From Gammaproteobacteria bacterium (GTDB lineage Bacteria; Pseudomonadota; Gammaproteobacteria; Steroidobacterales; Steroidobacteraceae): DNA of 64,000 nt. Below the pieces are notes generated by a model. It saw nothing but the letters and a program-made list of their open reading frames with translations, had not been told where the DNA came from and ran no database searches. The position numbers and the translations under genes are program-made. Shown piece after piece: positions 1 through 64,000 of the stretch. Within the stretch, counting starts at the first letter, position 1. Every line of letters starts with the position of its first letter. The stretch is taken from positions 6,783 through 70,782 of the forward strand of contig JADZCS010000246.1 in NCBI GenBank assembly GCA_020851435.1, read 5' to 3'.

Positions 1-865
1 GCCGCTCGGCGACTATGCCGCGATACCGGTGGTCCGGGTCCTCGAGTGTCGCGCCGACAAGCGCGTCGTGCTGGTCGAGCAGTTCATCCCCACCGTGCTC
101 AATGCGCACGTTGCCTCACGCCTCAAGTCGTTCGTGAGCGAGCTGCGTGGCCTCCTGCACCAGCGCGGCGAGGAGCTGTCGGGCCGGGTAAGCGCGGCGG
201 GGCAGGGTTCATCGGAACTCTCCAACTTCCTCATGCTGCAGGCGATCAACCGCTACGAGCCGCTGATCGCGCACTGGGCGACCTCCAGCCACCTGCACCC
301 GGAGGACCTCTTCCAGGCGCTGGTCCAGATCGGGGGCGAGTTCCTGACCTTCACCGGCGACAACAAGCGCTGTCCCGAGTTTCCCCCGTACCGCCACGAC
401 CGGCTGCGCGAGACGTTCGAGCCGGTTTTCGCCGCGCTGCGCCGCTCGTTCACTGCCGTGCTGGTCGAGGCGGCCACTCCTATCCAGATCATCGCCAGCA
501 AGAGCCGCTACGGTTTCAGCTCGGCGATGGTTGCCGAGCGCACGCTGCTGGAGGCAGGCACGTTCGTGCTCGCGGTCAAGGCCGACATGCCGGCCGAGGA
601 AGTGCGACGGGTCTTCCCACAACAGACCAAGGTCGGTCCGGGCAACCTCATCGTGCGGCTGGTCGAGTCGCAGATGCCTGGCATCCCGCTGCAGCCGCTG
701 CCCGTGGCGCCGCGGCAGATCCCTTATCACGCCGGTTACACCTACTTCGAACTCGACCGCAACGGCGAGCTGGCGAGGGCGGCCATCGCGGCGGGTGGTT
801 TCGGTATGCACGTGGGTGGGCAGTTCCCGGGACTCAAGATCGAAATGTGGGGAATCAGGGGTTAG
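1..865 (+). CDS. tssK: T6SS baseplate protein TssK (ImpJ/VasE family), 5'-truncated by the window edge
   Basis: Frame 2 is open from the window start to TAG 863-865; the listed ORF 29..865 is only the part after the first in-window Met. The sequence resembles the C-terminal half of TssK as I know it. It lies directly upstream of tssL-tssM, the canonical tssK-L-M order. Confidence 0.7.
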   Translation, partial: PLGDYAAIPVVRVLECRADKRVVLVEQFIPTVLNAHVASRLKSFVSELRGLLHQRGEELSGRVSAAGQGSSELSNFLMLQAINRYEPLIAHWATSSHLHPEDLFQALVQIGGEFLTFTGDNKRCPEFPPYRHDRLRETFEPVFAALRRSFTAVLVEAATPIQIIASKSRYGFSSAMVAERTLLEAGTFVLAVKADMPAEEVRRVFPQQTKVGPGNLIVRLVESQMPGIPLQPLPVAPRQIPYHAGYTYFELDRNGELARAAIAAGGFGMHVGGQFPGLKIEMWGIRG

Positions 866-868
866 AAC

Positions 869-2266
869 GTGAGCACCGACGATCCTTCAGGCGGCGATCG
901 CACAGTATTCAAGCCCATGCCGGGAGGGCGCCGAGGCGCTGCGGCACCGCCGCCCGCCGGCATGCCTCCCGCTTCCCCGGCGATGCCCCCGCCCATGGCG
1001 CCGGCGCCGGTTGCTGCGCCTGAAGCCGCGGCGCCTGCTGCGGCCCCGCGCCAGCAGTCTGCGCCTCCTGTCGCACAGCCTGACGACCCGAAGGCCGCGA
1101 TCGCGGCCATTTCGCGCGGCGCCGCCAACCCGATTCTGGCGGCTGCGACCCCGCTGCTGGTGCTCGCGAGCAATCTGCGCGGCCTGCCGCGGCACGTCGA
1201 TCCTGCCGGGCTCTATCGCGAGACGATGGACCAGATCCGTGCCTTCGAGGAAAAGTCCAAGGCGGCGGGCGCCCAGCCCGAGACCGTGCTGGCGGCACGC
1301 TATGCGCTGTGCTCCACCATCGACGAAGCCGTGCTGTCCACGCCCTGGGGCACGTCTAGCGGCTGGTCCGGCCAGACGCTGCTGGTGGCCTTTCACAAGG
1401 AGGCCTGGGGCGGCGAGAAGTTCTTCCTGATCCTCGAGCGCCTGCTCGAGGACACGGCCCGCAACGCGGACCTGCTCGAGTTGCTTTACGTATGCCTCGC
1501 CCTGGGTTTCCAGGGCAAGTACGGCATCCAGGCAGAAGGACGGTCGGCGTTGCTGGAAGTGCAGCACGACCTGTACCGCCGCCTGCAGGCCGCGCGCAAC
1601 CGCACGATCGGTGCGGAATTGTCGCCGCGCTGGAAGGGCGTGGAGGACCGGCGCAATGCGCTGGTCCGATACGTGCCGCTGTGGGTGGTGGCCGCCATCG
1701 TGCTGGCCATCATCGTCTCCGCGTACATCGGCCTGCGCGTGTCCCTGTCCTCGAAGGCCGAGGGAGTCCATGCGGCGCTGGTCGAGTTCGGTCGCGAAGC
1801 GCCGGCGGTACCGAGCGCTCCGCCCCCGAACTGGCAGCGCCTCAAGGAACTCTTGGCACCCGAGGAGCAGCAGGGCCTGCTGCGCGTCGAGGAAAGGGCC
1901 GACAGCGCCGTCGTCATCCTGCAGGGTGAGGGCTGGTTCGCGTCGGGTAGCGACCAGGTCGCCGAGGGGCGCAAGCCGGTGCTCGAAAGGGTCACCGCTG
2001 CGCTCAACGAGGTACAGGGCAGCGTCGAAATCGTGGGTCACACCGACGAGGTGCCGGTGAAGTCGCTGAAGTTTGCCGACAACTACGAGTTGTCCAAGGC
2101 TCGCGCCGAAAGCGTCTTCGGCTGGATATCGCTGTCGATCAACAACCCGGGGTGCTGCATGCGCGACGGCGTAGGGCCGAGCAGGCCGATTGCGCCGCCA
2201 CCGTTCGATGCCGCCAAGCGCGCACAGAACCGTCGCGTCGAGATCGTCGTACGGGCGGGGGGCTGA
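869..2266 (+). CDS. tssL: T6SS membrane-complex protein TssL (DotU family) with a C-terminal OmpA/MotB-type peptidoglycan-binding extension
   Basis: GTG start 4 nt after the tssK stop. DotU-like core (LLELLYVCLALGFQGKYG). One TM helix (YVPLWVVAAIVLAIIVSAYIGL). OmpA-like C-terminus (VEIVGHTDEVP...LSKARAESV...NRRVEIVV). Pro/Ala-rich N-terminal tail containing GGDRTVFKPMPGGRR. Confidence 0.9.
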   Translation: MSTDDPSGGDRTVFKPMPGGRRGAAAPPPAGMPPASPAMPPPMAPAPVAAPEAAAPAAAPRQQSAPPVAQPDDPKAAIAAISRGAANPILAAATPLLVLASNLRGLPRHVDPAGLYRETMDQIRAFEEKSKAAGAQPETVLAARYALCSTIDEAVLSTPWGTSSGWSGQTLLVAFHKEAWGGEKFFLILERLLEDTARNADLLELLYVCLALGFQGKYGIQAEGRSALLEVQHDLYRRLQAARNRTIGAELSPRWKGVEDRRNALVRYVPLWVVAAIVLAIIVSAYIGLRVSLSSKAEGVHAALVEFGREAPAVPSAPPPNWQRLKELLAPEEQQGLLRVEERADSAVVILQGEGWFASGSDQVAEGRKPVLERVTAALNEVQGSVEIVGHTDEVPVKSLKFADNYELSKARAESVFGWISLSINNPGCCMRDGVGPSRPIAPPPFDAAKRAQNRRVEIVVRAGG

Positions 2267-2269
2267 GCC

Positions 2270-5200
2270 ATGAAAGGTCTGATCTCCTTCCTCAAGCAGC
2301 GCTGGTTCCTCGAGTTGCTCGGGCTGTTGCTGCTGTCGCTCATCGTTTGGTTCGCAGGCCCGTACCTGGCGTTCGCCGATTTCCGGCCGCTCGACAGCGT
2401 GGTCGAGCGCCTGGTCACGATCCTGGTACTGGTGCTGCTGTGGGGCGGCCTGTACATGATCCGGCAGATCCGCTCGCAGAAGGCGTCCAACGCGATCGCC
2501 GCCGACATGGCGGCGCAGCCTTCCGGCGCCACTGCGGGACGCAGTGGCGACAGCGCGGACGTGTCCGATCTCAAGCACCGCTTCCAGGAATCGGTGGCGC
2601 TGCTGCAGAAGCAGGGCGGCAAGGACAAGAACCTCTACAGCCTGCCCTGGTACATCATCATCGGGCCTCCCGGGTCCGGCAAGACGACCGCGCTGATCAA
2701 CTCGGGCCTGCAGTTCCCGGTCTCGCAGCGTTTCGGCGAAGCCGCCATCCGCGGCGTCGGCGGCACGCGCAACTGCGACTGGTGGTTCACGGACGAGGCG
2801 ATCCTGCTCGACACCGCTGGACGCTACGTCACGCAGGACAGCGACCAGTCGGCCGACAGCGCCGAGTGGACCTCGTTCCTGCAGTTGTTGCGCAAGCACC
2901 GTCGGCGCCGGCCCATCAACGGTGCCCTCGTGACCATGAGCTTCGCGGACCTCGTCCTGCTGAGCCCACAGGAGCGGGCCCGACACGTCGCGGCCGTGCG
3001 CGCCCGCCTCGAGGAACTGCAGGCGCAACTGCGCATCAGCTTCCCCGTGTATTTCCTGATCACCAAGGCCGACCTCATCGCCGGCTTCACCGAGTTCTTC
3101 GACGACCTCGGCCAGGAGGACCGGCAGCAGGTCTGGGGCATCACCTTCCCGCACGACCCGAAACGCAAGCAGGCGCGCTCGCCTGCCGAGGATTTCGGCA
3201 CGGAGTTCGAGGCCCTGCTGGGCCGCTTGCAGGAACGCCTCTGGACGCGCCTGGACCAGGAGCGCGACCCCAAGCGCCGTTCGCTGGTTTTCGGCTTCCC
3301 CCAGCAGTTCGCTTCGGTACGTCAGCCGCTGCAGGAATTCCTGCAGGACGTGTTCGGCTCCAGCCGGTTCGACCAGAAGGTCAACCTGCGCGGCGTTTAT
3401 TTCACCTCGGGAACCCAGGAAGGAACCCCGATCGACCGGCTGCTCGGTGCCGTGGCACGTACCTTCGGCCTCGAGGGGCGTGTGCTGCCCCAGGCCCAGA
3501 TCAAGGGCCGCAGCTATTTCATCCACGACCTGCTGCGCAAGGTGGCGTTCGCGGAGTCTGGTCTCGCCGGCGTCGATCGCCGTTACGAGATCCAGAAGCT
3601 TCTGCTGACCAACTTCGCCTACATCGCCTCGCTGGTGCTGGGCGTGCTGCTGGTCGGTGGCATGTGGAACAGCTACCGGCTCAACTCCGCCTACCTCGAC
3701 CAGGTGTCGGCGCGCATCGCGGAGTTCAAGGCGGGAGCGCCGGCGGGCAGCGAACTCACCGCGATTGCGGACCGGCTGGGCGCCTTCCGCACCATCGTCG
3801 GCGAGGCCGAGCAGTACAACGAGGACCGTCCCTGGTCGCGGCGCTTCGGGCTGTTCCAGGGCAACTCGGTCGGCGGCGCGGTACGCGATGCCTACTACCG
3901 GCAGGTCAACTCGCAGGTGGTTCCCGCCGTCGCGAGCGCGCTCGAACAGCGCATCCAGTCGCTGGCGGGCGATCCCGAACGCCTCTACGAGTACCTGAAG
4001 GCCTACCTGATGCTGGGCGAACCTCAGCACCTGGACAGGGCGCATCTCGATTTCGTGGCCAACTACGAGCTGTCGGCCGGTGGTTCGCCGGCGGCGCGCG
4101 ACCTCACCTCGCATTTCCGCGAGTTGCTCGCGGATGACGGCGCGCTGCGGCCGGTGGCGATGAATCGCGGACTCGTCGATGCGGCACGCACCAACCTGCA
4201 GACGGCAACCCTGCCGAACCTGGTTTACAGCCGCCTGCGGACGCTGTACGCGGGCGACCGCGAGCGCGCCGTGCGGCTCGACGAGGCGGGTGGCCTCGGA
4301 GTCGAGCGGGTGCTGCAGCGGCGCAGCGGCAAGAAGCTCTCCGAGCCGGTAGCGGCGCTGTACACCAAGCCGGTGTTCGAGGAAGTCGCGCTCAAGGACT
4401 CGACCGCGCTGCTCGCCGAGTTCCAGAAGGAATCCTGGGTGCTGGGTGACGACAGCGTGCTGACCCGCATGGGCAACACGTCCGAGGTCGTCGACCAGGT
4501 GCTGCGCATCTACGAGGACGACTACATCGCACAGTGGCAGGCGGTCCTCGCCGATCTCGCGCTGGCGCCGACGGGCACCCAGGAGCAGTTGCTGGAATCC
4601 CTGCGCATCCTGTCCAGCGACTCCTCGCCGCTCAAGGGCGTGCTGAAGCTGGTGGCCAAGAACACCAACTTCGGCGAGGGCGTGAGTCCGGGAGCCGCGG
4701 GCCAGGCGCTCGACAAGCTGGAGAAGGCTGGCGAGAAGGCCGCGACAGCGGCGGCCAGCTCGGCGTCAGGCCGTCTCGGCTCGCTGTTCGGCGCGGCACC
4801 CGCACCCGGCGCGGCGCCGCAGGCCGCCAAGCCTGGCAAGCGCATCACCGAGCAGTTCGCGGCGATCGCCCAGCTCGTGGGTGGCGACGGACCTGCTCCC
4901 ATCGATGCCACGCTGAAGTTGCTCGGCGAGATGTACACCGAGCTCGAGAGCACGGGCAGCGGCCTTGGCCAGCAGAGCGCGGTCCAGGCGCTGAGCCAGG
5001 CCGGCGGGAGCCCGAAGGCACGGCAGCTGCGGGACGAGGCATCACGCCTGCCTGCGCCGCTCGGGGCGATGTTCGGGCAGTTGGGAGGTGGCGGCAGCGC
5101 CATGGCCATGTCCGGCGCACGCACGGAACTGGCCGCGCTGTATCGCGAGATGGTGTATGGCGAATGCCGGCAGGTGGTGAACGGGCGCTATCCGTTCGAC

Positions 5201-5812
5201 CGCAACTCGACGCAGGACGTGCCGATGGCGGACTTCGCGCGTTTCTTCGGCACTGGCGGCACGCTCGACAACTTCTTCAAGCAGCAGCTCGCGCCGCTGG
5301 TCGACACGACCCAGGCGCGCTGGCGCTGGAAGTCCCGCGATGGAGCCAGCGTGGAATTGCCGCAGTCGCTGCTGGATCATTTCCAGCAGGGCGCGAGGAT
5401 CCGCGATGCGTTCTTCGCCGGCGGCGGGGCGCAGCCGTCGGTGCGGTTCACGCTGGTGCCCGACTTCATGGACGCCAACTACACGCGCATGTTGCTGGAG
5501 GTCGATGGCGAACAGCTCGATTACCGTCACGGACCCGTGCGCACACTCAACCTGACCTGGCCGAAGGCAGACTTCGGCCGCGTCACGGGTTCGCTCGAAG
5601 GGCCTGACGGCAGCAAGCAGGTGTTGTCGGCGGAAGGGCCGTGGGCGTTGTTCCGCGCACTCGACCGCGCACAGCTGAAGGCCGAGAGCGGCACTCGCTA
5701 CTCCTTCGTGCTGGGCGGCGGCGCCGCCCGGATCCGGCTGGAGGCTTCGAGCCTGCGCAATCCCTTCGATATGAAAGTGGTGCAGGGCTTCCGCTGCATC
5801 GACGGCGGTTGA
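2270..5812 (+). CDS. tssM: T6SS membrane-complex protein TssM (IcmF family)
   Basis: 1180 aa. N-terminal TM helices, Walker A GPPGSGKTT, a third TM near aa 455 (FAYIASLVLGVLLVGGMW) and a long periplasmic C-terminal region. Position after tssL is canonical. Confidence 0.93.
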   Translation: MKGLISFLKQRWFLELLGLLLLSLIVWFAGPYLAFADFRPLDSVVERLVTILVLVLLWGGLYMIRQIRSQKASNAIAADMAAQPSGATAGRSGDSADVSDLKHRFQESVALLQKQGGKDKNLYSLPWYIIIGPPGSGKTTALINSGLQFPVSQRFGEAAIRGVGGTRNCDWWFTDEAILLDTAGRYVTQDSDQSADSAEWTSFLQLLRKHRRRRPINGALVTMSFADLVLLSPQERARHVAAVRARLEELQAQLRISFPVYFLITKADLIAGFTEFFDDLGQEDRQQVWGITFPHDPKRKQARSPAEDFGTEFEALLGRLQERLWTRLDQERDPKRRSLVFGFPQQFASVRQPLQEFLQDVFGSSRFDQKVNLRGVYFTSGTQEGTPIDRLLGAVARTFGLEGRVLPQAQIKGRSYFIHDLLRKVAFAESGLAGVDRRYEIQKLLLTNFAYIASLVLGVLLVGGMWNSYRLNSAYLDQVSARIAEFKAGAPAGSELTAIADRLGAFRTIVGEAEQYNEDRPWSRRFGLFQGNSVGGAVRDAYYRQVNSQVVPAVASALEQRIQSLAGDPERLYEYLKAYLMLGEPQHLDRAHLDFVANYELSAGGSPAARDLTSHFRELLADDGALRPVAMNRGLVDAARTNLQTATLPNLVYSRLRTLYAGDRERAVRLDEAGGLGVERVLQRRSGKKLSEPVAALYTKPVFEEVALKDSTALLAEFQKESWVLGDDSVLTRMGNTSEVVDQVLRIYEDDYIAQWQAVLADLALAPTGTQEQLLESLRILSSDSSPLKGVLKLVAKNTNFGEGVSPGAAGQALDKLEKAGEKAATAAASSASGRLGSLFGAAPAPGAAPQAAKPGKRITEQFAAIAQLVGGDGPAPIDATLKLLGEMYTELESTGSGLGQQSAVQALSQAGGSPKARQLRDEASRLPAPLGAMFGQLGGGGSAMAMSGARTELAALYREMVYGECRQVVNGRYPFDRNSTQDVPMADFARFFGTGGTLDNFFKQQLAPLVDTTQARWRWKSRDGASVELPQSLLDHFQQGARIRDAFFAGGGAQPSVRFTLVPDFMDANYTRMLLEVDGEQLDYRHGPVRTLNLTWPKADFGRVTGSLEGPDGSKQVLSAEGPWALFRALDRAQLKAESGTRYSFVLGGGAARIRLEASSLRNPFDMKVVQGFRCIDGG

Positions 5813-5826
5813 GACAGGACGCCCCG

Positions 5827-6537
5827 GTGCCGGCAGGATTCTTCGGCAAGGTTCCCTGCGTTGGCGACTTCGTCAAGCGCAGGCTTGCGCCCGACTTCGT
5901 CGCGGCCTGGGACGACTGGCTGCAGCGCGGCATGCACGCCGGGCGCGAGCAGGTTGGCGCCGGGTGGCACGACCTGTTCCTGACGAGCCCGGTCTGGCGT
6001 TTCGCGGTGGATCCGGGCATCGCCGGCAGCGACGCGGCGTGCGGGGTGATGGTTCCGTCGATGGACCGTGTCGGGCGCTTGTTTCCGCTGACGATTGCGC
6101 TGGCCGTGCCGCAGGGCCGCGCCACGGGACTCATAACTACTGCGACAGGCTGGCTGGCCGCGGCGGAGGCGGAGGCCATCGCCGTCGTCACTGGCGATGT
6201 TGCGGACCTCGAGTCCTTCGATGCGCGGGTCGCAGGGCTGGCGGATACCGTGTCCGCGACGTCATGGGAGGCGCCGACCGCGTGGCAGGCTGGCGACGGC
6301 TGGTTCATGCCGATCGACGAGCAGGCCGGGCCTTCCTCGGCCTGGCAGTCGCTTGCGATTTCGGCCCTCGGTGGCGGCAAGCCTGGGGTCGTGTTCTGGA
6401 CGGCCGGCTCGGACCTCGTGGTGCCGGGTGTATTCGTATCCGAGTCGCTGCCCGCGGGCGACCATTTTCGCGTACTTCTCGACGGCGTTGGCGCACCGGT
6501 TGCCGTGCGCCAGCCGGACCCTGAGCTGGGAGTCTGA
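5827..6537 (+). CDS. tagF: T6SS post-translational regulator TagF (ImpM/DUF2094 family)
   Basis: In-frame GTG at 5827, 15 nt after the tssM stop, gives M-PAGFFGKVPCVGDFVKRRL, the TagF N-terminal signature (G-x-F-G-K-x-P-x-x-GDF). The listed ORF start 5641 would overlap tssM by 170 nt. Confidence 0.8.
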   Translation: MPAGFFGKVPCVGDFVKRRLAPDFVAAWDDWLQRGMHAGREQVGAGWHDLFLTSPVWRFAVDPGIAGSDAACGVMVPSMDRVGRLFPLTIALAVPQGRATGLITTATGWLAAAEAEAIAVVTGDVADLESFDARVAGLADTVSATSWEAPTAWQAGDGWFMPIDEQAGPSSAWQSLAISALGGGKPGVVFWTAGSDLVVPGVFVSESLPAGDHFRVLLDGVGAPVAVRQPDPELGV

Positions 6538-6538
6538 A

Positions 6539-7342
6539 GTGTCCACTGTAGAACGAAGCAACGGCGGGGTTCGCTGGCTGTCCGCAAGCCGATCCGAAGT
6601 CGGCAATGTGCGCAAGCTCAATGAGGATGCGTGCCTGGATCTCGGGGGCAGCGGGCTCTGGGTCGTCGCGGACGGCATGGGCGGGCATCATGCCGGCGAC
6701 TATGCGAGCCGGACGATCGTCGAGACCCTCGCCGGCGTGCAGCCGCGAACGCGTCCCAGCGAGTTCATCGAGGACATCGAAGACCGGCTGCTGCGCGTGA
6801 ACCACGACCTGCACGTGCGCTCCACCACTGGCGACACCCCGTCGCTGACCGGCAGCACGGTCGTAGCGCTGGCGGCATTCGATCGCTTCGGGGTCTGCAT
6901 CTGGGCCGGCGACAGCAGGGTCTATCGCCTGCGCGACGGGCGCTTCGAACAGGTCACCCGCGATCACAGCGAAGTCCAGGAGATGGTCGACCGCGGCCAG
7001 ATCACGGCGGCCGAGGCCGCCACCGCCAGCAACGCCAACATCATTACGCGCGCCGTGGGCGGCACCAGCGACCTGCACCCCGAGATGTGCCTGACCGACC
7101 TCCGTGACGGAGACCGCTACCTGCTCTGCAGTGACGGCCTGTACAAGGACATCAGCGATGCGGAGCTGGCGTCCGACCTTCGCACGGCGACGACGCCGCG
7201 CGAGGCCTGCGATGCACTGCTCACGCGCGCGCTCGCGGGGCCGTGTTCCGACAACGTGACGACCATTGTCGTGTTCATAGTCGGCGCCGACGATGAATTC
7301 GAACAGACCGGACAATACAAAGCTGAGTTCCCCGCCGCATGA
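6539..7342 (+). CDS. pppA: PP2C-family Ser/Thr phosphatase (PppA-like)
   Basis: In-frame GTG at 6539, 1 nt after the tagF stop. PP2C motifs VRKLNEDA, VVADGMGGHHAGD, LLCSDGL and SDNVTTIVV. About 267 aa. Its stop overlaps the kinase start (ATGA at 7339-7342). Confidence 0.88.
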   Translation: MSTVERSNGGVRWLSASRSEVGNVRKLNEDACLDLGGSGLWVVADGMGGHHAGDYASRTIVETLAGVQPRTRPSEFIEDIEDRLLRVNHDLHVRSTTGDTPSLTGSTVVALAAFDRFGVCIWAGDSRVYRLRDGRFEQVTRDHSEVQEMVDRGQITAAEAATASNANIITRAVGGTSDLHPEMCLTDLRDGDRYLLCSDGLYKDISDAELASDLRTATTPREACDALLTRALAGPCSDNVTTIVVFIVGADDEFEQTGQYKAEFPAA

Positions 7343-10300
7343 GCGCACCGACGCCCGTCGACTTCCGTTCCGCCCTCGAGACCTACATCGCGGGCCACCT
7401 GAGCATTTCGCAGCTTGAGGCTGCGCTGGTCAACGCACTCCGCGCCGAGCCGCACATGGAGGCTGCGCATCACGGCCTGGTAGCGGCCTATGGCCGCGTC
7501 GGGCGTCTGCCTGCGGACGCGGTGGAACACCTGTCGGGCGTATTCGCCGCACAGGCATGGAAGGCGGCGCCCGCAGGGTCCACGCCGCCGCCGCCGCCGC
7601 AGGCGCCGGCTGACAACGACCGCACAGCATTTCGCGGCGCGCCCAGCACGCCACGCGTGCCGCCGCCGCCGGCTCCGCCGGCTCCGCCGGCAGCGCCGCA
7701 GCCACCGGCGGTGGATAACGATCGAACGGCCTTTCGCGGCGCGCCCAGCATGCCGCGGACCCCGACGACCCCGGCCGCTCCCACTGGCCCGAACATGGCG
7801 GGGTACACCGGGTCGGCCCAGCCGCCCTATGCCCAGACAGGCTCGGTAACCGGCGGCTTCACGTCGGGTCAGACGACCGGCGGCAACATGACCGGCTCTG
7901 TTACCGGCTCGGTGACCGGGGCAACCGGTGCGACCGGCACGGGCGGCACGTCCAGCTGGGCCGACATCCAGCGGACGGGCGGCGGATCGCCGATGGGCGG
8001 CGCGCCGCTGGTGGTCGGGAGCGTGCTCAAGGAGCGCTTCGTCCTCGAGTCGATCCTCGGCCGTGGCGGCATGGGCACCGTGTTCAAGGCTCGCGACCTC
8101 CGCAAGGAGGAAGCGATGGATCGCAACCCGCACGTTGCGATCAAGGTTCTCAACGAGGACTTCAAGCAGCATCCCGAGGCGCTGAAGGCTCTGCAGCGCG
8201 AGTCCCGCAAGTCGCAGGAACTCGCGCACCCCAACATCCTGTCGGTGTTCGACTTCGACCGCGACGGCGCCAACGTCTACGTGGTCATGGAACTGCTGGA
8301 TGGCGAGTCCCTCGAGAAGGTGATCAAGCGCCACGAGAACGTCGGGCTCGAGCACAAGGAAGCCTTCAGGATCATCCGCGACCTGGGCAGGGGCCTGTCC
8401 TATGCCCACCAGCGCAACATCATTCACTCCGACTTCAAGCCCTCGAACTGCTTCACGACGAAGGCTGGGGCCATCAAGGTCTTCGACTTCGGCATCGCGC
8501 GGGCGGCCAAGCACACGGGGCCGACCACCGACACGCAGCAGACGGTATTCGACGCGGGTTCGCTGGGCGCGCTGACCTTTGCCTACGCAACGCCGGAGAT
8601 GTTCGACGGCAAGGACCCTGACCAGCGCGACGACCTCTATGCCCTGGGCATCGTCGCCTACGAATTGCTGACCGGCCGCCACCCCTACAACCGCAAGTCC
8701 GCGCCCGAGGCGCGCGACCTGAAGATGAAGCCGAAGCCCGTGCCCGGGCTCACTCGGCGGCAGACGCGCGCGCTGGAGCGTGCGCTCGCGTTCACCCGCG
8801 ACGAACGGCAGAAGGACGTCGACACCTTCGTCGACGAGCTCATGCCGAAGGCGCTGAACAAGACCGTGATCGGCATCAGTGCCGGCGCGGCGGTGCTGAT
8901 TGCCGCGGTCGCAGCCCCGCAGCTCTGGTCGATGTGGAACGACCGGCGCATCAACGCCGTGGCGCAGGACATCAAGAGAGGCGATCCCGCGATCATCGAT
9001 GCGCGCATGAAGGAGTTCGACAGCTATTCGCCCGAGGAGCAGCAGAAGCTCCTGGCGTCCAAGGAAGTCTCCGACGCGCTGTCGAAGTACTTCGAGGAAC
9101 GCATCGTCGCGCTCATCGACACGACCAAGCCCGACTTCGACTTCACGGCCGCTGCGGCGCTGGCCACGATGGCCCTGAAGGTGAACCCGGACTCGGCGCG
9201 CTATAACGAGCTGAAGGCCAGGGTGGAGGAGGGCCGCAACCAGGCGATCAACGCGTTCAACGCCGCGATCGACGACCAGTTGCAGAAGGGTGTGCTGGTC
9301 TCCGCCGACGGCCGTGGGGGGGTGGCGGGCGCGCTCGAAAAGCTGCGTCGCGTGAACCCGGAGCACCCGCGCCTGAAGGACGCCCAGATCGTCGACGCGT
9401 TCGCCGCCAAGGCGAGCGCCGCGCTGGAACGCGGCGACGTCGGTGCGACCAACGCCCTCATCGACGCGGGCCTCAAGTACGCCACCGCCGGCAGCGCGGC
9501 GCGCACGGCGCTCGACAACCTGCGCGACCAGTTGAAGTCGCGTCAGTCCGAACTTGAGACGGCCTCACAGGTCGCCAAGATCGAGGAGCAGCTGCGTCCC
9601 CTGCTGACGGACAGCGCGACGCTCGAGTCCTTCGCCCAGGAGCGCGACCGCATCCTGACGCTGCGCTCCGCCAAGCCCGACAGCCCGATCCTGCCGCAGG
9701 GCCAGCAGCGCCTCGCCTCGCTGGTGCAGAAGCGCGTCGCGGATCTCGGCGCTGCGCGCAGTTTCGCCGACGCGCAGCAGGTGCTCGACCAGTTCGCGGA
9801 CCTGCTCCCCCGTGATTTCGTCGCTGCCCAGCGCAGCCAGGTCGAGCAGGCACAGGCCGCGTACACCGAAAGGGTGGGCTCGACCCTGAATGCCCTGGCG
9901 AAGGCCGTGCAGGCGGGCAACCTCGAGGGCGCCGGCCCCGGCACGGCGGCCAGCCTGCTCGTGGCCCTCGAGAAGGCCGGCGGGACGCCGGCCCAGGTAG
10001 CCTCGTCGCGCGATCTCATCGCGCAGGGCTACGTCGCGAAGTCGCAGCAGGCCCGCAATCGCCGCGCGTTCGACGAAGCACGGAAGATGGTGGATGCCGG
10101 CGCGGCGCTGAAGCCTTCGGCCAAGGTGCTCGACCTCCTGCAGGACGAACGTGGCCAGATCACGGCGACCGAGCGCGGCATGGTCCAGCAGGAGCGGACC
10201 GCGGAGATCCAGCAGCTGCGCGGCGGTCTCGACAAGGTACTCGCGGCGAGCCAGATCACGATATCCGACGCGGAGGCGGCGCTGCAGGCGATCGTCAAGC

Positions 10301-12246
10301 TCGAGGGACGCGGCGTTCGTGATGCTGCCCTCGGCGGCGCCCGCAACAAGCTGATCGCCAAGCTGACCTCCGAAGCGGCGCGGCTCGACGCCAGCGGCGC
10401 GACCACGGAGGCGGCCGCCTTCGCCGAGTCCGCGCGGGCACTGTTCCCCGATTCGGCCGTGTTGCAGAAGTCCGCCGCGAGCCTCAAGCAGAAGGCTTCG
10501 TCGGCCCAGGCAGCCGCCTCGCGCAACCAGCAACTCGCTGCGGCGCGCGCTGACCTCGATAAGTCGCTGGCTGCCGCGCGTTTCGACGACGCCTGGGACA
10601 AGCAGCTGCAGCTGGGCGTCGCCCGGCTCAAGGCGCTGGTTCCCGCGGGTGACCCGCAGGTGCTGGCGGCGAGCGAGAAGGTCGCGCGCGTCTACCTCGC
10701 GCGTGCAGGGGCGTTGCGGCAGGCCGAGAAGTTCGTCGAGGCCGAGAAGATGATCGAGAAGGCCCGGGGCTACTCGCCCGCGATGCCGGGCCTGGATGCC
10801 GAGGCGAAGCAGATTGCCACGCAGAAGCAGGCGTTCGCGGCCAAGGCAGAAGCGGAACGTTCGGCCGGCGCGGTCGCGCTGCTCAAGCAGCGCGTGCTCG
10901 ACAAGGCCCGTGGCAACGAGGTGGTCGAGGCTCGCAAGCTGCTGGCCGAGTTCACCGCCAAGTACGGCAATGACCCGAAGTATTCGGGCTTCATCACATC
11001 CGAGGGTCCGCTGGCCATCGGCCAGGCGCTCGAGCGCTCGGCCGCGCGCTTTGCCGCGGCGGGCGACTTCAGGCAGGCGATCACCTACGCACAGCAGGCA
11101 TCCGAGGCCGCGCCGAAGGGCGACAAGAACACTGCCGAGGCGGTCCGCCTGTTCGGCCAGTTGTCGTCGTTCTCCCAGACGCTGGACCAGGGCATTCGCT
11201 GGCAACCGGACCGGGTGCGGCCATTGCTGGCTTCGCTCGAGAGCCGTTACCCGGCCGCGTTCGGGGGCATCCGCACGAAGCTGCAGGAGCGCGCTCAGGC
11301 CGGTATTTCCCGTCGTCCGGCCGCCGAGCAGGAGGCCTTGCGCCGGCTCGTACAGGAAACCTTCAATCCGGAGGCCGCACGGGAGACTGCGCGGCCAGCG
11401 CCGGTGAAGCCCGCGACCCCGGCGCCAAGCGCTCCCGTGGTGGCGCCGCCGCCAACCGGGCCGGCCACTGGCGCGGGGCCATCCGTGCCGTCGCAGACCG
11501 TCCCGGCTCCTGGAACGCCGGCCGGCGGGGCGCCGCCGGCGGCGGGACCGGGTGTCGTCGCTGGCGGCGCACCTGCAACCGGCGTTGCGCCGTCGCCGAC
11601 CACGGGCGGCACTGGTGGCACCACGCGCACGGGCGGCTGCCAGGTCGAGCGCGCGGGTGCCGGCACTCGCAGCCTGTGCTCGGATGCCTGGACCGGCGGC
11701 AAGGGCCCGTCGCTCATGGTCATTCCGGCCGGCGGCGGATCTGGCAGGCCTTTCGCCATGACGCGTTACGAGGTCAGGATCGACGATGTGCGCGCGTTCT
11801 GCGCCGAAGCGGGCGGGTGTCCGGCACTGGGCGCGGACGGCAAGCTGCCGGTCAGCACTTTCGGCGTCAAGGATGCGGAGCGCTTCGCGGAGTGGCTGCG
11901 CGGCAAGACGGGCGAGAGCTATCGCCTCCCCACCGATGCGGAGTGGACGCACGCGGCCAAGGCCACCGGCGACGGCACCGACGACGATGCCTGGTGCATC
12001 GTCCGCGTCGGCGGCGTCACCAAGGGCGAGGTGGTCGCGAGCGCGCAGAACGGCAAGCCGAACGCCTGGGGTCTCAGCAATATGATGGGCAACGTCCAGG
12101 AATGGGCGCGCTCCGGAGGCAGTTGGGTCGCGAAGGGCGGGTCGTTCAACGATCGCCTGGCCGACTGCCGAGCCGACACGACCAAGCCGCACAGCGGCCA
12201 GGCCGACGGCGCCACAGGGTTCCGGTTGGTCCGCGAAATTCGTTGA
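7339..12246 (+). CDS. Membrane Ser/Thr protein kinase (PpkA-like) with a long helical periplasmic region and a C-terminal FGE-sulfatase (TagR-like) domain
   Basis: Hanks kinase motifs: LGRGGMGTVFKA, VAIKVL, HSDFKPSN, DFGIA (about nt 8030-8840). One TM (VIGISAGAAVLIAAVAAPQLW, about nt 8860-8930). About 800 aa of Ala/Gln/Lys-rich helical sequence, then a Pro/Gly linker. The C-terminus (about nt 11700-12243) has FGE-sulfatase hallmarks (RPFAMTRYEVR..., YRLPTDAEWTHAAK, GNVQEWA, KGGSF, GFRLVREI). The N-terminal tail carries two DNDRTAFRGAPS repeats. Confidence 0.88.
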   Translation: MSAPTPVDFRSALETYIAGHLSISQLEAALVNALRAEPHMEAAHHGLVAAYGRVGRLPADAVEHLSGVFAAQAWKAAPAGSTPPPPPQAPADNDRTAFRGAPSTPRVPPPPAPPAPPAAPQPPAVDNDRTAFRGAPSMPRTPTTPAAPTGPNMAGYTGSAQPPYAQTGSVTGGFTSGQTTGGNMTGSVTGSVTGATGATGTGGTSSWADIQRTGGGSPMGGAPLVVGSVLKERFVLESILGRGGMGTVFKARDLRKEEAMDRNPHVAIKVLNEDFKQHPEALKALQRESRKSQELAHPNILSVFDFDRDGANVYVVMELLDGESLEKVIKRHENVGLEHKEAFRIIRDLGRGLSYAHQRNIIHSDFKPSNCFTTKAGAIKVFDFGIARAAKHTGPTTDTQQTVFDAGSLGALTFAYATPEMFDGKDPDQRDDLYALGIVAYELLTGRHPYNRKSAPEARDLKMKPKPVPGLTRRQTRALERALAFTRDERQKDVDTFVDELMPKALNKTVIGISAGAAVLIAAVAAPQLWSMWNDRRINAVAQDIKRGDPAIIDARMKEFDSYSPEEQQKLLASKEVSDALSKYFEERIVALIDTTKPDFDFTAAAALATMALKVNPDSARYNELKARVEEGRNQAINAFNAAIDDQLQKGVLVSADGRGGVAGALEKLRRVNPEHPRLKDAQIVDAFAAKASAALERGDVGATNALIDAGLKYATAGSAARTALDNLRDQLKSRQSELETASQVAKIEEQLRPLLTDSATLESFAQERDRILTLRSAKPDSPILPQGQQRLASLVQKRVADLGAARSFADAQQVLDQFADLLPRDFVAAQRSQVEQAQAAYTERVGSTLNALAKAVQAGNLEGAGPGTAASLLVALEKAGGTPAQVASSRDLIAQGYVAKSQQARNRRAFDEARKMVDAGAALKPSAKVLDLLQDERGQITATERGMVQQERTAEIQQLRGGLDKVLAASQITISDAEAALQAIVKLEGRGVRDAALGGARNKLIAKLTSEAARLDASGATTEAAAFAESARALFPDSAVLQKSAASLKQKASSAQAAASRNQQLAAARADLDKSLAAARFDDAWDKQLQLGVARLKALVPAGDPQVLAASEKVARVYLARAGALRQAEKFVEAEKMIEKARGYSPAMPGLDAEAKQIATQKQAFAAKAEAERSAGAVALLKQRVLDKARGNEVVEARKLLAEFTAKYGNDPKYSGFITSEGPLAIGQALERSAARFAAAGDFRQAITYAQQASEAAPKGDKNTAEAVRLFGQLSSFSQTLDQGIRWQPDRVRPLLASLESRYPAAFGGIRTKLQERAQAGISRRPAAEQEALRRLVQETFNPEAARETARPAPVKPATPAPSAPVVAPPPTGPATGAGPSVPSQTVPAPGTPAGGAPPAAGPGVVAGGAPATGVAPSPTTGGTGGTTRTGGCQVERAGAGTRSLCSDAWTGGKGPSLMVIPAGGGSGRPFAMTRYEVRIDDVRAFCAEAGGCPALGADGKLPVSTFGVKDAERFAEWLRGKTGESYRLPTDAEWTHAAKATGDGTDDDAWCIVRVGGVTKGEVVASAQNGKPNAWGLSNMMGNVQEWARSGGSWVAKGGSFNDRLADCRADTTKPHSGQADGATGFRLVREIR

Positions 12247-12259
12247 GGAGCGGGGCACG

Positions 12260-14161
12260 ATGATCGAAGCCGAAGCGAACGAGTTGCGGGGCCTGTGTCA
12301 GGACCACTATCACGGCCTGCTGCCGCGAGAGGTCTATCGCGCGCGCCGCGCAAAACTCATCGACGGGCTGATCGGCATGCGGCCCCCCAACGAGGACACC
12401 ACGCGCCCGCAGCACGCGGCGAAGCCGCCCCAGGCGTCGGCGCCTGCAGTTGGGCCCAGCACGCACCCAGGCACTCCCGTGCCGCCCGCCGCCCCGGCCA
12501 CGCCACGTCCTGCGGAGGCCGTGCCTGCGCCGGCGCCCGTGGCCGCTCCTCCTGCGGCGTCTGACGCCCGCACGACCTTCGGCGCGCGCCGCTCGCCGCC
12601 TGCCGCGCCGGCTCCGGTCGAGGCAGCGCCGGCCACGGCCGTTCCCAAGGCTTCACCAGCCGCAGCAGCGGCGCCCGTCTCGGCGGGCAAGGGTGGCAAG
12701 ACCCCGCTCGTGATGGGATTGGCTGCCGTTGCTGTGCTTGGCATCGCCGCGGCGGTGCTGATGATGCGCGGCGGAACGCCGGATGGCGGCGAAGCGCAGT
12801 CGACTGAGGCGGCCGCTCTCGCGGGAGGCGAGGCGCCGCAGGGCGAAGACGAGCCGCGTCGGCTGGCACGCGAGTTCCTGACAGCCAACGACTGGAGCGA
12901 TCCGGCGGTCCGCAAGCTTGCGGGAGACTGGAACACGCTCGACGAAGCTGCGCGCCGCAGCGCGTCGCTCGCGCCCTGGTTCGCCACCCTGCAGGCGAGT
13001 GTCCAGGAAGCGATCATCGGCCGGCAGCGCACCCAGCTGAAGTTCGGCGAGGACCCGGTCGATCCGCAGGATCCGATCTATGTCCTTGCGTCGGCCCTGG
13101 CAATCGATATCGCACCGTTGACCGAAGCAGCGCGCGGGCCCGCGGTGGCCGGGACGGCGCGTGCACAGGAAGCGGTTGCCTCGCCGACCGCCGCTGCACC
13201 CGTGGCGGCTGCCAGCCCCGTGCCTGCTGCGCCGAAGCCTGCCACGCCGGCGGCGGAAGCCGCTTCCGCCGGACGCTCAACCCCGGCGAGCCCGCCGGCC
13301 AAGCCGCAGGTTGCAGGCCCCACCGCGGCGAAGGCCGGTACCGCGTCGCAGCCCCCGGCAGCCGCCGCTGCGTCGGCGGCGACGACCGTGGCCGCTGCCG
13401 CAGCCGCTGCGTCAGCGAGGCCCTGCACGCGCGAACGTCTGCAGACGCGCGATCGTTCCTGCTTCGACCTCATGGCGAGCGGCGAGCAGGGGCCGGCGAT
13501 GATGCTGTTGCCGGGCGGCAGCTTCAGCATGGGTTCAGAGGCACCTGACGAGGCGCCAGTACACGACGTGCGTGTCGGGGACCCGTTCGCCCTGTCGGTG
13601 TTCGAGGTCTCGGTCGGCGAGATGAAGCTGTTCTGCGCGCGCAGCGGCAAGCCCTGCCCGGCGATGTCCGGCGGCGACGACCTGCCGGCCACCAACGTGT
13701 CCTGGTCGCTCGCGCGCGATTACGCGGCCTGGCTGTCGAGCGTGACCGGCCATCGCTATCGCCTGCCCAGCGAGGCCGAGTGGGAGTACGCGGCGCGCGC
13801 AGGCACGCGAACGGCCTATCCCACCGACGAGGGCGACAAGATCACGGTGCCCGACGCGATTTTCAGCGATCGACAGAAATTGTCGGCGCCGGTCGCAGGC
13901 AAGGCGGGCAACGCAAATCGCTACAAGTTGCGCCACATGCTCGGAAACGTGAGAGAGTGGGTCGCTGACGCTTGGAATGAGTCTCATGCCGCTGCACCCA
14001 CGGATGGGAGCGCGCGTGAGCGGGGGACGGGGACGGCGAAGGTCGTCAAGGGTGGGTCGTTCGCTGACGGCATGGACAAGGTTCGTCCGGCCGCGCGCGA
14101 GCGCCTCGAGGCGTCATCCGGCGATCGGTTCACGGGCTTCCGTGTACTGCGCGAGATTTAG
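12260..14161 (+). CDS. Membrane-anchored FGE-sulfatase-domain protein (TagR-like paralogue)
   Basis: SD GGAG lies 8 nt upstream. Short cytoplasmic N-terminus plus a Pro/Ala-rich tail (contains SDARTTFGARRS). One TM (PLVMGLAAVAVLGIAAAVLMM). The C-terminal domain (about nt 13500-14158) has FSMGS..., VSWSLARDYAAWLS, YRLPSEAEWEYAARAG, GNVREWV, VKGGSF and GFRVLREI, matching FGE-sulfatase/SUMF1-type folds. Confidence 0.85.
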   Translation: MIEAEANELRGLCQDHYHGLLPREVYRARRAKLIDGLIGMRPPNEDTTRPQHAAKPPQASAPAVGPSTHPGTPVPPAAPATPRPAEAVPAPAPVAAPPAASDARTTFGARRSPPAAPAPVEAAPATAVPKASPAAAAAPVSAGKGGKTPLVMGLAAVAVLGIAAAVLMMRGGTPDGGEAQSTEAAALAGGEAPQGEDEPRRLAREFLTANDWSDPAVRKLAGDWNTLDEAARRSASLAPWFATLQASVQEAIIGRQRTQLKFGEDPVDPQDPIYVLASALAIDIAPLTEAARGPAVAGTARAQEAVASPTAAAPVAAASPVPAAPKPATPAAEAASAGRSTPASPPAKPQVAGPTAAKAGTASQPPAAAAASAATTVAAAAAAASARPCTRERLQTRDRSCFDLMASGEQGPAMMLLPGGSFSMGSEAPDEAPVHDVRVGDPFALSVFEVSVGEMKLFCARSGKPCPAMSGGDDLPATNVSWSLARDYAAWLSSVTGHRYRLPSEAEWEYAARAGTRTAYPTDEGDKITVPDAIFSDRQKLSAPVAGKAGNANRYKLRHMLGNVREWVADAWNESHAAAPTDGSARERGTGTAKVVKGGSFADGMDKVRPAARERLEASSGDRFTGFRVLREI

Positions 14162-14290
14162 GGTCGAGCTGGGGTTTCAGATTTGCTGTTTTTCTTTGGC
14201 GAAACACAACCGACATCACGCTCTGGCAACTTGCTTTTTGTCGCAGGTTCAGTGGGATGCGTTGTGCGTCGCCAAAATAGGGGACTGGTC

Positions 14291-14319
14291 TTGCTAGGTA
14301 TTGAGGTGAAGACTAGTCT
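14291..14319 (+). promoter_or_regulatory. Candidate sigma70-type promoter in the only large + strand gap of the cluster
   Basis: TTGCTA (14291-14296), a 17-nt spacer, then TAGTCT (14314-14319). The -10 lies within the perfect palindrome AGACTAGTCT (14310-14319), which is flanked by direct TAGGTAT repeats (14295-14301 and 14324-14330). The match is weak and rests on position only. Confidence 0.25.
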
Positions 14320-14420
14320 CGTTTAGGTATCAACGAATGGAACGTCGCCCTCGTGGGGTTGCCGCGCCCGTTTCGGGCCAGGGCAAGGGTGTCGACGTTG
14401 CGTCATGGAGGGGAATTCGA

Positions 14421-16205
14421 GTGCACTCCCAGAATATCCGCCCGATCGGGCGCGCATTGCTGTCCGCCGCGATTGCCACGCTGTGCTGCGTGCCGGTCCA
14501 GTCCGCCTGGACGCAAGCCCAGGTCCAGGTTCCGCCCGGGGCTACCCCCGGCGCAAACGTGCCGCGTGATACCGAGCGCATGACTGCGCCGCCGGAGGCC
14601 GCGCCGGACATCTTTTCCGTGCCGCGCAAGCTCGACCGGCCGGTAGGCGCGGACGAGGGGCCGCGCGTACGTGTGCAGCGCTTCGAACTGTCGGGCGCCG
14701 TGGATCGCGCCGATGCCGGGATCAAGGTCGCCGACATCACGGCCCTGCTGGAAAAGCAGCGCGCCGCGCAGCCCGCCGAAGGCTTCACCATCGTGCAGCT
14801 CGAAGGTGTCGCCGAGGAGGTCACCAAGTACTACCGCAGCCACGGCCTGCTTCTGGCCCAGGCATTCGTGCCCGTCCAGGAAGTCTCGGGTGGAGTGGTC
14901 AAGGTGGGCGTGCTCGAGGGCAAGCTCGGCGACGTGACGGTCGAGGGCAACAAGCGCTACAGCACGCGCTCGATCCAGGATGCCTTCGCGCAGATCGTCG
15001 GTGAGCCGGTCAACCAGCTCAGCGCCGAGAAGGCGCTGTTCACGCTCAACGACTATCCGGGCCTGGACGTCTACGGCGTGTTCCAGCCGGGCAAGCAGAT
15101 AGGTTCCACGACGCTCGCCATCCAGGTGCGGCGCGAGGACCCGATGGAGTATTACGCCGCGGCCGACAACTTCGGCCCCGACTCGACCGGCCAGTACCGC
15201 GTTCGTGCAGGCCTGCTGGCCAATTCGCCATTCGGTTTCGGCGACCAGCTCAACGCCTACGCGATCTACAGCCTCGACCCGTCGGACAGCAACGCCGACA
15301 GCCTCTTTGGTGGCATCGAGTACAACTTCCCGATGCCGCGCACCTACGCGCGCTACGCACTGCGCTATTCGACCAGCGACTACAACGTCGGCGGCGAGTT
15401 CAGCGACTTCTCCGGCAAGAGCTACATCGGCGAGGTCGAGGGTAACTTCCTGCTGAAGCGCACGCGCACCAATACCAGCCGCCTGTACATCACTGGATCG
15501 AAGAAGAAGGGCGAGGTTTCGGCCAGCCTCGGATCGACGCAGGAAGACAAAGTCCAGTCGCTGACCGCTCGCTTCGAGAGTTCGATCATCGACACGCGTT
15601 TCCGGGGCGTCAACCGCATCGACTTCGGCTACACGACGGGCGAGGTCACCAACGCAGATCCAGCCGTCAACACACGCTTCAACCTGAGCCCCGGCTTCAC
15701 GCGCTGGAACCTGTCGCTCGAGCGCTGGCAGCGGCTCGGTGAGGCTGCAGCCCTGGTCATCAATGCCCGAGGCCAGGCCAGCGGCGACCGGCTGACGTCA
15801 TTCGACCAGGTCGCGATCGGCGGGCCCGAGAACGTTCGCGGCTACCGGCCGGCGACGTTCTTTGCCGACGAAGCGGCCACTGCATCGGCCGAGTTCATCC
15901 TCGAAGCGCCCGGGTTCCACGACCGCAAGGCCTGGAAGGACTACACCTGGGGCCAGGTACTGAAGTTCCACGTATTCGCCGACTACGCATACGCGAAGGT
16001 CAACGGCGTGCCGAGCGGCAGCGCAACGCTGACGCGCGACGAGGACTTCTCCAGCTTCGGCGGCGGAGTCTCTTTCGAACTGCCAGGAACGGCAAGCGCG
16101 CGCCTCGACGTGGCGCGCCCCTTCAACACGGATGATGAAATCCTCGACGGCGTGGCCGTGAAGAGCGAGACGCAGTTCTTCTTCACGGTTGGATACAGTT
16201 TCTGA
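14421..16205 (+). CDS. Two-partner-secretion outer-membrane transporter (FhaC/ShlB/HecB, Omp85 superfamily, POTRA + beta-barrel)
   Basis: GTG at 14421 is preceded by GGAGGGG and gives a signal peptide (HSQNIRPIGRALLSAAIATLCCVPVQSAWTQAQ). POTRA-like region (VRVQRFELSGA...). Omp85 motif GPENVRGYRP. C-terminal beta-barrel ending ...FFFTVGYSF. The ORF-track start 14337 is an upstream alternative. Confidence 0.85.
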   Translation: MHSQNIRPIGRALLSAAIATLCCVPVQSAWTQAQVQVPPGATPGANVPRDTERMTAPPEAAPDIFSVPRKLDRPVGADEGPRVRVQRFELSGAVDRADAGIKVADITALLEKQRAAQPAEGFTIVQLEGVAEEVTKYYRSHGLLLAQAFVPVQEVSGGVVKVGVLEGKLGDVTVEGNKRYSTRSIQDAFAQIVGEPVNQLSAEKALFTLNDYPGLDVYGVFQPGKQIGSTTLAIQVRREDPMEYYAAADNFGPDSTGQYRVRAGLLANSPFGFGDQLNAYAIYSLDPSDSNADSLFGGIEYNFPMPRTYARYALRYSTSDYNVGGEFSDFSGKSYIGEVEGNFLLKRTRTNTSRLYITGSKKKGEVSASLGSTQEDKVQSLTARFESSIIDTRFRGVNRIDFGYTTGEVTNADPAVNTRFNLSPGFTRWNLSLERWQRLGEAAALVINARGQASGDRLTSFDQVAIGGPENVRGYRPATFFADEAATASAEFILEAPGFHDRKAWKDYTWGQVLKFHVFADYAYAKVNGVPSGSATLTRDEDFSSFGGGVSFELPGTASARLDVARPFNTDDEILDGVAVKSETQFFFTVGYSF

Positions 16206-16237
16206 ACGCCGCGACGAACAGAATTCAGGAGACGAGC

Positions 16238-19200
16238 ATGGCACGGAATGAGACGCTTGCTTTCCACGTGACACGGATGCTGCGCGACGCTTCGCTGCAG
16301 GCCGGCGTGGTTACCGCCGCAACCCTTCTGGCCGTCGCGCCGGCGATCGCCGGTCCGCAGGGCGGCCGAGTGAGGACCGGATCCGGCAGCATCGCAACGC
16401 CGACGGCGACAAGCACGGTCGTGACCCAGGGCAGCCGCTTCCTGGCGGTCGACTGGACCAGCTTCAACGTTGCGGCTGGCGAGAGCGTCCAGTTCGTGCA
16501 GCCGACGAGTTCGTCTGTCGCGCTGAACCGGATCTGGGACCAGAACCCGACCCAGATCTTCGGCCAGGTCATGGCGAACGGTCGCCTGATCATGGTCAAC
16601 CCGAACGGCATCTACTTCGGGCGTTCCGCGACCCTGAACGTGGGCTCGCTGCTGGCGACCACGATGAACGTCAGCGACATCGATGCGCAGAATGATCGGC
16701 TTACGCTGGACGGCGCCGGCACGCGCGGCATCGTCAGCAACGCCGGCCTGATCGAGGCCGCACCGGGCGGCTCGGTCGCCCTGATCGGCGGCGCGGTGGA
16801 GAACACCGGCCGCATCGTCGCCAACATGGGCGCCGTGACGCTCGCCGCCGGCACCTCGGCGACAGTCGACTTCGCCGGCGACGGCCTCATGCAGTTCGCC
16901 GTGTCGGGCGACGTTGCTGAGCAGCTCAATGGCCAGCGCGCAGCGGTGTCCAACAGCGGCGAGATCGTCGCCGATGGCGGCACGATCCTCATGACCGCTC
17001 GCGACGCGAACCGTGTGTTCGACGCGGCGATCAACAATTCGGGCGTGCTGCGTGCCGGCCGCATCGAGAACCGCGGCGGTTCGATCGTGTTGTCCGCCCC
17101 CGATGGCGACGTGATCCACAGCGGTGTCGCCAGCGCGACTGGCGATGCGAACTCGTCCAGCGGCGGCAGCGTCAGCATTTCCGGCGACCGCGTCGGCCTG
17201 TTCGGCGAAGCCGTGGTCGACGCGTCTGGCGTCAACGGCGGCGGCAGCGTGCGCATCGGCGGCGGCTTCCAGGGCCGTGATGCGTCCATCGAAAACTCAT
17301 CCCTGACGCTCGTGTCCTCGGGCGCGAGCATCGGCGCCAGCGCCACCGGCGCGGGCGACGGCGGCAACGTCGTGATCTGGTCCGACGGCACGACGCGTTA
17401 CTTCGGTGACATCAAGGCCGAGGGCGGCGCGACGGGCGGCAACGGCGGCTTCGTCGAAGTGTCCGGCCTCCAGGTGCTCGATTTCCAGGGCACTGTGTCG
17501 ACGCTGGCTGCCCAGGGCATTCGCGGCACTTTGTTGCTCGATCCGGATAACCTGAACATCGTCGCGTCCCACGCGGCCGACAACGATACTTATGACTCGA
17601 CGACGGAGGCTTTCGGCACCCCGGGAGCGGGCACTGCGATCCTCGAGTCCGGCGATTTCGCCAGTGGTGGCGGCAACGAAGGCACGTCTTTTCTGCTGGT
17701 GTCGGTGCTGGAGAGCCAGCTCGCGACCAACAACGTGCGCCTCGAAGCGCAGGACGACATCACGGTGTCGTCCGCGGTCACGTCGAGCGCCGACGATCGC
17801 AGCCTGACGCTGTGGGCCGGCAACAACATCGATTTCCAGGCCGGCGTGTCGCTGACCGGGGCGAATTCCAGCCTGGTGGCGCGCGCGGGCGTGGATAATT
17901 TCACGACCGGCGCGGTCGACCCGGATGGCGGCCAGACCAACACGATCAACGTGGCGGACGGCGTGACGCTGCAGGCCAGCACCATCACCTTCGAAGCCGA
18001 GGACTCGATCCTGGCAGCGGGCACCACGGGTGTCCTGAAGGCGACCACGGTCAACCTCAACGCCAACAACGGCACCCTGACGGCCAACACCACAGCCACC
18101 ACGCTCAACGCTACCGCGACGGGCAACATCATCCTGCGCGAAGCCGATGGCGTTGCGCTCGGCACGGTGTCCGGTGCCGATGTCACGGTCACGACCACTG
18201 CTGGCTCGATCACGGGCAGCACTGCCGTCACGGCAACCGGCAACCTGTCGGTCACCGCGGGCGGCGCGACCAACGACATCACGCTGAACAACCTGAACGT
18301 GACCGGAACGTCGAAATTCGTCGCGGCGGACGTCATCGACGTCTCCGGCGACTTCGGCGGAGCCGTGGCCGCGTCTGGCGCCGGCAACGTCACGATCGCT
18401 GACAGCACGGCACTCGTGCTGGGCACCGTGTCTGGTGCCGTAGTGTCGGTGACGGCAGCGACCGACATCGACAATGGTGCGATCACGTCGACCGGCAGCA
18501 CGACGCTCAAGGCGACCGCGGGTGACATCAGCAGCACCGACATCAAGGCACCGTCTGCGAGCCTGACGGCTGGCGGGGCGATCACCACGGTAACCACTGC
18601 GGTCGGCACGCTTGCCGCGACGGCCGTGGGCAACATTTCGATTGCTGAAGCCGATGCCTTGACGCTGGGCGTCGTGTCCGGCGACGGTGTGTCGATCAGC
18701 ACGACGACCGGCAGCATCGACGTCGGGGCCGGCGGCTCCGTGACCGCGGCTGGCAACCTGGCCCTGACGGCCGGTGGTGCGACCAGCGACCTCACTGGCA
18801 CCGGATTCGATGTCACAGGTACCAGTTCGCTCAATGCGGGCGACGCCGTTACGGTGTCGGGCAAGTTCGTGGACGTGGTGTCCGGCACCACCGGCGGGGC
18901 GTTCTCCATCACCAGCGCCGATACGCTCACGGTCGGCGCCATCTCGGGCGCCAGCATCAAGGTCGCCAGCACGGCTGGCGATATCCTCGACGACGGCGCG
19001 GCAACCCGCCTGACGGCGGCCACGAGCGTAGTCCTCGAGGCTGCCGGCGATATCGGCCTGACCACTGCCGGTGACGAAATCGACACCGCGGCTGCTTCGA
19101 TCAGCGCGACCGCCACCGACGGCAATATCTTCATCGACGAGAGCGACGCCGTTACCCTGACCAGCCTGTCGGCCACTGGGCCGGCGCTGACCAGCGGCGA

Positions 19201-22200
19201 TGCCGTCGTCACGGCCGGCGGTACGATCACAGTCGGCGCCGTGAACGCGTCGGATGTCGTCGCCCTGACGGCGACCACAGGAAACATCGCCCTCGACGGT
19301 GACAACTCGACCCGGATCGTCGCGCCCAACGTGCTCCTCGCTGCGACGAGCGGTTCGGTTTCTGCCCAGACGACCTCCGCGTCGGTGTCCGCGGACGGCA
19401 CGTCGCTGACTGTGTCCGACAATCTGGAAACCGGCGTGACGATTTACACGCTGGTGGCGGACGGCGACGTCAGTATTACCGACGATGGAGGCATCACCAT
19501 CGCCACGCCCATCGACGGCACGGCGAACGTCAAGAACGTGTCTTTGATCGCGGATGCGGACGGAGACGCGGTGGCCGGAGAGGGCTTGGTCGAACTGCCC
19601 GACGGCAACGCCGCCTGGATCAGCGGTCCGGTCAACCTCGACAGCCTGACGGTTCGCGGCACGGGCGTGTTTTACACAGCGAACAATACGACCACCCTGG
19701 GTGCGAACTTCTTCCTGGGTGCAGAGACGATCGACCTGCGGCAGCGCCTCGAAGGACCCGGTACGACCGCGAACGTTGGCAATGCCACGAACGTCACGAT
19801 CCTGGAAGCCCTGTCCGGCAATACCATCACCATCAATTCGACTCTCGCATCGGGCGGTCTGGCCCTGAACGTGTCGGGTTCTGCGTCCCTCGAAGTCAAT
19901 GCAGTGACCACCGGCGCCCTCACGCTGACCAGTTCAGTGTCGGACCTGCAGGACATCGCGTCCGGCGGATCCATCGCAATCACCGACAGCCACGAGGATG
20001 CCGGCGGCCGTTACACCATCGCTTCCAACGGCGACGTGTCTATCACCGACGTAGGCGGAATCATTCTCACCGGCCAGATCACGGACGGCGGCAACATGTC
20101 CGTCCTGTCGCTGGTTGCGGACTCCGACAACGATGCGGCCACGGTGGACGCTGGGCTGCTGACGCTGGCCGACCGCAACGCGGCGATCGTGTCTGGCACT
20201 CCGAACCTGAGTTCCGTCACGCTGCGCGGCACGGACATCCGTGCGTCGCTCAACGATGCGGACCCGACCCTGACCTTCGCCATGGGCGCCAACCAGTTGA
20301 TGGGCGCCGAGACGGTCAACCTGGGTGCGCGCCTTGCGGCGCGCAGCTATGACGTCAACCTCGGTGGCGCTACCAGCGTCAACGCCACGGTCGGTGGCAC
20401 GGCCCGCGACCTGACTCTGACTTCCGAACTGACCAGCGGCACGCTGTCGGTCGCGGGGGCCAGCGCGTCCGGCGTGCTGACGATCGACACTTCGACGGGC
20501 GCGGCCGGGGCTGCGGCGGCGAACATCGACTCCAGCAAGACGACCCTGTCCGGCAGCAGCGTCTACGTGGTCGCGGACGGCTCGGTTAAGACTGGTGCTG
20601 TCACTGCGACTGACGCGACGCTCGGCGACGTGAGCCTGCGGGCGCTTGGCACGGGCTCGAACCTGACGATCACGGGGACCGTAACGGTCGCCGACGTCGT
20701 TACTCTCGAGGCGGGAGGGTCCCTGACCGGCGGTCTCAAGATCCCGACTGCCAATTCGGCGAGCATTACGGTTGGTGATGCCATCGACGGCGTCGACATC
20801 ACGACGGTCGGTCAACTCGATGTGACCACCACTACGCCCACCGGATCGATCAGCAATTCGAATTTCACGTCGACTGGTTCCAACGTGTTCGTGACGTCTG
20901 CGGCCACTTCAGACAACGTCCACCTAGCCGCGAATGCGGACGCGATCCTCTGGTCCGCCGGTACCGTGACGAATTCGTCGGCTGTCGCGAGCCGGGCCGC
21001 GATCGTCACCACGGGAGCCGCCGGCGATGTGGTGGATTCGGCGGTGTCGGGCAATTCCGACGCGGTGATCATCGCTGCGGGTACCGGTTCGATTTCCGGC
21101 AGCACCGCTACCTCCTCCGGGTCGACGGTCCTCAGGGCCGACGGCACCGGTTCCATCAGCAACTCCAGCATGACTGGCGTGACCGGTACCTTGTCGGCGC
21201 CGGGGGGATCGGCCAGCGTTACCTCGAATATCTCGGGCTCGTTCAACGTCAACGTTGGCGGGTCAGTGGCAATCTTCGACACAGGCGAGGCGACTGCCAC
21301 GACCTACAGCGTCAGTGCAGACGGCGCGGTTTCCATTGTCGACAACGGCGCGCTGACACTATCGGGTGCGATCGTCGATCGAACAGGGGGCGGCGTCATT
21401 TCCTCCGTCGCTCTGATCGCGGATTCGGACGCTGATGCGGCAGCCGGCGCCGGCGACCTGACGTTGGTCGGGGAGGGCGTGGCCCTGGTGCAGAACCAGG
21501 CCGACGCGAGCGCGGTGACTCTGTCCTCGATCTGGCTCAGCGGCACCGACGTCAACTATTCGGGCGCCCCAACTAATCCAAGCAGTTTCGGATCGTCGAT
21601 CCTGTCCAATGCGACGAATATTGTCTTTGACGCGACACAGGCCACGCGGCTCTATTCGCTCAGCATCGGCAATGCAACGTCGTTCTCCGGATTGGTCGGC
21701 GGCGCGAGCCCGAACGACCTGTACATCAGCTCCACTCTGGCCGCTCCGGCGACGCTTAACGTGGCGTCCACTTCGGCAACCGGTTATCTGAACATCTATA
21801 CGCCGGCGAACCTCACTTCCTCGGGCAGCACGCTGTCGGGCAATGCGGGTGTATCCGTCAGCGCCGACGGCAATATCACCGATCTCGCCGCGTATTCATC
21901 CGCTGCAAGCGTGTACGTCCAGTCGAATGGCAGCATCTCGAAGTCCTCCGGGACCATCGACGGCGACGGGCAGTACGTCTACCTCTATACCCAAAGCGGT
22001 GGCAGCATCACCGACAGTTCGGTGCTGGCCACGGGTGCAGGTTCGTACGCGACGCTGCTCGTCTACAACACCGGGACCGGCTCGATCAGTAACTCGTCGG
22101 CCACTGCGACCGGTACCAATGGCGTTGCCCAGGTTTGCGCCAGCAGTTTCGTCTGCGGAGGCACTGGACTCGGCAGCATCACCGGTACGACGGTCACCTC

Positions 22201-25200
22201 GACCCAGGGCACGGCCTCCGTGTACGGCACCGACATCGGTGGTGGCACGACGGTTAGCGCGGCAAATACGGCATGGTTGACAGCGACGGCTGGCTCCATC
22301 GCGGCGAGTACGGCTGTTGGCGGCCTCAATGCGACCGCGACCGGTACGGTCACCATCACCGAGGCCGATGCTGTAACGCTGGGCAATGTATCCGGCGCCG
22401 GGGTCACGCTTGCGAGCACCAACGGCACGATCAGCGGCGGCAGTGTCTCGTCGATCGGCGCGGGCAACGATGTGACGCTGACGGCCAACGGCGCCGGCAG
22501 CAACATCACCGGCACGAAGGTCAATGCCGCGGACGCAGCGACGCTGACGGCAGCCAATGCGATCACCAGCGTCAACGTGTCGGCTGGCGGCGCCGCAACG
22601 CTGACGGCGACCAAGGGCGAAATCACCGGCGTCGTGAACGCGGCGACGGCTGCGCTCAACGCTGCCACCTTCATCGACGTCGACACGACGGTCGGCACGC
22701 TGGCCGCCTCGGCCGGCGGCGACATCACCGTCGATGAGACTGACGGTATCGTCCTGGCAACCATCTCAGGCGCGAACATCGACATCGGCACGACGGCCGG
22801 CTCGATCACCGGCGGCACGGTCACCGCGAACGGCGCCGGTACCGACGTCGTCCTCACGGCCGGTGGCGCGACCAGCGACATCGACGGTGTGACCGTGACG
22901 GCTCCCGACACGGCCTCCGTGACGGCGGGCCGCTCGGTGCTCAACTCCACGATCTCCGCCGGCACCTCGGCCACGGTCGTGGCGACCGCGGGTTCGCTGA
23001 CCAACAACACGATCACCGGCCCGACCTCGCTGACGCTGACCGCCGGCGGCGGTTCCATCACCGGCGCCATCAGCACGAATGCGGCAACTCTGACCGCTGG
23101 TACGTTCATCGACGTCGACACGACGGTGAACACGCTCAGCGCTACTGCAGCAGGCGACGTGACGATCGACGAGACCGACGCGGTGACCCTTGGCTCCGTG
23201 AGCGGCAACAACGTCGTGATCACGGCGGGCGGGACGATCACCAACGGCAACGTGTCGGCGACCAAGGATGCGACGGTCACCGCCAATGGCGTCGCCAGCG
23301 ACATCGCCGGCACCGTCGTCAGTGCGGGTAACGTCGCGGCACTGGCTGCCGGCGATTCGATCGACGCACAGGTGACCGCACTTTCCGCGAAGTTCAATGC
23401 GGGCAGCACGATCACCGCCTCGACCCAGGTCGGCACGCTGTCCGCCACGGGCGGCGGCGCAGTGGCGATCACCGAAGCGAACGACCTGACTATCGGCAGC
23501 ATCACCGGTGCTGGCGTGAGCGTCCTCGCATCTGCCGGCTCGATCTCCGGCGGTACGGTCACCTCGACGGGCGCCGGCAACGACGTCACGCTGACGGCGG
23601 CTGGCGCGGGCAGCGACATCAGCGGCACGACGGTGGTGGCGGCCGACCAGGCTGTCCTGACGGCCGCTGACGTGCTCACGGCCACGGTCACGGCAGCTGG
23701 CGCGGACCTCAACGCGGGCGGCGCGATTACGGCGACCACGACGGTCGCCAACCTCGCGGCCGACTCGACCGGCGGTAGCGTTTCGATCAACGAGACCGAC
23801 GCGGTCACCTTCAGCACCCTGTCCGGCACGAGCGTGTTCCTGGGAGCTGGCGGTACGATCACGGGCGGTACGCTGACAACGGCCGGCAGCGCGGGCCTTA
23901 ACGCGACCGGCGCAGGCAGCGACATTGTCGGGGCGTCGATCACTGCAGGCACCACGAAACTGTCTGCGGCCGATGCGATCACCGTGTCGACGACGACCGG
24001 CACGCTCGGCGCCACGGGCGGCGGGGCGGTGTCGATCACCGAGACGGACGCGGTCACCTTGGCATCCCTGAGCGGTGCGGGCGTGTCCCTGACGGCAGGC
24101 GGCACCATCAGCGGCGGCACGGTCACGTCGACCGGCGCCGGCAACGACGTCTCGCTGGTGGCGACCGGCGCGTCGAGCAGCATCGACAGCACGGTGGTCA
24201 ACGCCGCCGATGCAGCGACGCTGACGGCAGGCAATGCGATCACGGCGGTCACTGTCACGGCTGGTGGCACGGCCACACTGACGGCGCAGGCGGGTCAGAT
24301 CACCGGCGTGGTGAATGCCGCCACCGCTGCCCTGAATGCGGCGACTTTCATCGACGTCGACACCACGGTCGGCACGCTGTCGGCGACCGCTGGCGGTGAC
24401 ATCCTGGTCGACGAGACCGACGGCCTGATCCTGGCGACGGTTTCCGGCGCCGGCATCGACATCGGCACGACGGCCGGTTCGATCACGGGTGGAACGGTTA
24501 CCGCGAACGGGGCGGGCTCCGACGTGGTGTTGACCGCGGGCGGCGCGAGCAGCGACATCGACGGTGTGACGGTCACGGCTGCCGACCAGGCGACCCTGAC
24601 GGCCGGCCGGTCGGTGCTCAACTCGACGGTCAAGGCCGGCAATGCAGCGACGATCGTCGCGACAACCGGATCGTTGACGGGCAACACCTTCAGCGGCCTG
24701 GCGGGCGACGTGCTCGACACGCTGACCCTGACGGCGGGTGGCGGTTCGATCACGGGCACCGTGTCCGCGGTCAACGCGAACCTGACGGCCGGGACCTTTA
24801 TCGACGTTGACACGACGGTCGGTACCCTGAACGCGACGGCCAACGCCGGCGACGTGACCATCGACGAAACGGACTCGCTGACGCTTGGCACCATCGCCGG
24901 CAACAACGTGTCCGTCACTGCTGCTGGCTCGATCTCCGGCGGTACGGTGACTGCGGCGACGAATGCGACCCTGGCGGCCAACGGCGGTGGCAGCAGCATC
25001 ACCGGCACGGTCGTTACGGCTGGCAGTGCCGCCGCGCTGAGCGCGGGCGACGCCATCAATGCCCAGATCGCCGCGGCCTCGGCCACCCTGAATGCCGGCG
25101 GTGCGATCACGGCGGCGACGACGGTCGGCACGCTGTCTGCGACTGGCGGCGGGGTAGTTGCGATTACGGAAGCGAACGACCTCACGGTCGGTACGATCAC

Positions 25201-27268
25201 GGGCGCAGGCGTCACGGTGACGACGACGGCAGGCACGCTCAGCGGCGGCACGGTCACCTCGACCGGTGCCGGCAATGACGCGGTGCTGACGGCCGGCGGC
25301 GCGGGTAGCGACGTGAGCGGAGTGACGATCGTCGCCGCCGATCAGGCTGTCGTCACGGCCGCCGATGCGATCAGTGCGACGGTGACGGCCGCCGGTGCGG
25401 ACCTGAACGCCACCGGAGCGATCACCGCCACCACGACGGTTGCCAGCCTCGCGGCTGATACGACGGGCGGTGCGGTGGCGATCACCGAGACCGACGCAGT
25501 CGCGTTCTCGTCGCTGTCCGGCACCAGCGTGTCGCTGGCGGCGGGCGGCAACGTCACGGCTGGCACTGTCGCGACGACCGGCGCGGCGACGATCTCGTCC
25601 ACGGGGTCGATCCTCGACGACGCCAACGCGGCGACCCGCATCGCGGCCAGCACGGTCACGTTCACGGCGGGCGGCTCCATCGGCACCAGCACCGAGAGGG
25701 TGGGCACCGATGTCGGCACCCTGAACGCGACCACCACCAACGGCAGCATCTTCATCAATGAAGCCAACGCGGTGGCCATCGGTTCGGTGACCGCCAACGG
25801 CGCCGGCTCCGACGTCGACATCCTGTCCGGCGGTGCGATGACGGTCAGCAACTCCTCGCTGACCGCGGCCGACACCGTCGTGCTGCGCGCGACGACCGGC
25901 GACGTCACCCTGGGTCGGGTGACGGCTGGCACCACGGCGGCCATCACGGCCGACGCCGGCAGCATCCTCGACGACGGCCAGGCGGATACCGCCATCCGGC
26001 TGACGGCGACGGGTGCGACCCTCACGGCGTCGGGCTCGATCGGCACCGCTTCGGCGGGGCTCGATACGAGCCTGGATACCCTGACGGCCACTGCGACCAC
26101 CGGCAACATCTACATCGATGAGGCGAACGCCATCACGCTGACCAGCGTCACGGCCAACGGCGCCGGCGCTGACGTGGGCATCACCGCTGCTGGCAACATC
26201 ACCGCGACGAGCGTGAAAGCGGGCGATACGGTGGGCTTGACGGCGACTTCTGGCAACGTGGCCTTTGACCAGGTCACGGCAGGCGGGGCTGCGGCCGTCT
26301 CGGCAGCCAGCGGCTCGATCACGGACGTGGACTCGGACTCGGTGCTGACCGCGTCGACCGCGACCCTGACCGCTGCCTCGGGCATCGGCACGGCCTCCAG
26401 CGCCTCGACCGGTGGCCGGGTCGACACCGCGGTGGGCAGCATCACGGCAACCGTCACGGGCGCCGGGGCGGGGATGTTCATCGAGGAACTCGACAGCGTC
26501 ACCATCAACAGCCTGCGCAGCGTGGGTGGCACGATCGAGTTCGCCGCTGGATCGACGGCTTCCGGTGCCGGTACGGTCGTCACGCTGGGTTCGACGACCA
26601 CGGCCAACGTCCCTGTGACCACGGGCCCCACCGCCCAGGTCACCAGTGGCGTAGGCCTGGTGGGCGACGTCCTGATCGTGTCTTCGGGCAGCATCGTCAG
26701 CGGCCTCGCGTCGACCGGTGCGCCGAACGTCATCGCCAACCAGGTCGAGTTGCGGTCGCCGGCGGTCGGTGCGAGCGTGACCCAGCCGGTCAACATCAAC
26801 ACCAACCTGCTGCGCCTCACGCTGCCGGCTTCGGTGGTGGCGTCGCGGGTCCGCCCGAACTACACCCTGACGCCCAACCCGCCGCAGTTCGAGGTGTTCA
26901 GTGTCGCGGCAGGCGTCGGCGATCCGGCGTGGTTCTCCGCTGGCTTCTTCGGCATCGGCGAGCGCGACATCGCGGCGCAGGCACTGTTCGCACCCTTGAA
27001 CAACACCGGCTCGGCGTCGGATGCGGGTTCGCAGGCGGGCGAGGATCCGAGCGTCATCGACTGGTCGGCGCTCGCGCAGACGGTTGAGCCCTTCGGTCGT
27101 GGCCAGCCGCCGATCTGCCTGCCGGCAGACCAGAGCGAGGACGAGGAGTCGGCGTGCGGCGGCCAGGAGCAGGCGGCAGGCGTCTGGCCCAACCGCCCGG
27201 TGCTGGTGTTCACGGCCAATGGCCTGAAGGTCAGGTACCTGGGTCATTCCGGCCGGCTGATGCGCTGA
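16238..27268 (+). CDS. Giant TPS-secreted exoprotein (FhaB/filamentous-haemagglutinin-like, 3676 aa)
   Basis: SD AGGAGA upstream. Extended signal peptide. N-terminal TPS (haemagglutination activity) domain with LNRIWDQNPTQIFGQVMANGRLIMVNPNGIYFG (NPNGI motif). The remainder is Thr/Ala/Gly/Ser/Val-rich beta-helix-type repeats (ITE[AT]DAVTLG.VSG...). It lies immediately after its cognate transporter gene. Confidence 0.9.
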   Translation: MARNETLAFHVTRMLRDASLQAGVVTAATLLAVAPAIAGPQGGRVRTGSGSIATPTATSTVVTQGSRFLAVDWTSFNVAAGESVQFVQPTSSSVALNRIWDQNPTQIFGQVMANGRLIMVNPNGIYFGRSATLNVGSLLATTMNVSDIDAQNDRLTLDGAGTRGIVSNAGLIEAAPGGSVALIGGAVENTGRIVANMGAVTLAAGTSATVDFAGDGLMQFAVSGDVAEQLNGQRAAVSNSGEIVADGGTILMTARDANRVFDAAINNSGVLRAGRIENRGGSIVLSAPDGDVIHSGVASATGDANSSSGGSVSISGDRVGLFGEAVVDASGVNGGGSVRIGGGFQGRDASIENSSLTLVSSGASIGASATGAGDGGNVVIWSDGTTRYFGDIKAEGGATGGNGGFVEVSGLQVLDFQGTVSTLAAQGIRGTLLLDPDNLNIVASHAADNDTYDSTTEAFGTPGAGTAILESGDFASGGGNEGTSFLLVSVLESQLATNNVRLEAQDDITVSSAVTSSADDRSLTLWAGNNIDFQAGVSLTGANSSLVARAGVDNFTTGAVDPDGGQTNTINVADGVTLQASTITFEAEDSILAAGTTGVLKATTVNLNANNGTLTANTTATTLNATATGNIILREADGVALGTVSGADVTVTTTAGSITGSTAVTATGNLSVTAGGATNDITLNNLNVTGTSKFVAADVIDVSGDFGGAVAASGAGNVTIADSTALVLGTVSGAVVSVTAATDIDNGAITSTGSTTLKATAGDISSTDIKAPSASLTAGGAITTVTTAVGTLAATAVGNISIAEADALTLGVVSGDGVSISTTTGSIDVGAGGSVTAAGNLALTAGGATSDLTGTGFDVTGTSSLNAGDAVTVSGKFVDVVSGTTGGAFSITSADTLTVGAISGASIKVASTAGDILDDGAATRLTAATSVVLEAAGDIGLTTAGDEIDTAAASISATATDGNIFIDESDAVTLTSLSATGPALTSGDAVVTAGGTITVGAVNASDVVALTATTGNIALDGDNSTRIVAPNVLLAATSGSVSAQTTSASVSADGTSLTVSDNLETGVTIYTLVADGDVSITDDGGITIATPIDGTANVKNVSLIADADGDAVAGEGLVELPDGNAAWISGPVNLDSLTVRGTGVFYTANNTTTLGANFFLGAETIDLRQRLEGPGTTANVGNATNVTILEALSGNTITINSTLASGGLALNVSGSASLEVNAVTTGALTLTSSVSDLQDIASGGSIAITDSHEDAGGRYTIASNGDVSITDVGGIILTGQITDGGNMSVLSLVADSDNDAATVDAGLLTLADRNAAIVSGTPNLSSVTLRGTDIRASLNDADPTLTFAMGANQLMGAETVNLGARLAARSYDVNLGGATSVNATVGGTARDLTLTSELTSGTLSVAGASASGVLTIDTSTGAAGAAAANIDSSKTTLSGSSVYVVADGSVKTGAVTATDATLGDVSLRALGTGSNLTITGTVTVADVVTLEAGGSLTGGLKIPTANSASITVGDAIDGVDITTVGQLDVTTTTPTGSISNSNFTSTGSNVFVTSAATSDNVHLAANADAILWSAGTVTNSSAVASRAAIVTTGAAGDVVDSAVSGNSDAVIIAAGTGSISGSTATSSGSTVLRADGTGSISNSSMTGVTGTLSAPGGSASVTSNISGSFNVNVGGSVAIFDTGEATATTYSVSADGAVSIVDNGALTLSGAIVDRTGGGVISSVALIADSDADAAAGAGDLTLVGEGVALVQNQADASAVTLSSIWLSGTDVNYSGAPTNPSSFGSSILSNATNIVFDATQATRLYSLSIGNATSFSGLVGGASPNDLYISSTLAAPATLNVASTSATGYLNIYTPANLTSSGSTLSGNAGVSVSADGNITDLAAYSSAASVYVQSNGSISKSSGTIDGDGQYVYLYTQSGGSITDSSVLATGAGSYATLLVYNTGTGSISNSSATATGTNGVAQVCASSFVCGGTGLGSITGTTVTSTQGTASVYGTDIGGGTTVSAANTAWLTATAGSIAASTAVGGLNATATGTVTITEADAVTLGNVSGAGVTLASTNGTISGGSVSSIGAGNDVTLTANGAGSNITGTKVNAADAATLTAANAITSVNVSAGGAATLTATKGEITGVVNAATAALNAATFIDVDTTVGTLAASAGGDITVDETDGIVLATISGANIDIGTTAGSITGGTVTANGAGTDVVLTAGGATSDIDGVTVTAPDTASVTAGRSVLNSTISAGTSATVVATAGSLTNNTITGPTSLTLTAGGGSITGAISTNAATLTAGTFIDVDTTVNTLSATAAGDVTIDETDAVTLGSVSGNNVVITAGGTITNGNVSATKDATVTANGVASDIAGTVVSAGNVAALAAGDSIDAQVTALSAKFNAGSTITASTQVGTLSATGGGAVAITEANDLTIGSITGAGVSVLASAGSISGGTVTSTGAGNDVTLTAAGAGSDISGTTVVAADQAVLTAADVLTATVTAAGADLNAGGAITATTTVANLAADSTGGSVSINETDAVTFSTLSGTSVFLGAGGTITGGTLTTAGSAGLNATGAGSDIVGASITAGTTKLSAADAITVSTTTGTLGATGGGAVSITETDAVTLASLSGAGVSLTAGGTISGGTVTSTGAGNDVSLVATGASSSIDSTVVNAADAATLTAGNAITAVTVTAGGTATLTAQAGQITGVVNAATAALNAATFIDVDTTVGTLSATAGGDILVDETDGLILATVSGAGIDIGTTAGSITGGTVTANGAGSDVVLTAGGASSDIDGVTVTAADQATLTAGRSVLNSTVKAGNAATIVATTGSLTGNTFSGLAGDVLDTLTLTAGGGSITGTVSAVNANLTAGTFIDVDTTVGTLNATANAGDVTIDETDSLTLGTIAGNNVSVTAAGSISGGTVTAATNATLAANGGGSSITGTVVTAGSAAALSAGDAINAQIAAASATLNAGGAITAATTVGTLSATGGGVVAITEANDLTVGTITGAGVTVTTTAGTLSGGTVTSTGAGNDAVLTAGGAGSDVSGVTIVAADQAVVTAADAISATVTAAGADLNATGAITATTTVASLAADTTGGAVAITETDAVAFSSLSGTSVSLAAGGNVTAGTVATTGAATISSTGSILDDANAATRIAASTVTFTAGGSIGTSTERVGTDVGTLNATTTNGSIFINEANAVAIGSVTANGAGSDVDILSGGAMTVSNSSLTAADTVVLRATTGDVTLGRVTAGTTAAITADAGSILDDGQADTAIRLTATGATLTASGSIGTASAGLDTSLDTLTATATTGNIYIDEANAITLTSVTANGAGADVGITAAGNITATSVKAGDTVGLTATSGNVAFDQVTAGGAAAVSAASGSITDVDSDSVLTASTATLTAASGIGTASSASTGGRVDTAVGSITATVTGAGAGMFIEELDSVTINSLRSVGGTIEFAAGSTASGAGTVVTLGSTTTANVPVTTGPTAQVTSGVGLVGDVLIVSSGSIVSGLASTGAPNVIANQVELRSPAVGASVTQPVNINTNLLRLTLPASVVASRVRPNYTLTPNPPQFEVFSVAAGVGDPAWFSAGFFGIGERDIAAQALFAPLNNTGSASDAGSQAGEDPSVIDWSALAQTVEPFGRGQPPICLPADQSEDEESACGGQEQAAGVWPNRPVLVFTANGLKVRYLGHSGRLMR
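22437..25560 (+). repeat. Diverged tandem macro-duplication (about 1.45 kb matched per copy) inside the exoprotein gene
   Basis: Unit A is about 22437-23870 and unit B about 24115-25560. They are colinear at protein level (e.g. GAGNDVTLTANGAGSNITGTKVNAADAATLTAANAIT... versus GAGNDVSLVATGASSSIDSTVVNAADAATLTAGNAIT...). Many differences are synonymous at DNA level, and B has a small insertion (FSGLAGDVLDT). Confidence 0.8.
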
Positions 27269-27301
27269 TCGGCGCCCACCAACGGACTGGGAGGGAAGGG
27301 A

Positions 27302-28348
27302 ATGGCAAGACTGGACGTCGCACACTGGCTCGAATCCACCGTGGACGAGCCGCCGTGCGGACCTGACCTCGAGTACGACCAGCGCTTCCTGGCGCTGGAA
27401 CGGCTCGGGCAGATCAAGCCGGAGAAGGAGAGTGGCGGCGTCATCACGCCTGCGGAGGAGCCGGATTGGCGCGAGGTTCGGGAGGCCGCGGAGGAACTCA
27501 TGGAGGTCGCGCGCGACTTCCGGATCCTCAAGCACCTCGCGCTGGCCGGGTTGCGCCTCGAGGGCTTCGGGCCCTTTGCGGACAGCCTGCAGGTAGCGCA
27601 GGGCTGGCTGGAGAACTTCTGGGACGACGTGCATCCGAAGCTCGACCCGGACGATGGGGATCCCACCTTCCGGTCGAACGCCCTGCTGGATTTCTGCAAC
27701 CCGGACACGATGCTGAAGTTCCTGCGCACGACGCCCTTCGTGTCCTCGAGGGCCGTCGGGCGGTTCTCGCTGCGCGATTACCGCATCGCCACCAACAAGC
27801 TGAGCCTCCCTGAGGGTTCCGAAGAAACTCCGCCGACCGAAGCGGCGATCTCGGGCGCCTGCACGGACGTCTCGCTCGAGGATCTCCAGGCGACGGCTGC
27901 CGACCTCGGCGCTGCCTATGACGCCATCAAGGCCATCGACGCACTGCTGCTCGACCGGATCAGCGACCAGGCGCCCGACTTCAAGACACTGATCGCCGAC
28001 CTTTATGAATTGCGCAACGTGGTCAATGCGCAGGTCTCCGCGAGGACGGGCGGTGGCGACGAGGGCTACGGCGATGAAGGCGGGGGTGACGGAGAGTCCG
28101 GCGGAGGAGGGGGCGGGCGCGGCGTGTCGGTCGGCCAGGTCTCCATCAGGTCGCGCGACGACGTCGTCAAGCTGCTCGACCTCATCTGTCGTTATTACGA
28201 GTTGAACGAGCCGGCAAGCCCAGTGCCGCTTATTTGCCAGCGCGCGAAGTCGATGGTGACCATGAATTTCATCGACCTTCTCGCCAGCCTTGCGCCCGGG
28301 GGTGTGCCCGAGGCCAAGAATGTATTGGGAATCAAGGACGATTACTAA
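27302..28348 (+). CDS. tssA: T6SS protein TssA (ImpA N-terminal domain, short TssA1-type)
   Basis: ImpA_N signature (VDEPPCGPDLEYDQRFLALE). Gly/Asp/Glu-rich linker. Conserved C-terminus. SD GGGAGGGAAGG upstream. Starts only 33 nt after the exoprotein stop. Confidence 0.88.
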   Translation: MARLDVAHWLESTVDEPPCGPDLEYDQRFLALERLGQIKPEKESGGVITPAEEPDWREVREAAEELMEVARDFRILKHLALAGLRLEGFGPFADSLQVAQGWLENFWDDVHPKLDPDDGDPTFRSNALLDFCNPDTMLKFLRTTPFVSSRAVGRFSLRDYRIATNKLSLPEGSEETPPTEAAISGACTDVSLEDLQATAADLGAAYDAIKAIDALLLDRISDQAPDFKTLIADLYELRNVVNAQVSARTGGGDEGYGDEGGGDGESGGGGGGRGVSVGQVSIRSRDDVVKLLDLICRYYELNEPASPVPLICQRAKSMVTMNFIDLLASLAPGGVPEAKNVLGIKDDY

Positions 28349-28381
28349 GTTCGGTATTGATACCACCAGGAGGAGCCATCC

Positions 28382-28906
28382 GTGGCCAAGCAAAGCAGTC
28401 AGAAGTTCATCGCGCGGAATCGCGCGCCGCGTGTGCAGATCGAGTACGACGTCGAGGTCTTCGGGTCCCAGAAGAAGGTGCAGCTGCCCTTCGTCATGGG
28501 CGTCATGGCCGACCTTTCTGGCAAGAATGCCGAATTGCAGCCCGATTTCGCCGACCGCAAGTTCCTCGAGGTCGACGTCGACAACTTCGACGACCGCCTC
28601 AAGTCGATGAAGCCCCGCGTGCAGTTCACGGTCCCGAACACCCTGACGGGTGAGGGCAACATCCCGGTGGACATCACTTTCGAGAGTATGGACGACTTCT
28701 CGCCGGCGGCAGTCGCCCGCAAGGTCGAGGCCCTGTCGAAGCTGCTCGAGTCGCGCCAGCAGCTCGCGAATCTCGTGACGTTCATGGATGGCAAGGCGGG
28801 CGCCGAGAAGCTCGTGCAGGACCTCCTGAACGACCCGGCCCGCCTGCAGGCGGTTGTATCGCAGTCGCACGGCTCTGGCGGCGGCTCGTCGGACGAACAG
28901 GCTTAA
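28382..28906 (+). CDS. tssB: T6SS contractile sheath small subunit TssB (VipA)
   Basis: GTG start with AGGAGG upstream. Typical sequence KFIARNRAPRVQIEYDVE...LPFVMGVMADLSGK. Confidence 0.95.
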   Translation: MAKQSSQKFIARNRAPRVQIEYDVEVFGSQKKVQLPFVMGVMADLSGKNAELQPDFADRKFLEVDVDNFDDRLKSMKPRVQFTVPNTLTGEGNIPVDITFESMDDFSPAAVARKVEALSKLLESRQQLANLVTFMDGKAGAEKLVQDLLNDPARLQAVVSQSHGSGGGSSDEQA

Positions 28907-28919
28907 GGAGCAGGCAGTC

Positions 28920-30407
28920 ATGGCAGAACTAGAACGGCAGGCACAGGCCGGCGTACAGACACTCGAGGGGGGGGACTTCGCAGCGCTGCTGCAGAAGGAA
29001 TTCAAGCCTCGCACGGATCGCGCGCGCCAGGAGATCGAGTCGGCGGTGCGCACGCTCGCCGAGCAGGTGCTCGAGGGCACCCCGATCGTTTCGGACGACG
29101 TGATCAGCTCGATCAACGGTCTCATCGCCGAGATCGACTCGAAGCTCACGCAGCAGATCAACCAGATCATCCACCACGCCGAGTTCCAGCAGCTCGAGGG
29201 CGCGTGGCGCGGTCTCCACTACCTGGTGAACAACACCGAGACCGACGAGCAGCTCAAGATCCGCGTGTTCAACACGTCGAAGAAGGAGCTCTCCAAGCAG
29301 CTCAAGAAGTACAAGGGCACGGCCTGGGACCAGAGCCCGCTCTTCAAGAAGGTCTATGAGCAGGAATACGGCCAGCTGGGTGGCGAGCCGTACGGCTGCC
29401 TCGTCGGCGACTTCCAGTTCGACCACAGCCCGCAGGACGTCGAGCTGCTCACGCAGGTCGCCCAGGTGGCTGGCTCGGCCCACGCGCCTTTCCTCGCCGC
29501 GGCCTCCTCGTCGCTGATGCAGATGGAAAGCTGGCAGGAACTGGCCAATCCGCGTGACCTCGCGAAGATCTTCCAGACCCCGGACTACGCCGCCTGGCGC
29601 TCGTTCCGCGAGTCGGATGATTCGCGCTACGTTGCGCTGACGATGCCGCGGTTCCTGGCGCGCCTTCCTTACGGGGCCAAGACCAACCCGGTTGAGGAGT
29701 TCTCGTTCGAGGAAGAGACCGAAGGCGCCGACTCGGCCAAGTACTGCTGGGCCAACTCGGCCTATGCAATGGCCGTCAACATCAACCGTGCGTTCAAGGC
29801 GTACGGCTGGTGCACGCGCATCCGTGGCGTGGAGTCGGGCGGCGTGGTCGAGGGACTGCCGGTCCACAGCTTCCCGTCGGACGACGGCGGCGTGGACATG
29901 AAGTGCCCGACCGAGATCGCGATCAGCGACCGTCGCGAGGCCGAGCTGTCGCGCAGCGGCCTGCTGCCGCTGGTGCACCGCAAGGGCACCGACCTGGCAG
30001 CGTTCATCGGCGCGCAGACCCTCCAGAAGCCGACCGAGTACGAGAACCCGGATGCCACGGCAAACGCAGCGCTGTCGGCCCGCCTGCCGTACATCTTCTC
30101 GACCTGTCGCTTCGCCCACTACCTGAAGTGCATCGTGCGCGACAAGGTGGGCTCGTTCTCGGACCGCAACTCGCTGCAGCGCTTCCTCAACGACTGGATC
30201 ATGCAGTACGTTGACGGCAATCCCGAGTCGTCGTCGGAGGAGACCAAGGCGAAGCACCCGCTCGCGGGCGCCGAGGTGGTCGTCGAGGAGATCGAGGGCC
30301 AGCCGGGCTACTATTCCTCGAAGTTCTTCCTGAAGCCGCATTACCAGCTGGAAGGCCTCACCGTGTCCTTGCGCCTCACGGCCAAGCTCCCGTCCGGGGC
30401 GAAGTAA
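28920..30407 (+). CDS. tssC: T6SS contractile sheath large subunit TssC (VipB)
   Basis: ATG 28920 with AAGGAG 11 nt upstream, giving 495 aa. The ORF-track start 28854 would overlap tssB. Typical TssC sequence throughout (e.g. LPYGAKTNPVEEFSFEE, HYQLEGLTVSLRL). Confidence 0.95.
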   Translation: MAELERQAQAGVQTLEGGDFAALLQKEFKPRTDRARQEIESAVRTLAEQVLEGTPIVSDDVISSINGLIAEIDSKLTQQINQIIHHAEFQQLEGAWRGLHYLVNNTETDEQLKIRVFNTSKKELSKQLKKYKGTAWDQSPLFKKVYEQEYGQLGGEPYGCLVGDFQFDHSPQDVELLTQVAQVAGSAHAPFLAAASSSLMQMESWQELANPRDLAKIFQTPDYAAWRSFRESDDSRYVALTMPRFLARLPYGAKTNPVEEFSFEEETEGADSAKYCWANSAYAMAVNINRAFKAYGWCTRIRGVESGGVVEGLPVHSFPSDDGGVDMKCPTEIAISDRREAELSRSGLLPLVHRKGTDLAAFIGAQTLQKPTEYENPDATANAALSARLPYIFSTCRFAHYLKCIVRDKVGSFSDRNSLQRFLNDWIMQYVDGNPESSSEETKAKHPLAGAEVVVEEIEGQPGYYSSKFFLKPHYQLEGLTVSLRLTAKLPSGAK

Positions 30408-30421
30408 CCCGGGAAAGCACA

Positions 30422-30456
30422 GGGCGCTCGCCTTCGGGCGGGCGCCCCTCGATTTT
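30422..30456 (+). terminator. Hairpin with short T-run between tssC and hcp (partial terminator or processing element)
   Basis: GGGCGCTCGCC (30422-30432), TTCG loop, GGCGGGCGCCC (30437-30447): 11 bp including one G-U pair. It is followed by CTCGATTTTA. Confidence 0.45.
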
Positions 30457-30482
30457 AGAACTTACTTGAAGGAGATCTGCAC

Positions 30483-30965
30483 ATGGCAATGGATATGTTC
30501 ATCAAGATCGGCGAACTCGCTGGCGAGTCCGGCGATTCCGTCCACAAGGATTCCATCGACGTCCTGGCATGGAGCTGGGGCCTGTCGAATTCCGGCAGCG
30601 CACACTCTGGCGGCGGCGCCGGCGCCGGCAAGGTCAACGTCCAGGACCTGTCGTTCACGAAGTGGGTCGATCGTTCGTCGCCGGAGCTCATGCTGGCCTG
30701 CGCCAACGGCAAGCACTTTGACAAGGCGTTGCTTACGCTGCGCAAGGCCGGCGAGAAGCCGGTCGAGTATCTCAAGCTCAACCTCGAGGACCTCATGATC
30801 ACGTCGCTGTCGACTGGTGGCAGCGGTGGCGAAGACCGCCTCACCGAGAACGTGACGCTGAGCTTTGCGAAGTACAAGATCGAGTACACGCCGCAGAAGA
30901 AGGACGGTTCGGCGGACAAGGTCGTCCGTACGGGCTGGGACATCAAGGCCAACGTCAAGACCTGA
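30483..30965 (+). CDS. hcp: T6SS inner tube protein Hcp (TssD)
   Basis: 160 aa. MAMDMFIKIGELAGESGDSVHKDSIDVLAWSWGLSNSG is a classic Hcp1 N-terminus. SD GAAGGAG upstream. Confidence 0.96.
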   Translation: MAMDMFIKIGELAGESGDSVHKDSIDVLAWSWGLSNSGSAHSGGGAGAGKVNVQDLSFTKWVDRSSPELMLACANGKHFDKALLTLRKAGEKPVEYLKLNLEDLMITSLSTGGSGGEDRLTENVTLSFAKYKIEYTPQKKDGSADKVVRTGWDIKANVKT

Positions 30966-30982
30966 TCCGGGTCCGACGGTCC

Positions 30983-31025
30983 GCGGGCATGGGACGGCCG
31001 CAGTCCCATGCCCGCTTCGCTTGTG
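30983..31025 (+). terminator. Strong hairpin downstream of hcp (terminator or mRNA-stabilising element)
   Basis: GCGGGCATGGGAC (30983-30995), 7-nt loop, GTCCCATGCCCGC (31003-31015): a perfect 13-bp stem. It is followed by TTCGCTTGTG, which is only moderately T-rich. Confidence 0.5.
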
Positions 31026-31046
31026 GGTCGGGTCACTGGAGCAATC

Positions 31047-31880
31047 ATGAAGAGCAAGGCCGAGTCGCTGATTCGAGACGGGCAGTTGGTCGAGGGCCTT
31101 GCCGTGCTTCAGGCGGAAATCCGCAGTAATCCTTCCGACGCCGCGCTGCGCACCTTCCTGTTCCAGTTGCTCGCGATCGAGGGCCAGTGGGATCGCGCGC
31201 TGACACAGCTCAATGTCGCCGGCGACCTCGATGCCGGGGCGCTGCTGATGGTCCAGTCCTACCGTGCCGCATTGCGGTCCGAAGCGCTGCGTGCCGAGGT
31301 CTTTGCGGGCAAGCGCGCACCGATGGTGCTGGGCGAGCCGGATGCCTGGATGGCGCGACTGATCCAGGCGCTGAGCCTGTCGGCCGCAGGTCGCCATGCC
31401 GAGGCCCGCCAGTTGCGCGACGAAGCTTTCGAAGCCGCCCCGGCCACGTCCGGGCGCATCAATGGCGAGACCTTCGAGTGGATCGCGGATGCCGATCCCC
31501 GCATCGGCCCCTGCCTGGAAGCCATTCTCGACGGTGGTTATTACTGGATCCCGTTTTCACGCCTGTCCGAGATCAGGACCGAGAAGCCCGCCGACCTCCG
31601 TGATCTCGTCTGGCTTCCCGCCGACCTGACCCTGTCGAATGGCGGGCAGATCGTGGCCTTCATCCCCACGCGCTATGCGGGCTCCGAGAAGGGCGACACG
31701 GCCATCAAGATGGCGCGGCGCACCGAGTGGGCCGGAGACAGCGACGACGCGGTCGCCGGACTCGGGCAGCGGCTGCTGGCCACCGACCAGGGCGAATACT
31801 CCCTCCTCGACGTCCGCCTCGTCGGCTTCGACACGGCCGTGGCATCCGACGCTGCGGCAGGGACGACTGATCCCCAATGA
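31047..31880 (+). CDS. tagJ: T6SS accessory protein TagJ (ImpE family, TPR-like)
   Basis: ATG 31047 with GGAG 8 nt upstream. The ORF-track start 31008 lies inside the hcp-distal hairpin. ImpE-like N-terminus (LIRDGQLVEGLAVLQAEIRSNPSDAALRTFLFQLL). Position between hcp and tssE matches H1-type clusters. Confidence 0.8.
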   Translation: MKSKAESLIRDGQLVEGLAVLQAEIRSNPSDAALRTFLFQLLAIEGQWDRALTQLNVAGDLDAGALLMVQSYRAALRSEALRAEVFAGKRAPMVLGEPDAWMARLIQALSLSAAGRHAEARQLRDEAFEAAPATSGRINGETFEWIADADPRIGPCLEAILDGGYYWIPFSRLSEIRTEKPADLRDLVWLPADLTLSNGGQIVAFIPTRYAGSEKGDTAIKMARRTEWAGDSDDAVAGLGQRLLATDQGEYSLLDVRLVGFDTAVASDAAAGTTDPQ

Positions 31881-32386
31881 TGAACGATGCCGCGCGCCAG
31901 CAGGACCGCCTGCGCCCGTCGCTGCTCGAGCGTCTCACGGACGATGCCCCGACCCAGAAGGTGGAGGCACGCGACCGCCGGCAGGGATCGGAGCAGCGCC
32001 TGCGCGAAAGCGTGCTTCGTGATCTCGGCTGGCTAATGAACTGCACCAGCCTCGAGTCGCAGGTCGACCTGGACGACTATCCTTTCATCAAGGCGTCCGT
32101 CATCAACTTCGGTGTCCCCGAGTTCAGCGGAGTGGTGCTGGCGACCCTGGATGCGCCGGAACTCGAGGAACGCATCCGCGCCGCCATCCTGCGCTTCGAG
32201 CCACGCATCATCCCCGAGAGCCTGGTGGTCAGGTGCAGGACGGACCGCAACGCCATGAGCCTGCATTCGCTGGGGTTCGACATCAAGGCCGACGTGCGCG
32301 CCGATCCCATGCCGCTGCCGCTGGCACTGCGCACGCAGATCGACGTCGAGTCGAACGATGTGATCATCACCGAGCAGGCGCGCTGA
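31877..32386 (+). CDS. tssE: T6SS baseplate protein TssE (gp25-like)
   Basis: ATGA overlap with the tagJ stop. RPSLLERLTDD... and GVPEFSG motifs are typical of TssE. Confidence 0.9.
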   Translation: MMNDAARQQDRLRPSLLERLTDDAPTQKVEARDRRQGSEQRLRESVLRDLGWLMNCTSLESQVDLDDYPFIKASVINFGVPEFSGVVLATLDAPELEERIRAAILRFEPRIIPESLVVRCRTDRNAMSLHSLGFDIKADVRADPMPLPLALRTQIDVESNDVIITEQAR

Positions 32387-32387
32387 C

Positions 32388-34268
32388 ATGGACCCGAGAC
32401 TGCTGCGCCATTACAACGACGAACTTCGCTACCTGCGCGACATGGGCGGGGAGTTCGCGCGTGAGTTCCCGAAGATCGCCGCGCGCCTGGCGATGGACGA
32501 GAACGACTGCGCAGACCCGTACGTCGAGCGCCTGCTGGAGGGCTTTGCGTTCCTCGCGGCCCGCATCCAGCTGGAGGCCACCTCGCAGTACCCGAGGTTC
32601 ACCCAGAACCTGCTGCAGACCCTCTACCCGAACTACTTCGTGCCCATGCCGGCGATGGCTGTCGTCCAGTTCGAGCCGGACCTGCGCGAGGCCGGGCTTG
32701 CGCGCGGCCAGGTCCTCCCGAGGCAGACGGCGCTGAAAACTGCGGTGACGGGCAAGGGCGGCGGATCCCAGTGCGAGTACCGAACCGGCCACGACGTACG
32801 CCTGTATCCGCTGCGGATCACCGAGGCGCAGTACATTCCGACGGCCGCCGCCTTGTCGGCGTCGGGATTGCCGGCGCCGCGCGAGGCCAAGGCCGGAATA
32901 CGCATCAGCTTCGAGGTCACCGCCGGCGTCAATGCCTGCCAGCTGCAGCTCGACCAGCTGCCGATCTTCCTGGGCACCACCGCCCAGCTCGCCAAGTCGC
33001 TGCACGAGCAGCTTCACGCCGATTCGCTGGGCGTCATCGTGCGTGGCAAGGCACCGGGAAGCATGCCGCATGTGCTGGGGCGCGATGCGATCCAGCGCAT
33101 GGGCTACGAGGATTCCGAGGCCCTGCTGCCGGTCGGGTATCGCTGGTTCGGCGGTTTCCGGCTGCTTCAGGAATACATCACGCTGCCGGAGCGGTTCCTG
33201 TTCACGGCTTTTTCGGGACTGCAGGCAGCGCTGTCATCCATTGAAGGGAATCGCTTCGACATCGTCGTGCTCCTCGACCGTTCCGTGCCGGGCATCGAGG
33301 CGAACCTCGACGCGCGGGCCTTCCGCCTGTTCTGCACGCCGATCATCAACCTGTTCCCGCGCCGGGCGGACCGGGTGCACATCGAGGCTGGCGTCACGGA
33401 GTACGGCGTCGTTCCGGACCGGACTCGGACGCTGGATTTCGAGGTGTTCGAGGTCAGGGGTGTCGAGGGCTTCGGCAGCGGCGCCGCCGCGGAAACGGTC
33501 TTCCAGCCATTTTACGGCGGGACCAACCTCACGGCCCACGAGCCACACCAGGCGTTCTTCTCGGTCAACCGCCGGCCTCGCGTGCTGTCGGCCAAGGAGC
33601 GCCTGCAGGGCTCGCGGACGAACTACATCGGCTCCGAGGTCTTCGTGCAGCTGGTCGATCCGACCGAGGCGCCGATGTCCGTCAAGCTGCGCCAGCTGAG
33701 CATCGACACGCTGTGCACGAACCGCGACCTGCCCTTGCTGCAGCCGCTCGGCAAGGGCCAGACGGATTTCTCGCTGGACGTCAGCGCGCCCGTGGAGTCC
33801 GTTCGCGTACTCGTCGGGCCCAGCAAGCCGCGCAGCGCGCCGCCGCCGGGCGAGGCGCCCTGGCGCCTGATCAGCATGCTCGGCCTCAATTTCACGAGCC
33901 TGCTCGACGACGTTCGTTCCGGGGCGCCGGCGGCCGGCCTCAAGGAACTCCTGCAGTTGTTCATCGATCCTCACGACGACATTTCAGCCCGGCAGGTGGA
34001 GGGCCTGCGTTCCTGCGTCTCGCGCAGCATCGTTGCCCGGGTACCCGTGGCGGGGCCGCTGACCTTCGCGCGCGGCGCTGAAGTCACCCTGACCTGCGAG
34101 GACCAGGCGTTCGAGGGCAGCGGGGCATTCCTGCTCGGCGCCGTGCTCGACGAGTTCTTCGCGCGCTACGTCTCGATCAATTCCTTCACCCAGCTCGTGC
34201 TGCGCTCCACCGAGCGCGGCGAGGTAATGCGATGGCCGGTCAGGACGGGTCGCCGACCGGTCGTCTAG
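32388..34268 (+). CDS. tssF: T6SS baseplate protein TssF (ImpG/VasA)
   Basis: 626 aa. The N-terminus MDPRLLRHYNDELRYLRDMGGEFAREFPKIAARL is the TssF signature. Confidence 0.94.
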   Translation: MDPRLLRHYNDELRYLRDMGGEFAREFPKIAARLAMDENDCADPYVERLLEGFAFLAARIQLEATSQYPRFTQNLLQTLYPNYFVPMPAMAVVQFEPDLREAGLARGQVLPRQTALKTAVTGKGGGSQCEYRTGHDVRLYPLRITEAQYIPTAAALSASGLPAPREAKAGIRISFEVTAGVNACQLQLDQLPIFLGTTAQLAKSLHEQLHADSLGVIVRGKAPGSMPHVLGRDAIQRMGYEDSEALLPVGYRWFGGFRLLQEYITLPERFLFTAFSGLQAALSSIEGNRFDIVVLLDRSVPGIEANLDARAFRLFCTPIINLFPRRADRVHIEAGVTEYGVVPDRTRTLDFEVFEVRGVEGFGSGAAAETVFQPFYGGTNLTAHEPHQAFFSVNRRPRVLSAKERLQGSRTNYIGSEVFVQLVDPTEAPMSVKLRQLSIDTLCTNRDLPLLQPLGKGQTDFSLDVSAPVESVRVLVGPSKPRSAPPPGEAPWRLISMLGLNFTSLLDDVRSGAPAAGLKELLQLFIDPHDDISARQVEGLRSCVSRSIVARVPVAGPLTFARGAEVTLTCEDQAFEGSGAFLLGAVLDEFFARYVSINSFTQLVLRSTERGEVMRWPVRTGRRPVV

Positions 34269-35287
34269 CGGCCCTCGGGCCGCTGCTCAAGGATCCGCTT
34301 CGCTTCGAGGTATTCGAGGCCATGCGGAGGATCGAGGCCGCCCATCCCGAGCTGCCTCGTCTCGGGCGCGCGACCCGCGTGATCGACGATCCTGTCCGCT
34401 TGCGGCAGGAGGCTTCGCTGGCGTTCGCGCCCACGTCGATCACCACCTGCACGCAGGAAGAGGGCCAGCCGATCGTCCTGACGCAGCTGTTCTTCGGCCT
34501 GTGGGGGCCGCAGGGTGCGCTGCCGACGCACCTGACGGACTACGCGCGCGGCCGGGTGCGCAACGCCAAGGATCCGGCGCTCGTGCGCTTCGCGGACCTG
34601 TTCACGCACAGGATGCTGGAACTGCTGTACCGCACCTGGGCCGATGCGCGTCCGGTGTGCCATCTCGACCGGCCCGACGACGACCGCTACACCGCGTGGA
34701 TGGGCGCCCTGGTCGGCTTCGGTACTGCCGCCGCGCGCGCGCGGTCGGCGTTGCCGGACGCGATCCCGTTGTTCTTCGGCAGTCGCTTCGCGATGGCGAC
34801 CCGGAATGCCGAAGGCCTGCGTACCTGCATCGAGAAATACTTCGGCCTGCGTTGTGCGGTCGAGCAGTGGGTTCCGGCCTGGATGAACCTGACGCCGGAG
34901 AGCTACTCCCGGCTGGGGCAGCCCGGCCAGGGTTCCAGGCTGGGCGAGGGCGCGGTGCTCGGCGAAAACGTCTGGAGCTGCCAGCACCGTTTCCGCGTGG
35001 TGCTCGGGCCTACCACCCTCAAGCGGCTCAAGCGATTCCTGCCGGGTGAGGGCACGCTGCGTCGCCTGACCGCCCTGGTCGAAGCCTATGCCGGCCCTGA
35101 ATTCGACTGGGAACTGCAGGTCCTGATGGTGCCCAGCGAGGTCCCGCCGCTGCAGCTCGGCACCGATGCGCGACTCGGCTGGACCACCTGGCTGCCGCAG
35201 CAGGGCCGGACCCGCAACGTGGGCGACTACACCATCAATGCCGCAAGGCTGCAGGCGGAGCACGCGTCCGTCGCGGCCGTTGCCTGA
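34232..35287 (+). CDS. tssG: T6SS baseplate protein TssG (ImpH)
   Basis: 351 aa. RFEVFEAMRRIEAAHPELPRLG is typical of TssG. It overlaps the tssF 3' end by 37 nt, and no later in-frame start is evident. Confidence 0.9.
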   Translation: MAGQDGSPTGRLAALGPLLKDPLRFEVFEAMRRIEAAHPELPRLGRATRVIDDPVRLRQEASLAFAPTSITTCTQEEGQPIVLTQLFFGLWGPQGALPTHLTDYARGRVRNAKDPALVRFADLFTHRMLELLYRTWADARPVCHLDRPDDDRYTAWMGALVGFGTAAARARSALPDAIPLFFGSRFAMATRNAEGLRTCIEKYFGLRCAVEQWVPAWMNLTPESYSRLGQPGQGSRLGEGAVLGENVWSCQHRFRVVLGPTTLKRLKRFLPGEGTLRRLTALVEAYAGPEFDWELQVLMVPSEVPPLQLGTDARLGWTTWLPQQGRTRNVGDYTINAARLQAEHASVAAVA

Positions 35288-35338
35288 CGCCATCGATTCA
35301 AGACACCAGAAAAGAACCGTCCCAGGAGGGGAAGACAA

Positions 35339-38071
<2,733 letters not shown>

Positions 38072-38074
38072 ACG

Positions 38075-38797
38075 ATGACGACCCCGATGAAAGTGGCGAT
38101 CTGCGTGCCGGCGGGCGATTCGGTGGGTACCGAGTTCGCCAGCGACCTGACCGGCCTGGTCGCCTACCAGGCGACGCGGCAGCCTGCAGGGTCCAGCCTG
38201 CAGGTGTTCTTCTCCAAGGGCGGGCAGCCGGCCGTCCAGCGCTGTGACCTCGTGAGGCTGGCGCTGGGGGCGGGGGCCGACTGGCTGCTGTGGCTGTCGC
38301 CCGACATGCGTTTCCCGCGCGGGGCGCTCGAGCGCCTGCTGAGTCTCGAAACGGCGGTCGTCGGCGCCAATTACCTGGCGCCGGTGTCCCCGTTCCTGCC
38401 TGTGGCGGCAAAGTCCCTCGATCCCGAAACCCGCATCCGCACCGAGAAGAGCTCGTCGGGGCTGGAGTTCGTGCAGGCCACCGGCATGGGGCTGCTGCTC
38501 ACGTCGGCCGAGGTGTTCAGGAAGCTGCCGGAGCCCTGGTTCATGGTCGGCTTCAACGCCGATTCGAAGAGCTACTTCGGCGAAGAACTCTACTTCTGCC
38601 GGCGCGTCACTGAGGCTGGCTACCGGATCGTCATCGACCACGACCTGTCGAAACTGGTTGGCCGTAGCGGAACCTATGAGTACCGCGAGGACACGATTAC
38701 GCGCCCCAAGGCCCCAGCCAAGGCCCGCGCGGCTGCGCCCGCGGAGGCCGCGCCTGCGCAAAAGAAGTCAACAAAAGCAAATAAATCAACTACATAG
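38075..38797 (+). CDS. GT-A-fold (family-2-like) glycosyltransferase-like protein with a Lys/Ala/Pro-rich C-terminal tail
   Basis: ATG lies 3 nt after the clpV TAA. Pattern KVAICVPAG....F..SL, WLLWLSPDMRF (D-x-D-like position), GANY, PEPWF and EELYFCRR....GYRIVIDH resembles small GT2-like transferases as I recall them. The tail is PKAPAKARAAAPAEAAPAQKKSTKANKSTT. The family call is from memory only. Confidence 0.45.
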   Translation: MTTPMKVAICVPAGDSVGTEFASDLTGLVAYQATRQPAGSSLQVFFSKGGQPAVQRCDLVRLALGAGADWLLWLSPDMRFPRGALERLLSLETAVVGANYLAPVSPFLPVAAKSLDPETRIRTEKSSSGLEFVQATGMGLLLTSAEVFRKLPEPWFMVGFNADSKSYFGEELYFCRRVTEAGYRIVIDHDLSKLVGRSGTYEYREDTITRPKAPAKARAAAPAEAAPAQKKSTKANKSTT

Positions 38798-38849
38798 AGC
38801 GCTTTAGTAACACCGTTATGAGCTTTTTCCGAATTCCATATCGGTGTGA

Positions 38850-38943
38850 AAATCCCCGTTGATCGCCGCGAAGTTTTGTATATAGTTCGCGACCCCCGCC
38901 AGTCTGGCCCCGGGGGTGTATGTCGCTGATCCAACGGGGATTT
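38850..38943 (+). ncRNA. Structured leader / candidate cis-regulatory RNA (outer stem enclosing two hairpins)
   Basis: Outer stem: 38850-38864 (AAATCCCCGTTGATC) pairs with 38928-38943 (GATCCAACGGGGATTT), 15 bp with one bulged C. Hairpin A: CGCGAA 38867-38872 / TTCGCG 38886-38891. Hairpin B: ACCCCCG 38892-38898 / CGGGGGT 38911-38917. The element ends 7 nt before the ATG at 38951. Confidence 0.4.
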
Positions 38944-38950
38944 CGAGCCA

Positions 38951-39169
38951 ATGAGCGAGCGCGACGAAGAACACTTCGACATCGAGGAAGAATTCCTCGC
39001 TGAACCGGAGGAAGAAGATCGGGACCTCGACAAGTTTCTCGACCGCGTGGATCGCAGAGCGAAGCCTGGGATCAAGAAGGGCAAGGCTGCCTGGAGCAAG
39101 CTCGAGGACGTACTCGCCGAAAAGCGCCTCGCCCGGGAGCTCAAGGAGATCCTGGGCGACGAAGAATGA
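38951..39169 (+). CDS. Small (72 aa) highly acidic protein with a basic/helical C-terminal half
   Basis: The ORF has an acidic N-terminal half (ERDEEHFDIEEEFLAEPEEEDRD) and a C-terminal KGKAAWSKLEDVLAEKRLARELKEIL. It resembles the small PA3496-type putative envelope-integrity proteins as I recall them; this is unverified. Confidence 0.45.
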   Translation: MSERDEEHFDIEEEFLAEPEEEDRDLDKFLDRVDRRAKPGIKKGKAAWSKLEDVLAEKRLARELKEILGDEE

Positions 39170-39184
39170 CCGGCTGAGGCGCGT

Positions 39185-40528
39185 TCAGGCCGCGGGCTTG
39201 CTCGCAACCACGATGAGTCCGTGTACCGGGCGGCCCAGTTCCATCCTCAGGCTCGCCTCGGCGACGTCGACCTCAACGAATCCGGCATCGAGGATGCTCT
39301 TCACGACGTAGTCGCGGGCGTGGATGTATCGCCCGTTGCTCTGCACGTGGTAGCCGGCCGGCGTGTCTTCGGTCATGCGCTCGACCGTGAAGGCCAGCAT
39401 GCCCGCGGGCTTCAGTGCGTCTGCGGCTGCGGCCGAGAACCCCGTCAGGTCCCCGAAGTAGCACAGCGTGTCCGCGCTGACGATCAGGTCGAAGGTCGCC
39501 GGCCTTGCCGCCAGCCAAGCGGTCAGTTCGGCGCGATCGAGCTCGTCGTAGCCACCGCGCAGGGCGGCTCCGTCCAGCATGCCCTGCGACAGGTCCACGC
39601 CGACCAACCTTGACGCATAGGGGCGCAGCCATGGTCCGCAGAGGCCGGTGCCGCAGCCTGCGTCGCAAACCTGCAGCGATCCCCGGGGTTCCCCCAGTCG
39701 TTCGTTCACCGCCCTGTGCAGCAGCTTGGGGGCGACGTACTTCAGACGCGCCAGATGGGTATCGAAGGTCCCAGAGAACTTGTCGAACAGCGAAGTGATT
39801 TCGTCGTCCGTGGTTCGCACCGGCACGTTCTCGCCGGTGAGGCTGGCGAGCAGCCGCTGCGGAAACGGATGCTCGGGCTCGGCCTCGACCCAGGCCCGCG
39901 CACGGGCGAGGCCCTGCTCGCGGTCGCTGCCCCGGCACCAGGCCTCGATGCCTTCGCGCTTCAGGCGCATGTCATCGGGGTCCAGCTCCAGCGCGCGATC
40001 GTACACGGGTGCCGCGGCATCCCACTTCCCCTGCATGGCCAGCAGGAAGGCGACGCTGCGCATGACCTTCGAGCGGATCGAAGCATCCAGCGATTCGTCT
40101 TCCTCCGCGAGCTGGTAGGCCCTGGCGAAGGCGCGCGTGGCCCCTTCGGCGTTGGCGGTGCTCGCGTAGAGGTCGCCCAGGTTGACCCAGGCGCCGCAGT
40201 TGTCTGGCTGCAGGGTCGTCACGCGCTGGTACGCATCGAGGGCATCATCCGGCCGGTCCGTGAGCCGGTAGAGGTTGCCCAGCGTATTCCACGCGTCGCC
40301 GTAGTCCGGGTCGGACTTCAGCGAGCGGCGCACGGTGGCCTCGCCGTCCGAGAACTGCCGCATGTGAATCTGGGTCATGCCGAGGAAGTGCAGTACGGTC
40401 GCGTCGTCAGGGGCGACCTCCAGCAAACGCCGGAAAATGGTCTCAGCCTCGTTGAAATCTCCGTCCTGCTGGGCGACGACCGCGGCGTGCAGGGCGTCAC
40501 TGAAACTCACCATCACTGCTTCGCTCAT
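39185..40528 (-). CDS. TPR-repeat protein fused to a class I SAM-dependent methyltransferase domain
   Basis: 447 aa. N-terminal TPR-like repeats (AWNTLGNLYRLTDRPDDALDAYQRV..., AWVNLGDLY...). C-terminal motif I VCDAGCGTGLCG followed by LVGVDLS and LIVSADTLCYFGDL. Confidence 0.8.
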   Translation of the reverse strand: MSEAVMVSFSDALHAAVVAQQDGDFNEAETIFRRLLEVAPDDATVLHFLGMTQIHMRQFSDGEATVRRSLKSDPDYGDAWNTLGNLYRLTDRPDDALDAYQRVTTLQPDNCGAWVNLGDLYASTANAEGATRAFARAYQLAEEDESLDASIRSKVMRSVAFLLAMQGKWDAAAPVYDRALELDPDDMRLKREGIEAWCRGSDREQGLARARAWVEAEPEHPFPQRLLASLTGENVPVRTTDDEITSLFDKFSGTFDTHLARLKYVAPKLLHRAVNERLGEPRGSLQVCDAGCGTGLCGPWLRPYASRLVGVDLSQGMLDGAALRGGYDELDRAELTAWLAARPATFDLIVSADTLCYFGDLTGFSAAAADALKPAGMLAFTVERMTEDTPAGYHVQSNGRYIHARDYVVKSILDAGFVEVDVAEASLRMELGRPVHGLIVVASKPAA

Positions 40529-40549
40529 GGGCAGGGTTCTCGACGGTCT

Positions 40550-40683
40550 GGAGGACGAACCGGCATAGTAATGGCTCGCCCGCGAGCCCGTGAGGATTTG
40601 CCGCGGAAGTCAGGGGAGACAAGCGTCTCGTTGCGATGCAAAATGCAGCTTGGCCCGCCAGTGGCCCTGTGGCTGCCGTCTCC
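40550..40683 (+). promoter_or_regulatory. Candidate lysine riboswitch (L-box-like) in the lysAC leader
   Basis: P1-like pairing of GGAGGACG (40550-40557) with CGTCTCC (40677-40683). P2-like CGGCA (40561-40565) / TGCCG (40599-40603) enclosing ATAGTAATG...GTGAGGATT and a GGCTCG-CCCG-CGAGCC hairpin. P3-like GAGAC-AAGC-GTCTC. The 5' end GAGGACGAAC....AGTAATGGC and the 3' GGCTGCCG resemble L-box conserved segments (GAGGYGCGAAC...AGUA; GGCUGUCA) as I recall them. The SD GGGAG (40685-40689) abuts P1. Confidence 0.5.
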
Positions 40684-40698
40684 AGGGAGTGAACCGCC

Positions 40699-43266
40699 TT
40701 GCCATTCGTAGTCCTCAAGTTCGGTGGAACCAGCGTTTCCTCCGCCGCCAACTGGCGCAACATCGCGCTCGTCGTCCGGGACCGTCTCGCAGAGGGCCTG
40801 CAGCCCGTGGTCGTGCACTCGGCGCTCTCGAAGATCACCGACAGCCTCGAGGCGCTGCTCGCGCGCTCGCTGTCGGGCGGCTACGAGGAGGTCCTCGCGA
40901 CGATCGACAAGCGGCACCGGGACCTGGCGCGTGATCTCGGGATCGAGTTGCCCGCAGGTGTCGAGCGGCTGCTCGCCGAGCTCGCGCAGATTGCGGCCGG
41001 TCTCGCGCTGATCGGCGAACTCAGCGACCGCATCCGGGCACGCGTGATGTCGACCGGCGAACTCATGGCCACCGAGCTCGGGGCCGCGTTCCTGAACGCG
41101 CAGGGCATCGCCACCACGCTCGTCGACGCGCGCAGCGTGCTGGTGGCCGAGGAGCGCAAGGGCGCGACCGAGAAGGCCAGCATCCTGTCGGCGACCTGCA
41201 CCTTCGATCCCGATCCGGCGCTGCAGCAGCGCTTCGCCGCCATGGGCACGGTGGTGCTGAGCCAGGGCTTCATCGCCAGCGACGCGGCAGGGCGGGTAGT
41301 GCTGCTGGGACGTGGTGGTTCAGATACCTCGGGAGCGTATTTCGCCGCCAAGCTCGCCGCCCAGCGCCTGGAAATCTGGACCGACGTGCCTGGCATGTTC
41401 AGCGCCAACCCGCGCGACGTGCCCACGGCGCGGCTGCTGAAGTCGCTGCACTACGACGAGGCCCAGGAAATCGCCTCCAACGGCGCCAAGGTGCTGCACC
41501 CGCGCTGCATCCTGCCCGTGCGCCAGCACGGCATTCCGCTGTCCGTGCACGCCACGCAGACCCCGAAACTCGAGGGCACGGTCATCAGCGGCCATCCGGC
41601 CGACGCCGGCGCGCGCGTCAAGGCGATCGCGATCAAGAAGGGCATCACGCTGGTGTCCATGGAAAGCCCCGGCATGTGGCACGAGGTGGGCTTCCTGTCG
41701 GACGCGTTCGCGGTGTTCAAGGCGCACGGCCTTTCGGTCGACCTGGTGTCCACCTCGGAGACCAACGTGACGGTGTCCCTGGACCCGCAGGCCAACACCC
41801 TCGACAAGGCCTCTGTCGGGTCCTTGATCGCCGACCTCACGCAGCTGTGCCGCGTCGAGGTCATCGGACCCTGCGCGTCCCTGTCGCTGGTGGGCCGCAA
41901 CATCCGGGCGATCATCCATCAGCTGGGCGACGCCTTCGGCCTGTTCGAGGAGCAGAAGATCTACCTGGTCAGCCAGGCCGCCAACGACCTCAACTTCACG
42001 TTCGTCATCGACGAGGACCAGGGCGATCGGCTGGTCTCGCAGCTGCACGACCTGCTGATCCGCGCGACGATCGACGACCCCGTGATGGGCCCGACCTGGG
42101 AGCAGTTGTATGCGCCCCAGCGCCTGGCCTCCGAGAAGCACCAGTGGTGGCACCGTCGCCGCGAGGCGCTGCTGGCGGCGCTGGGCGACCGCGACGCCGC
42201 CTATGTGTACGACGGCGCCACGATCGAGGCGAGTGCCGGCGCGCTGAAGGGCCTGCAGTCGCTGTCGCGCGTGTTCTACGCGCTCAAGGCCAACGCGAAC
42301 GACGACGTGCTGCGCAGGATCGAGGCGCAGGGCCTGTCGTTCGAGTGCGTGTCACCGGGTGAGGTCGAGAGGGTCCGCAGGCTGTTCCCTGCGCTCGATC
42401 CCGATCGCCTGCTGTTCACGCCCAACTTCGCACCGAGACATGAGTACGCCTGGGCCCTGGAGCAGGGCGTGCGCCTGACGGTCGACAACCTCTACGTGAT
42501 GCGCGAGTGGCCGGAGCTGTTCCGCGGCCGCGAGGTCTTCGTGCGGATGGACACCGGTCGCGCGCATGGGCATCACCAGCACGTGCGCACCGCGGGCGTG
42601 CACTCCAAGTTCGGCGTGCCGCTGTTCGAGGTCGACGAGCTTCGCCGCGCGGTCGAGGCCGCGGGGGCGACGGTGGTCGGGCTGCACGCGCACATGGGCA
42701 GCGGCAATTTCCAGGTCTCCAGCTGGGCCGAAACGGCGGCGGCCCTGGCCGGCGTGGCCCAGTCCTTCCCGAGGGTGCGGATCCTCGACCTCGGCGGCGG
42801 CCTGGGCGTGCCGGAGCGGCTCGACCAGCCGCCGGTGGACCTCGCGGCGCTCGACGCGGCGCTGGCGGCCTTCAAGACGGCCCATCCGCAGTTCCAGCTC
42901 TGGATGGAGCCCGGGCGCTATCTCGTGGCGTCGGCGGGCGTGCTGCTGGCACGCGTGACACAGCTGAAGGGCAAGGGTGCGGTTCGCTACGCGGGTGTGG
43001 CCACCGGCATGAACTCGCTGATCCGTCCGGCGCTCTACGGCGCCTATCACGAGATCGTGAATCTCACGAGCATCGACCAGCCGCCCGCGGAAGTGGTGAA
43101 CGTGGTCGGCCCCATCTGTGAAACCGGCGACCAGCTCGGCCACGAGCGCCTGCTGCCGGTCACGCGTGAGGGCGACGTGCTGCTCATCGCCAATGCCGGC
43201 GCCTACGGTTACGCGATGAGCTCGAACTACAACCTGCGGGCCCCGGCCGGGGAAGTCATGATTTGA
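40699..43266 (+). CDS. lysA: Bifunctional aspartate kinase / diaminopimelate decarboxylase (LysAC fusion)
   Basis: TTG start with GGGAG upstream. The N-terminal half has aspartokinase motifs (VVLKFGGTSV, GRGGSDTS, ACT-like region). The C-terminal half is a PLP Orn/DAP/Arg decarboxylase (YALKANAN, GGGLGV, EPGRYLVA, PICETGD). Confidence 0.9.
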   Translation: MPFVVLKFGGTSVSSAANWRNIALVVRDRLAEGLQPVVVHSALSKITDSLEALLARSLSGGYEEVLATIDKRHRDLARDLGIELPAGVERLLAELAQIAAGLALIGELSDRIRARVMSTGELMATELGAAFLNAQGIATTLVDARSVLVAEERKGATEKASILSATCTFDPDPALQQRFAAMGTVVLSQGFIASDAAGRVVLLGRGGSDTSGAYFAAKLAAQRLEIWTDVPGMFSANPRDVPTARLLKSLHYDEAQEIASNGAKVLHPRCILPVRQHGIPLSVHATQTPKLEGTVISGHPADAGARVKAIAIKKGITLVSMESPGMWHEVGFLSDAFAVFKAHGLSVDLVSTSETNVTVSLDPQANTLDKASVGSLIADLTQLCRVEVIGPCASLSLVGRNIRAIIHQLGDAFGLFEEQKIYLVSQAANDLNFTFVIDEDQGDRLVSQLHDLLIRATIDDPVMGPTWEQLYAPQRLASEKHQWWHRRREALLAALGDRDAAYVYDGATIEASAGALKGLQSLSRVFYALKANANDDVLRRIEAQGLSFECVSPGEVERVRRLFPALDPDRLLFTPNFAPRHEYAWALEQGVRLTVDNLYVMREWPELFRGREVFVRMDTGRAHGHHQHVRTAGVHSKFGVPLFEVDELRRAVEAAGATVVGLHAHMGSGNFQVSSWAETAAALAGVAQSFPRVRILDLGGGLGVPERLDQPPVDLAALDAALAAFKTAHPQFQLWMEPGRYLVASAGVLLARVTQLKGKGAVRYAGVATGMNSLIRPALYGAYHEIVNLTSIDQPPAEVVNVVGPICETGDQLGHERLLPVTREGDVLLIANAGAYGYAMSSNYNLRAPAGEVMI

Positions 43267-43894
43267 GCGATCGGCCGGCGTGGCGCGCTTCGAGTTCGTT
43301 CACGACGTCGGCCAGGGCGATGCCGCGGTCCTTGAGCAGCAGCATGAGGTGGAACAGCAGGTCGGCTGACTCGCTGACGACCTTGTCGCGCTCGGACGTG
43401 ACGGCCGCCAGCGCGACTTCGACGCCTTCCTCGCCGACTTTCTGCGCCAGCCGCCCGGTGCCCTGGGCGAACAGGCGTGCCGTGTAGCTGCCGTCCGGGC
43501 GCTCGGCGACGCGGCTGGCGATCACGCGTTCGAGAGTGCCCAGGAAGGCCAGCGGCAGCGCCGGCGGCGGATGTTGCTCGTTGAAGCAGGTCGGCTCGCC
43601 CGTGTGGCAGGTCGGGCCGCGCGGGTGCGCCTTGACGAGCAGGGTATCGAGGTCGCAGTCGGCGACCGCCTCGACCAGTTCGAGGTAATGGCCCGAGGTC
43701 TCGCCCTTCACCCAGAGGCGCTGCTTGCTGCGGCTGAAGAAGGTCACATTCCGCGTCGACAGCGTCGCGCGCAGCGCTTCCTCGTCCATGTAGCCCAGCA
43801 TCAGCACCTGGCCGGTGTCGGCATGCTGCACGACGGCCGGCAGCAGGCCTTCGCCCTTGGCCCAGTCGAGGTTGGCGACGTCGGAAAGATTCAT
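43256..43894 (-). CDS. hisI: Bifunctional phosphoribosyl-AMP cyclohydrolase / phosphoribosyl-ATP pyrophosphatase HisIE
   Basis: ATG at 43894-43892 ([14 protein letters not shown]...), in an ATGA overlap with the hisF stop. WVKGETSGH and CHTGEPTCF motifs. The C-terminal PRA-PH part is [11 protein letters not shown]...[11 protein letters not shown]. The longer ORF-track start is upstream shadow. Confidence 0.9.
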
Positions 43895-44658
43895 GGGCGC
43901 ACCTCGATGTGGTTTTCCGCCAGGAATGCCTTGAGGTCCGGGATGGCGATGGCGCTGCTGTGGAACACGCTGGCGGCCAGCGCTCCGTCGACATGCGCCA
44001 CGCGGAATACCTCGGCGAAATGCGCCAGGGTGCCCGCGCCGCCCGAAGCGATCAGCGGTACCCTGCAGGCCGCGCGCACGGCCGCAAGCTGCTCGAGATC
44101 GTAACCCTGGCGTACGCCGTCCACGTTCATGCAGTTGAGCACGATTTCCCCGGCGCCGCGTTCCTGCGTCTCGCGAACCCAGTCGAGCGTGCGCCGGGCG
44201 GTGTGGCGCGAACGGTCCGGGTCGCCGGTGTACTGGTGAACCTGCCATTCGTCGCCGACTTTCTGGCTGTCGATGCCGACCACCACGCACTGCGCGCCGA
44301 AGCGACGCGCCAGCTCGTCGATCAGCCCGGGGTTTTCCAGCGCCGGCGAGTTGACGGAGACCTTCTCGGCCCCTGCGCCCAGTACTTCCTCGGCCTCGTG
44401 CACGCTGCGGATGCCGCCGGCGACGCAGAACGGGATGTCGAGCACGCGCGCGATGCGGTGGATCCAGCTGCGATCCACCGAGCGGCCCTGCGGGCTCGCG
44501 GTGATGTCGTAGAAAACCAGCTCGTCCGCGCCTTCGTCACGGTAACGCGCCGCGAGGTCGAGGATGTCGCCGACGACGCGGTGGTCGCGGAATCGCACGC
44601 CCTTGACGACCTGGCCGTCGCGGACGTCGAGGCAGGGGATTATGCGGCGGGCAAGAAT
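43891..44658 (-). CDS. hisF: Imidazole glycerol phosphate synthase cyclase subunit HisF
   Basis: Sequence (I)[22 protein letters not shown]... . The start is uncertain. There is no in-frame ATG, GTG or TTG at the expected position. ATT at 44658-44656 aligns with the usual Met and has GGAG 8 nt upstream. Confidence 0.85.
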
Positions 44659-45386
44659 GGGACTAGCTCCTCTGGCTGGATGCGGCCCTCGATCAGGGCC
44701 TTGCCGCTGACTGCGGCAGCCACTCCGACGCGGTCGAGCGCGTGCAGGTCCTGGGCGTCGCGGACGCCGCCGGACGCCTGCCAGGCGATGCCGGGAAAGC
44801 GCGCGACTGCCTCGCGATAGAGATCCAGGTTGGGTCCGGCGAGCGCGCCATCGCGGGCCACGTCGGTGCACAGCACGTGCGTGAGCCCCGACGGGACGAA
44901 GCCGGCGACGGCATCCCACAGTGACAGGCCCGAGCTCTCGGTCCAGCCGTGGGTGGTCACCTGCGGCTCGCCGTGCGCGTCGATGCGCACGTCGAGCGCG
45001 AGGACCAGGCGGTCACTGCCCAGGCTGCCGAACCAGTCGCGCACTGCGCCCGGGTCGGTGACGGCCACGCTGCCGATGACGGCGCGTTCCACGCCAGCGG
45101 CGAGCAGCGCCTCGACCGCCACGAGTGAGCGCAGCCCGCCGCCGCACTGCACGCGCAGGCTGCCGAAGCCGGCGAGCTGGCGCACGATGGCGCGATTCTC
45201 GGCTGCGCCGTCGCGCGCGCCGTCGAGGTCGACGACGTGCAGGCGCCTGGCGCCGGCTTCGACGTAACGGCCGTAGAGCTCGGCGGGAGTCACTTCGTAG
45301 CGGGTCTCGGCGCTGAAGTCGCCCTGGAACAGGCGAACCACGCGCCCACCCTTGAGATCGATCGCCGGGATCAGTTCCATGCTCAT
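44640..45386 (-). CDS. hisA: ProFAR isomerase HisA
   Basis: M(SM)[21 protein letters not shown]... . ATG 45386-45384 overlaps the hisH stop (ATGA); the ATG at 45380 is an alternative. Confidence 0.9.
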
Positions 45387-45976
45387 GTCTCGAGGAAGTT
45401 GGCGAGCAGCCGCGCGCCGGTGGCGGCGGAACGCTCGGGGTGGAACTGGGCCGCGTGGAAGTTGCCGCGGCTGACCACCGCTGAGAATTCGCCGCCGTAC
45501 TCGGTCACGGCGATGGTCTCGGGCTGAACCGGCATGCGGTAACTGTGCACGAAGTAGGCGTAGGCGCCGTCGGCGATGCCCTCGAGCAGCGGCGAGGCGC
45601 CGCGTGGACGCAACTGGTTCCAGCCCATGTGCGGGATGGTCAGGCCGGGCATGTCCTGGAATCGGCTCACCCGCCCTTCGAAGATGCCAAGGCACCTGGC
45701 CGGGCCTTCCTCGCTCGATTCGTAGAGCAGCTGCATGCCGAGGCAGATGCCGAGGACCGGCTGGGTCAGCGTCGGGATGAGGTCGACGAGGCCCGCGGCT
45801 GCAAGGCGTGACATGGCATCCGCCGCCGCGCCGACGCCGGGCAGGATCACGTGACTGGCGCGCCGGATGCGTGATGCGTCGGCGCTGAGGGTCGGCGTGC
45901 AGCCGAGCCGTTCCAGCGCAAAGGCGAGCGATGCGATGTTCGCGCCGCCGCTTGCGATGATCACGACGTCGTTCAC
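45383..45976 (-). CDS. hisH: Imidazole glycerol phosphate synthase glutaminase subunit HisH
   Basis: 197 aa. GTG start overlaps the hisB stop (GTGA). GATase-1 motifs [11 protein letters not shown] and [10 protein letters not shown]. Confidence 0.92.
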
Positions 45977-47049
45977 AGCACACCCTTGCTGCTGGGCAGT
46001 TCCGTGCCTTCGCGCCGGAAGGCCTGGCGCAGCGCGCGGCCGACGCCCTTGAAGCAGGCCTCGATCATGTGGTGGGAATTCTCGCCACGGACGCTGACGT
46101 GAATGGCGGCGCCCAGCGAATCCGCCAGCGAGCGGAAGAAGTGCGGCACGAGCTCGGTCGGCAGTTCGCCCACGCGCTCGCGGCCGAAGCTTCCCTCCCA
46201 GACGAAATAGGCGCGCCCGGACAGGTCGATCGCAACCTGGGCCAGGGACTCGTCCATTGCCAGCAGGAAGCCGTAACGGCCGATGCCGCGCTTGTCGCCG
46301 AGCGCCTGGCGCAGCGCCTGGCCCAGCGCGAGCGCGCAGTCCTCGACGGTGTGGTGTTCGTCGACCTCCAGGTCGCCGTCGCAGGACAGGCGCAGCGAGA
46401 ATCCGCCGTGGCGCGCAATCTGCTCCAGCATGTGGTCGAAGAAGGCGAGGCCGGTGGAAATGGAGACGGGCAGCTCGTTGTCGAGGTTTACCTCGACCTC
46501 TATCTGGGTTTCCCTGGTCCGCCGCTCGACGCGTGCACGCCGCGCCGACACCGGCAGCAGGCGGCGCACGACTGCGTCCCAGGTCTGGTCCGGACTTCCG
46601 TCCACCAGCACCCGCAGGCCCGGAACACCGAGGTTGGCAGCGAGCTGGAGGTCGGTTTCGCGGTCACCGATCACGCAGCTGCGGGCAGGGTCGATGGGAT
46701 TGGAGGAAACCCACTCATCGACGAGGCGGGTGGCGGGCTTTCGGCAGTCGCAGCCGTCCGCCGGCAGGTGCGGGCAGACCAGCACCGCGTCGAAACCGAT
46801 GCCCTGGGATTCGAAGACCTGCAGCATCAGTTCCTGCGGCGCCCGAAAATCCGGCTCGGGGAAGCTGGCGGTGCCGAGGCCATCCTGGTTCGTGACCATC
46901 ACGAACCGATAGCCCGCGTCGCGAAGCGCGATCAGGGCAGGGATGACTCCCGGCATGAAGCGCAGCTTGTCGAGCCGGTCGACCTGCTTGTCGGCGGGTT
47001 CCTCGATGAGGGTTCCGTCACGATCGATGAAGAGCACCGCGGCACTCAT
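45973..47049 (-). CDS. hisB: Bifunctional histidinol-phosphatase / imidazoleglycerol-phosphate dehydratase HisB
   Basis: 358 aa. N-terminal HAD phosphatase ([15 protein letters not shown]) plus a C-terminal IGPD domain ([12 protein letters not shown]..., [10 protein letters not shown]). Confidence 0.92.
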
Positions 47050-48107
47050 GCAGACTCCCAGGCGGCCAGCAGCCGCTCGTTCTGTTCAGGCGTGCCGATG
47101 CTGACGCGCAGGCAGTCGCCCAGGCCGGGCTGGCTGCGCACATCGCGGACCAGCAGCCCGGCTGCAACGCCTGCGGCGAGCAGGCGACCCGCGTCGCGGC
47201 AGCGGACCAGCAGGAAGTTGGCGTCGCTGGGCAGGACACCGACGACCAGCGGCAGCGCGCCCATGCGCTGGCGCAGGCGCTCGCGCTCCGCGATCAGCAC
47301 TCCCACGCGCTCGCAGGCGCGCTGGAGTTCCACCGGCGTCGTGGCGGCCAGCGCGGCCTCGATGCTCGCGACCGGCAAGGCGTACGGGGGAATCATGCGT
47401 CGCAGCAGGCCGATGATCTCGGCGCTGGCGAGCACCGTGCCGATGCGCGCTCCAGCGAGTGCGTAGGCCTTCGACAGCGTGCGCAGCACGGCCAGGTTCG
47501 GGAATTCTGCGAGACGCCGTGCCAAGCTCGCGGCGGGCGTGAATTCGGCATAGGCCTCGTCGACGACCACCAGCGAACGGCCCGACAGTTCGAGGAGCAG
47601 CCGCTCGATAGCTGACGGGTCGACGGCGTTGCCGGTCGGGTTGTTCGGCGTGCACACGAACACCAGCTTGACGCCCGGGTGCCAGGCGGCCAGAGCCGCG
47701 TCCACGTCCAGCGAATACCCATCGTCCGCGCGCAGCGGCACCTCGACGACTCCGGCGCCCTGGATGCGCGCGGCGACCTTGTACATGCCGAAGGTCGGCG
47801 GAAAGGTCAGCACGCTGTCCAGGCCGGCACGGCAGAAGCCGCGCACGAGCAGGTCGATGCCCTCGTCGCTGCCGCGGCCGACGAGTACCTGTGCGGGTGT
47901 TACGCCGTACAGGCCCGCGAGGCGCTCGACGAGTTCGTGCGGCTGCGGCTCGGGGTAACGGTTCAGCCCCCCGGTCGTCGCGTCGCCGGCGACGCGCCAG
48001 GGGTTTTCGTTCGCGTGCAGGCGCTCCAGCGAGGGATCCCAGTGCGCGTGCGAATAGGGCTCCAGCGCGGCGATCTCCGGGCGTGCGAGCGGCAGCACGC
48101 TGGTCAT
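47046..48107 (-). CDS. hisC: Histidinol-phosphate aminotransferase HisC
   Basis: ATG 48107-48105 overlaps the hisD stop. [18 protein letters not shown]..., NENP, and [14 protein letters not shown] (PLP lysine). Confidence 0.9.
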
Positions 48108-49429
48108 GACTGTCCCTTCGCCAGCCGTGCCAGGCGCACGGTCACGGCGTTCGCATGCGCGTCCAGGCCCTCCATCAGGGCAAGCGTCTGGGCGACCGGG
48201 CCCAGGTCCCGGATGCCCTCTTCCGTGAGTTCCTGCACGGTGATCCGCCGCGAGAAATCGGCGAGCGACAGTCCGCTGAAGGCGCGCGCGTAACCGTAGG
48301 TCGGCAGCACGTGGTTGGTGCCGCTGCAGTAATCGCCCATCGATTCGGGGGAGAGCGCGCCCAGGAACACCGACCCGGCGTGGCGAACGCGCGGCAACCA
48401 GCTGCGCGCACGCTCGACCTGGATGATCAGGTGCTCGGGCGCGTACTGGTTGGAGACCTCGAAGGCAGTCTCGAGCGTATCCACGAGGATGGCGCGGCTG
48501 GAGGCCAGCGCCGCGCGGATGATCTCGCCGCGGGCCAGGCGCTCGAGCTGATGCTCGAGCTCGCGCTGCACGCCGTGCGCCACCTCCCGGTCGGTGGTGA
48601 CCAGGATGACCTGGGCGTCGACGCTGTGCTCCGCCTGCGCAAGCAGGTCTGCGGCGACGAATTCGGCGTGCGCCGACTCGTCGGCGATGACCAGCACCTC
48701 GGAGGGGCCAGCCGGCATGTCGTAGGCGGCGCCCTCGGGATCCATGGACACCAGCAGCTTGGCGGCGGTGACCCAGGCGTTGCCGGGCCCGAAGATCTTG
48801 TCGACCTTGGGCACCGTGGCGGTTCCGTAGGCCATCGCCGCGATCGCCTGGGCGCCGCCGACCTTGAACACGTGGGTGACGCCGCAGGCCCGGGCCGTGT
48901 ACAGCACGGCCGGGTCCGCGCGGCCGTCGCGCCGCGGCGGAGTGCACATCACGCGGACGCCGCAGCCGGCGATCTCGGCAGGCACGCCGATCATGATCGC
49001 GGTCGAGGGCAGGGGCGCAGTTCCGGCGGGAACGTACATGCCGACCGACGCCAGCGGCACCTCGATGCGTTCGCACAGCACGCCCGGGACCGTCTCGACG
49101 GACAGGGGCGGAAGCCGCTGCGCGGCATGGAAGGCGCGCACCGTTCCGATGGCGCGCTCGATCGCGCGCTTCTCGTTCGGCGTGAGCGCCGTCGCGGCTT
49201 CCGTGAACTCCGCCTCCGTGACCGCGATGGCCGTGAGGTGGACGTGGTCGTGGCGCTCGGTCAGTTCGATCAAGGCGGCGTCGCCCTGCTGGCGAACGTG
49301 CTCGACGATGCGCCGTGCCGACGCCATCAGTTCTTCCTGGTCGCGTTGCGCGGGGCGACGCAGCAGGTCGTGCCGGGCCTCGCGGTCCAGGCGCGACCAG
49401 TCATGCAGGCGGAGCAGGGGGGTAGTCAT
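48104..49429 (-). CDS. hisD: Histidinol dehydrogenase HisD
   Basis: 441 aa with typical HisD sequence (GPGNAWVTAAK, ...AEH...). ATGA overlap with the hisG stop. Confidence 0.93.
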   Translation of the reverse strand: MTTPLLRLHDWSRLDREARHDLLRRPAQRDQEELMASARRIVEHVRQQGDAALIELTERHDHVHLTAIAVTEAEFTEAATALTPNEKRAIERAIGTVRAFHAAQRLPPLSVETVPGVLCERIEVPLASVGMYVPAGTAPLPSTAIMIGVPAEIAGCGVRVMCTPPRRDGRADPAVLYTARACGVTHVFKVGGAQAIAAMAYGTATVPKVDKIFGPGNAWVTAAKLLVSMDPEGAAYDMPAGPSEVLVIADESAHAEFVAADLLAQAEHSVDAQVILVTTDREVAHGVQRELEHQLERLARGEIIRAALASSRAILVDTLETAFEVSNQYAPEHLIIQVERARSWLPRVRHAGSVFLGALSPESMGDYCSGTNHVLPTYGYARAFSGLSLADFSRRITVQELTEEGIRDLGPVAQTLALMEGLDAHANAVTVRLARLAKGQS

Positions 49430-50325
49430 GGAAGCATCTTCTCGACTGGCAGCACCAGGATGGCCGAGGCGCCGGCAGCCTTAAGGGCCTCGAGGGTTTC
49501 CCAGAACACATTCTCGCGGCAAACGGCATGCACGGCGACCTTCTCGTCGGTGCCTTCGAGCGGCACGATCGTGGGGTGCTCGCTGCCCGGCAGCAGGCGC
49601 GCGATCATCGGCAGGGCCTCGCGTGGAGCGTGCAGCATGATGTACTTGCTCTCCTTGACCTGCTGCACGCCGTCGACACGGGCCAGCAGGCGGTGCAGCC
49701 AGTCACGCTTTTCGGGCGCGATCGGCTTTGGCGTGCGGATGACGACTGCCTGGCTCTCGAGGACGGTTTCGGCCTCCCGCAGGTGGTTCGCGGTCAGGGT
49801 GTTGCCGGTGGAGACCAGGTCGCAGATGAGATCGGCGCGACCCAGCCGGGGCGCTATCTCGACGGCGCCCGAGAGCGTGACGACCTGGGCCTCGACGCCG
49901 CGATCGCGCAGCCAGCGCGTGAGGATGTTCGGGTAGGTGGTGGCGATGCGCTTGCCCGCCAGCGAGGCGGCGCCCTGGTAGGGCTGGCCGTCGGGAACGG
50001 CGATGCACAGGCGGCACCGTCCGTAGTCCAGCGTCGTGACCACGTCGAACAGCGGCGATATTCCGCGGGCTTCGAATGCGAGGCGCTTCTCCTCGACCAC
50101 GTTCTGGCCGACGATGCCGAGATCGCAGACGTCTTCCTGGACGAGATCGGGGATGTCGTCGTCGCGCACGAGCAGCACGTCGAGCGGCATGTTCTCGCCG
50201 AAGCACAGCAGCTGGTCCTTGCCGCGGCTGTACTTGAGGCCGCAGCGGACCAGGAGGTCGAGCGAGTTGTCGGTGAGTCGGCCCGACTTCTGGATCGCGA
50301 GCTTGAGGCGCAGGTGCTTGTCCAT
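49426..50325 (-). CDS. hisG: ATP phosphoribosyltransferase, long form, HisG
   Basis: 299 aa. LKLAIQKSGRLTDNSLDLL...DIPDLV...DLVSTGNTL, with the C-terminal regulatory domain present. Confidence 0.93.
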   Translation of the reverse strand: MDKHLRLKLAIQKSGRLTDNSLDLLVRCGLKYSRGKDQLLCFGENMPLDVLLVRDDDIPDLVQEDVCDLGIVGQNVVEEKRLAFEARGISPLFDVVTTLDYGRCRLCIAVPDGQPYQGAASLAGKRIATTYPNILTRWLRDRGVEAQVVTLSGAVEIAPRLGRADLICDLVSTGNTLTANHLREAETVLESQAVVIRTPKPIAPEKRDWLHRLLARVDGVQQVKESKYIMLHAPREALPMIARLLPGSEHPTIVPLEGTDEKVAVHAVCRENVFWETLEALKAAGASAILVLPVEKMLP

Positions 50326-50328
50326 TTC

Positions 50329-50646
50329 TTATCCGTGGCGGGTCGGGCGCAGGCGCGCCGCGACGATTTCGTAGCCGCCGTTGCCGGCGGTGAGGTACCG
50401 CGCGACGCGGCCTATGGTGGTGACGCTGACGCCCGTGAGGCGGTTGATCTCGCGGTAGGCGAGGCCCTGGCCCAGCAGCTCGACGACGGCCCAGCGGTCC
50501 GAGAGGGCCTGGAGTTCGGCGGGCGTGCACAGGTCGCGCAGGAACGCCTTGGCCTCGTCCGGCGTGCGCAATGCAAGGATCGCGGCGCACAGGGAGCGCT
50601 CGTTGAGCGCCTCCTGGCGCTGGCTCAGCGGGCGGTGCAGCTTCAT
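50329..50646 (-). CDS. YerC/YecD-family TrpR-like DNA-binding protein, first gene of the his operon
   Basis: 105 aa. LRDLCTPAELQALSDRWAVVELLGQGLAYREINRLTGVSVTTIGRVARYL is the TrpR-like HTH of YerC/YecD proteins. Its stop lies 3 nt before the hisG ATG. Confidence 0.8.
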   Translation of the reverse strand: MKLHRPLSQRQEALNERSLCAAILALRTPDEAKAFLRDLCTPAELQALSDRWAVVELLGQGLAYREINRLTGVSVTTIGRVARYLTAGNGGYEIVAARLRPTRHG

Positions 50647-50664
50647 GGGTACGGGGTTCGCGTG

Positions 50665-50688
50665 TACTAACGTATTAATACGTTAATA
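50665..50688. promoter_or_regulatory. Palindromic operator candidate in the yerC-his promoter region
   Basis: AACGTATTAATACGTT (50669-50684) is a perfect 16-bp palindrome. It extends to 22/24 symmetric positions over 50665-50688 (TACTAACGTATTAATACGTTAATA). It lies 19-42 nt upstream of the yerC-like ATG, in the only AT-rich patch of the region. Confidence 0.55.
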
Positions 50689-50719
50689 CATTGTTGCAGC
50701 GTCCGCAAGCGCCCTTGCC

Positions 50720-50749
50720 TTGACCGCCGCCGGAGTCGGCCCGTAGAAT
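50720..50749 (+). promoter_or_regulatory. Sigma70-type promoter for the metX leader
   Basis: TTGACC (50720-50725), 18-nt spacer, TAGAAT (50744-50749). The predicted start falls just before riboswitch P1 at 50757. Confidence 0.55.
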
Positions 50750-50756
50750 CGCGCCC

Positions 50757-50950
50757 CTCATCCAGACCGGCCGAGGGATTGGGCCCTTTGACGCCGGGGC
50801 AACCCACGGGCATTAGCCCGAGAGGGTGCCAAGTCCTGCCAGGCCGTGCACAGCAGCCTGGAAGATGAGTCGCCACCCGGCGCGCCCGGGACCGGCGAGC
50901 CCCCGACGGGGCGCTCCGCAGGACCGCAATGCCCATGCGAGCCACGGAGC
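50757..50950 (+). promoter_or_regulatory. SAM-I (S-box) riboswitch with an SD-sequestering expression platform
   Basis: Aptamer 50757-50869: P1 CTCATC / GATGAG, with conserved segments GAGGGATTGGGCCCTTTGACGCCGGGGCAACC, GGTGCCAAGTCCTGC and GGAAGATGAG. These closely match the S-box consensus (GAGGGA.UGGCCC.AUGA.RCC.GGCAACC ... GGUGCCAAUUCC.GC ... GAAAGAUGAG). Downstream, GCTCCG (50913-50918) can pair with CGGAGC (50945-50950), which contains the metX SD. Confidence 0.85.
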
Positions 50951-50954
50951 CACG

Positions 50955-51965
50955 ATGACTGCCTCTCGTCCCGCCGATTTCCAAGACCGTTCTGGCCTCC
51001 TCGAGGTCCCGGGCGCAGTGAGCCTGCACCACGGCGGAACCCTCGGTGCGGTCCAGGTCGCCTGGCGCCTGGCCGGTCCCGCCGGTGCGCCGGTCGTGGC
51101 GGCCATCGGCGGCATCTCGGCAGACCGCAACGTTTTCCCCGTCGCGCCGGGCGAATACGGCTGGTGGCACACGCTCGTGGGACCCGGCAATCCCCTCGAC
51201 ACCCAGCGCTATCGCGTGCTCGGCTTCGACTACCTGGGCGGGAGCGGCCAGAGTACCGGCCCGAAGGCGGGCGGCGGCGCGTTCCAGCCCGTCGATTCAC
51301 GGGACCAGGCCCTGTTGCTGCGCCTGCTCTGCGACCATCTCGGCATCGAGCGCCTGCATTGCATCGCGGGCGCGTCGTACGGCGGCATGGTCGCACTCGC
51401 TTTCGCGGGGCTGTTCCCGGAGCGGCTGCGGCACATGCTGGTCATCAGCGCCGCGCACCGTGCGAGCCCGCTGTCCACCGCGTGGCGCTCGGTGCAGCGC
51501 GCGGCGATCCGTGACGGCCTGGCGCGGAACGATGGCCCCTCGGGCGTGCGCCTCGCGCGCGCGCTCGCCATGGCGACCTACCGCACGCGGACGGAGTTCG
51601 AGCATCGCTTCGACGGCGCGCCGCGCCGCGAGGGCGACCGCTTCGTGTTTCCCGTCGAGGAATACCTCTTCGCCCGCGGCGACGACTACGCGCGCCGCTA
51701 CGTGCCGGAGGCGTTCCTGTGCCTGTCCGAATCCATCGACCTGCACCGGATCGACCCGTCCGCGCTGCGGGTTCCCGCCACGCTGGTGGCAGTCCGGGAG
51801 GACCAACTGGTGCCCTTGAACGACATGACCGAACTGGACCGCGAACTCGGCGGCCCTGTCTCCCTGCACGTGATCGAGTCGATCTACGGCCACGACGCGT
51901 TCCTCAAGGAGCGCGACATGCTTGCCCCGGCCTTTGCCGCGGCGCTCGACGGAGAGCGCGCATGA
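50955..51965 (+). CDS. metX: Homoserine O-acyltransferase MetX (alpha/beta hydrolase)
   Basis: ATG 50955 with GGAG 5 nt upstream. Motifs: GGTLGAVQVAWRLAG, FDYLGGSGQSTGP, and the nucleophile-elbow region IAGASYGGMVAL. Confidence 0.88.
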   Translation: MTASRPADFQDRSGLLEVPGAVSLHHGGTLGAVQVAWRLAGPAGAPVVAAIGGISADRNVFPVAPGEYGWWHTLVGPGNPLDTQRYRVLGFDYLGGSGQSTGPKAGGGAFQPVDSRDQALLLRLLCDHLGIERLHCIAGASYGGMVALAFAGLFPERLRHMLVISAAHRASPLSTAWRSVQRAAIRDGLARNDGPSGVRLARALAMATYRTRTEFEHRFDGAPRREGDRFVFPVEEYLFARGDDYARRYVPEAFLCLSESIDLHRIDPSALRVPATLVAVREDQLVPLNDMTELDRELGGPVSLHVIESIYGHDAFLKERDMLAPAFAAALDGERA

Positions 51966-53122
51966 GCGCTCCACGCCGGCCACAGACGCGCACCGTGCGC
52001 GCGGCGCTCGACACCGATGCGCAGTACGGCGCGGTCGTGCCGCCGATCGTGCTCAGCTCGACGTTCACGTTCGCCGGCTTCGGCGAGCGCCGGACCTACG
52101 ACTATTCCCGCTCCGGCAATCCGACGCGCGATGCGCTCGGTGCAGCCATCGCCGACCTGGAGGGTGGCGCAGGTGGCATCATCACCACGACCGGCATGGG
52201 CGCGGTCAACCTCGCCGCGGTCCTGGCCGGGCCGGGCCAGCTGATCGTCGCGCCGCACGATTGTTATGGCGGCACGTTCCGCCTCTTGTCTGCCCTGCAG
52301 CGCACGGGCCGGGCGGATGTGCGCTTCGTCGACATGACCGACCCGGTCGCGCTGGGTAACGCGCTCGCGGCTCACCCCAGGCTGGTCTGGGTCGAGACAC
52401 CGTCGAACCCGCTGCTGCGCATCACCGACATCGCAGCGGTCTCGGCCGCCGCGCACGCCCAGGGGGCGCTGGTCGCCGTCGACAATACCTTCATGTCGCC
52501 CGGCTGGCAGCAGCCGCTCGCGCTGGGCGCAGACCTGGTCGTGCACTCGACCACCAAGTACATCAACGGTCACAGCGACATCGTAGGTGGGGCAGTGGTG
52601 GCGCGCGACGAGGGCCTGCGCGAGGAACTCGCCTGGTGGGCGAACTGCCTCGGCTTGACCGGAAGCGCCTTCGACGCCTTCCTGACCCTGCGCGGACTGC
52701 GCACCCTGCACGTCCGGTTGCGCCAGCATGCCGAGAATGCGGCGGAGATCGCGGGTCTGCTCGCAGGACACGCCGCGGTGTCGCGCGTCTTCTGGCCGGG
52801 CCTGGCTTCGCACCCGGGGCACGACCTCGCCAGGCGGCAGCAGCAGGGCTTCGGGGCGATCGTCTCGATGGAACTGGCCGGCGGCGTAGCCGCCGTGCGG
52901 CGTTTCCTCGACGGCCTGGAGTGCTTCTCGCTGGCGGAATCGCTGGGTGGCGTGGAAAGCCTCGTGGCGCACCCCTCGACCATGACCCACGCGGCCATGG
53001 ATCCCGCGGCGCGCGCCACCGCGGGCATCACCGACGGCATGCTGCGCCTCTCGGTGGGCATCGAAGACACCCAGGACCTGCTCGAGGACCTGGGTGCGGC
53101 GCTGGCACGGGCCGGGAACTAG
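51962..53122 (+). CDS. metB: Cys/Met-metabolism PLP enzyme (cystathionine gamma-synthase / O-acylhomoserine sulfhydrylase type)
   Basis: ATGA overlap with the metX stop. YSRSGNPTRDALGAAIADLEGG and HSTTKYINGHSD (PLP lysine). 386 aa. The exact reaction specificity is not assignable by eye. Confidence 0.8.
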   Translation: MSAPRRPQTRTVRAALDTDAQYGAVVPPIVLSSTFTFAGFGERRTYDYSRSGNPTRDALGAAIADLEGGAGGIITTTGMGAVNLAAVLAGPGQLIVAPHDCYGGTFRLLSALQRTGRADVRFVDMTDPVALGNALAAHPRLVWVETPSNPLLRITDIAAVSAAAHAQGALVAVDNTFMSPGWQQPLALGADLVVHSTTKYINGHSDIVGGAVVARDEGLREELAWWANCLGLTGSAFDAFLTLRGLRTLHVRLRQHAENAAEIAGLLAGHAAVSRVFWPGLASHPGHDLARRQQQGFGAIVSMELAGGVAAVRRFLDGLECFSLAESLGGVESLVAHPSTMTHAAMDPAARATAGITDGMLRLSVGIEDTQDLLEDLGAALARAGN

Positions 53123-54183
53123 CCCGCCAGGCGTTCCAGCACGGCGCTGCCGGCCTCGCGCGTGCTCGCGGGGGTGACCCCGCGGGCCGTGAGGTCGCCG
53201 GTCAGCACGCCGTCCGTGATCGCCTGTGACACGGCGCGTTCCACCGCGGCTGCTTCTGCTTCCAGGCCGAGGGAATGCCTCAGCAGCATGGCGGCAGACA
53301 GGATCGTCCCATAGGGATTGGCGATGCCGCGGCCGGCGATGTCCGGTGCCGACCCATGGATCGGCTCGTAGAGCCCGCGCGTGCCGTCCCCCAGCGACGC
53401 GGACGGCAGCAGTCCCAGCGAACCGGCCAGCATCGCGGCCTCGTCGGTGAGGATGTCGCCGAACATGTTCTCGGTGACGATCACGTCGAAATCCCGCGGC
53501 CGCTTGAGCAGGTGCATGGTCGCGGAGTCGACCAGCTGGTGCTCCAGCGAGCAGTCAGCGAATTCCGCCGCGACCACGCGCTTGACCACCCGCTGCCACA
53601 GTCTCGAGGTCTCGAGCACGTTGGCCTTGTCCACGGAGGTGATCTTGCCGCGGCGCGCGCGCGCCAGCCGGCCGGCAACCCGCGCAATGCGTTCGATCTC
53701 GACCACGGTATAGCGGCATTCGTCGGTCGCGTCGGTATCGGACGAGGTCTTCTTCCCGAAGTAGATGCCACCCGTGAGTTCGCGCACGACCATGATGTCG
53801 ACGCCTTCGAGCAGGTGGTCCTTGAGCGGCGAGGCGCCGTACAGCGCCGGATGCGGCACCACGGGACGCAGGTTGGCGTACAGGCCGAGTTCCCGGCGCA
53901 GGCCGAGGATGCTCTGTTCGGGACGCACCTTGAGCGACGGATCCGAATAACGCGGATCGCCGATGGCGCCGAACAGCACGCCGTCGGCGCCCTTCGCCGT
54001 GGCCAGCGTGGCGGCCGGCAGCGGCTCACCGCAGAGATCCATGGCGGCCGCGCCCACGGGCGCGTGTTCCAGCGTGAGCTCGTGCCCGCGCGAAGCCGCG
54101 ACGGCCTCCAGAACGCGGACGGCTTCCGCCGTCACTTCGGGGCCGATGCCGTCACCCGGCAGAACTGCGATCCTGGCCTTCAT
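53119..54183 (-). CDS. leuB: 3-isopropylmalate dehydrogenase LeuB
   Basis: 354 aa. MKARIAVLPGDGIGPEV..., NLRP, GSAPDIAG. Confidence 0.94.
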   Translation of the reverse strand: MKARIAVLPGDGIGPEVTAEAVRVLEAVAASRGHELTLEHAPVGAAAMDLCGEPLPAATLATAKGADGVLFGAIGDPRYSDPSLKVRPEQSILGLRRELGLYANLRPVVPHPALYGASPLKDHLLEGVDIMVVRELTGGIYFGKKTSSDTDATDECRYTVVEIERIARVAGRLARARRGKITSVDKANVLETSRLWQRVVKRVVAAEFADCSLEHQLVDSATMHLLKRPRDFDVIVTENMFGDILTDEAAMLAGSLGLLPSASLGDGTRGLYEPIHGSAPDIAGRGIANPYGTILSAAMLLRHSLGLEAEAAAVERAVSQAITDGVLTGDLTARGVTPASTREAGSAVLERLAG

Positions 54184-54196
54184 GCTTGCGCCTTCC

Positions 54197-54775
54197 TCAC
54201 TTGCCGAGCCGGCGCTCGTAGGCGTCGATCTCCGGGGACTTGGACAGCAGGAAGCCCAGCTCGTCGACGCCGTTCATGAGGCAGTAGCGTGCGAACGACT
54301 CGACCGGGAAGCGCACGGCGCGGCCGTTGGGCAGCGTGAGCGTGGTGGTCTCGAGGTCGACGGTGACCTCAACGCCTGGATTGGCGAGCAGCCACTGGTG
54401 GGTGTCTTCGTCGACGATCACGGGCAGCAGCCCGTTCTTGAGGGAATTGCTGCGGAAGATGTCGGCGATCTCGGTGCTGATGACGGCGCGGAAGCCGTAG
54501 TCGACCAGCGCCCAGGGGGCGTGTTCGCGCGACGAGCCGCAGCCGATGTTGCGACCGGCGACGAGCACAGCGCAGCCGACCGACTCGGGCTGGTTGAGCA
54601 CGAAGTCGGGCTTCGGCTTGCCGGCAGCGTCATAGCGCCAGTCGGCGAACAGCGCATCGCCGAGGCCGAGCTTGGTGGTGGTGGTCAGGAAGCGCGCCGG
54701 GATGATCTGGTCCGTGTCGATGTTCGACGAGGGCATCACGACGGTGCGTGAACGTAGCGTGCGGATGGGTTCCAT
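54197..54775 (-). CDS. leuD: 3-isopropylmalate dehydratase small subunit LeuD
   Basis: 192 aa. [13 protein letters not shown] and [11 protein letters not shown]. Confidence 0.93.
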
Positions 54776-54805
54776 TTTCTGTTCTCGCTGTTCTGTCTGG
54801 CGCGC

Positions 54806-56206
54806 TCAGGCGGCGAGCGCGCGCGGGTCCGTGATGCAGCCGGCGACGGCGGTCGCGGCGGCGGTGGCGGGGCTGGCGAGCAGGGTGCGCGCTCCCACGC
54901 CCTGGCGGCCCTCGAAGTTGCGGTTCGAGGTGCTGACCGAATACTCGCCGGAATCGACGGTGTCGCCGTTCATGCCGAGGCACATCGAGCAGCCTGATTC
55001 TCGCCACTCCGCGCCGGCGTCCGTGAACACGCGGTCCAGGCCGAGGGCCTCGGCTTCGCGCTTGACCTGCTGCGAACCGGGAACCACGAGCATGCGTACG
55101 CCCTTGGCGACCTTGCGGCCGCGAAGCACGGCGGCAGCGGCCTCGAGGTCGGACAGGCGGCCGTTGGTGCAGCTGCCGACGAACACGACGTTGACCGGCT
55201 TGCCAGCCAGCACCTGGCCGGGCGCGAAGCCCATGTAGGCCAGCGACTTCAGGAACACCGCGTCCTGCGAGTCGGGGATTCGCCCGGAGACGGGAACGAC
55301 CATGCCGGGATTCGTGCCGTAGGTGATCATGGGCTCCAGCGTTGCGGCGTCGATCACGATCTCGCGGTCGAACACGGCGCCGGCGTCCGACGCGAGCTGG
55401 CGCCAGGACTCGACGGCGCGATCCCAGTCGGCGCCCTGCGGTACGCGCGGCCTGCCTTTGAGGTACTCGAAGGTCACGTCGTCAGGCGCGATCATTCCGG
55501 CGCGGGCGCCAGCCTCGATGGACATGTTGCACACCGTCATGCGTTCGTCCATCGACAGGGCGCGGATGGCCTCGCCGCGGTACTCGATCACGTGACCGGT
55601 GCCGCCCGAAACGCCGAGCTTGCCGATGATGGCGAGGATCAGGTCCTTCGCGGTCACGCCCCGCGGCAGGCGGCCGTTGACCGTGACGGCGAGGGTTTTC
55701 GGCTTGCGCTGCAGCAGGCACTGCGTGGCGAACACGTGGCCGACCTCGGTCGAGCCGATGCCGAAGGCCAGGGCGCCGAAAGCGCCGTGAGTCGAGGTGT
55801 GGCTGTCGCCGCAGACGATCGTCTTGCCGGGCTGCGAGGCGCCGAGCTCGGGCCCGATGATGTGCACGATGCCGCGCTGGGGGTGCTGCAGGCCGATCAG
55901 CTCGACGCCGAACTCCTCGGCGTTCTGCGCTAGCTGCTCGATCTGCTTGCGGGCGGAGACCATCTTGATCGGCACGCCGCCGAAGATCTGGTCGGTCGTG
56001 GTCGGCGTGGAGTGGTCCATCGTCGCCAGCGTGCGGTCGAGCCGGCGGAGCTTGAGGCCGCGCGAACGCAGCTCGGAGAAGGACTGCGGTGAGGTGACCT
56101 CGTGGGTCAGGTGCAGGTCGATGTACAGCACGGCCGGCGTTTCGGCCGTCTCCGCGACGACCTCGTGGGCCTGCCAGACCTTCTCGAACATGGTGCGCGC
56201 GCTCAT
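54806..56206 (-). CDS. leuC: 3-isopropylmalate dehydratase large subunit LeuC
   Basis: ATG 56206-56204 ([16 protein letters not shown]...). [19 protein letters not shown] and GSCTNGR aconitase-family motifs. The longer ORF-track start is upstream shadow. Confidence 0.93.
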
Positions 56207-56255
56207 GCGTCCTGGTTCCTTGCTTGGGCTTCGGGGTGATTGGTGGGGGCTTGGC

Positions 56256-57842
<1,587 letters not shown>

Positions 57843-57886
57843 GGAAGCTCCGTCGGGCAGGGCGCGATCGCCGGAAGAGGCGGGAA

Positions 57887-57916
57887 GGGGCCGCGGCGGC
57901 AAGCCGCCGCGGCCCC
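57887..57916 (-). terminator. GC-only hairpin between ilvC and leuA
   Basis: GGGGCCGCGGCGGC-AA-GCCGCCGCGGCCCC is self-complementary (up to 14 bp, closing pairs probably open). It starts 8 nt after the ilvC stop. On the transcribed strand it is followed by a pyrimidine-rich tract, not a U-run, so it is not a canonical intrinsic terminator. Confidence 0.35.
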
Positions 57917-57923
57917 GGGACAC

Positions 57924-58916
57924 TCAGCGGTTGTCTTCAAGCCAGGGCATGCGCGCCCGGAGCTTGGCTCCCACCTTCTCGATCGGGTGCGTGAGGTCGG
58001 CCTTCATCATCTTGTTGTACTTCTTGCGGCCGGTCTTGTTTTCCTTGATCCAGGCGCGGGCGAACTTGCCCTGCTGGATGTCGGTCAGGATCGCCTTCAT
58101 CTCCTTCTTCGTGGCCTTGTTGACCACGCGCGGGCCGGAGACGAGGTCGCCGTACTTCGCGGTCTCGGAGATGTACTTGTGCATCTTCGCCAGGCCGCCC
58201 TCGTGGAGCAGGTCGACGATGAGCTTCAACTCGTGGAGGCATTCGTAGTAGGCGACTTCGGGCTGGTAGCCGGCCTCGACCAGCGTTTCGAAGCCCTTCA
58301 CGACCAGCTCGGTGGCGCCGCCGCACAGCACCGCCTGTTCGCCGAACAGGTCGGTCTCTGTCTCTTCGGCGAAGGTCGTCTCGAGCACGCCGCCGCGGGT
58401 GCCGCCGATGCCGTCGGCATAGGCGAGCGCCTTGGCGTGGGCCTTGCCGGTGGCGTCCTGGGCCACCGCGATCAGGCAGGGCACGCCGCGCCCCTGCTCG
58501 TACTGGCGGCGCACGAGGCCGCCCGGGCCCTTCGGCGCGATCAGGACGACGTCGATGTCCTTGCGCGGCTTGATCTGCTTGAAGTGGATGTTGAAGCCGT
58601 GCGCGAACAGCAGCGCGGCGCCCTTGCCCATGGCCGGCGCGATTTCCGCGTACACGGCGGGCTGCGCGAGGTCGGGGGTCAGCAGCGACACCAGCGAGGC
58701 GCCGACCACGGCCTTGGCCGGCTCGGCGACGGCGAGGCCGTCCTTGCGGGCCTGCTTCCAGCTGTCGCCACCCTTGCGGGCACCGACTACGACGTCGTAG
58801 CCGCTGTCCTTCAGGTTCAGCGCGTGGGCGCGTCCCTGGCTGCCATAGCCGACGATCGCGATCCGTGCGCCCTTGAGGGCCTTCTTGTCGACATCCTTCC
58901 GCGAGTAAATCCGCAT
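57924..58916 (-). CDS. ilvC: Ketol-acid reductoisomerase IlvC (class I)
   Basis: 330 aa. [10 protein letters not shown]...[28 protein letters not shown] upstream. Confidence 0.95.
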
Positions 58917-58964
58917 GTAACGCTCCCGTTCCTGGTGTCAGTCCAGGGCCCCTGCGGGCCCGCC

Positions 58965-59181
58965 ATATAACGAAGAACCCCGCCTCGGCGGCTGCCGTTG
59001 CGGGGTTCCTCAGGTCTGTGGTTCCGGTTGGATCTCAGCCTGTAGTCCCGCACCTCCGCGCGAGGAGCAGAAGGTCGAGACCAAGTTCGGAAAGAAGCAC
59101 GACGGGGTCACCGGCGGCCTGGCCGCGGTTCCGCTGATGGGGCACATTGAGGAAGGCCGTAAATGTCATGGCTTCGTGCAT
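58965..59181 (-). promoter_or_regulatory. Candidate transcription attenuator: Leu/Val-rich leader ORF plus terminator hairpin upstream of ilvC-leuACDB
   Basis: The minus-strand ORF ends at TGA 59037-59035 with ...GDPVVLLSELGLDLLLLARRCGTTG (8 Leu and 2 Val in 14 residues, nt 59059-59103). In-frame ATGs at 59181 and 59169. Downstream hairpin 59007-58976 (AACCCCGC-AA-CGGC AGCC GCCG-AG-GCGGGGTT) is followed by CTTCGTTATAT, ending 59 nt before the ilvC ATG. Candidate promoter: TTGACA (59225-59220), 18 nt, TGTTAT (59201-59196). Confidence 0.4.
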
Positions 59182-59250
59182 TGCAATATGGGGCGATAAC
59201 ATCATACGGTACAAGGAACTGTCAACTGATCTGACGTGCCGGACTCCATC

Positions 59251-60666
59251 ATGAGCGAATCGACCGCAACAGACCTGTTTCTCCCGGCGGCGGCGGCAGA
59301 TTGCCGCCCGCTGTGGCTCGTCACCGAGGGCGGGCTCGAGGGCTGGCTGGCGTCGCAGCCAGCCGCCGCGGCCGCATGGGTTCGCGCCAACGGCTTCCAG
59401 GGCGAACGGCACCGCCTGCTGCTGCTGGCCGGGCAGGACGGCGAACTGGCCGGCGCGGTCTACGGACTCGGCAGCCTGCCTTCCGCCGACGAACTCGGCG
59501 TGTGGCACGTGGCGGGCCTGCCCGGCAAGCTCGCCCAGGGTCGCTGGAGCCTGGCAACTCCGCTCGCGCCGGCCTCGGCCACGCGCGCCGCACTGGGCTG
59601 GGCCATGGGCTGCTACCGCTTCGACCGGCTGCGCAGGACGGCCGCGAACCAGCGCCAGGCTTCGCTCGCGACACCCGAAGGCGCCGACATGGCCTACGTG
59701 CGACGCGCGGCCGCCGCCGACGCGTTCGCGCGCGATCTCGTCAACACGCCAGCCGGCGACCTGGGCCCTGCGGAGCTTGCGGCGGCCGCGGAGGCGGTAG
59801 CCGCGCGGCACGGCGGGAAGTTTCGCCAGGTCGTCGGCGACGAACTGCTGCGGGAGCGCCTGCCTGCGATCCACGCGGTCGGCCGCGCGGGTCCGCAGGC
59901 GCCGCGACTGATCGACCTTAGCTGGGGACATGAACGCCATCCCAGGCTGACCCTGGTCGGCAAGGGCGTCTGCTTCGATACGGGTGGCCTAGACCTGAAG
60001 CCGTCCACGGGCATGGCGCTCATGAAGAAGGACATGGGCGGCTCGGCGATGGCGCTGGCGATCGCCGCGATGGTCATGGATGCGGGCCTGCCGGTCCGGC
60101 TGCGCGTGCTGATCCCGGCAGTTGAGAACAGCGTCGCCGGCAACGCCTACCGCCCCGGGGACGTGGTCCGCACGCGCCAGGGACTGAGCATCGAGGTGGG
60201 CAACACCGACGCCGAGGGACGCATCGTCCTGGCCGATGCGCTCACCCTTGCGGGCGAGGACGAGCCTGACCTGCTCATCGACCTGGCGACGCTCACGGGC
60301 GCGGCGCGGGTGGCGCTGGGCCCGGAGCTACCGGCCCTGTTCACGCCCGATGCGGCGATGGCCGCCGACCTGCAGCGGCTCGGCATGCAGGAATCCGATC
60401 CCCTGTGGTGGATGCCGCTGTGGGATGGCTACGACGAGGACCTGTCGAGCAAGGTCGGGGACCTCAATAACGTCGCGCCGCACGCGTTTGCAGGCGCCAT
60501 TCTCGGCGCGCTGTTCCTGCGCCGCTTCGTGGCGAATCCGGCACGCTGGATGCACGTCGACCTCTATGCCTGGAACCCGAAGGACAGGCCGGGACGTCCC
60601 GTCGGAGCGGAGGCGCAGTGCATACGCGCGATGTTCGCCATGCTGGCTGCCCGGTACCCCGCGTGA
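59251..60666 (+). CDS. M17-family leucyl aminopeptidase-like protein
   Basis: VGKGVCFDTGGLDLKPSTGMALMKKDMGGSA and NTDAEGRIVLADAL are M17 active-site motifs. ATG 59251 is preferred; an in-frame GTG at 59236 is an alternative. Confidence 0.88.
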   Translation: MSESTATDLFLPAAAADCRPLWLVTEGGLEGWLASQPAAAAAWVRANGFQGERHRLLLLAGQDGELAGAVYGLGSLPSADELGVWHVAGLPGKLAQGRWSLATPLAPASATRAALGWAMGCYRFDRLRRTAANQRQASLATPEGADMAYVRRAAAADAFARDLVNTPAGDLGPAELAAAAEAVAARHGGKFRQVVGDELLRERLPAIHAVGRAGPQAPRLIDLSWGHERHPRLTLVGKGVCFDTGGLDLKPSTGMALMKKDMGGSAMALAIAAMVMDAGLPVRLRVLIPAVENSVAGNAYRPGDVVRTRQGLSIEVGNTDAEGRIVLADALTLAGEDEPDLLIDLATLTGAARVALGPELPALFTPDAAMAADLQRLGMQESDPLWWMPLWDGYDEDLSSKVGDLNNVAPHAFAGAILGALFLRRFVANPARWMHVDLYAWNPKDRPGRPVGAEAQCIRAMFAMLAARYPA

Positions 60667-60679
60667 CGCAAGTCGCGCG

Positions 60680-61582
60680 ATGAGCATCGAAGAGCAATCC
60701 GCGCGCACGGCGGTATCACCGACGCACCTGGGTTTCCTGCTGGCCATCAACCTGATGTGGGGTTACAACCTCATCGCGGCCAAGCAGGGCGTCGAGTCGT
60801 TTCCTCCGGTGTTCTTCTGCTTCCTGCGGTTCCTGGTGCTGGCCGTGGTGCTGGCCCCCTTCCTGCGCGTGCGCAAGGGCCAGATGGGCTGGCTGCTGGC
60901 GGCCGGTCTCATGAGCGGCGGACTGCAGTTCGCGATCATGTTCATCGGCGTGGCGATGCTGCCCAGCATGTCCGCGGCGGCGATTGCCAGCCAGCTTGGG
61001 GTGCCGTTCGCGACCCTGCTGTCCGTGCTGCTGCTGGGAGAGCGCGTTCGCTGGCGCCGCTGGCTTGGCATCGCGCTGTCCTTTGCCGGGGTCGTGCTGA
61101 TCGGCTTCAATCCACGCGTGCTCGATTCGGCGGCGGGCCTGGGGTTCGTGGTGCTCGCGGCGTTCGTCGGTTCGCTTGGCCTCATCGCCATCAAGCGCAT
61201 CCAGGGCGTGCCGCCGCTCGAGCTGCAGGCCTGGTTCTCGCTCATCAGCCTGCCTGTGCTGCTCTCGCTGTCGCTGGTGGTCGAGCACGGGCAGTGGCAC
61301 AGCATCGCCACGGCCTCCAGCACCGGGTGGATCGCCCTGGCCTACACAACCGTCGCCTCCAGCCTGATCGCGCACACCGGGTTCTTCTGGCTGCTGCAGC
61401 GCTATCCCGTCACCAGCGTCGCGCCGCTCACGGTGCTGGCGCCGATCTTCGGCGTGGCATTTTCCGTGCTGCTGCTGGGGGATCGCCTCGACTGGCGCAT
61501 GGTCGTCGGCGGGGCCATGACGCTCATCGGCGTCGTGATCATCATGAGCCGCGAGCGCGCGCTCGTGGACACGGGCACATGA
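60680..61582 (+). CDS. EamA/DMT-superfamily transporter
   Basis: ATG 60680, 13 nt after the previous stop. 300 aa with about 10 hydrophobic helices in two EamA-like halves. The ORF-track start 60236 overlaps the aminopeptidase gene. Confidence 0.8.
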   Translation: MSIEEQSARTAVSPTHLGFLLAINLMWGYNLIAAKQGVESFPPVFFCFLRFLVLAVVLAPFLRVRKGQMGWLLAAGLMSGGLQFAIMFIGVAMLPSMSAAAIASQLGVPFATLLSVLLLGERVRWRRWLGIALSFAGVVLIGFNPRVLDSAAGLGFVVLAAFVGSLGLIAIKRIQGVPPLELQAWFSLISLPVLLSLSLVVEHGQWHSIATASSTGWIALAYTTVASSLIAHTGFFWLLQRYPVTSVAPLTVLAPIFGVAFSVLLLGDRLDWRMVVGGAMTLIGVVIIMSRERALVDTGT

Positions 61583-61644
61583 CGAGACAGCAGGCATGGT
61601 CCACAATACCCGGCCTCCAATAACCTCTAAACCGAAGCGATCCC

Positions 61645-63369
61645 ATGGCCAAGAAGCAGCCCCCCGTTGACCCCCGTCGCTGGTCCAGGCTCGTCGTCGA
61701 CGGCGTCAAGCAGACGCCGAGCCGGGCGATGTTGCGCGCCGTCGGATACACCGACGCCGATTTCAGCAAGCCCGCGATCGGAGTGGCGTCGACCTGGAGC
61801 AACCTGACGCCCTGCAACATGCACATCGACGGCCTCGCGCGCCGTGCGGCGGCCGGGATCGACGCGTCCGGCGGCAAGAGCACCATTTTCGGCACCATCA
61901 CCGTGTCCGACGGCATTTCGATGGGATCGCCCGGCATGCGCTACTCGCTGGTGTCGCGCGAGGTCATCGCCGATTCGATCGAGACGGTCGTGGGGGCGCA
62001 GGGCTTCGACGGGCTCGTGGCGATCGGCGGCTGCGACAAGAACATACCCGGTTGCATGATGGCGATCGCGCGCCTCGACCGTCCCGCGGTTTTCGTCTAC
62101 GGCGGCACCATCCGCACCGGCGCCAGGCGGCGCGACATCGTCTCCGTGTTCGAGGCCGTCGGCGGCCACGCGGGCGGCACCGTGTCGGACAAGGAACTGC
62201 ACGAGGTGGAGTGCACCGCCATTCCCGGAGCGGGCAGCTGCGGCGGCATGTACACCGCGAACACCATGGCCTCGGCGATCGAGGCGCTGGGATTCTCGCT
62301 TCCCAACAGTTCCGCGCAGGAGGCCGTGTCGGGAATCAAGCTGGACGACTGCGAGCGGGCAGGGCGTGCGGTGGTCGAGCTGGTGAAGGCGGGCCTTCGT
62401 CCGTCAGACATCCTCAACCGCAAGGCCTTCGAGAACGCGATCACGACGGTCATAGCGCTGGCCGGCAGCACCAACGCCGTCCTGCACATGCTGGCGATAG
62501 CGCACTCCGCGAATGTCCGGCTCAAGCTCGACGACTTCACGCGCATCGGGCGCAGGGTTCCCGTGCTGGCTGACCTGCGGCCGAGCGGCCGCTATTCGAT
62601 GTCCGAGCTGATCGCCATCGGCGGCATCCAGCCGCTCATGAAGGCGCTCCTGGACGAGGGACTGCTGCACGGGGACTGCCTGACCGTAACCGGCCGGACG
62701 CTCGCCGAGAACCTCGCCGCCGTGCCGGATTATCCGGCTGGACAGGACATCGTCCGGGGCTTCGACGACCCGATCAAGCCCGACAGCCACCTGGTGGTGA
62801 TGTACGGCAACCTGGCACCTGAGGGTGCCGTCGCCAAGATCACGGGCAAGGAAGGGCTTTCCTTCAGCGGCAAGGCCCGCGTGTACGAGAGCGAGGAAGC
62901 CAGCCTGCAGGGCATCCTCGACGGCAAAGTGAAGCCGGGGGATGTCGTGGTCATCCGCAATGAAGGCCCGCGTGGCGGGCCCGGAATGCGCGAGATGCTG
63001 AGTCCGACGGCCGCAATCATGGGCAAGGGCCTCGGGGACAAGGTTGCGTTGATCACTGATGGCCGATTCTCCGGCGGCAGTCATGGTTTCGTCGTCGGTC
63101 ACATCACGCCGGAGGCGGCGTCGGGTGGTTCGATCGCCCTGGTCCGGAACGGCGACGCCATCACGATCGACGCGGTGCGCAGGGAGCTCACGCTGCACGT
63201 GAGCGCTGCGGAGCTGAAGCGCCGCGAGAGGGCAGGGAAGCCAGGAAAAAAGGCGGAAATTCGCGGTGTCCTGGGCAAGTACGCGCGTACGGTCAGCAGC
63301 GCGTCGCTGGGGGCGGTGACCGATCTCGAGCTTGATTTGCGTGCATCTGCCAAGGATCGGAGCAGGTGA
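61645..63369 (+). CDS. ilvD: Dihydroxy-acid dehydratase IlvD (IlvD/Edd family)
   Basis: 574 aa. [43 protein letters not shown] and [11 protein letters not shown] motifs. Confidence 0.94.
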
Positions 63370-63594
63370 GGGTGACGAGGATTCGGACTTGATCCATTTT
63401 TTGCGGCGCAGCATCAGGAAAATAAATCAATGACGGTTGTATGCAAACTGTTGCAGTCGCTACCGTCTGCCGTTAAGGTTGCGCCCTGCCGCGGGACGGG
63501 CAGTCGCAGTTCAGGTTGCTCTCGGGAATTTTCGCAGGCGCTGGCCAGCTGACGCAGGCCGCGCCGACCTAACCAAGGGGCTAGAAGGTTCGAT

Positions 63595-64000
63595 ATGGCG
63601 AATGCTTACGGAGCCAGCGGTTCGCGTCGCGTGTTGGTGCTTGGCATCATCATCGGCATGCACGTGGTGATGATTGTGGCGCTCAAGTCGGGCCTCGCGC
63701 GCTCGGCTGTGCAGCTGATCACCGATACGGTCGCGGTCGACATACCGCCGCCGCCTCCGCCGCCGGAGGACCAGAAGGAACCGCCGCCGCCGCCGCCGAT
63801 CGACCGGCCGCCGCCGATGGTGCCGCCGCCGATGATCGACCTCGCGCCGGACACGTCCCCGTCCAACGCGATCTCGAACGTCGTGGTCAGCGACCAGGCG
63901 GGCCGTACGCCCGCGGCGCCGCCGGCCCCGCCGCCGCGCCAGGTCGTGCGCACGGCGCCGTCGTTCAAGCAGCGGCCCTCGCAGATCGCGAACATCATCA
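63595..64000 (+). CDS. TonB-family energy transducer, 3'-truncated by the window edge
   Basis: ATG 63595 with GAAGG upstream; the frame is open to the window end. The N-terminal TM is RRVLVLGIIIGMHVVMIVAL, followed by a Pro-rich spacer (PPPPPPPEDQKEPPPPPPIDRPPPMVPPP). It is absent from the ORF track because no stop lies in the window. The minus ORF 63606..63998 is its shadow. Confidence 0.7.
   Translation, partial: MANAYGASGSRRVLVLGIIIGMHVVMIVALKSGLARSAVQLITDTVAVDIPPPPPPPEDQKEPPPPPPIDRPPPMVPPPMIDLAPDTSPSNAISNVVVSDQAGRTPAAPPAPPPRQVVRTAPSFKQRPSQIANII

Follow-up and report, generated by a model that had tools for sequence, protein, structure and literature searches.

The window, as we call the whole 64-kb stretch of DNA that was analysed, opens within a T6SS gene cluster, and all features described here lie on its plus strand. 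It starts inside tssK, whose 3' part is present (29..865; Pfam T6SS_VasE, E = 2.7e-94) and which extends past the window start. Next come a long form of tssL (869..2266; Pfam DotU, 3.4e-66, and OmpA), encoding a DotU domain, an OmpA-like domain and, judged by hydropathy, a single TM segment at residues 268-290, and then tssM (2270..5812; Pfam IcmF-related_N, IcmF-related and IcmF_C). A short form of tagF (5809..6537; Pfam TagF_N, 1.1e-40) probably begins at TTG 5809 or GTG 5827; its mechanical ORF start is 5641. The PP2C phosphatase gene pppA (6539..7342; Pfam PP2C_2, 1.5e-11, and PP2C, 4.4e-09) has a GTG start with GGGAG upstream of it. This gene abuts one that encodes a non-RD, PpkA/TagE-like membrane Ser/Thr kinase (7339..12246; Pfam Pkinase, 3.6e-40, and FGE-sulfatase), so the cluster contains a kinase and phosphatase pair.

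The catalytic residues of the kinase are intact (K269 of VAIK, D365 of HSD, N370, and D383 of DFG), the HSD loop being the non-RD variant. A TM segment (residues 510-528, hydropathy) precedes a periplasmic C-terminal FGE-sulfatase domain. The gene directly downstream (12260..14161; Pfam FGE-sulfatase, 3.3e-43) encodes an FGE-only membrane protein, described as TagR-like in an earlier note on this DNA. According to Pfam and hydropathy, it comprises a cytoplasmic tail of about 148 residues, a TM segment (150-170) and a periplasmic FGE-sulfatase domain that is 31% identical to that of the kinase. Among the annotated ORFs of the window, none looked like a tagQ, tagS or tagT gene, and an exact-sequence look-up of its TssM and kinase matched no record.

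The earlier note had also reported that fha is missing from the window and guessed that it lies upstream of tssK. Searches of the window by tblastn with four Fha proteins agree, giving nothing better than E = 0.037. The guess fits synteny: the window starts inside tssK, and two relatives of the same layout (L013 and L014) have fha just upstream of tssJ-tssK. An fha gene of this cluster would most likely lie upstream of tssJ-tssK, outside the window. The syntenic relatives encode Fha proteins with FHA and T6SS_FHA_C domains.

The pattern D-x(0,1)-R-T-x-F has exactly four matches in the six frames of the window, and these occur in the tails of TssL, the kinase (twice) and the FGE-only protein. 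Shuffling of 18,852 residues of likely proteins gives an expectation of 0.26 matches, and none of 2,000 shuffles gave four. The spelling first proposed, D-x-R-T-x-F, literally fits only the FGE-only copy, and the other three read D-R-T-x-F. A further site at 38691 (ARTRLRAP) was dropped because it lies in a non-coding frame.

The sites in TssL and the kinase are called Thr boxes below. The tssL ORF opens with MSTDDPSGGDRTVFKPMPGGRRG, and its N-terminus reads MSTDDPSGGDRT12VFKPMPGGRR, in which the Thr box is DRTVFKPMPGGRR (896..934). The codon of T12 is 902-904, as the earlier note had it; the segment GGDRTVFKP, which the note assigned to 896-916, spans 890-916. The kinase tail carries two copies of DNDRTAFRGAPS, at 7612..7647 (T96, codon 7624-7626) and 7714..7749 (T130, codon 7726-7728), which are 34 residues apart in Pro-rich sequence of ORF 7339-12246, with Thr codons and spacing as had been described. 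The FGE-only site SDARTTFGARRS (T105), a weak candidate, is present at 12560..12595, and does not start at 12563 as given previously.

Hydropathy shows one hydrophobic segment in each protein, and all four sites precede it; kinase residues 82-218 have pLDDT values below 50 in an AlphaFold2 model. The pre-membrane position and the low pLDDT of the kinase support the proposal that the TssL and kinase copies are cytoplasmic and disordered. Five changes, all of them synonymous, separate the 12-codon cores of the two kinase boxes; the flanks diverge, with 74% identity over 91 nt.

A box of the form D-x-T-[IV]-[LFM]-[RK]-P-x-P-G is found at the TssL N-terminus in all 14 of the loci that hold a relative of the window cluster. 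Among 147 diverse TssL proteins, each representing a cluster formed at 50% identity, 110 carry D-[RK]-T-[VI]-Φ-[RK]-P-x-P-G-G in the N-terminal tail. Most of the others have near variants, and some TssL proteins have two to four tandem copies. Position 0 is Thr in 82 of 88 TssL boxes and Ser in one, and Arg or Lys is the commonest residue at +3.

Kinase boxes were collected from 109 homologues with tails longer than 150 residues and about 35% identity. One to four boxes of the form [DE]-[KR]-T-x-F-R-x-P occur in 106 of them, and [DE][KR]T.[FLIMVY] is observed 214 times in the tails, compared with 3.5 times in shuffles. All 198 boxes have Thr at position 0 and none has Ser, and the +3 residue is Arg or Lys at 259 of 273 sites. 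In the kinase alignment, T130 is invariant (55/55 aligned sequences), and T96, P102 and P136 are each conserved in at least 90% of sequences within a linker that is otherwise unalignable. Other kinase lineages whose genes adjoin those of box-bearing TssL proteins also hold copies, namely DADRTRIVP in L017 and L020, DDDVTIVGRKPGG in L033 and three copies of DRTRIS in L044.

The two families share the same motif. When a matrix trained only on TssL sites is applied to the 109 kinases, the best-scoring Thr of the whole protein falls in the pre-kinase tail in 108 of them, and T96 and T130 of the window exceed the 99.9th percentile of background. The kinase copy of L014, GDRTVMKPPGG, is almost identical to the TssL copy there, GDRTVLRPMPGG. 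The recurrence in TssL and the kinase is a short linear motif, the Thr box D-[RK]-T-x-Φ-[RK]-(x)-P, in disordered cytoplasmic tails. Conservation in orthologues, which the earlier note had proposed as its first check, is strong for both proteins, with a Thr that is invariant and is not Ser.

The activation loop of the kinase resembles the tail boxes as well. The segment DTQQTVFDA (8530..8556) includes T402-x-F404-D405, and T-[LV]-F-D is invariant in this position throughout the kinase family. The likeness is weak (PSSM percentile 99.0), and because the family is non-RD (HSD), it need not reflect autophosphorylation.

The FGE-only copy probably falls outside the Thr-box set. T105 reaches the 99.2nd percentile of background Thr sites under the TssL-trained matrix, and the site is conserved only in the closest relative, P0242, as AHTQFAVRRP. 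A homologue search with the FGE-only protein yielded nine others, so conservation at T105 is judged from about ten sequences; the F of the motif is missing from seven of the nine. The inclusion of the TagR-like copy among the candidate sites, in the form first proposed, is thus not supported. A different Thr island, E-D-T47-T48-R-P-Q (12392..12412), is conserved across the FGE-only family, with counterparts EITQPR, STTLPQR, SVTLPK and GTTQPR in L009-L012 and P0242-P0244.

A partial echo of the box is found in Fha itself. The T6SS_FHA_C domain has an invariant Thr (99/99) within P-[MLV]-T-x-[IMV]-[RK]-P-V-ENNPLKF. Its median score with the box matrix is about the 95th percentile, and it is the top Thr in 22 of 98 proteins, a partial resemblance. 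Reported Fha phosphosites, by residue number, are P. aeruginosa Fha1 T362, S. marcescens Fha T438 and A. citrulli Fha T640. The invariant Thr may be T362, a candidate equivalence that draws on two points only: it lies about 131-145 residues from the C-terminus, compared with 135 for T362, and the Agrobacterium-type Fha, which is reported to be without the T362-type site, lacks the whole ENNPLKF segment (L096). The sequence E-I-K-T-E-F-R-M-P of some Fha proteins was rejected as a box because most homologues have Asn, Ser or Asp in place of its Thr. Text searches of the literature with ENNPLKF and DRTVIRP returned nothing relevant, no solved structure covering T6SS_FHA_C was found, and a plasmid tblastn search returned no Pseudomonas, Serratia or Acidovorax Fha.

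The closest known counterpart of the TssL box is in A. tumefaciens, whose TssL N-terminus is MSTDNPSSWQDLPpT14VVEITEESR. T14 was mapped as a PpkA-dependent phosphosite, in agreement with the earlier note, and pT14 binds the FHA domain of Fha with a Kd of 0.5-1.6 mM (PMC3953482). In that study, conservation of the site was reported for Rhizobiaceae only (Lin et al. 2014; PMC3953482). T12 of the window aligns with T14 (MSTDDPSGGDRT12VF versus MSTDNPSSWQDLPT14VV) and is its positional counterpart. Both proteins have a Thr at position 12-16 of the cytoplasmic N-terminus and nearly identical openings, with MSTD[ND]PS followed by D-x(1,2)-T-V-Φ. Both clusters encode PpkA and PP2C proteins, with Fha present in the relatives of the window, and the proposed logic, in which the kinase would phosphorylate TssL and an FHA domain would dock, is also the same. 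Unlike the acidic V-V-E-I-T-E-E that follows the Thr in A. tumefaciens (Glu at +3), the sequence here is basic and Pro-rich (V-F-K-P-M-P-G-G-R-R). The A. tumefaciens kinase is short and soluble and has no tail boxes, whereas the box is repeated in the kinase here, and the A. tumefaciens Fha is the one without the ENNPLKF segment.

The cluster also resembles the P. aeruginosa H1-T6SS (TagQRST-PpkA-PppA-Fha1), which has a Hanks-type kinase in the membrane whose sensor part is periplasmic, a PP2C phosphatase encoded next to it, TagF, and an FGE-sulfatase (COG1262) protein encoded beside the kinase (TagR, PA0071). Unlike its counterpart there, the kinase of the window is non-RD and has an N-terminal four-helix domain, a disordered box-bearing linker of about 140 residues and a periplasmic FGE domain of its own. 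TagR is soluble in the periplasm and acts with TagQ, TagS and TagT, whereas the FGE-only protein is membrane-anchored and has a cytoplasmic tail. In P. aeruginosa, the substrate known is Fha1 T362, whereas TssL is a proposed substrate here.

Multisite pThr-FHA assemblies occur in mycobacteria, where examples are PknB with GarA or FhaA and the linker of Rv1747. In these systems, as in the one proposed here, FHA domains recognise Thr acceptors that are grouped in disordered segments beside a kinase or transporter domain, and multivalency leads to clustering. However, the proteins are unrelated, the envelope is of Gram-positive type and the motifs are different (ETTSVFR in GarA), so the analogy extends only to the mechanism.

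In A. citrulli, the kinase PpkA resides in the inner membrane and functions upstream of Fha. Besides interacting with TssL, TssM and TssJ, it assembles into condensates to which Fha and the cytoplasmic domain of TssL are recruited (PMC12607579). That work defined no motif and studied Fha T640 as its phosphosite (PMC12607579). Its kinase, likened here from the published description, is only distantly related to that of the window.

The Thr boxes are best read as a new, general consensus inside the known threonine phosphorylation pathway. We infer, with a probability of about 0.6, phosphorylation of the boxes by the kinase, FHA binding and a contribution of avidity, such that the boxes would be both kinase acceptor sites and FHA docking sites. 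The earlier note had similarly suggested a set of autophosphorylation and substrate sites read by one FHA domain. For TssL and the kinase, this suggestion gains from the conservation, the invariant Thr, the disordered cytoplasmic setting and the T14 counterpart; the TagR-like part falls away. The binding of TagH to phospho-Thr on the P. aeruginosa kinase (review PMC13584744), the PP2C gene that abuts the kinase gene and the Fha proteins of syntenic relatives also speak for acceptor and docking sites.

According to this proposal, the periplasmic FGE-type domain would switch the membrane kinase on, leading to phosphorylation of T96 and T130 in its own N-terminal linker and of T12 close to the N-terminal end of TssL. 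The scaffold TagH/Fha would then recognise the phospho-threonines through its FHA domain. A single pThr-FHA contact is weak, and several boxes per kinase dimer together with one per TssL copy would concentrate Fha at the membrane complex and so trigger assembly. The adjacent PP2C phosphatase would reverse the signal.

FHA domains select pThr over pSer, which fits the observation that Thr is not replaced by Ser in the boxes. At the pT+3 position, the classical FHA preference classes are Ile/Leu/Val or Asp, and the Arg or Lys of the boxes is outside these classes, which counts against the FHA-docking reading. Because +3 preferences differ between FHA domains, Arg or Lys at this position lowers the claim and does not exclude it. 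Other observations also count against acceptor and docking sites: the window holds no fha gene, local AlphaFold2 confidence in the kinase does not rise at the boxes, and the R. etli kinase encoded beside a box-bearing TssL is without an obvious box. Moreover, a metagenome scan, which used a 5-sequence TssL alignment (a 30-sequence alignment was too diverse), revealed two loci (L035 and L040) with box-bearing TssL and neither kinase nor Fha in 8-10 kb of flank. Many metagenome contigs are too short for the absence of fha or ppkA to be scored, so co-occurrence of box, kinase and Fha is not decisive.

Alternatively, the box might be a phosphorylation-independent docking motif, whose unmodified peptide binds a common partner such as a substrate-recruitment surface of the kinase, TssM, TssK or TagF. 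The kinase and TssL would then be tethered to one component, and the Thr would be kept for its shape and not as an acceptor. The Pro and Gly-Gly-Arg-Arg flanks in TssL are conserved as strongly as the Thr, a degree of conservation beyond what kinase or FHA sites normally require, the loci without kinase or Fha in view would be accommodated, and direct pull-downs with PpkA of A. citrulli recovered TssL, TssM and TssJ (PMC12607579). However, a purely steric role would tolerate Val or Ile, and the Thr is essentially never Ser, Val or Ile. In Agrobacterium, the homologous Thr is phosphorylated, and Fha does not bind the peptide in its unphosphorylated form (PMC3953482). The cluster also has its dedicated kinase and phosphatase pair, and we regard phosphorylation-independent docking as unlikely.

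Still less probable is that the copies in the kinase tail are pseudosubstrate or decoy sites that mimic the TssL acceptor and set a threshold or delay by occupying the active site or soaking up activity. They match the TssL box, resemble the invariant activation-loop T-[LV]-F-D, vary in number from one to four and sit on a flexible linker of about 140 residues beside the catalytic domain, as decoys might. In contrast, a classical pseudosubstrate has no acceptor residue and the Thr here is invariant, AlphaFold2 gives no sign of the tail boxes docking onto the kinase domain, and TagH, the FHA protein of P. aeruginosa, recognises phospho-Thr carried by the autophosphorylated kinase of that species (review PMC13584744). 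A functionless compositional accident of Pro/Ala/Arg-rich, low-complexity tails has the least chance of all, a very slight one. For the FGE-only copy alone, such an origin is suggested by its percentile, which corresponds to about one site per Thr-rich protein, and by the F that most homologues lack. For the TssL and kinase copies, an accident is already refuted by the excess over shuffled sequences in the window and in the kinase tails, the invariance of T130 and the solely synonymous differences between the two copies.

The T6SS threonine phosphorylation pathway is well known, and its targets have looked inconsistent, being Fha in Pseudomonas, Serratia and Acidovorax and TssL in Agrobacterium. 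To our knowledge, no acceptor or docking consensus has been defined for it so far, and TssL phosphorylation has been shown only in Agrobacterium, by a single study. A conserved, Thr-invariant box common to TssL and the kinase changes the view of the TssL site as restricted to Rhizobiaceae and supplies exact residues to mutate in many organisms. Its discovery also indicates that the reading of raw sequence can reveal short conserved islands in disordered tails that count as "unalignable". The box points to widespread phosphorylation of the membrane complex, and provides the recently described condensates of PpkA and Fha with a concrete mechanism based on multivalency. More tentatively, and at somewhat less than even odds, the Thr box could be a general, previously unrecognised post-translational currency of T6SSs, present in most long-form TssL proteins and, often in tandem, in the disordered tails of several independent kinase lineages. 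Phosphorylated boxes would then act as a multivalent array of pThr from which Fha condensates nucleate at the membrane complex, and TssL phosphorylation would be the rule and not the exception.

A short threonine-centred motif, here called the Thr box (consensus D-[RK]-T-x-Φ-[RK]-(x)-P), is found in the window at T12 of TssL and at T96 and T130 of a membrane Ser/Thr kinase; a fourth site, T105 of the protein encoded downstream of the kinase gene, is a weak candidate. The earlier note had located these sites correctly save for small coordinate slips, but its pattern D-x-R-T-x-F literally fits only the last of them; the other three copies read D-R-T-x-F. Searched across the six reading frames of the window, the pattern D-x(0,1)-R-T-x-F matches the four sites and nothing else. 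When the likely proteins (18,852 residues) were shuffled 2,000 times, no shuffle produced as many as four matches; the expectation is 0.26. The recurrence of the motif is confirmed. All three proteins contain a single hydrophobic segment, and every one of the four sites precedes it. The kinase copies are parts of one diverged 102-nt duplication; their 12-codon cores differ by five synonymous and no non-synonymous changes, and over 91 nt the diverged flanks are 74% identical.

The window has a G+C content of 68% and matches a metagenome-assembled Gammaproteobacterium, with Steroidobacteraceae as its nearest relatives. The T6SS module occupies the left end of the window. Pfam matches identify a partial tssK (29-865), tssL (869-2266), tssM (2270-5812), tagF (about 5809-6537), the PP2C phosphatase gene pppA (6539-7342), the gene for the kinase, which has 1,635 residues and a C-terminal FGE-sulfatase domain (7339-12246), and the gene for a membrane-anchored FGE-sulfatase protein, termed FGE-only (12260-14161). 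Pfam also identifies tssA, tssB, tssC, hcp, tagJ, tssE, tssF, tssG and clpV, in that order (27269-38071). A two-partner secretion pair (14337-16205 and 16238-27268) is located within the cluster, with the kinase module on one side and tssA on the other. It encodes an ShlB-type transporter and a TpsA protein of 3,676 residues with a TPS domain, and is in equivalent synteny in loci L009-L014. The region 38072-40609 includes a 241-residue ORF immediately after clpV, without a Pfam match, and, on the opposite strand, a gene for a TPR-plus-methyltransferase protein. A single ORF at 40693-43266 encodes amino-acid (asparto)kinase and ACT domains fused to a PLP-dependent Orn/DAP/Arg decarboxylase domain.

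The form D-x-T-[IV]-[LFM]-[RK]-P-x-P-G is found at the TssL N-terminus in 14 of 14 loci with a relative of the window cluster. When representatives of clusters at 50% identity were searched exhaustively, 149 other long-form TssL proteins were found, and in 147 of them the tail is 15 residues or longer. The box precedes the DotU domain in 110 of these 147 diverse proteins, and the remaining tails mostly carry near variants, such as SHTVIRPRPGG. The motif search suggested for TssL homologues is thus positive, and the box is therefore a widespread TssL feature and no lineage quirk. Because the Pro and Gly-Gly-Arg-Arg flanks are conserved to the same degree as the Thr, the comparison leaves room for a second partner that might bind independently of phosphorylation. 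In some of the representatives the box is repeated in tandem, with two to four copies. Overall, some TssL proteins have two to five tandem boxes (P0363, P0389 and P0398; L033, 6641-8116; L038, 6996-8519), for example DKTIIRPRPG...DATMVRPRPG...DATVVRPRPG or repeated DPDATxxxP.

The kinase-plus-FGE architecture is common to thousands of homologues. Of the 120 top-ranking homologues, at about 35% identity, 109 have a tail longer than 150 residues, and 106 of these carry one to four copies of [DE]-[KR]-T-x-F-R-x-P ahead of the kinase domain, which bears out the expectation for PpkA homologues. The strict core [DE][KR]T.[FLIMVY] occurs 214 times, versus 3.5 times in shuffled tails. An alignment of 55 sequences shows T130 without exception and T96, P102 and P136 at a conservation of 90% or more each; the rest of the linker is unalignable. 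AlphaFold2, given an alignment of 55 sequences, predicts a kinase fold for residues 220-505 and gives pLDDT below 50 over residues 82-218, which contain both boxes, in agreement with their proposed disorder. A confidently predicted helical domain of ~75 residues (residues 5-80, window 7351-7578; pLDDT 93-97), with no Pfam match, is located ahead of the disordered linker. The catalytic loop is HSDFKPSN (residues 363-370, window 8425-8448). HSD replaces HRD in all 120 of the top-ranking homologues, which makes the kinase-FGE family as a whole non-RD. T-[LV]-F-D is invariant in the activation loop, often with E-K just before it.

A position matrix trained on TssL sites alone was scored on whole kinases (1,350-1,700 residues). 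In 108 of 109 kinases the best-scoring Thr falls within the tail that precedes the kinase domain, and T96 and T130 exceed the 99.9th percentile of background threonines; the activation-loop T-[LV]-F-D resembles the box only partially. The L014 kinase copy, GDRTVMKPPGG, is nearly identical to the TssL copy of that locus, GDRTVLRPMPGG. On metagenome contigs, unrelated kinase lineages that adjoin box-bearing TssL also have a copy: DADRTRIVP in L017/L020, DDDVTIVGRKPGG in L033 (where TssL has DPDATIVAG repeats) and DRTRIS, three times, in L044. One R. etli kinase beside a box-bearing TssL has no box. Sequence comparison thus indicates that the TssL and kinase boxes are one motif, not two. Thr occupies position 0 in 198/198 kinase boxes and 82/88 TssL boxes, with Ser in only one, and is essentially irreplaceable.

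T105 of the FGE-only protein scores only at the 99.2nd percentile. P0242, the closest relative, retains the T-x-F (AHTQFAVRRP), and seven of eight other homologues examined lack it, so the expected conservation in TagR-like proteins fails; in P0243, a T-V-F stands at a position that is not equivalent. T105 is a weak candidate and may have arisen by chance. Just after the N-terminal helical segment is a Thr island conserved across the FGE-only family, E-D-T47-T48-R-P-Q (window 12392-12412), with the family form [DE]-x-[ST]-T-x-P-[RQK] and counterparts EITQPR, STTLPQR, SVTLPK and GTTQPR. Judged from these sequences, it is a better candidate regulatory site than DARTTF.

No FHA gene was found within the 64-kb window, as previously noted. 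In the closest relatives (L009-L012), fha lies between tagF and pppA, and TagF is long (505-551 residues). In the window, L013 and L014, a short tagF directly abuts pppA, and in the latter two loci fha is just upstream of tssJ-tssK, the region where the window begins, which fits the suggested position upstream of tssK. Steroidobacter loci L001 and L003 have two fha genes each. Fha sequences of related loci contain the G-R, S-x-x-H and T-N-G signature of pThr-binding FHA domains. The T6SS_FHA_C domain of Fha has an invariant Thr (99/99) in P-[MLV]-T-x-[IMV]-[RK]-P-V-ENNPLKF, which the TssL-trained matrix scores as only partially like the box. This Thr is about 131-145 residues from the C-terminus and, by that distance, is compatible with T362 of P. 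aeruginosa Fha1, a protein of 497 residues. Agrobacterium-type Fha, reported to be without the phospho-Thr, lacks the entire segment. In L012 (8016-9248), the disordered Fha linker has an extra TssL-like box, WDATSMRPRT, at about residue 165.

For TssL and the kinase, the evidence supports the phosphorylation and FHA-docking reading; for the FGE-only protein, this reading is weak. By analogy, the box most likely serves as a kinase acceptor and Fha-docking site. The kinase would phosphorylate the boxes of its own tail and of TssL, and the FHA domain of Fha would then bind them. Any one contact is weak, so Fha would be concentrated at the membrane complex by the number of boxes, and the adjacent PP2C would reset the system. 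Ser would be acceptable to a kinase alone, and FHA domains discriminate pThr from pSer. The +3 residue of the box is Arg/Lys, which is outside classical FHA preferences, versus Glu in the Agrobacterium site. In metagenome loci, Fha, PP2C or a kinase is in view of 14 box-bearing TssL genes; none is present in L035 and L040 (8-10 kb of flank), and most other contigs are too short to judge.

The model is supported jointly by Thr conservation, the position of Agrobacterium pT14, and precedents in P. aeruginosa and A. citrulli. T12 (MSTDDPSGGDRT12VFKPMPGGRR) aligns with pT14 of A. tumefaciens TssL (MSTDNPSSWQDLPpT14VVEITEESR). That phosphorylation depends on PpkA, and the FHA domain of Fha binds the phosphorylated peptide with a Kd of 0.5-1.6 mM but not the unphosphorylated one; the site was taken as restricted to Rhizobiaceae (PMC3953482). 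P. aeruginosa TagH binds kinase phospho-Thr (PMC13584744). A. citrulli PpkA functions upstream of Fha and forms condensates to which Fha and the cytoplasmic domain of TssL are recruited (PMC12607579). From its sequence, the window system would work like the T6SS threonine phosphorylation pathway, and its TssL like the pT14-Fha switch. Its distinguishing features are the residues that follow the Thr, the repeated box within the kinase, and the architecture of that kinase, which is non-RD and has a helical domain at its N-terminus and an FGE domain in the periplasm. The box consensus was not found described in the searchable literature. The system would therefore be a variant within the known T6SS threonine phosphorylation pathway, with a new box consensus.

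Follow-up and report, generated by a model that had tools for sequence, protein, structure and literature searches.

An FhaC-like outer-membrane transporter and its large exoprotein TpsA are encoded between the ppkA-tagR block and tssA of a type VI secretion system (T6SS) cluster, in the 64-kb stretch of DNA analysed here (the window). We propose, with a probability of about 0.55, that this two-partner-secretion (TPS) pair serves a variant of the T6SS threonine-phosphorylation pathway as a dedicated accessory; it is probably neither an inserted adhesin operon nor mainly a transcriptional leader for tssA. As judged from gene neighbourhood, on which all of the kinase/TPS links reported here rest, this TPS subfamily is co-inherited with a Hanks-type kinase that spans the membrane once and continues through a helical stalk of ~800 aa to a presumably non-catalytic FGE-like end domain. 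The co-inherited set usually includes the PppA phosphatase and often a membrane-anchored TagR-like FGE protein, and its cytoplasmic outputs appear interchangeable, being T6SS genes in some lineages and an FHA-cyclase fusion in others. The best reading of these patterns is that the pathway receives its envelope input through fibre and transporter, which suggests that the fibre is the outward-facing sensor of a T6SS-activating membrane kinase.

Results

Composition of the T6SS cluster

Pfam models matched all of the core genes tssA, tssB, tssC, hcp, tssE, tssF, tssG, tssK, tssL, tssM and clpV (Table 1), and the cluster belongs to the TagJ-containing, H1/i3-like subtype. Every gene from tssK through clpV, which ends at 38071, lies on the + strand, bearing out the co-directional layout given in a preliminary description of this DNA. 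The visible part of the cluster, which is cut by the window start, contains no tssJ, vgrG or PAAR gene. The threonine-phosphorylation pathway genes ppkA, pppA and tagF are all encoded beside tssM according to Pfam; tagF has candidate start codons at 5809 and 5827, and pppA likely starts at GTG 6539, preceded by GGGAG. Related loci carry fha between tagF and pppA. A tblastn search with Fha from one of these (L007) returned no homologue across the 64-kb window, which starts within tssK. TssL carries a DRT motif at its N-terminus (GGDRTVFKP, with Thr12). Neither an ABC transporter (TagS/TagT), TagQ nor any extra gene was found from tssK to clpV, and fhaC and tpsA occupy the position after tagR.

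Table 1. Genes, domains and non-coding elements of the window, with the evidence for each.
Feature	Position	Strand	Evidence or remark
tssK	29-865	+	Pfam T6SS_VasE, E = 2.7e-94, profile positions 155-429; 5' end cut by window start
tssL (DotU with OmpA-like C-terminus)	869-2266	+	Pfam DotU, E = 3.4e-66
tssM	2270-5812	+	Pfam IcmF-related_N, IcmF-related, IcmF_C
tagF	about 5809-6537	+	Pfam TagF_N, E = 1.1e-40; NCBIfam TIGR03373
pppA (PP2C phosphatase)	about 6539-7342	+	Pfam PP2C_2 (E = 1.5e-11) and PP2C
ppkA, long form, 1635 aa	7339-12246	+	Pfam Pkinase (E = 3.6e-40) and C-terminal FGE-sulfatase
TagR-like FGE-sulfatase protein, 633 aa	12260-14161	+	Pfam FGE-sulfatase, E = 3.3e-43
Conserved island in gap	14270-14337	+	Alignment with L093 and L094
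Island block CGCCAAAAT	14270-14278	+	Alignment with L093 and L094
Island block TTGCTA	14292-14297	+	Followed by variable 17-nt spacer
Island block TAGTCT	14315-14320	+	After the 17-nt spacer
Island block CAACGAA	14331-14337	+	Alignment with L093 and L094
fhaC-like TpsB transporter, 594 aa	14421-16205	+	Pfam POTRA_2 and ShlB
tpsA exoprotein, 3676 aa	16238-27268	+	N-terminal TPS domain
TPS secretion domain of TpsA, aa 50-297	16385-17128	+	PF05860, E = 2.8e-34; TIGR01901, E = 6.9e-22
Conserved TpsA C-terminal motif, aa 3606-3637, SVIDWSALAQTVEPFGRGQPPICLPADQSEDEE	27053-27148	+	Alignment of TpsA C-termini
tssA	27302-28348	+	Pfam ImpA_N; gene calls in L001
tssB	28382-28906	+	Pfam VipA; gene calls in L001
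tssC	28920-30407	+	Pfam VipB; gene calls in L001
GC-rich hairpin between tssC and hcp	30422-30447	+	11-bp stem, 10 GC pairs
hcp, tagJ (ImpE), tssE, tssF, tssG, clpV	30483-38071	+	Pfam

PpkA has a Pro-rich N-terminus with two copies of DNDRTAFRGAPS, a Hanks kinase domain (aa 236-457), a single transmembrane segment (~aa 508-530), a helical periplasmic stalk of roughly 800 aa and a C-terminal FGE-sulfatase-like domain. Six cysteines of this last domain are invariant, as would be expected of a disulfide-bonded domain in the oxidising periplasm. The TagR-like protein comprises a cytoplasmic N-terminus, a transmembrane segment (~aa 148-172), an Ala/Pro-rich linker and a periplasmic FGE-sulfatase-like domain whose nearest solved structure is the FGE-fold protein PvdO (5HHA). 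Alignment to FGE 6S07 revealed that both active-site cysteines are missing from this domain. We considered TagR as a true formylglycine-generating enzyme acting on the C-L-P-A-D site of TpsA and rejected the idea, as the catalytic cysteines are absent and the motif cysteine is unconserved; because that cysteine varies, recognition of TpsA in the manner of a CxPxR-type FGE substrate is also unlikely.

The transporter and its exoprotein

The fhaC-like gene starts with GTG behind GGAGGGG and encodes a protein with a signal peptide and matches to POTRA_2 (E = 1.8e-10) and ShlB (E = 3.4e-25). The best PDB matches of its AlphaFold2 model (pLDDT 80.8) are CdiB (6WIM, E = 2.9e-27) and FhaC (4QL0/4QKY), identifying it, together with the Pfam domains, as a TpsB with an Omp85-family 16-stranded barrel and two POTRA domains. 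A Pfam scan of full-length, 3676-aa TpsA gave no match, and the TPS domain was detected solely after the N-terminal 500 aa had been scanned by themselves. This domain includes the NPNGI motif, within the sequence VNPNGIYFG. The body of TpsA is internally repetitive and beta-helix-like. Tandem Repeats Finder reported no arrays in tpsA, and its direct repeats, located at 22.4-25.6 kb, are diverged (124-300 nt, 61-81% identity). Pfam scans of TpsA in five segments found no toxin, PT-VENN or Fil_haemagg domain, the sole match besides the TPS domain being a weak one to DUF5649, and there is no immunity gene 3' of tpsA because tssA begins 33 nt on. Overall, Pfam, TIGR01901 and the AlphaFold2 model confirm that a complete TPS (type Vb) pair lies between ppkA/tagR and tssA, as had been described, and export of TpsA by its TpsB is predicted.

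The C-terminus of TpsA carries a conserved motif of the general form (I/V)DW..F.P.V.LFG...P...LP.DQ.DE., located at or near the end of 15/15 aligned TpsA proteins from three context types and from two loci without a kinase in reach. A motif HMM produced a single full-length match at each locus, and wherever the match could be placed it fell at the 3' end of tpsA or close to it; in one further locus pair the motif lies in a different frame from the called ORF end. The motif is covered by neither Pfam nor NCBIfam models. When the last 252 aa of TpsA served as query, the window's own protein was the only homologue retrieved, and exhaustive phmmer searching with the final 125 aa retrieved five proteins at E ≤ 0.001, namely the window's own fragment and four others. 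Because database searches with the TpsA C-terminus gave so little, the motif profile was built solely from fetched loci.

The TPS pair travels with a long-stalk kinase

Scanning genome contigs with an FhaC alignment yielded 80 loci at 30-40% identity. PppA and/or PpkA-FGE adjoined the TPS pair at 67 of the 80 FhaC-subfamily loci; five of the remaining 13 lay on contigs too short to judge, giving 67/75 assessable loci with the kinase module and eight with no kinase within 10 kb (loci mostly from MAGs; counts not phylogenetically independent). PpkA at these loci ends in the FGE-sulfatase-like domain, and a TagR-like protein is frequently encoded as well.

Three forms of the locus were recognized. 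The order tssM-tagF-(fha)-pppA-ppkA-FGE protein-fhaC-tpsA is present in L007 and L008 by precomputed Pfam calls and, by tblastn, in at least 15 non-redundant T6SS loci other than the window; the cultured Steroidobacter gossypii S1-65 (L013) carries this T6SS-linked form. At ~50 loci without T6SS genes within 10 kb, the kinase/TPS set is accompanied by an adenylate/guanylate-cyclase-FHA fusion. Here the cyclase-FHA fusion, pppA, ppkA and tagR share one strand, and genes for a PPIase, fhaC and tpsA are divergent. A minimal form, in which fhaC and tpsA come after kinase-FGE, is present in Steroidobacter and Povalibacter, including the cultured Povalibacter uvarum DSM 26723. The genes are closely spaced: fhaC follows the FGE (TagR-like) gene after 2 and 14 nt in L007 and L008, respectively, and the kinase gene after 35 nt in L010.

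The reciprocal scan, of metagenome contigs with the PpkA FGE domain, separated two kinase forms. Long-stalk PpkA was accompanied by a TPS pair in 21/24 loci, the other three having no TPS within reach, and short PpkA in 0/13 (Fisher p = 1.6e-7, ignoring phylogeny). Short-form loci have exbB-exbD-exbD-tonB directly after ppkA, in the TPS position; FGE-type PpkA also works with ExbBD-TonB, and kinases of this class therefore do not require the TPS pair.

With TssA alone as query, a metagenome scan returned no relatives. The succession of tpsA and tssA was seen only in the near lineage of the window, and at other T6SS loci with a complete tpsA the cluster ends there. The synteny check called for in the preliminary description thus upheld fhaC/tpsA after ppkA/tagR in many lineages and limited tpsA followed by tssA to near relatives. 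Together, the scans in both directions and the T6SS-free loci show that the conserved link is that of kinase to TPS and not of TPS to tssA; the tssA-clpV block directly 3' of tpsA is a local arrangement, not a conserved feature.

Intergenic regions and transcription

The largest intergenic gap of the cluster precedes fhaC (14162-14420, 259 nt, 54% GC versus 68% for the window). Comparison with two relatives sharing 71% FhaC identity (L093 and L094) revealed a conserved island of four blocks in this gap (Table 1), a candidate promoter or operator for fhaC. On the + strand, no sigma-70-like site was found in 13800-16600 or 26000-31200 and no terminator-like site in 13800-16600 or 26000-28200. 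A sigma-54 promoter was rejected, as the correctly spaced GG-TTGCT pair of the window is not conserved in L093/L094, and so was a riboswitch or other known leader RNA, there being no Rfam match and no unusual folding.

The fhaC-tpsA gap (16206-16237) measures 32 nt and is preceded by CAGGAGA. At the tpsA-tssA junction (27269-27301, + strand), 33 nt include GGGAGGGAAGGGA and the SD sequence GGGAGG; neither a terminator nor a promoter consensus was found there, and the RNA folds like shuffled sequence (z = 0.28). Gap sizes, the AT-richness of the first gap and the lack of terminator or promoter consensus at the junction all agree with the preliminary description. The junction is retained, at 25 nt, in L091 (73% TssA identity). 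We also rejected a tssA promoter inside the final part of tpsA, since the sole strongly conserved DNA block there coincides with the shared TpsA protein motif. The first non-coding terminator-like site 3' of the fhaC gap is the hairpin between tssC and hcp. The transcript envisaged in the preliminary description, starting ahead of fhaC and running through tpsA into tssA, is compatible with the sequence and may exist, restricted to the lineage of the window.

Discussion

Three ideas had been put forward for the TPS pair: recent insertion, adhesion-primed firing, and an exoprotein that serves as envelope cue for the adjacent kinase. Under the insertion idea, an unrelated operon for a TPS adhesin or a CDI toxin was recently acquired horizontally between the two T6SS blocks and has no functional tie to them. 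This idea draws on the AT-richer gap 5' of fhaC and on the unrelated genes that precede tssA in distant TssA relatives. It is largely refuted and now very improbable: the pair is not wedged into the cluster, as had been suggested, but is the conserved 3' end of a ppkA-tagR block, in the same gene order across many distant lineages at 30-40% protein identity. Moreover, the FhaC phylogeny follows genomic context, fhaC and tpsA equal their neighbouring genes in GC and GC3, the borders, inspected without a dedicated search, showed no repeats (direct or inverted), tRNA or mobile-element genes, and TpsA has neither a toxin domain nor, with tssA so close, an immunity gene. Adhesion-primed firing by co-expression only, in which the fibre keeps targets in reach of the T6SS and, with no signalling link to PpkA, shares a transcript with tssA-clpV that starts at the fhaC promoter, draws on the lack of + strand terminator-like sites at the fhaC start and across the tpsA-tssA junction, the short junction kept in L091 and the promoter-like island upstream of fhaC. 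We nevertheless regard it as quite unlikely, as tpsA leads into tssA only near the window and elsewhere ends the T6SS cluster, and the TPS pair correlates with long-stalk PpkA and not with T6SS as such. In particular, it leaves the kinase/TPS linkage at the ~50 T6SS-free loci unexplained. Of the three ideas, the exoprotein as envelope cue fits the comparative data best.

The direction of the link may also be reversed. In the periplasm, the FGE-like domains of both PpkA and TagR, with a PPIase in other lineages, would then hold, chaperone or gate TpsA during export, and the kinase would report or regulate the state of secretion; the fibre, no sensor in this case, would be regulated together with the T6SS. 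This appears unlikely, although several observations accord with it. A parvulin-type PPIase gene lies directly 5' of fhaC in cyclase-linked loci, fitting a periplasmic chaperone set; the minimal loci hold kinase-FGE, fhaC and tpsA only, with no obvious output gene; and PorK/GldK of the T9SS are FGE-fold proteins that form structural parts of a secretion machine. Against it, a Hanks kinase whose catalytic domain is cytoplasmic and which has a partner phosphatase is a signalling device, the outputs vary by locus (T6SS or FHA-cyclase) while the TPS part is constant, the TagR-like FGE domain lacks catalytic residues for TpsA modification, and the window has no PPIase. For the sensor reading, we infer inward information flow from topology alone, because a cytoplasmic kinase domain can signal only inward.

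Under the sensor reading, TpsA would be exported by FhaC onto the cell surface, with its C-terminal motif, or the periplasmic POTRA face of FhaC, remaining near the FGE-like domains of PpkA and TagR. Contact with the fibre, pulling on it or damage to it would alter this periplasmic interaction, and activated PpkA would phosphorylate a target, possibly Fha or the DRT-motif N-terminus of TssL. T6SS assembly would then begin at the contact site, and PppA and TagF would reset the system. In the lineage of the window, the tssA-clpV block may in addition be co-transcribed with tpsA. More broadly, and tentatively, the TpsB/TpsA fibre and the long-stalk, FGE-ended Hanks kinase could constitute an unrecognised modular surface-contact sensor of Gammaproteobacteria, an input cassette wired to differing FHA-domain outputs: T6SS assembly in some lineages, that of the window among them, and a cyclic-nucleotide cyclase in many others.

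Our literature search found no published description of a kinase-TPS link: no paper connected TPS to PpkA or TagR, and reviews were silent on it. The inputs known for PpkA-type kinases and for the touch sensing of T6SS (TagQRST, RtkS, TssW and TslA) are lineage-specific and mechanistically poorly understood. The conserved association of surface-fibre genes with the kinase gene offers a concrete input device, and suggests that two-partner secretion may signal, beyond its roles in adhesion and toxin delivery. The coupling of the kinase/fibre cassette to FHA-cyclases in dozens of genomes points to a general sensory module and not a T6SS curiosity. If this is true, a Ser/Thr phosphorylation pathway would have type V secretion for its antenna, and the T6SS of the window would fire upon fibre-mediated touch.

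Comparison with known systems

Control of PpkA by outer-membrane or periplasmic partners has been described for TagQRST in Pseudomonas and RtkS in Serratia (PMC13584744), and TssW controls PpkA in Acidovorax (PMC12607579). As in the TagQRST-PpkA-PppA-Fha1 system of the Pseudomonas aeruginosa H1-T6SS, the PpkA, PppA and TagF genes of the window adjoin tssM, and TagJ and the order tssA-tssB-tssC-hcp are common to both. P. aeruginosa TagR is soluble, and PpkA of that species is not known to have an FGE-like end on a long stalk; in contrast, the TagR-like protein of the window is transmembrane-anchored, and the window's PpkA has an FGE-like domain of its own, carried at the tip of a long helical stalk. 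The window also has no visible TagQ lipoprotein or TagS/TagT ABC transporter, and the TpsB/TpsA pair follows tagR. In the H1-T6SS, TagR, a protein of the COG1262/FGE fold, functions upstream of PpkA, and an outer-membrane component passes envelope information to the kinase (PMC13584744), as we propose for the window, in which the gene for the TagR-like protein adjoins ppkA.

The TssW-PpkA-Fha system of Acidovorax citrulli and RtkS-PpkA of Serratia marcescens likewise have lineage-specific envelope proteins encoded beside ppkA. TssW and RtkS bind or activate the kinase and set the place and time of T6SS assembly (PMC12607579; PMC13584744), but neither TssW, one outer-membrane protein, nor the periplasmic RtkS is a secretion system or displays a multi-thousand-residue surface fibre. 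The envelope accessories TslA/OmpA and TagM1 (Acinetobacter, Burkholderia) link cell-cell contact to local initiation of T6SS assembly (PMC13584744), as in our proposal; in contrast, their site of action is the membrane complex, no kinase is involved, and neither their sequence nor their architecture is related to that of the window's module.

With Bordetella FhaB/FhaC and with CdiA/CdiB (type Vb), the window shares an Omp85-type TpsB with two POTRA domains, tpsB-tpsA adjacency, and an N-terminal TPS domain with the NPNGI motif in TpsA. Unlike FhaB and CdiA, window TpsA has no Fil_haemagg repeats, PT-VENN, toxin or immunity gene and bears a distinct C-terminal motif, and its TPS subfamily neighbours a Ser/Thr kinase module, a neighbourhood that to our knowledge is no described feature of FhaB or CdiA loci. 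The C-terminal part of both FhaB and CdiA stays periplasmic until a trigger arrives, and the TpsA C-terminus could thus plausibly be read out in the periplasm.

Gene content of the T6SS cluster and its TPS pair

Pfam scans placed all T6SS genes of the window, from a truncated tssK through clpV, on the + strand, in the order tssK, tssL, tssM, tagF, pppA, ppkA, TagR-like gene, a 259-nt gap, FhaC-like gene, tpsA, tssA, tssB, tssC, hcp, tagJ, tssE, tssF, tssG and clpV. This map upheld the single orientation from tssK to the cluster end proposed in the preliminary description. No fha gene was found in the window, which starts inside tssK. Proteins near-identical to those of the window occur in another MAG and are labelled Steroidobacteraceae. 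Directly 3′ of clpV, the last + strand gene of the cluster is an ORF of 240 aa with neither a Pfam nor an NCBIfam match. It is followed by a − strand TPR-methyltransferase gene. Further on, a single 855-aa ORF, apparently a lysC-lysA fusion, unites aspartokinase (AA_kinase, ACT) and diaminopimelate-decarboxylase-type domains, and a − strand his operon comes after it.

The complete two-partner-secretion (TPS) pair reported earlier was likewise confirmed. Scanned whole, the 3676-aa TpsA gave no Pfam match; its first 500 residues hold a TPS secretion domain (PF05860, E = 2.8e-34; also TIGR01901), and an NPNGI motif is present. The transporter possesses POTRA_2 and ShlB domains, and its AlphaFold2 model (mean pLDDT 80.8) best matched the CdiB and FhaC crystal structures in the PDB. 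Neither a toxin or PT-VENN domain in TpsA nor an immunity gene was found.

Alignment of TpsA C-termini revealed the motif (I/V)DW..F.P.V.LFG...P...LP.DQ.DE., located at or near the C-terminus in all alignable sequences, drawn from all three architectures described below. Each locus gave a single full-length match to the motif HMM, which fell, wherever placeable, at or close to the 3′ end of tpsA. The motif matches no library description, and single-sequence searches of large protein libraries did not trace it. At L008 and L088, which are the same MAG contig, it lies in another frame than the called gene end, reflecting either an assembly frameshift or a pseudogene copy.

Coordinates of features in the window and in compared loci
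Feature	Position	Strand	Basis or content
tssK, truncated	29-865	+	Pfam
TssL N-terminus	869-920	+	...GGDRTVFKP, Thr12
ppkA	1635 aa	+	Pkinase and C-terminal FGE-sulfatase domain
PpkA N-terminal region	7600-7760	+	DNDRTAFRGAPS twice
TagR-like gene	633 aa	+	FGE-sulfatase
tagR-fhaC gap	14162-14420		54% GC
fhaC-like gene	14421-16205	+	POTRA_2, ShlB
tpsA	16238-27268	+	TPS domain
TpsA C-terminal motif	27053-27148 (aa 3606-3637)	+	TpsA C-termini alignment
tssC-hcp hairpin	30422-30447		11-bp stem
clpV	35339-38071	+	Pfam
240-aa ORF	38075-38797	+	
855-aa ORF	40699-43266		AA_kinase, ACT, decarboxylase-type
his operon	43.2-50.3 kb	−	
Cyclase-linked example	L035:7394-8293; L035:8540-9532	−; +	
Ton-like example	L172:10789-14969		
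Out-of-frame TpsA motif	L008:20076-20330		
Lone TssA homologue	L092:12199-21035		

Linkage of the TPS pair to an FGE-type kinase

Beyond the window's own lineage, the closest FhaC homologues share ~40% identity. Two of three contigs looked up (L007, L008) carry tssM-tagF-fha-pppA-ppkA(FGE)-FGE protein-fhaC-tpsA, with 2 and 14 nt between the FGE gene and fhaC and unrelated genes 3′ of tpsA; the third belongs to a Steroidobacteraceae MAG, and its set is limited to kinase-FGE, fhaC and tpsA. Scanning 185,579 species genomes with an FhaC-subfamily alignment afforded 80 loci, in which homologues of window proteins were placed by tblastn. PppA and/or FGE-type PpkA adjoined the TPS pair in 67 of these, a comparative count drawn mostly from MAGs and phylogenetically non-independent; five of the other 13 lie on contigs too short to judge.

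Three architectures were observed. The T6SS-embedded form (A1), to which the window belongs, reads tssL/M-tagF-(fha)-pppA-ppkA-tagR-fhaC-tpsA, and the minimal form (A2) consists of kinase-FGE, fhaC and tpsA only. In the cyclase-linked form (B; L030, L035, L086 and ~50 other loci), an adenylate/guanylate-cyclase-FHA fusion, pppA, ppkA(FGE) and tagR share one strand, divergent from a parvulin-type PPIase gene, fhaC and tpsA, with no T6SS gene within 10 kb. The B loci suggest a pathway leading from the kinase to a cyclic nucleotide, in which TPS is a partner.

The pair had also been considered a possible recent insertion into the T6SS cluster, a reading that the kinase-linked loci argue against together with two further observations. 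Genomic context follows phylogeny when 107 FhaC sequences are arranged by neighbour joining: 51 belong to cyclase-linked loci, 15 and that of the window to T6SS-linked ones, and 22 to loci whose kinase gene is co-directional. In addition, the GC and GC3 of the window's TPS genes equal those of their neighbours. Together, these data indicate long co-inheritance.

In a reciprocal scan, the FGE-like end domain of PpkA was run against metagenome contigs and gave another 80 loci, classed by kinase-FGE domain distance. TPS genes were present at 21 and absent from 3 loci with long PpkA (>3 kb), versus 0 and 13 for short PpkA, the latter all in tssL-tssM-tagF-pppA-ppkA clusters (Fisher's exact p = 1.6e-7, uncorrected for relatedness). 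In short-form T6SS loci, exbB-exbD-exbD-tonB-like genes always lie directly 3′ of ppkA. Such Ton-like genes were recorded at L115, L120, L122, L126, L128-L130, L133, L135, L142, L144-L146, L149, L156, L163, L166, L168, L170-L172 and L174. At L172 they fill the slot of the window's tagR-fhaC-tpsA and are followed by tssA-tssB-tssC, the window's block order. To our knowledge, a T6SS-associated Ton system beside ppkA has no description. This division argues that FGE-type PpkA is accompanied by either of two gene sets that exclude each other, both predicted to cross the envelope as far as the outer membrane.

Candidate promoter and possible read-through into tssA

The preliminary description had singled out the tagR-fhaC gap as AT-richer and the tpsA-tssA junction as devoid of terminator or promoter, and both points stood. 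GC content in the gap is 54% versus 68% in the window, and Shine-Dalgarno sequences occur in both the fhaC-tpsA (32 nt) and tpsA-tssA (33 nt) gaps. No terminator-like or sigma-70-like site was detected on the + strand within 13800-16600 or 26000-28200, and the RNA of the tpsA-tssA junction shows no folding advantage over shuffled sequence. Comparison with two relatives (71% FhaC identity) exposed a conserved island amid diverged sequence in the tagR-fhaC gap, comprising CGCCAAAAT; TTGCTA and TAGTCT around a variable 17-nt spacer; and CAACGAA. Scoring below the strict consensus scan, this island has the footprint expected of a promoter/operator and is a candidate for one, ~100 nt upstream of fhaC. 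In other lineages, fhaC and the FGE-encoding gene ahead of it (tagR or ppkA) are estimated to range from overlapping to ~500 nt apart.

The first terminator- or attenuator-like element 3′ of this gap outside a coding region is a strong GC-rich hairpin between tssC and hcp (10 GC pairs, then a short T-containing tail). Read-through from the gap site into tssA is a sequence-compatible possibility. Within the final 270 nt of tpsA, only one DNA block is strongly conserved; it coincides with the protein motif common to all TpsA homologues and so gives no evidence for a tssA promoter.

The ppkA-tagR-fhaC-tpsA order recurs across genomes, whereas tssA following tpsA was seen in no other T6SS-linked locus, a point settled only for loci with complete tpsA because some contigs end inside the gene; this link appears local to the window's lineage. 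In a relative of the window with 73% TssA identity (L091), a long ORF likewise ends 25 nt ahead of tssA, and TssA relatives at ~40-44% identity have unrelated genes upstream. A Rhodanobacter chromosome (L092, CM129663.1) carries a lone TssA homologue without adjoining tssB/tssC, beside which a >3600-aa protein without recorded Pfam match is encoded on the opposite strand.

Proposed function of the TPS pair

Topology was predicted from hydrophobic segments. PpkA has a single transmembrane segment (~aa 508-530); beyond it, a mostly helical stretch of ~800 residues leads through an Ala/Pro-rich linker to an FGE-like domain, in which six cysteines are invariant. A transmembrane segment at aa 148-172 anchors the TagR-like protein, whose FGE-like domain is C-terminal and nearest PvdO (5HHA). 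The role of this domain is probably binding rather than catalysis, as neither active-site cysteine of a true FGE (6S07) has a counterpart in it by alignment.

Kinase with FGE-like end, transporter and fibre are constant in all contexts; the cytoplasmic output varies among T6SS, FHA-cyclase or nothing nearby. Such linkage might also arise if the kinase module services the fibre, or if adhesion is coupled by co-expression only. Because the kinase catalytic domain is cytoplasmic, information would flow only inward, and we consider the surface fibre and its transporter most likely to be the input of the PpkA pathway. Both FhaB and CdiA hold their C-terminal portions back in the periplasm. Gene linkage, domain content and the motif are observed here; the contact, its direction and the trigger we infer. 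PpkA and TagR would use their FGE-like domains to read the fibre or transporter in the periplasm, plausibly via the C-terminal motif of TpsA or the POTRA domains of FhaC, and kinase activation would then start T6SS assembly. This input cassette may serve more generally as a contact sensor, wired elsewhere to cyclic-nucleotide signalling.

A DRTxF motif is common to TssL and PpkA of the window, in PpkA ahead of the kinase domain. The PpkA of Agrobacterium tumefaciens phosphorylates TssL at Thr14, and this phosphorylated residue is bound by Fha (PMC3953482). The window's motifs may be phosphorylation sites, which might account for the lack of an fha gene between tagF and pppA.

TPS components do not figure in a 2026 catalogue of T6SS accessory genes, and our full-text literature search turned up no publication that connects TPS with PpkA or TagR. 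Envelope partners of PpkA are already known, namely TagQRST and RtkS (PMC13584744) and TssW (PMC12607579). The system probably belongs to the known threonine-phosphorylation control of T6SS, as a variant with a TPS pair.
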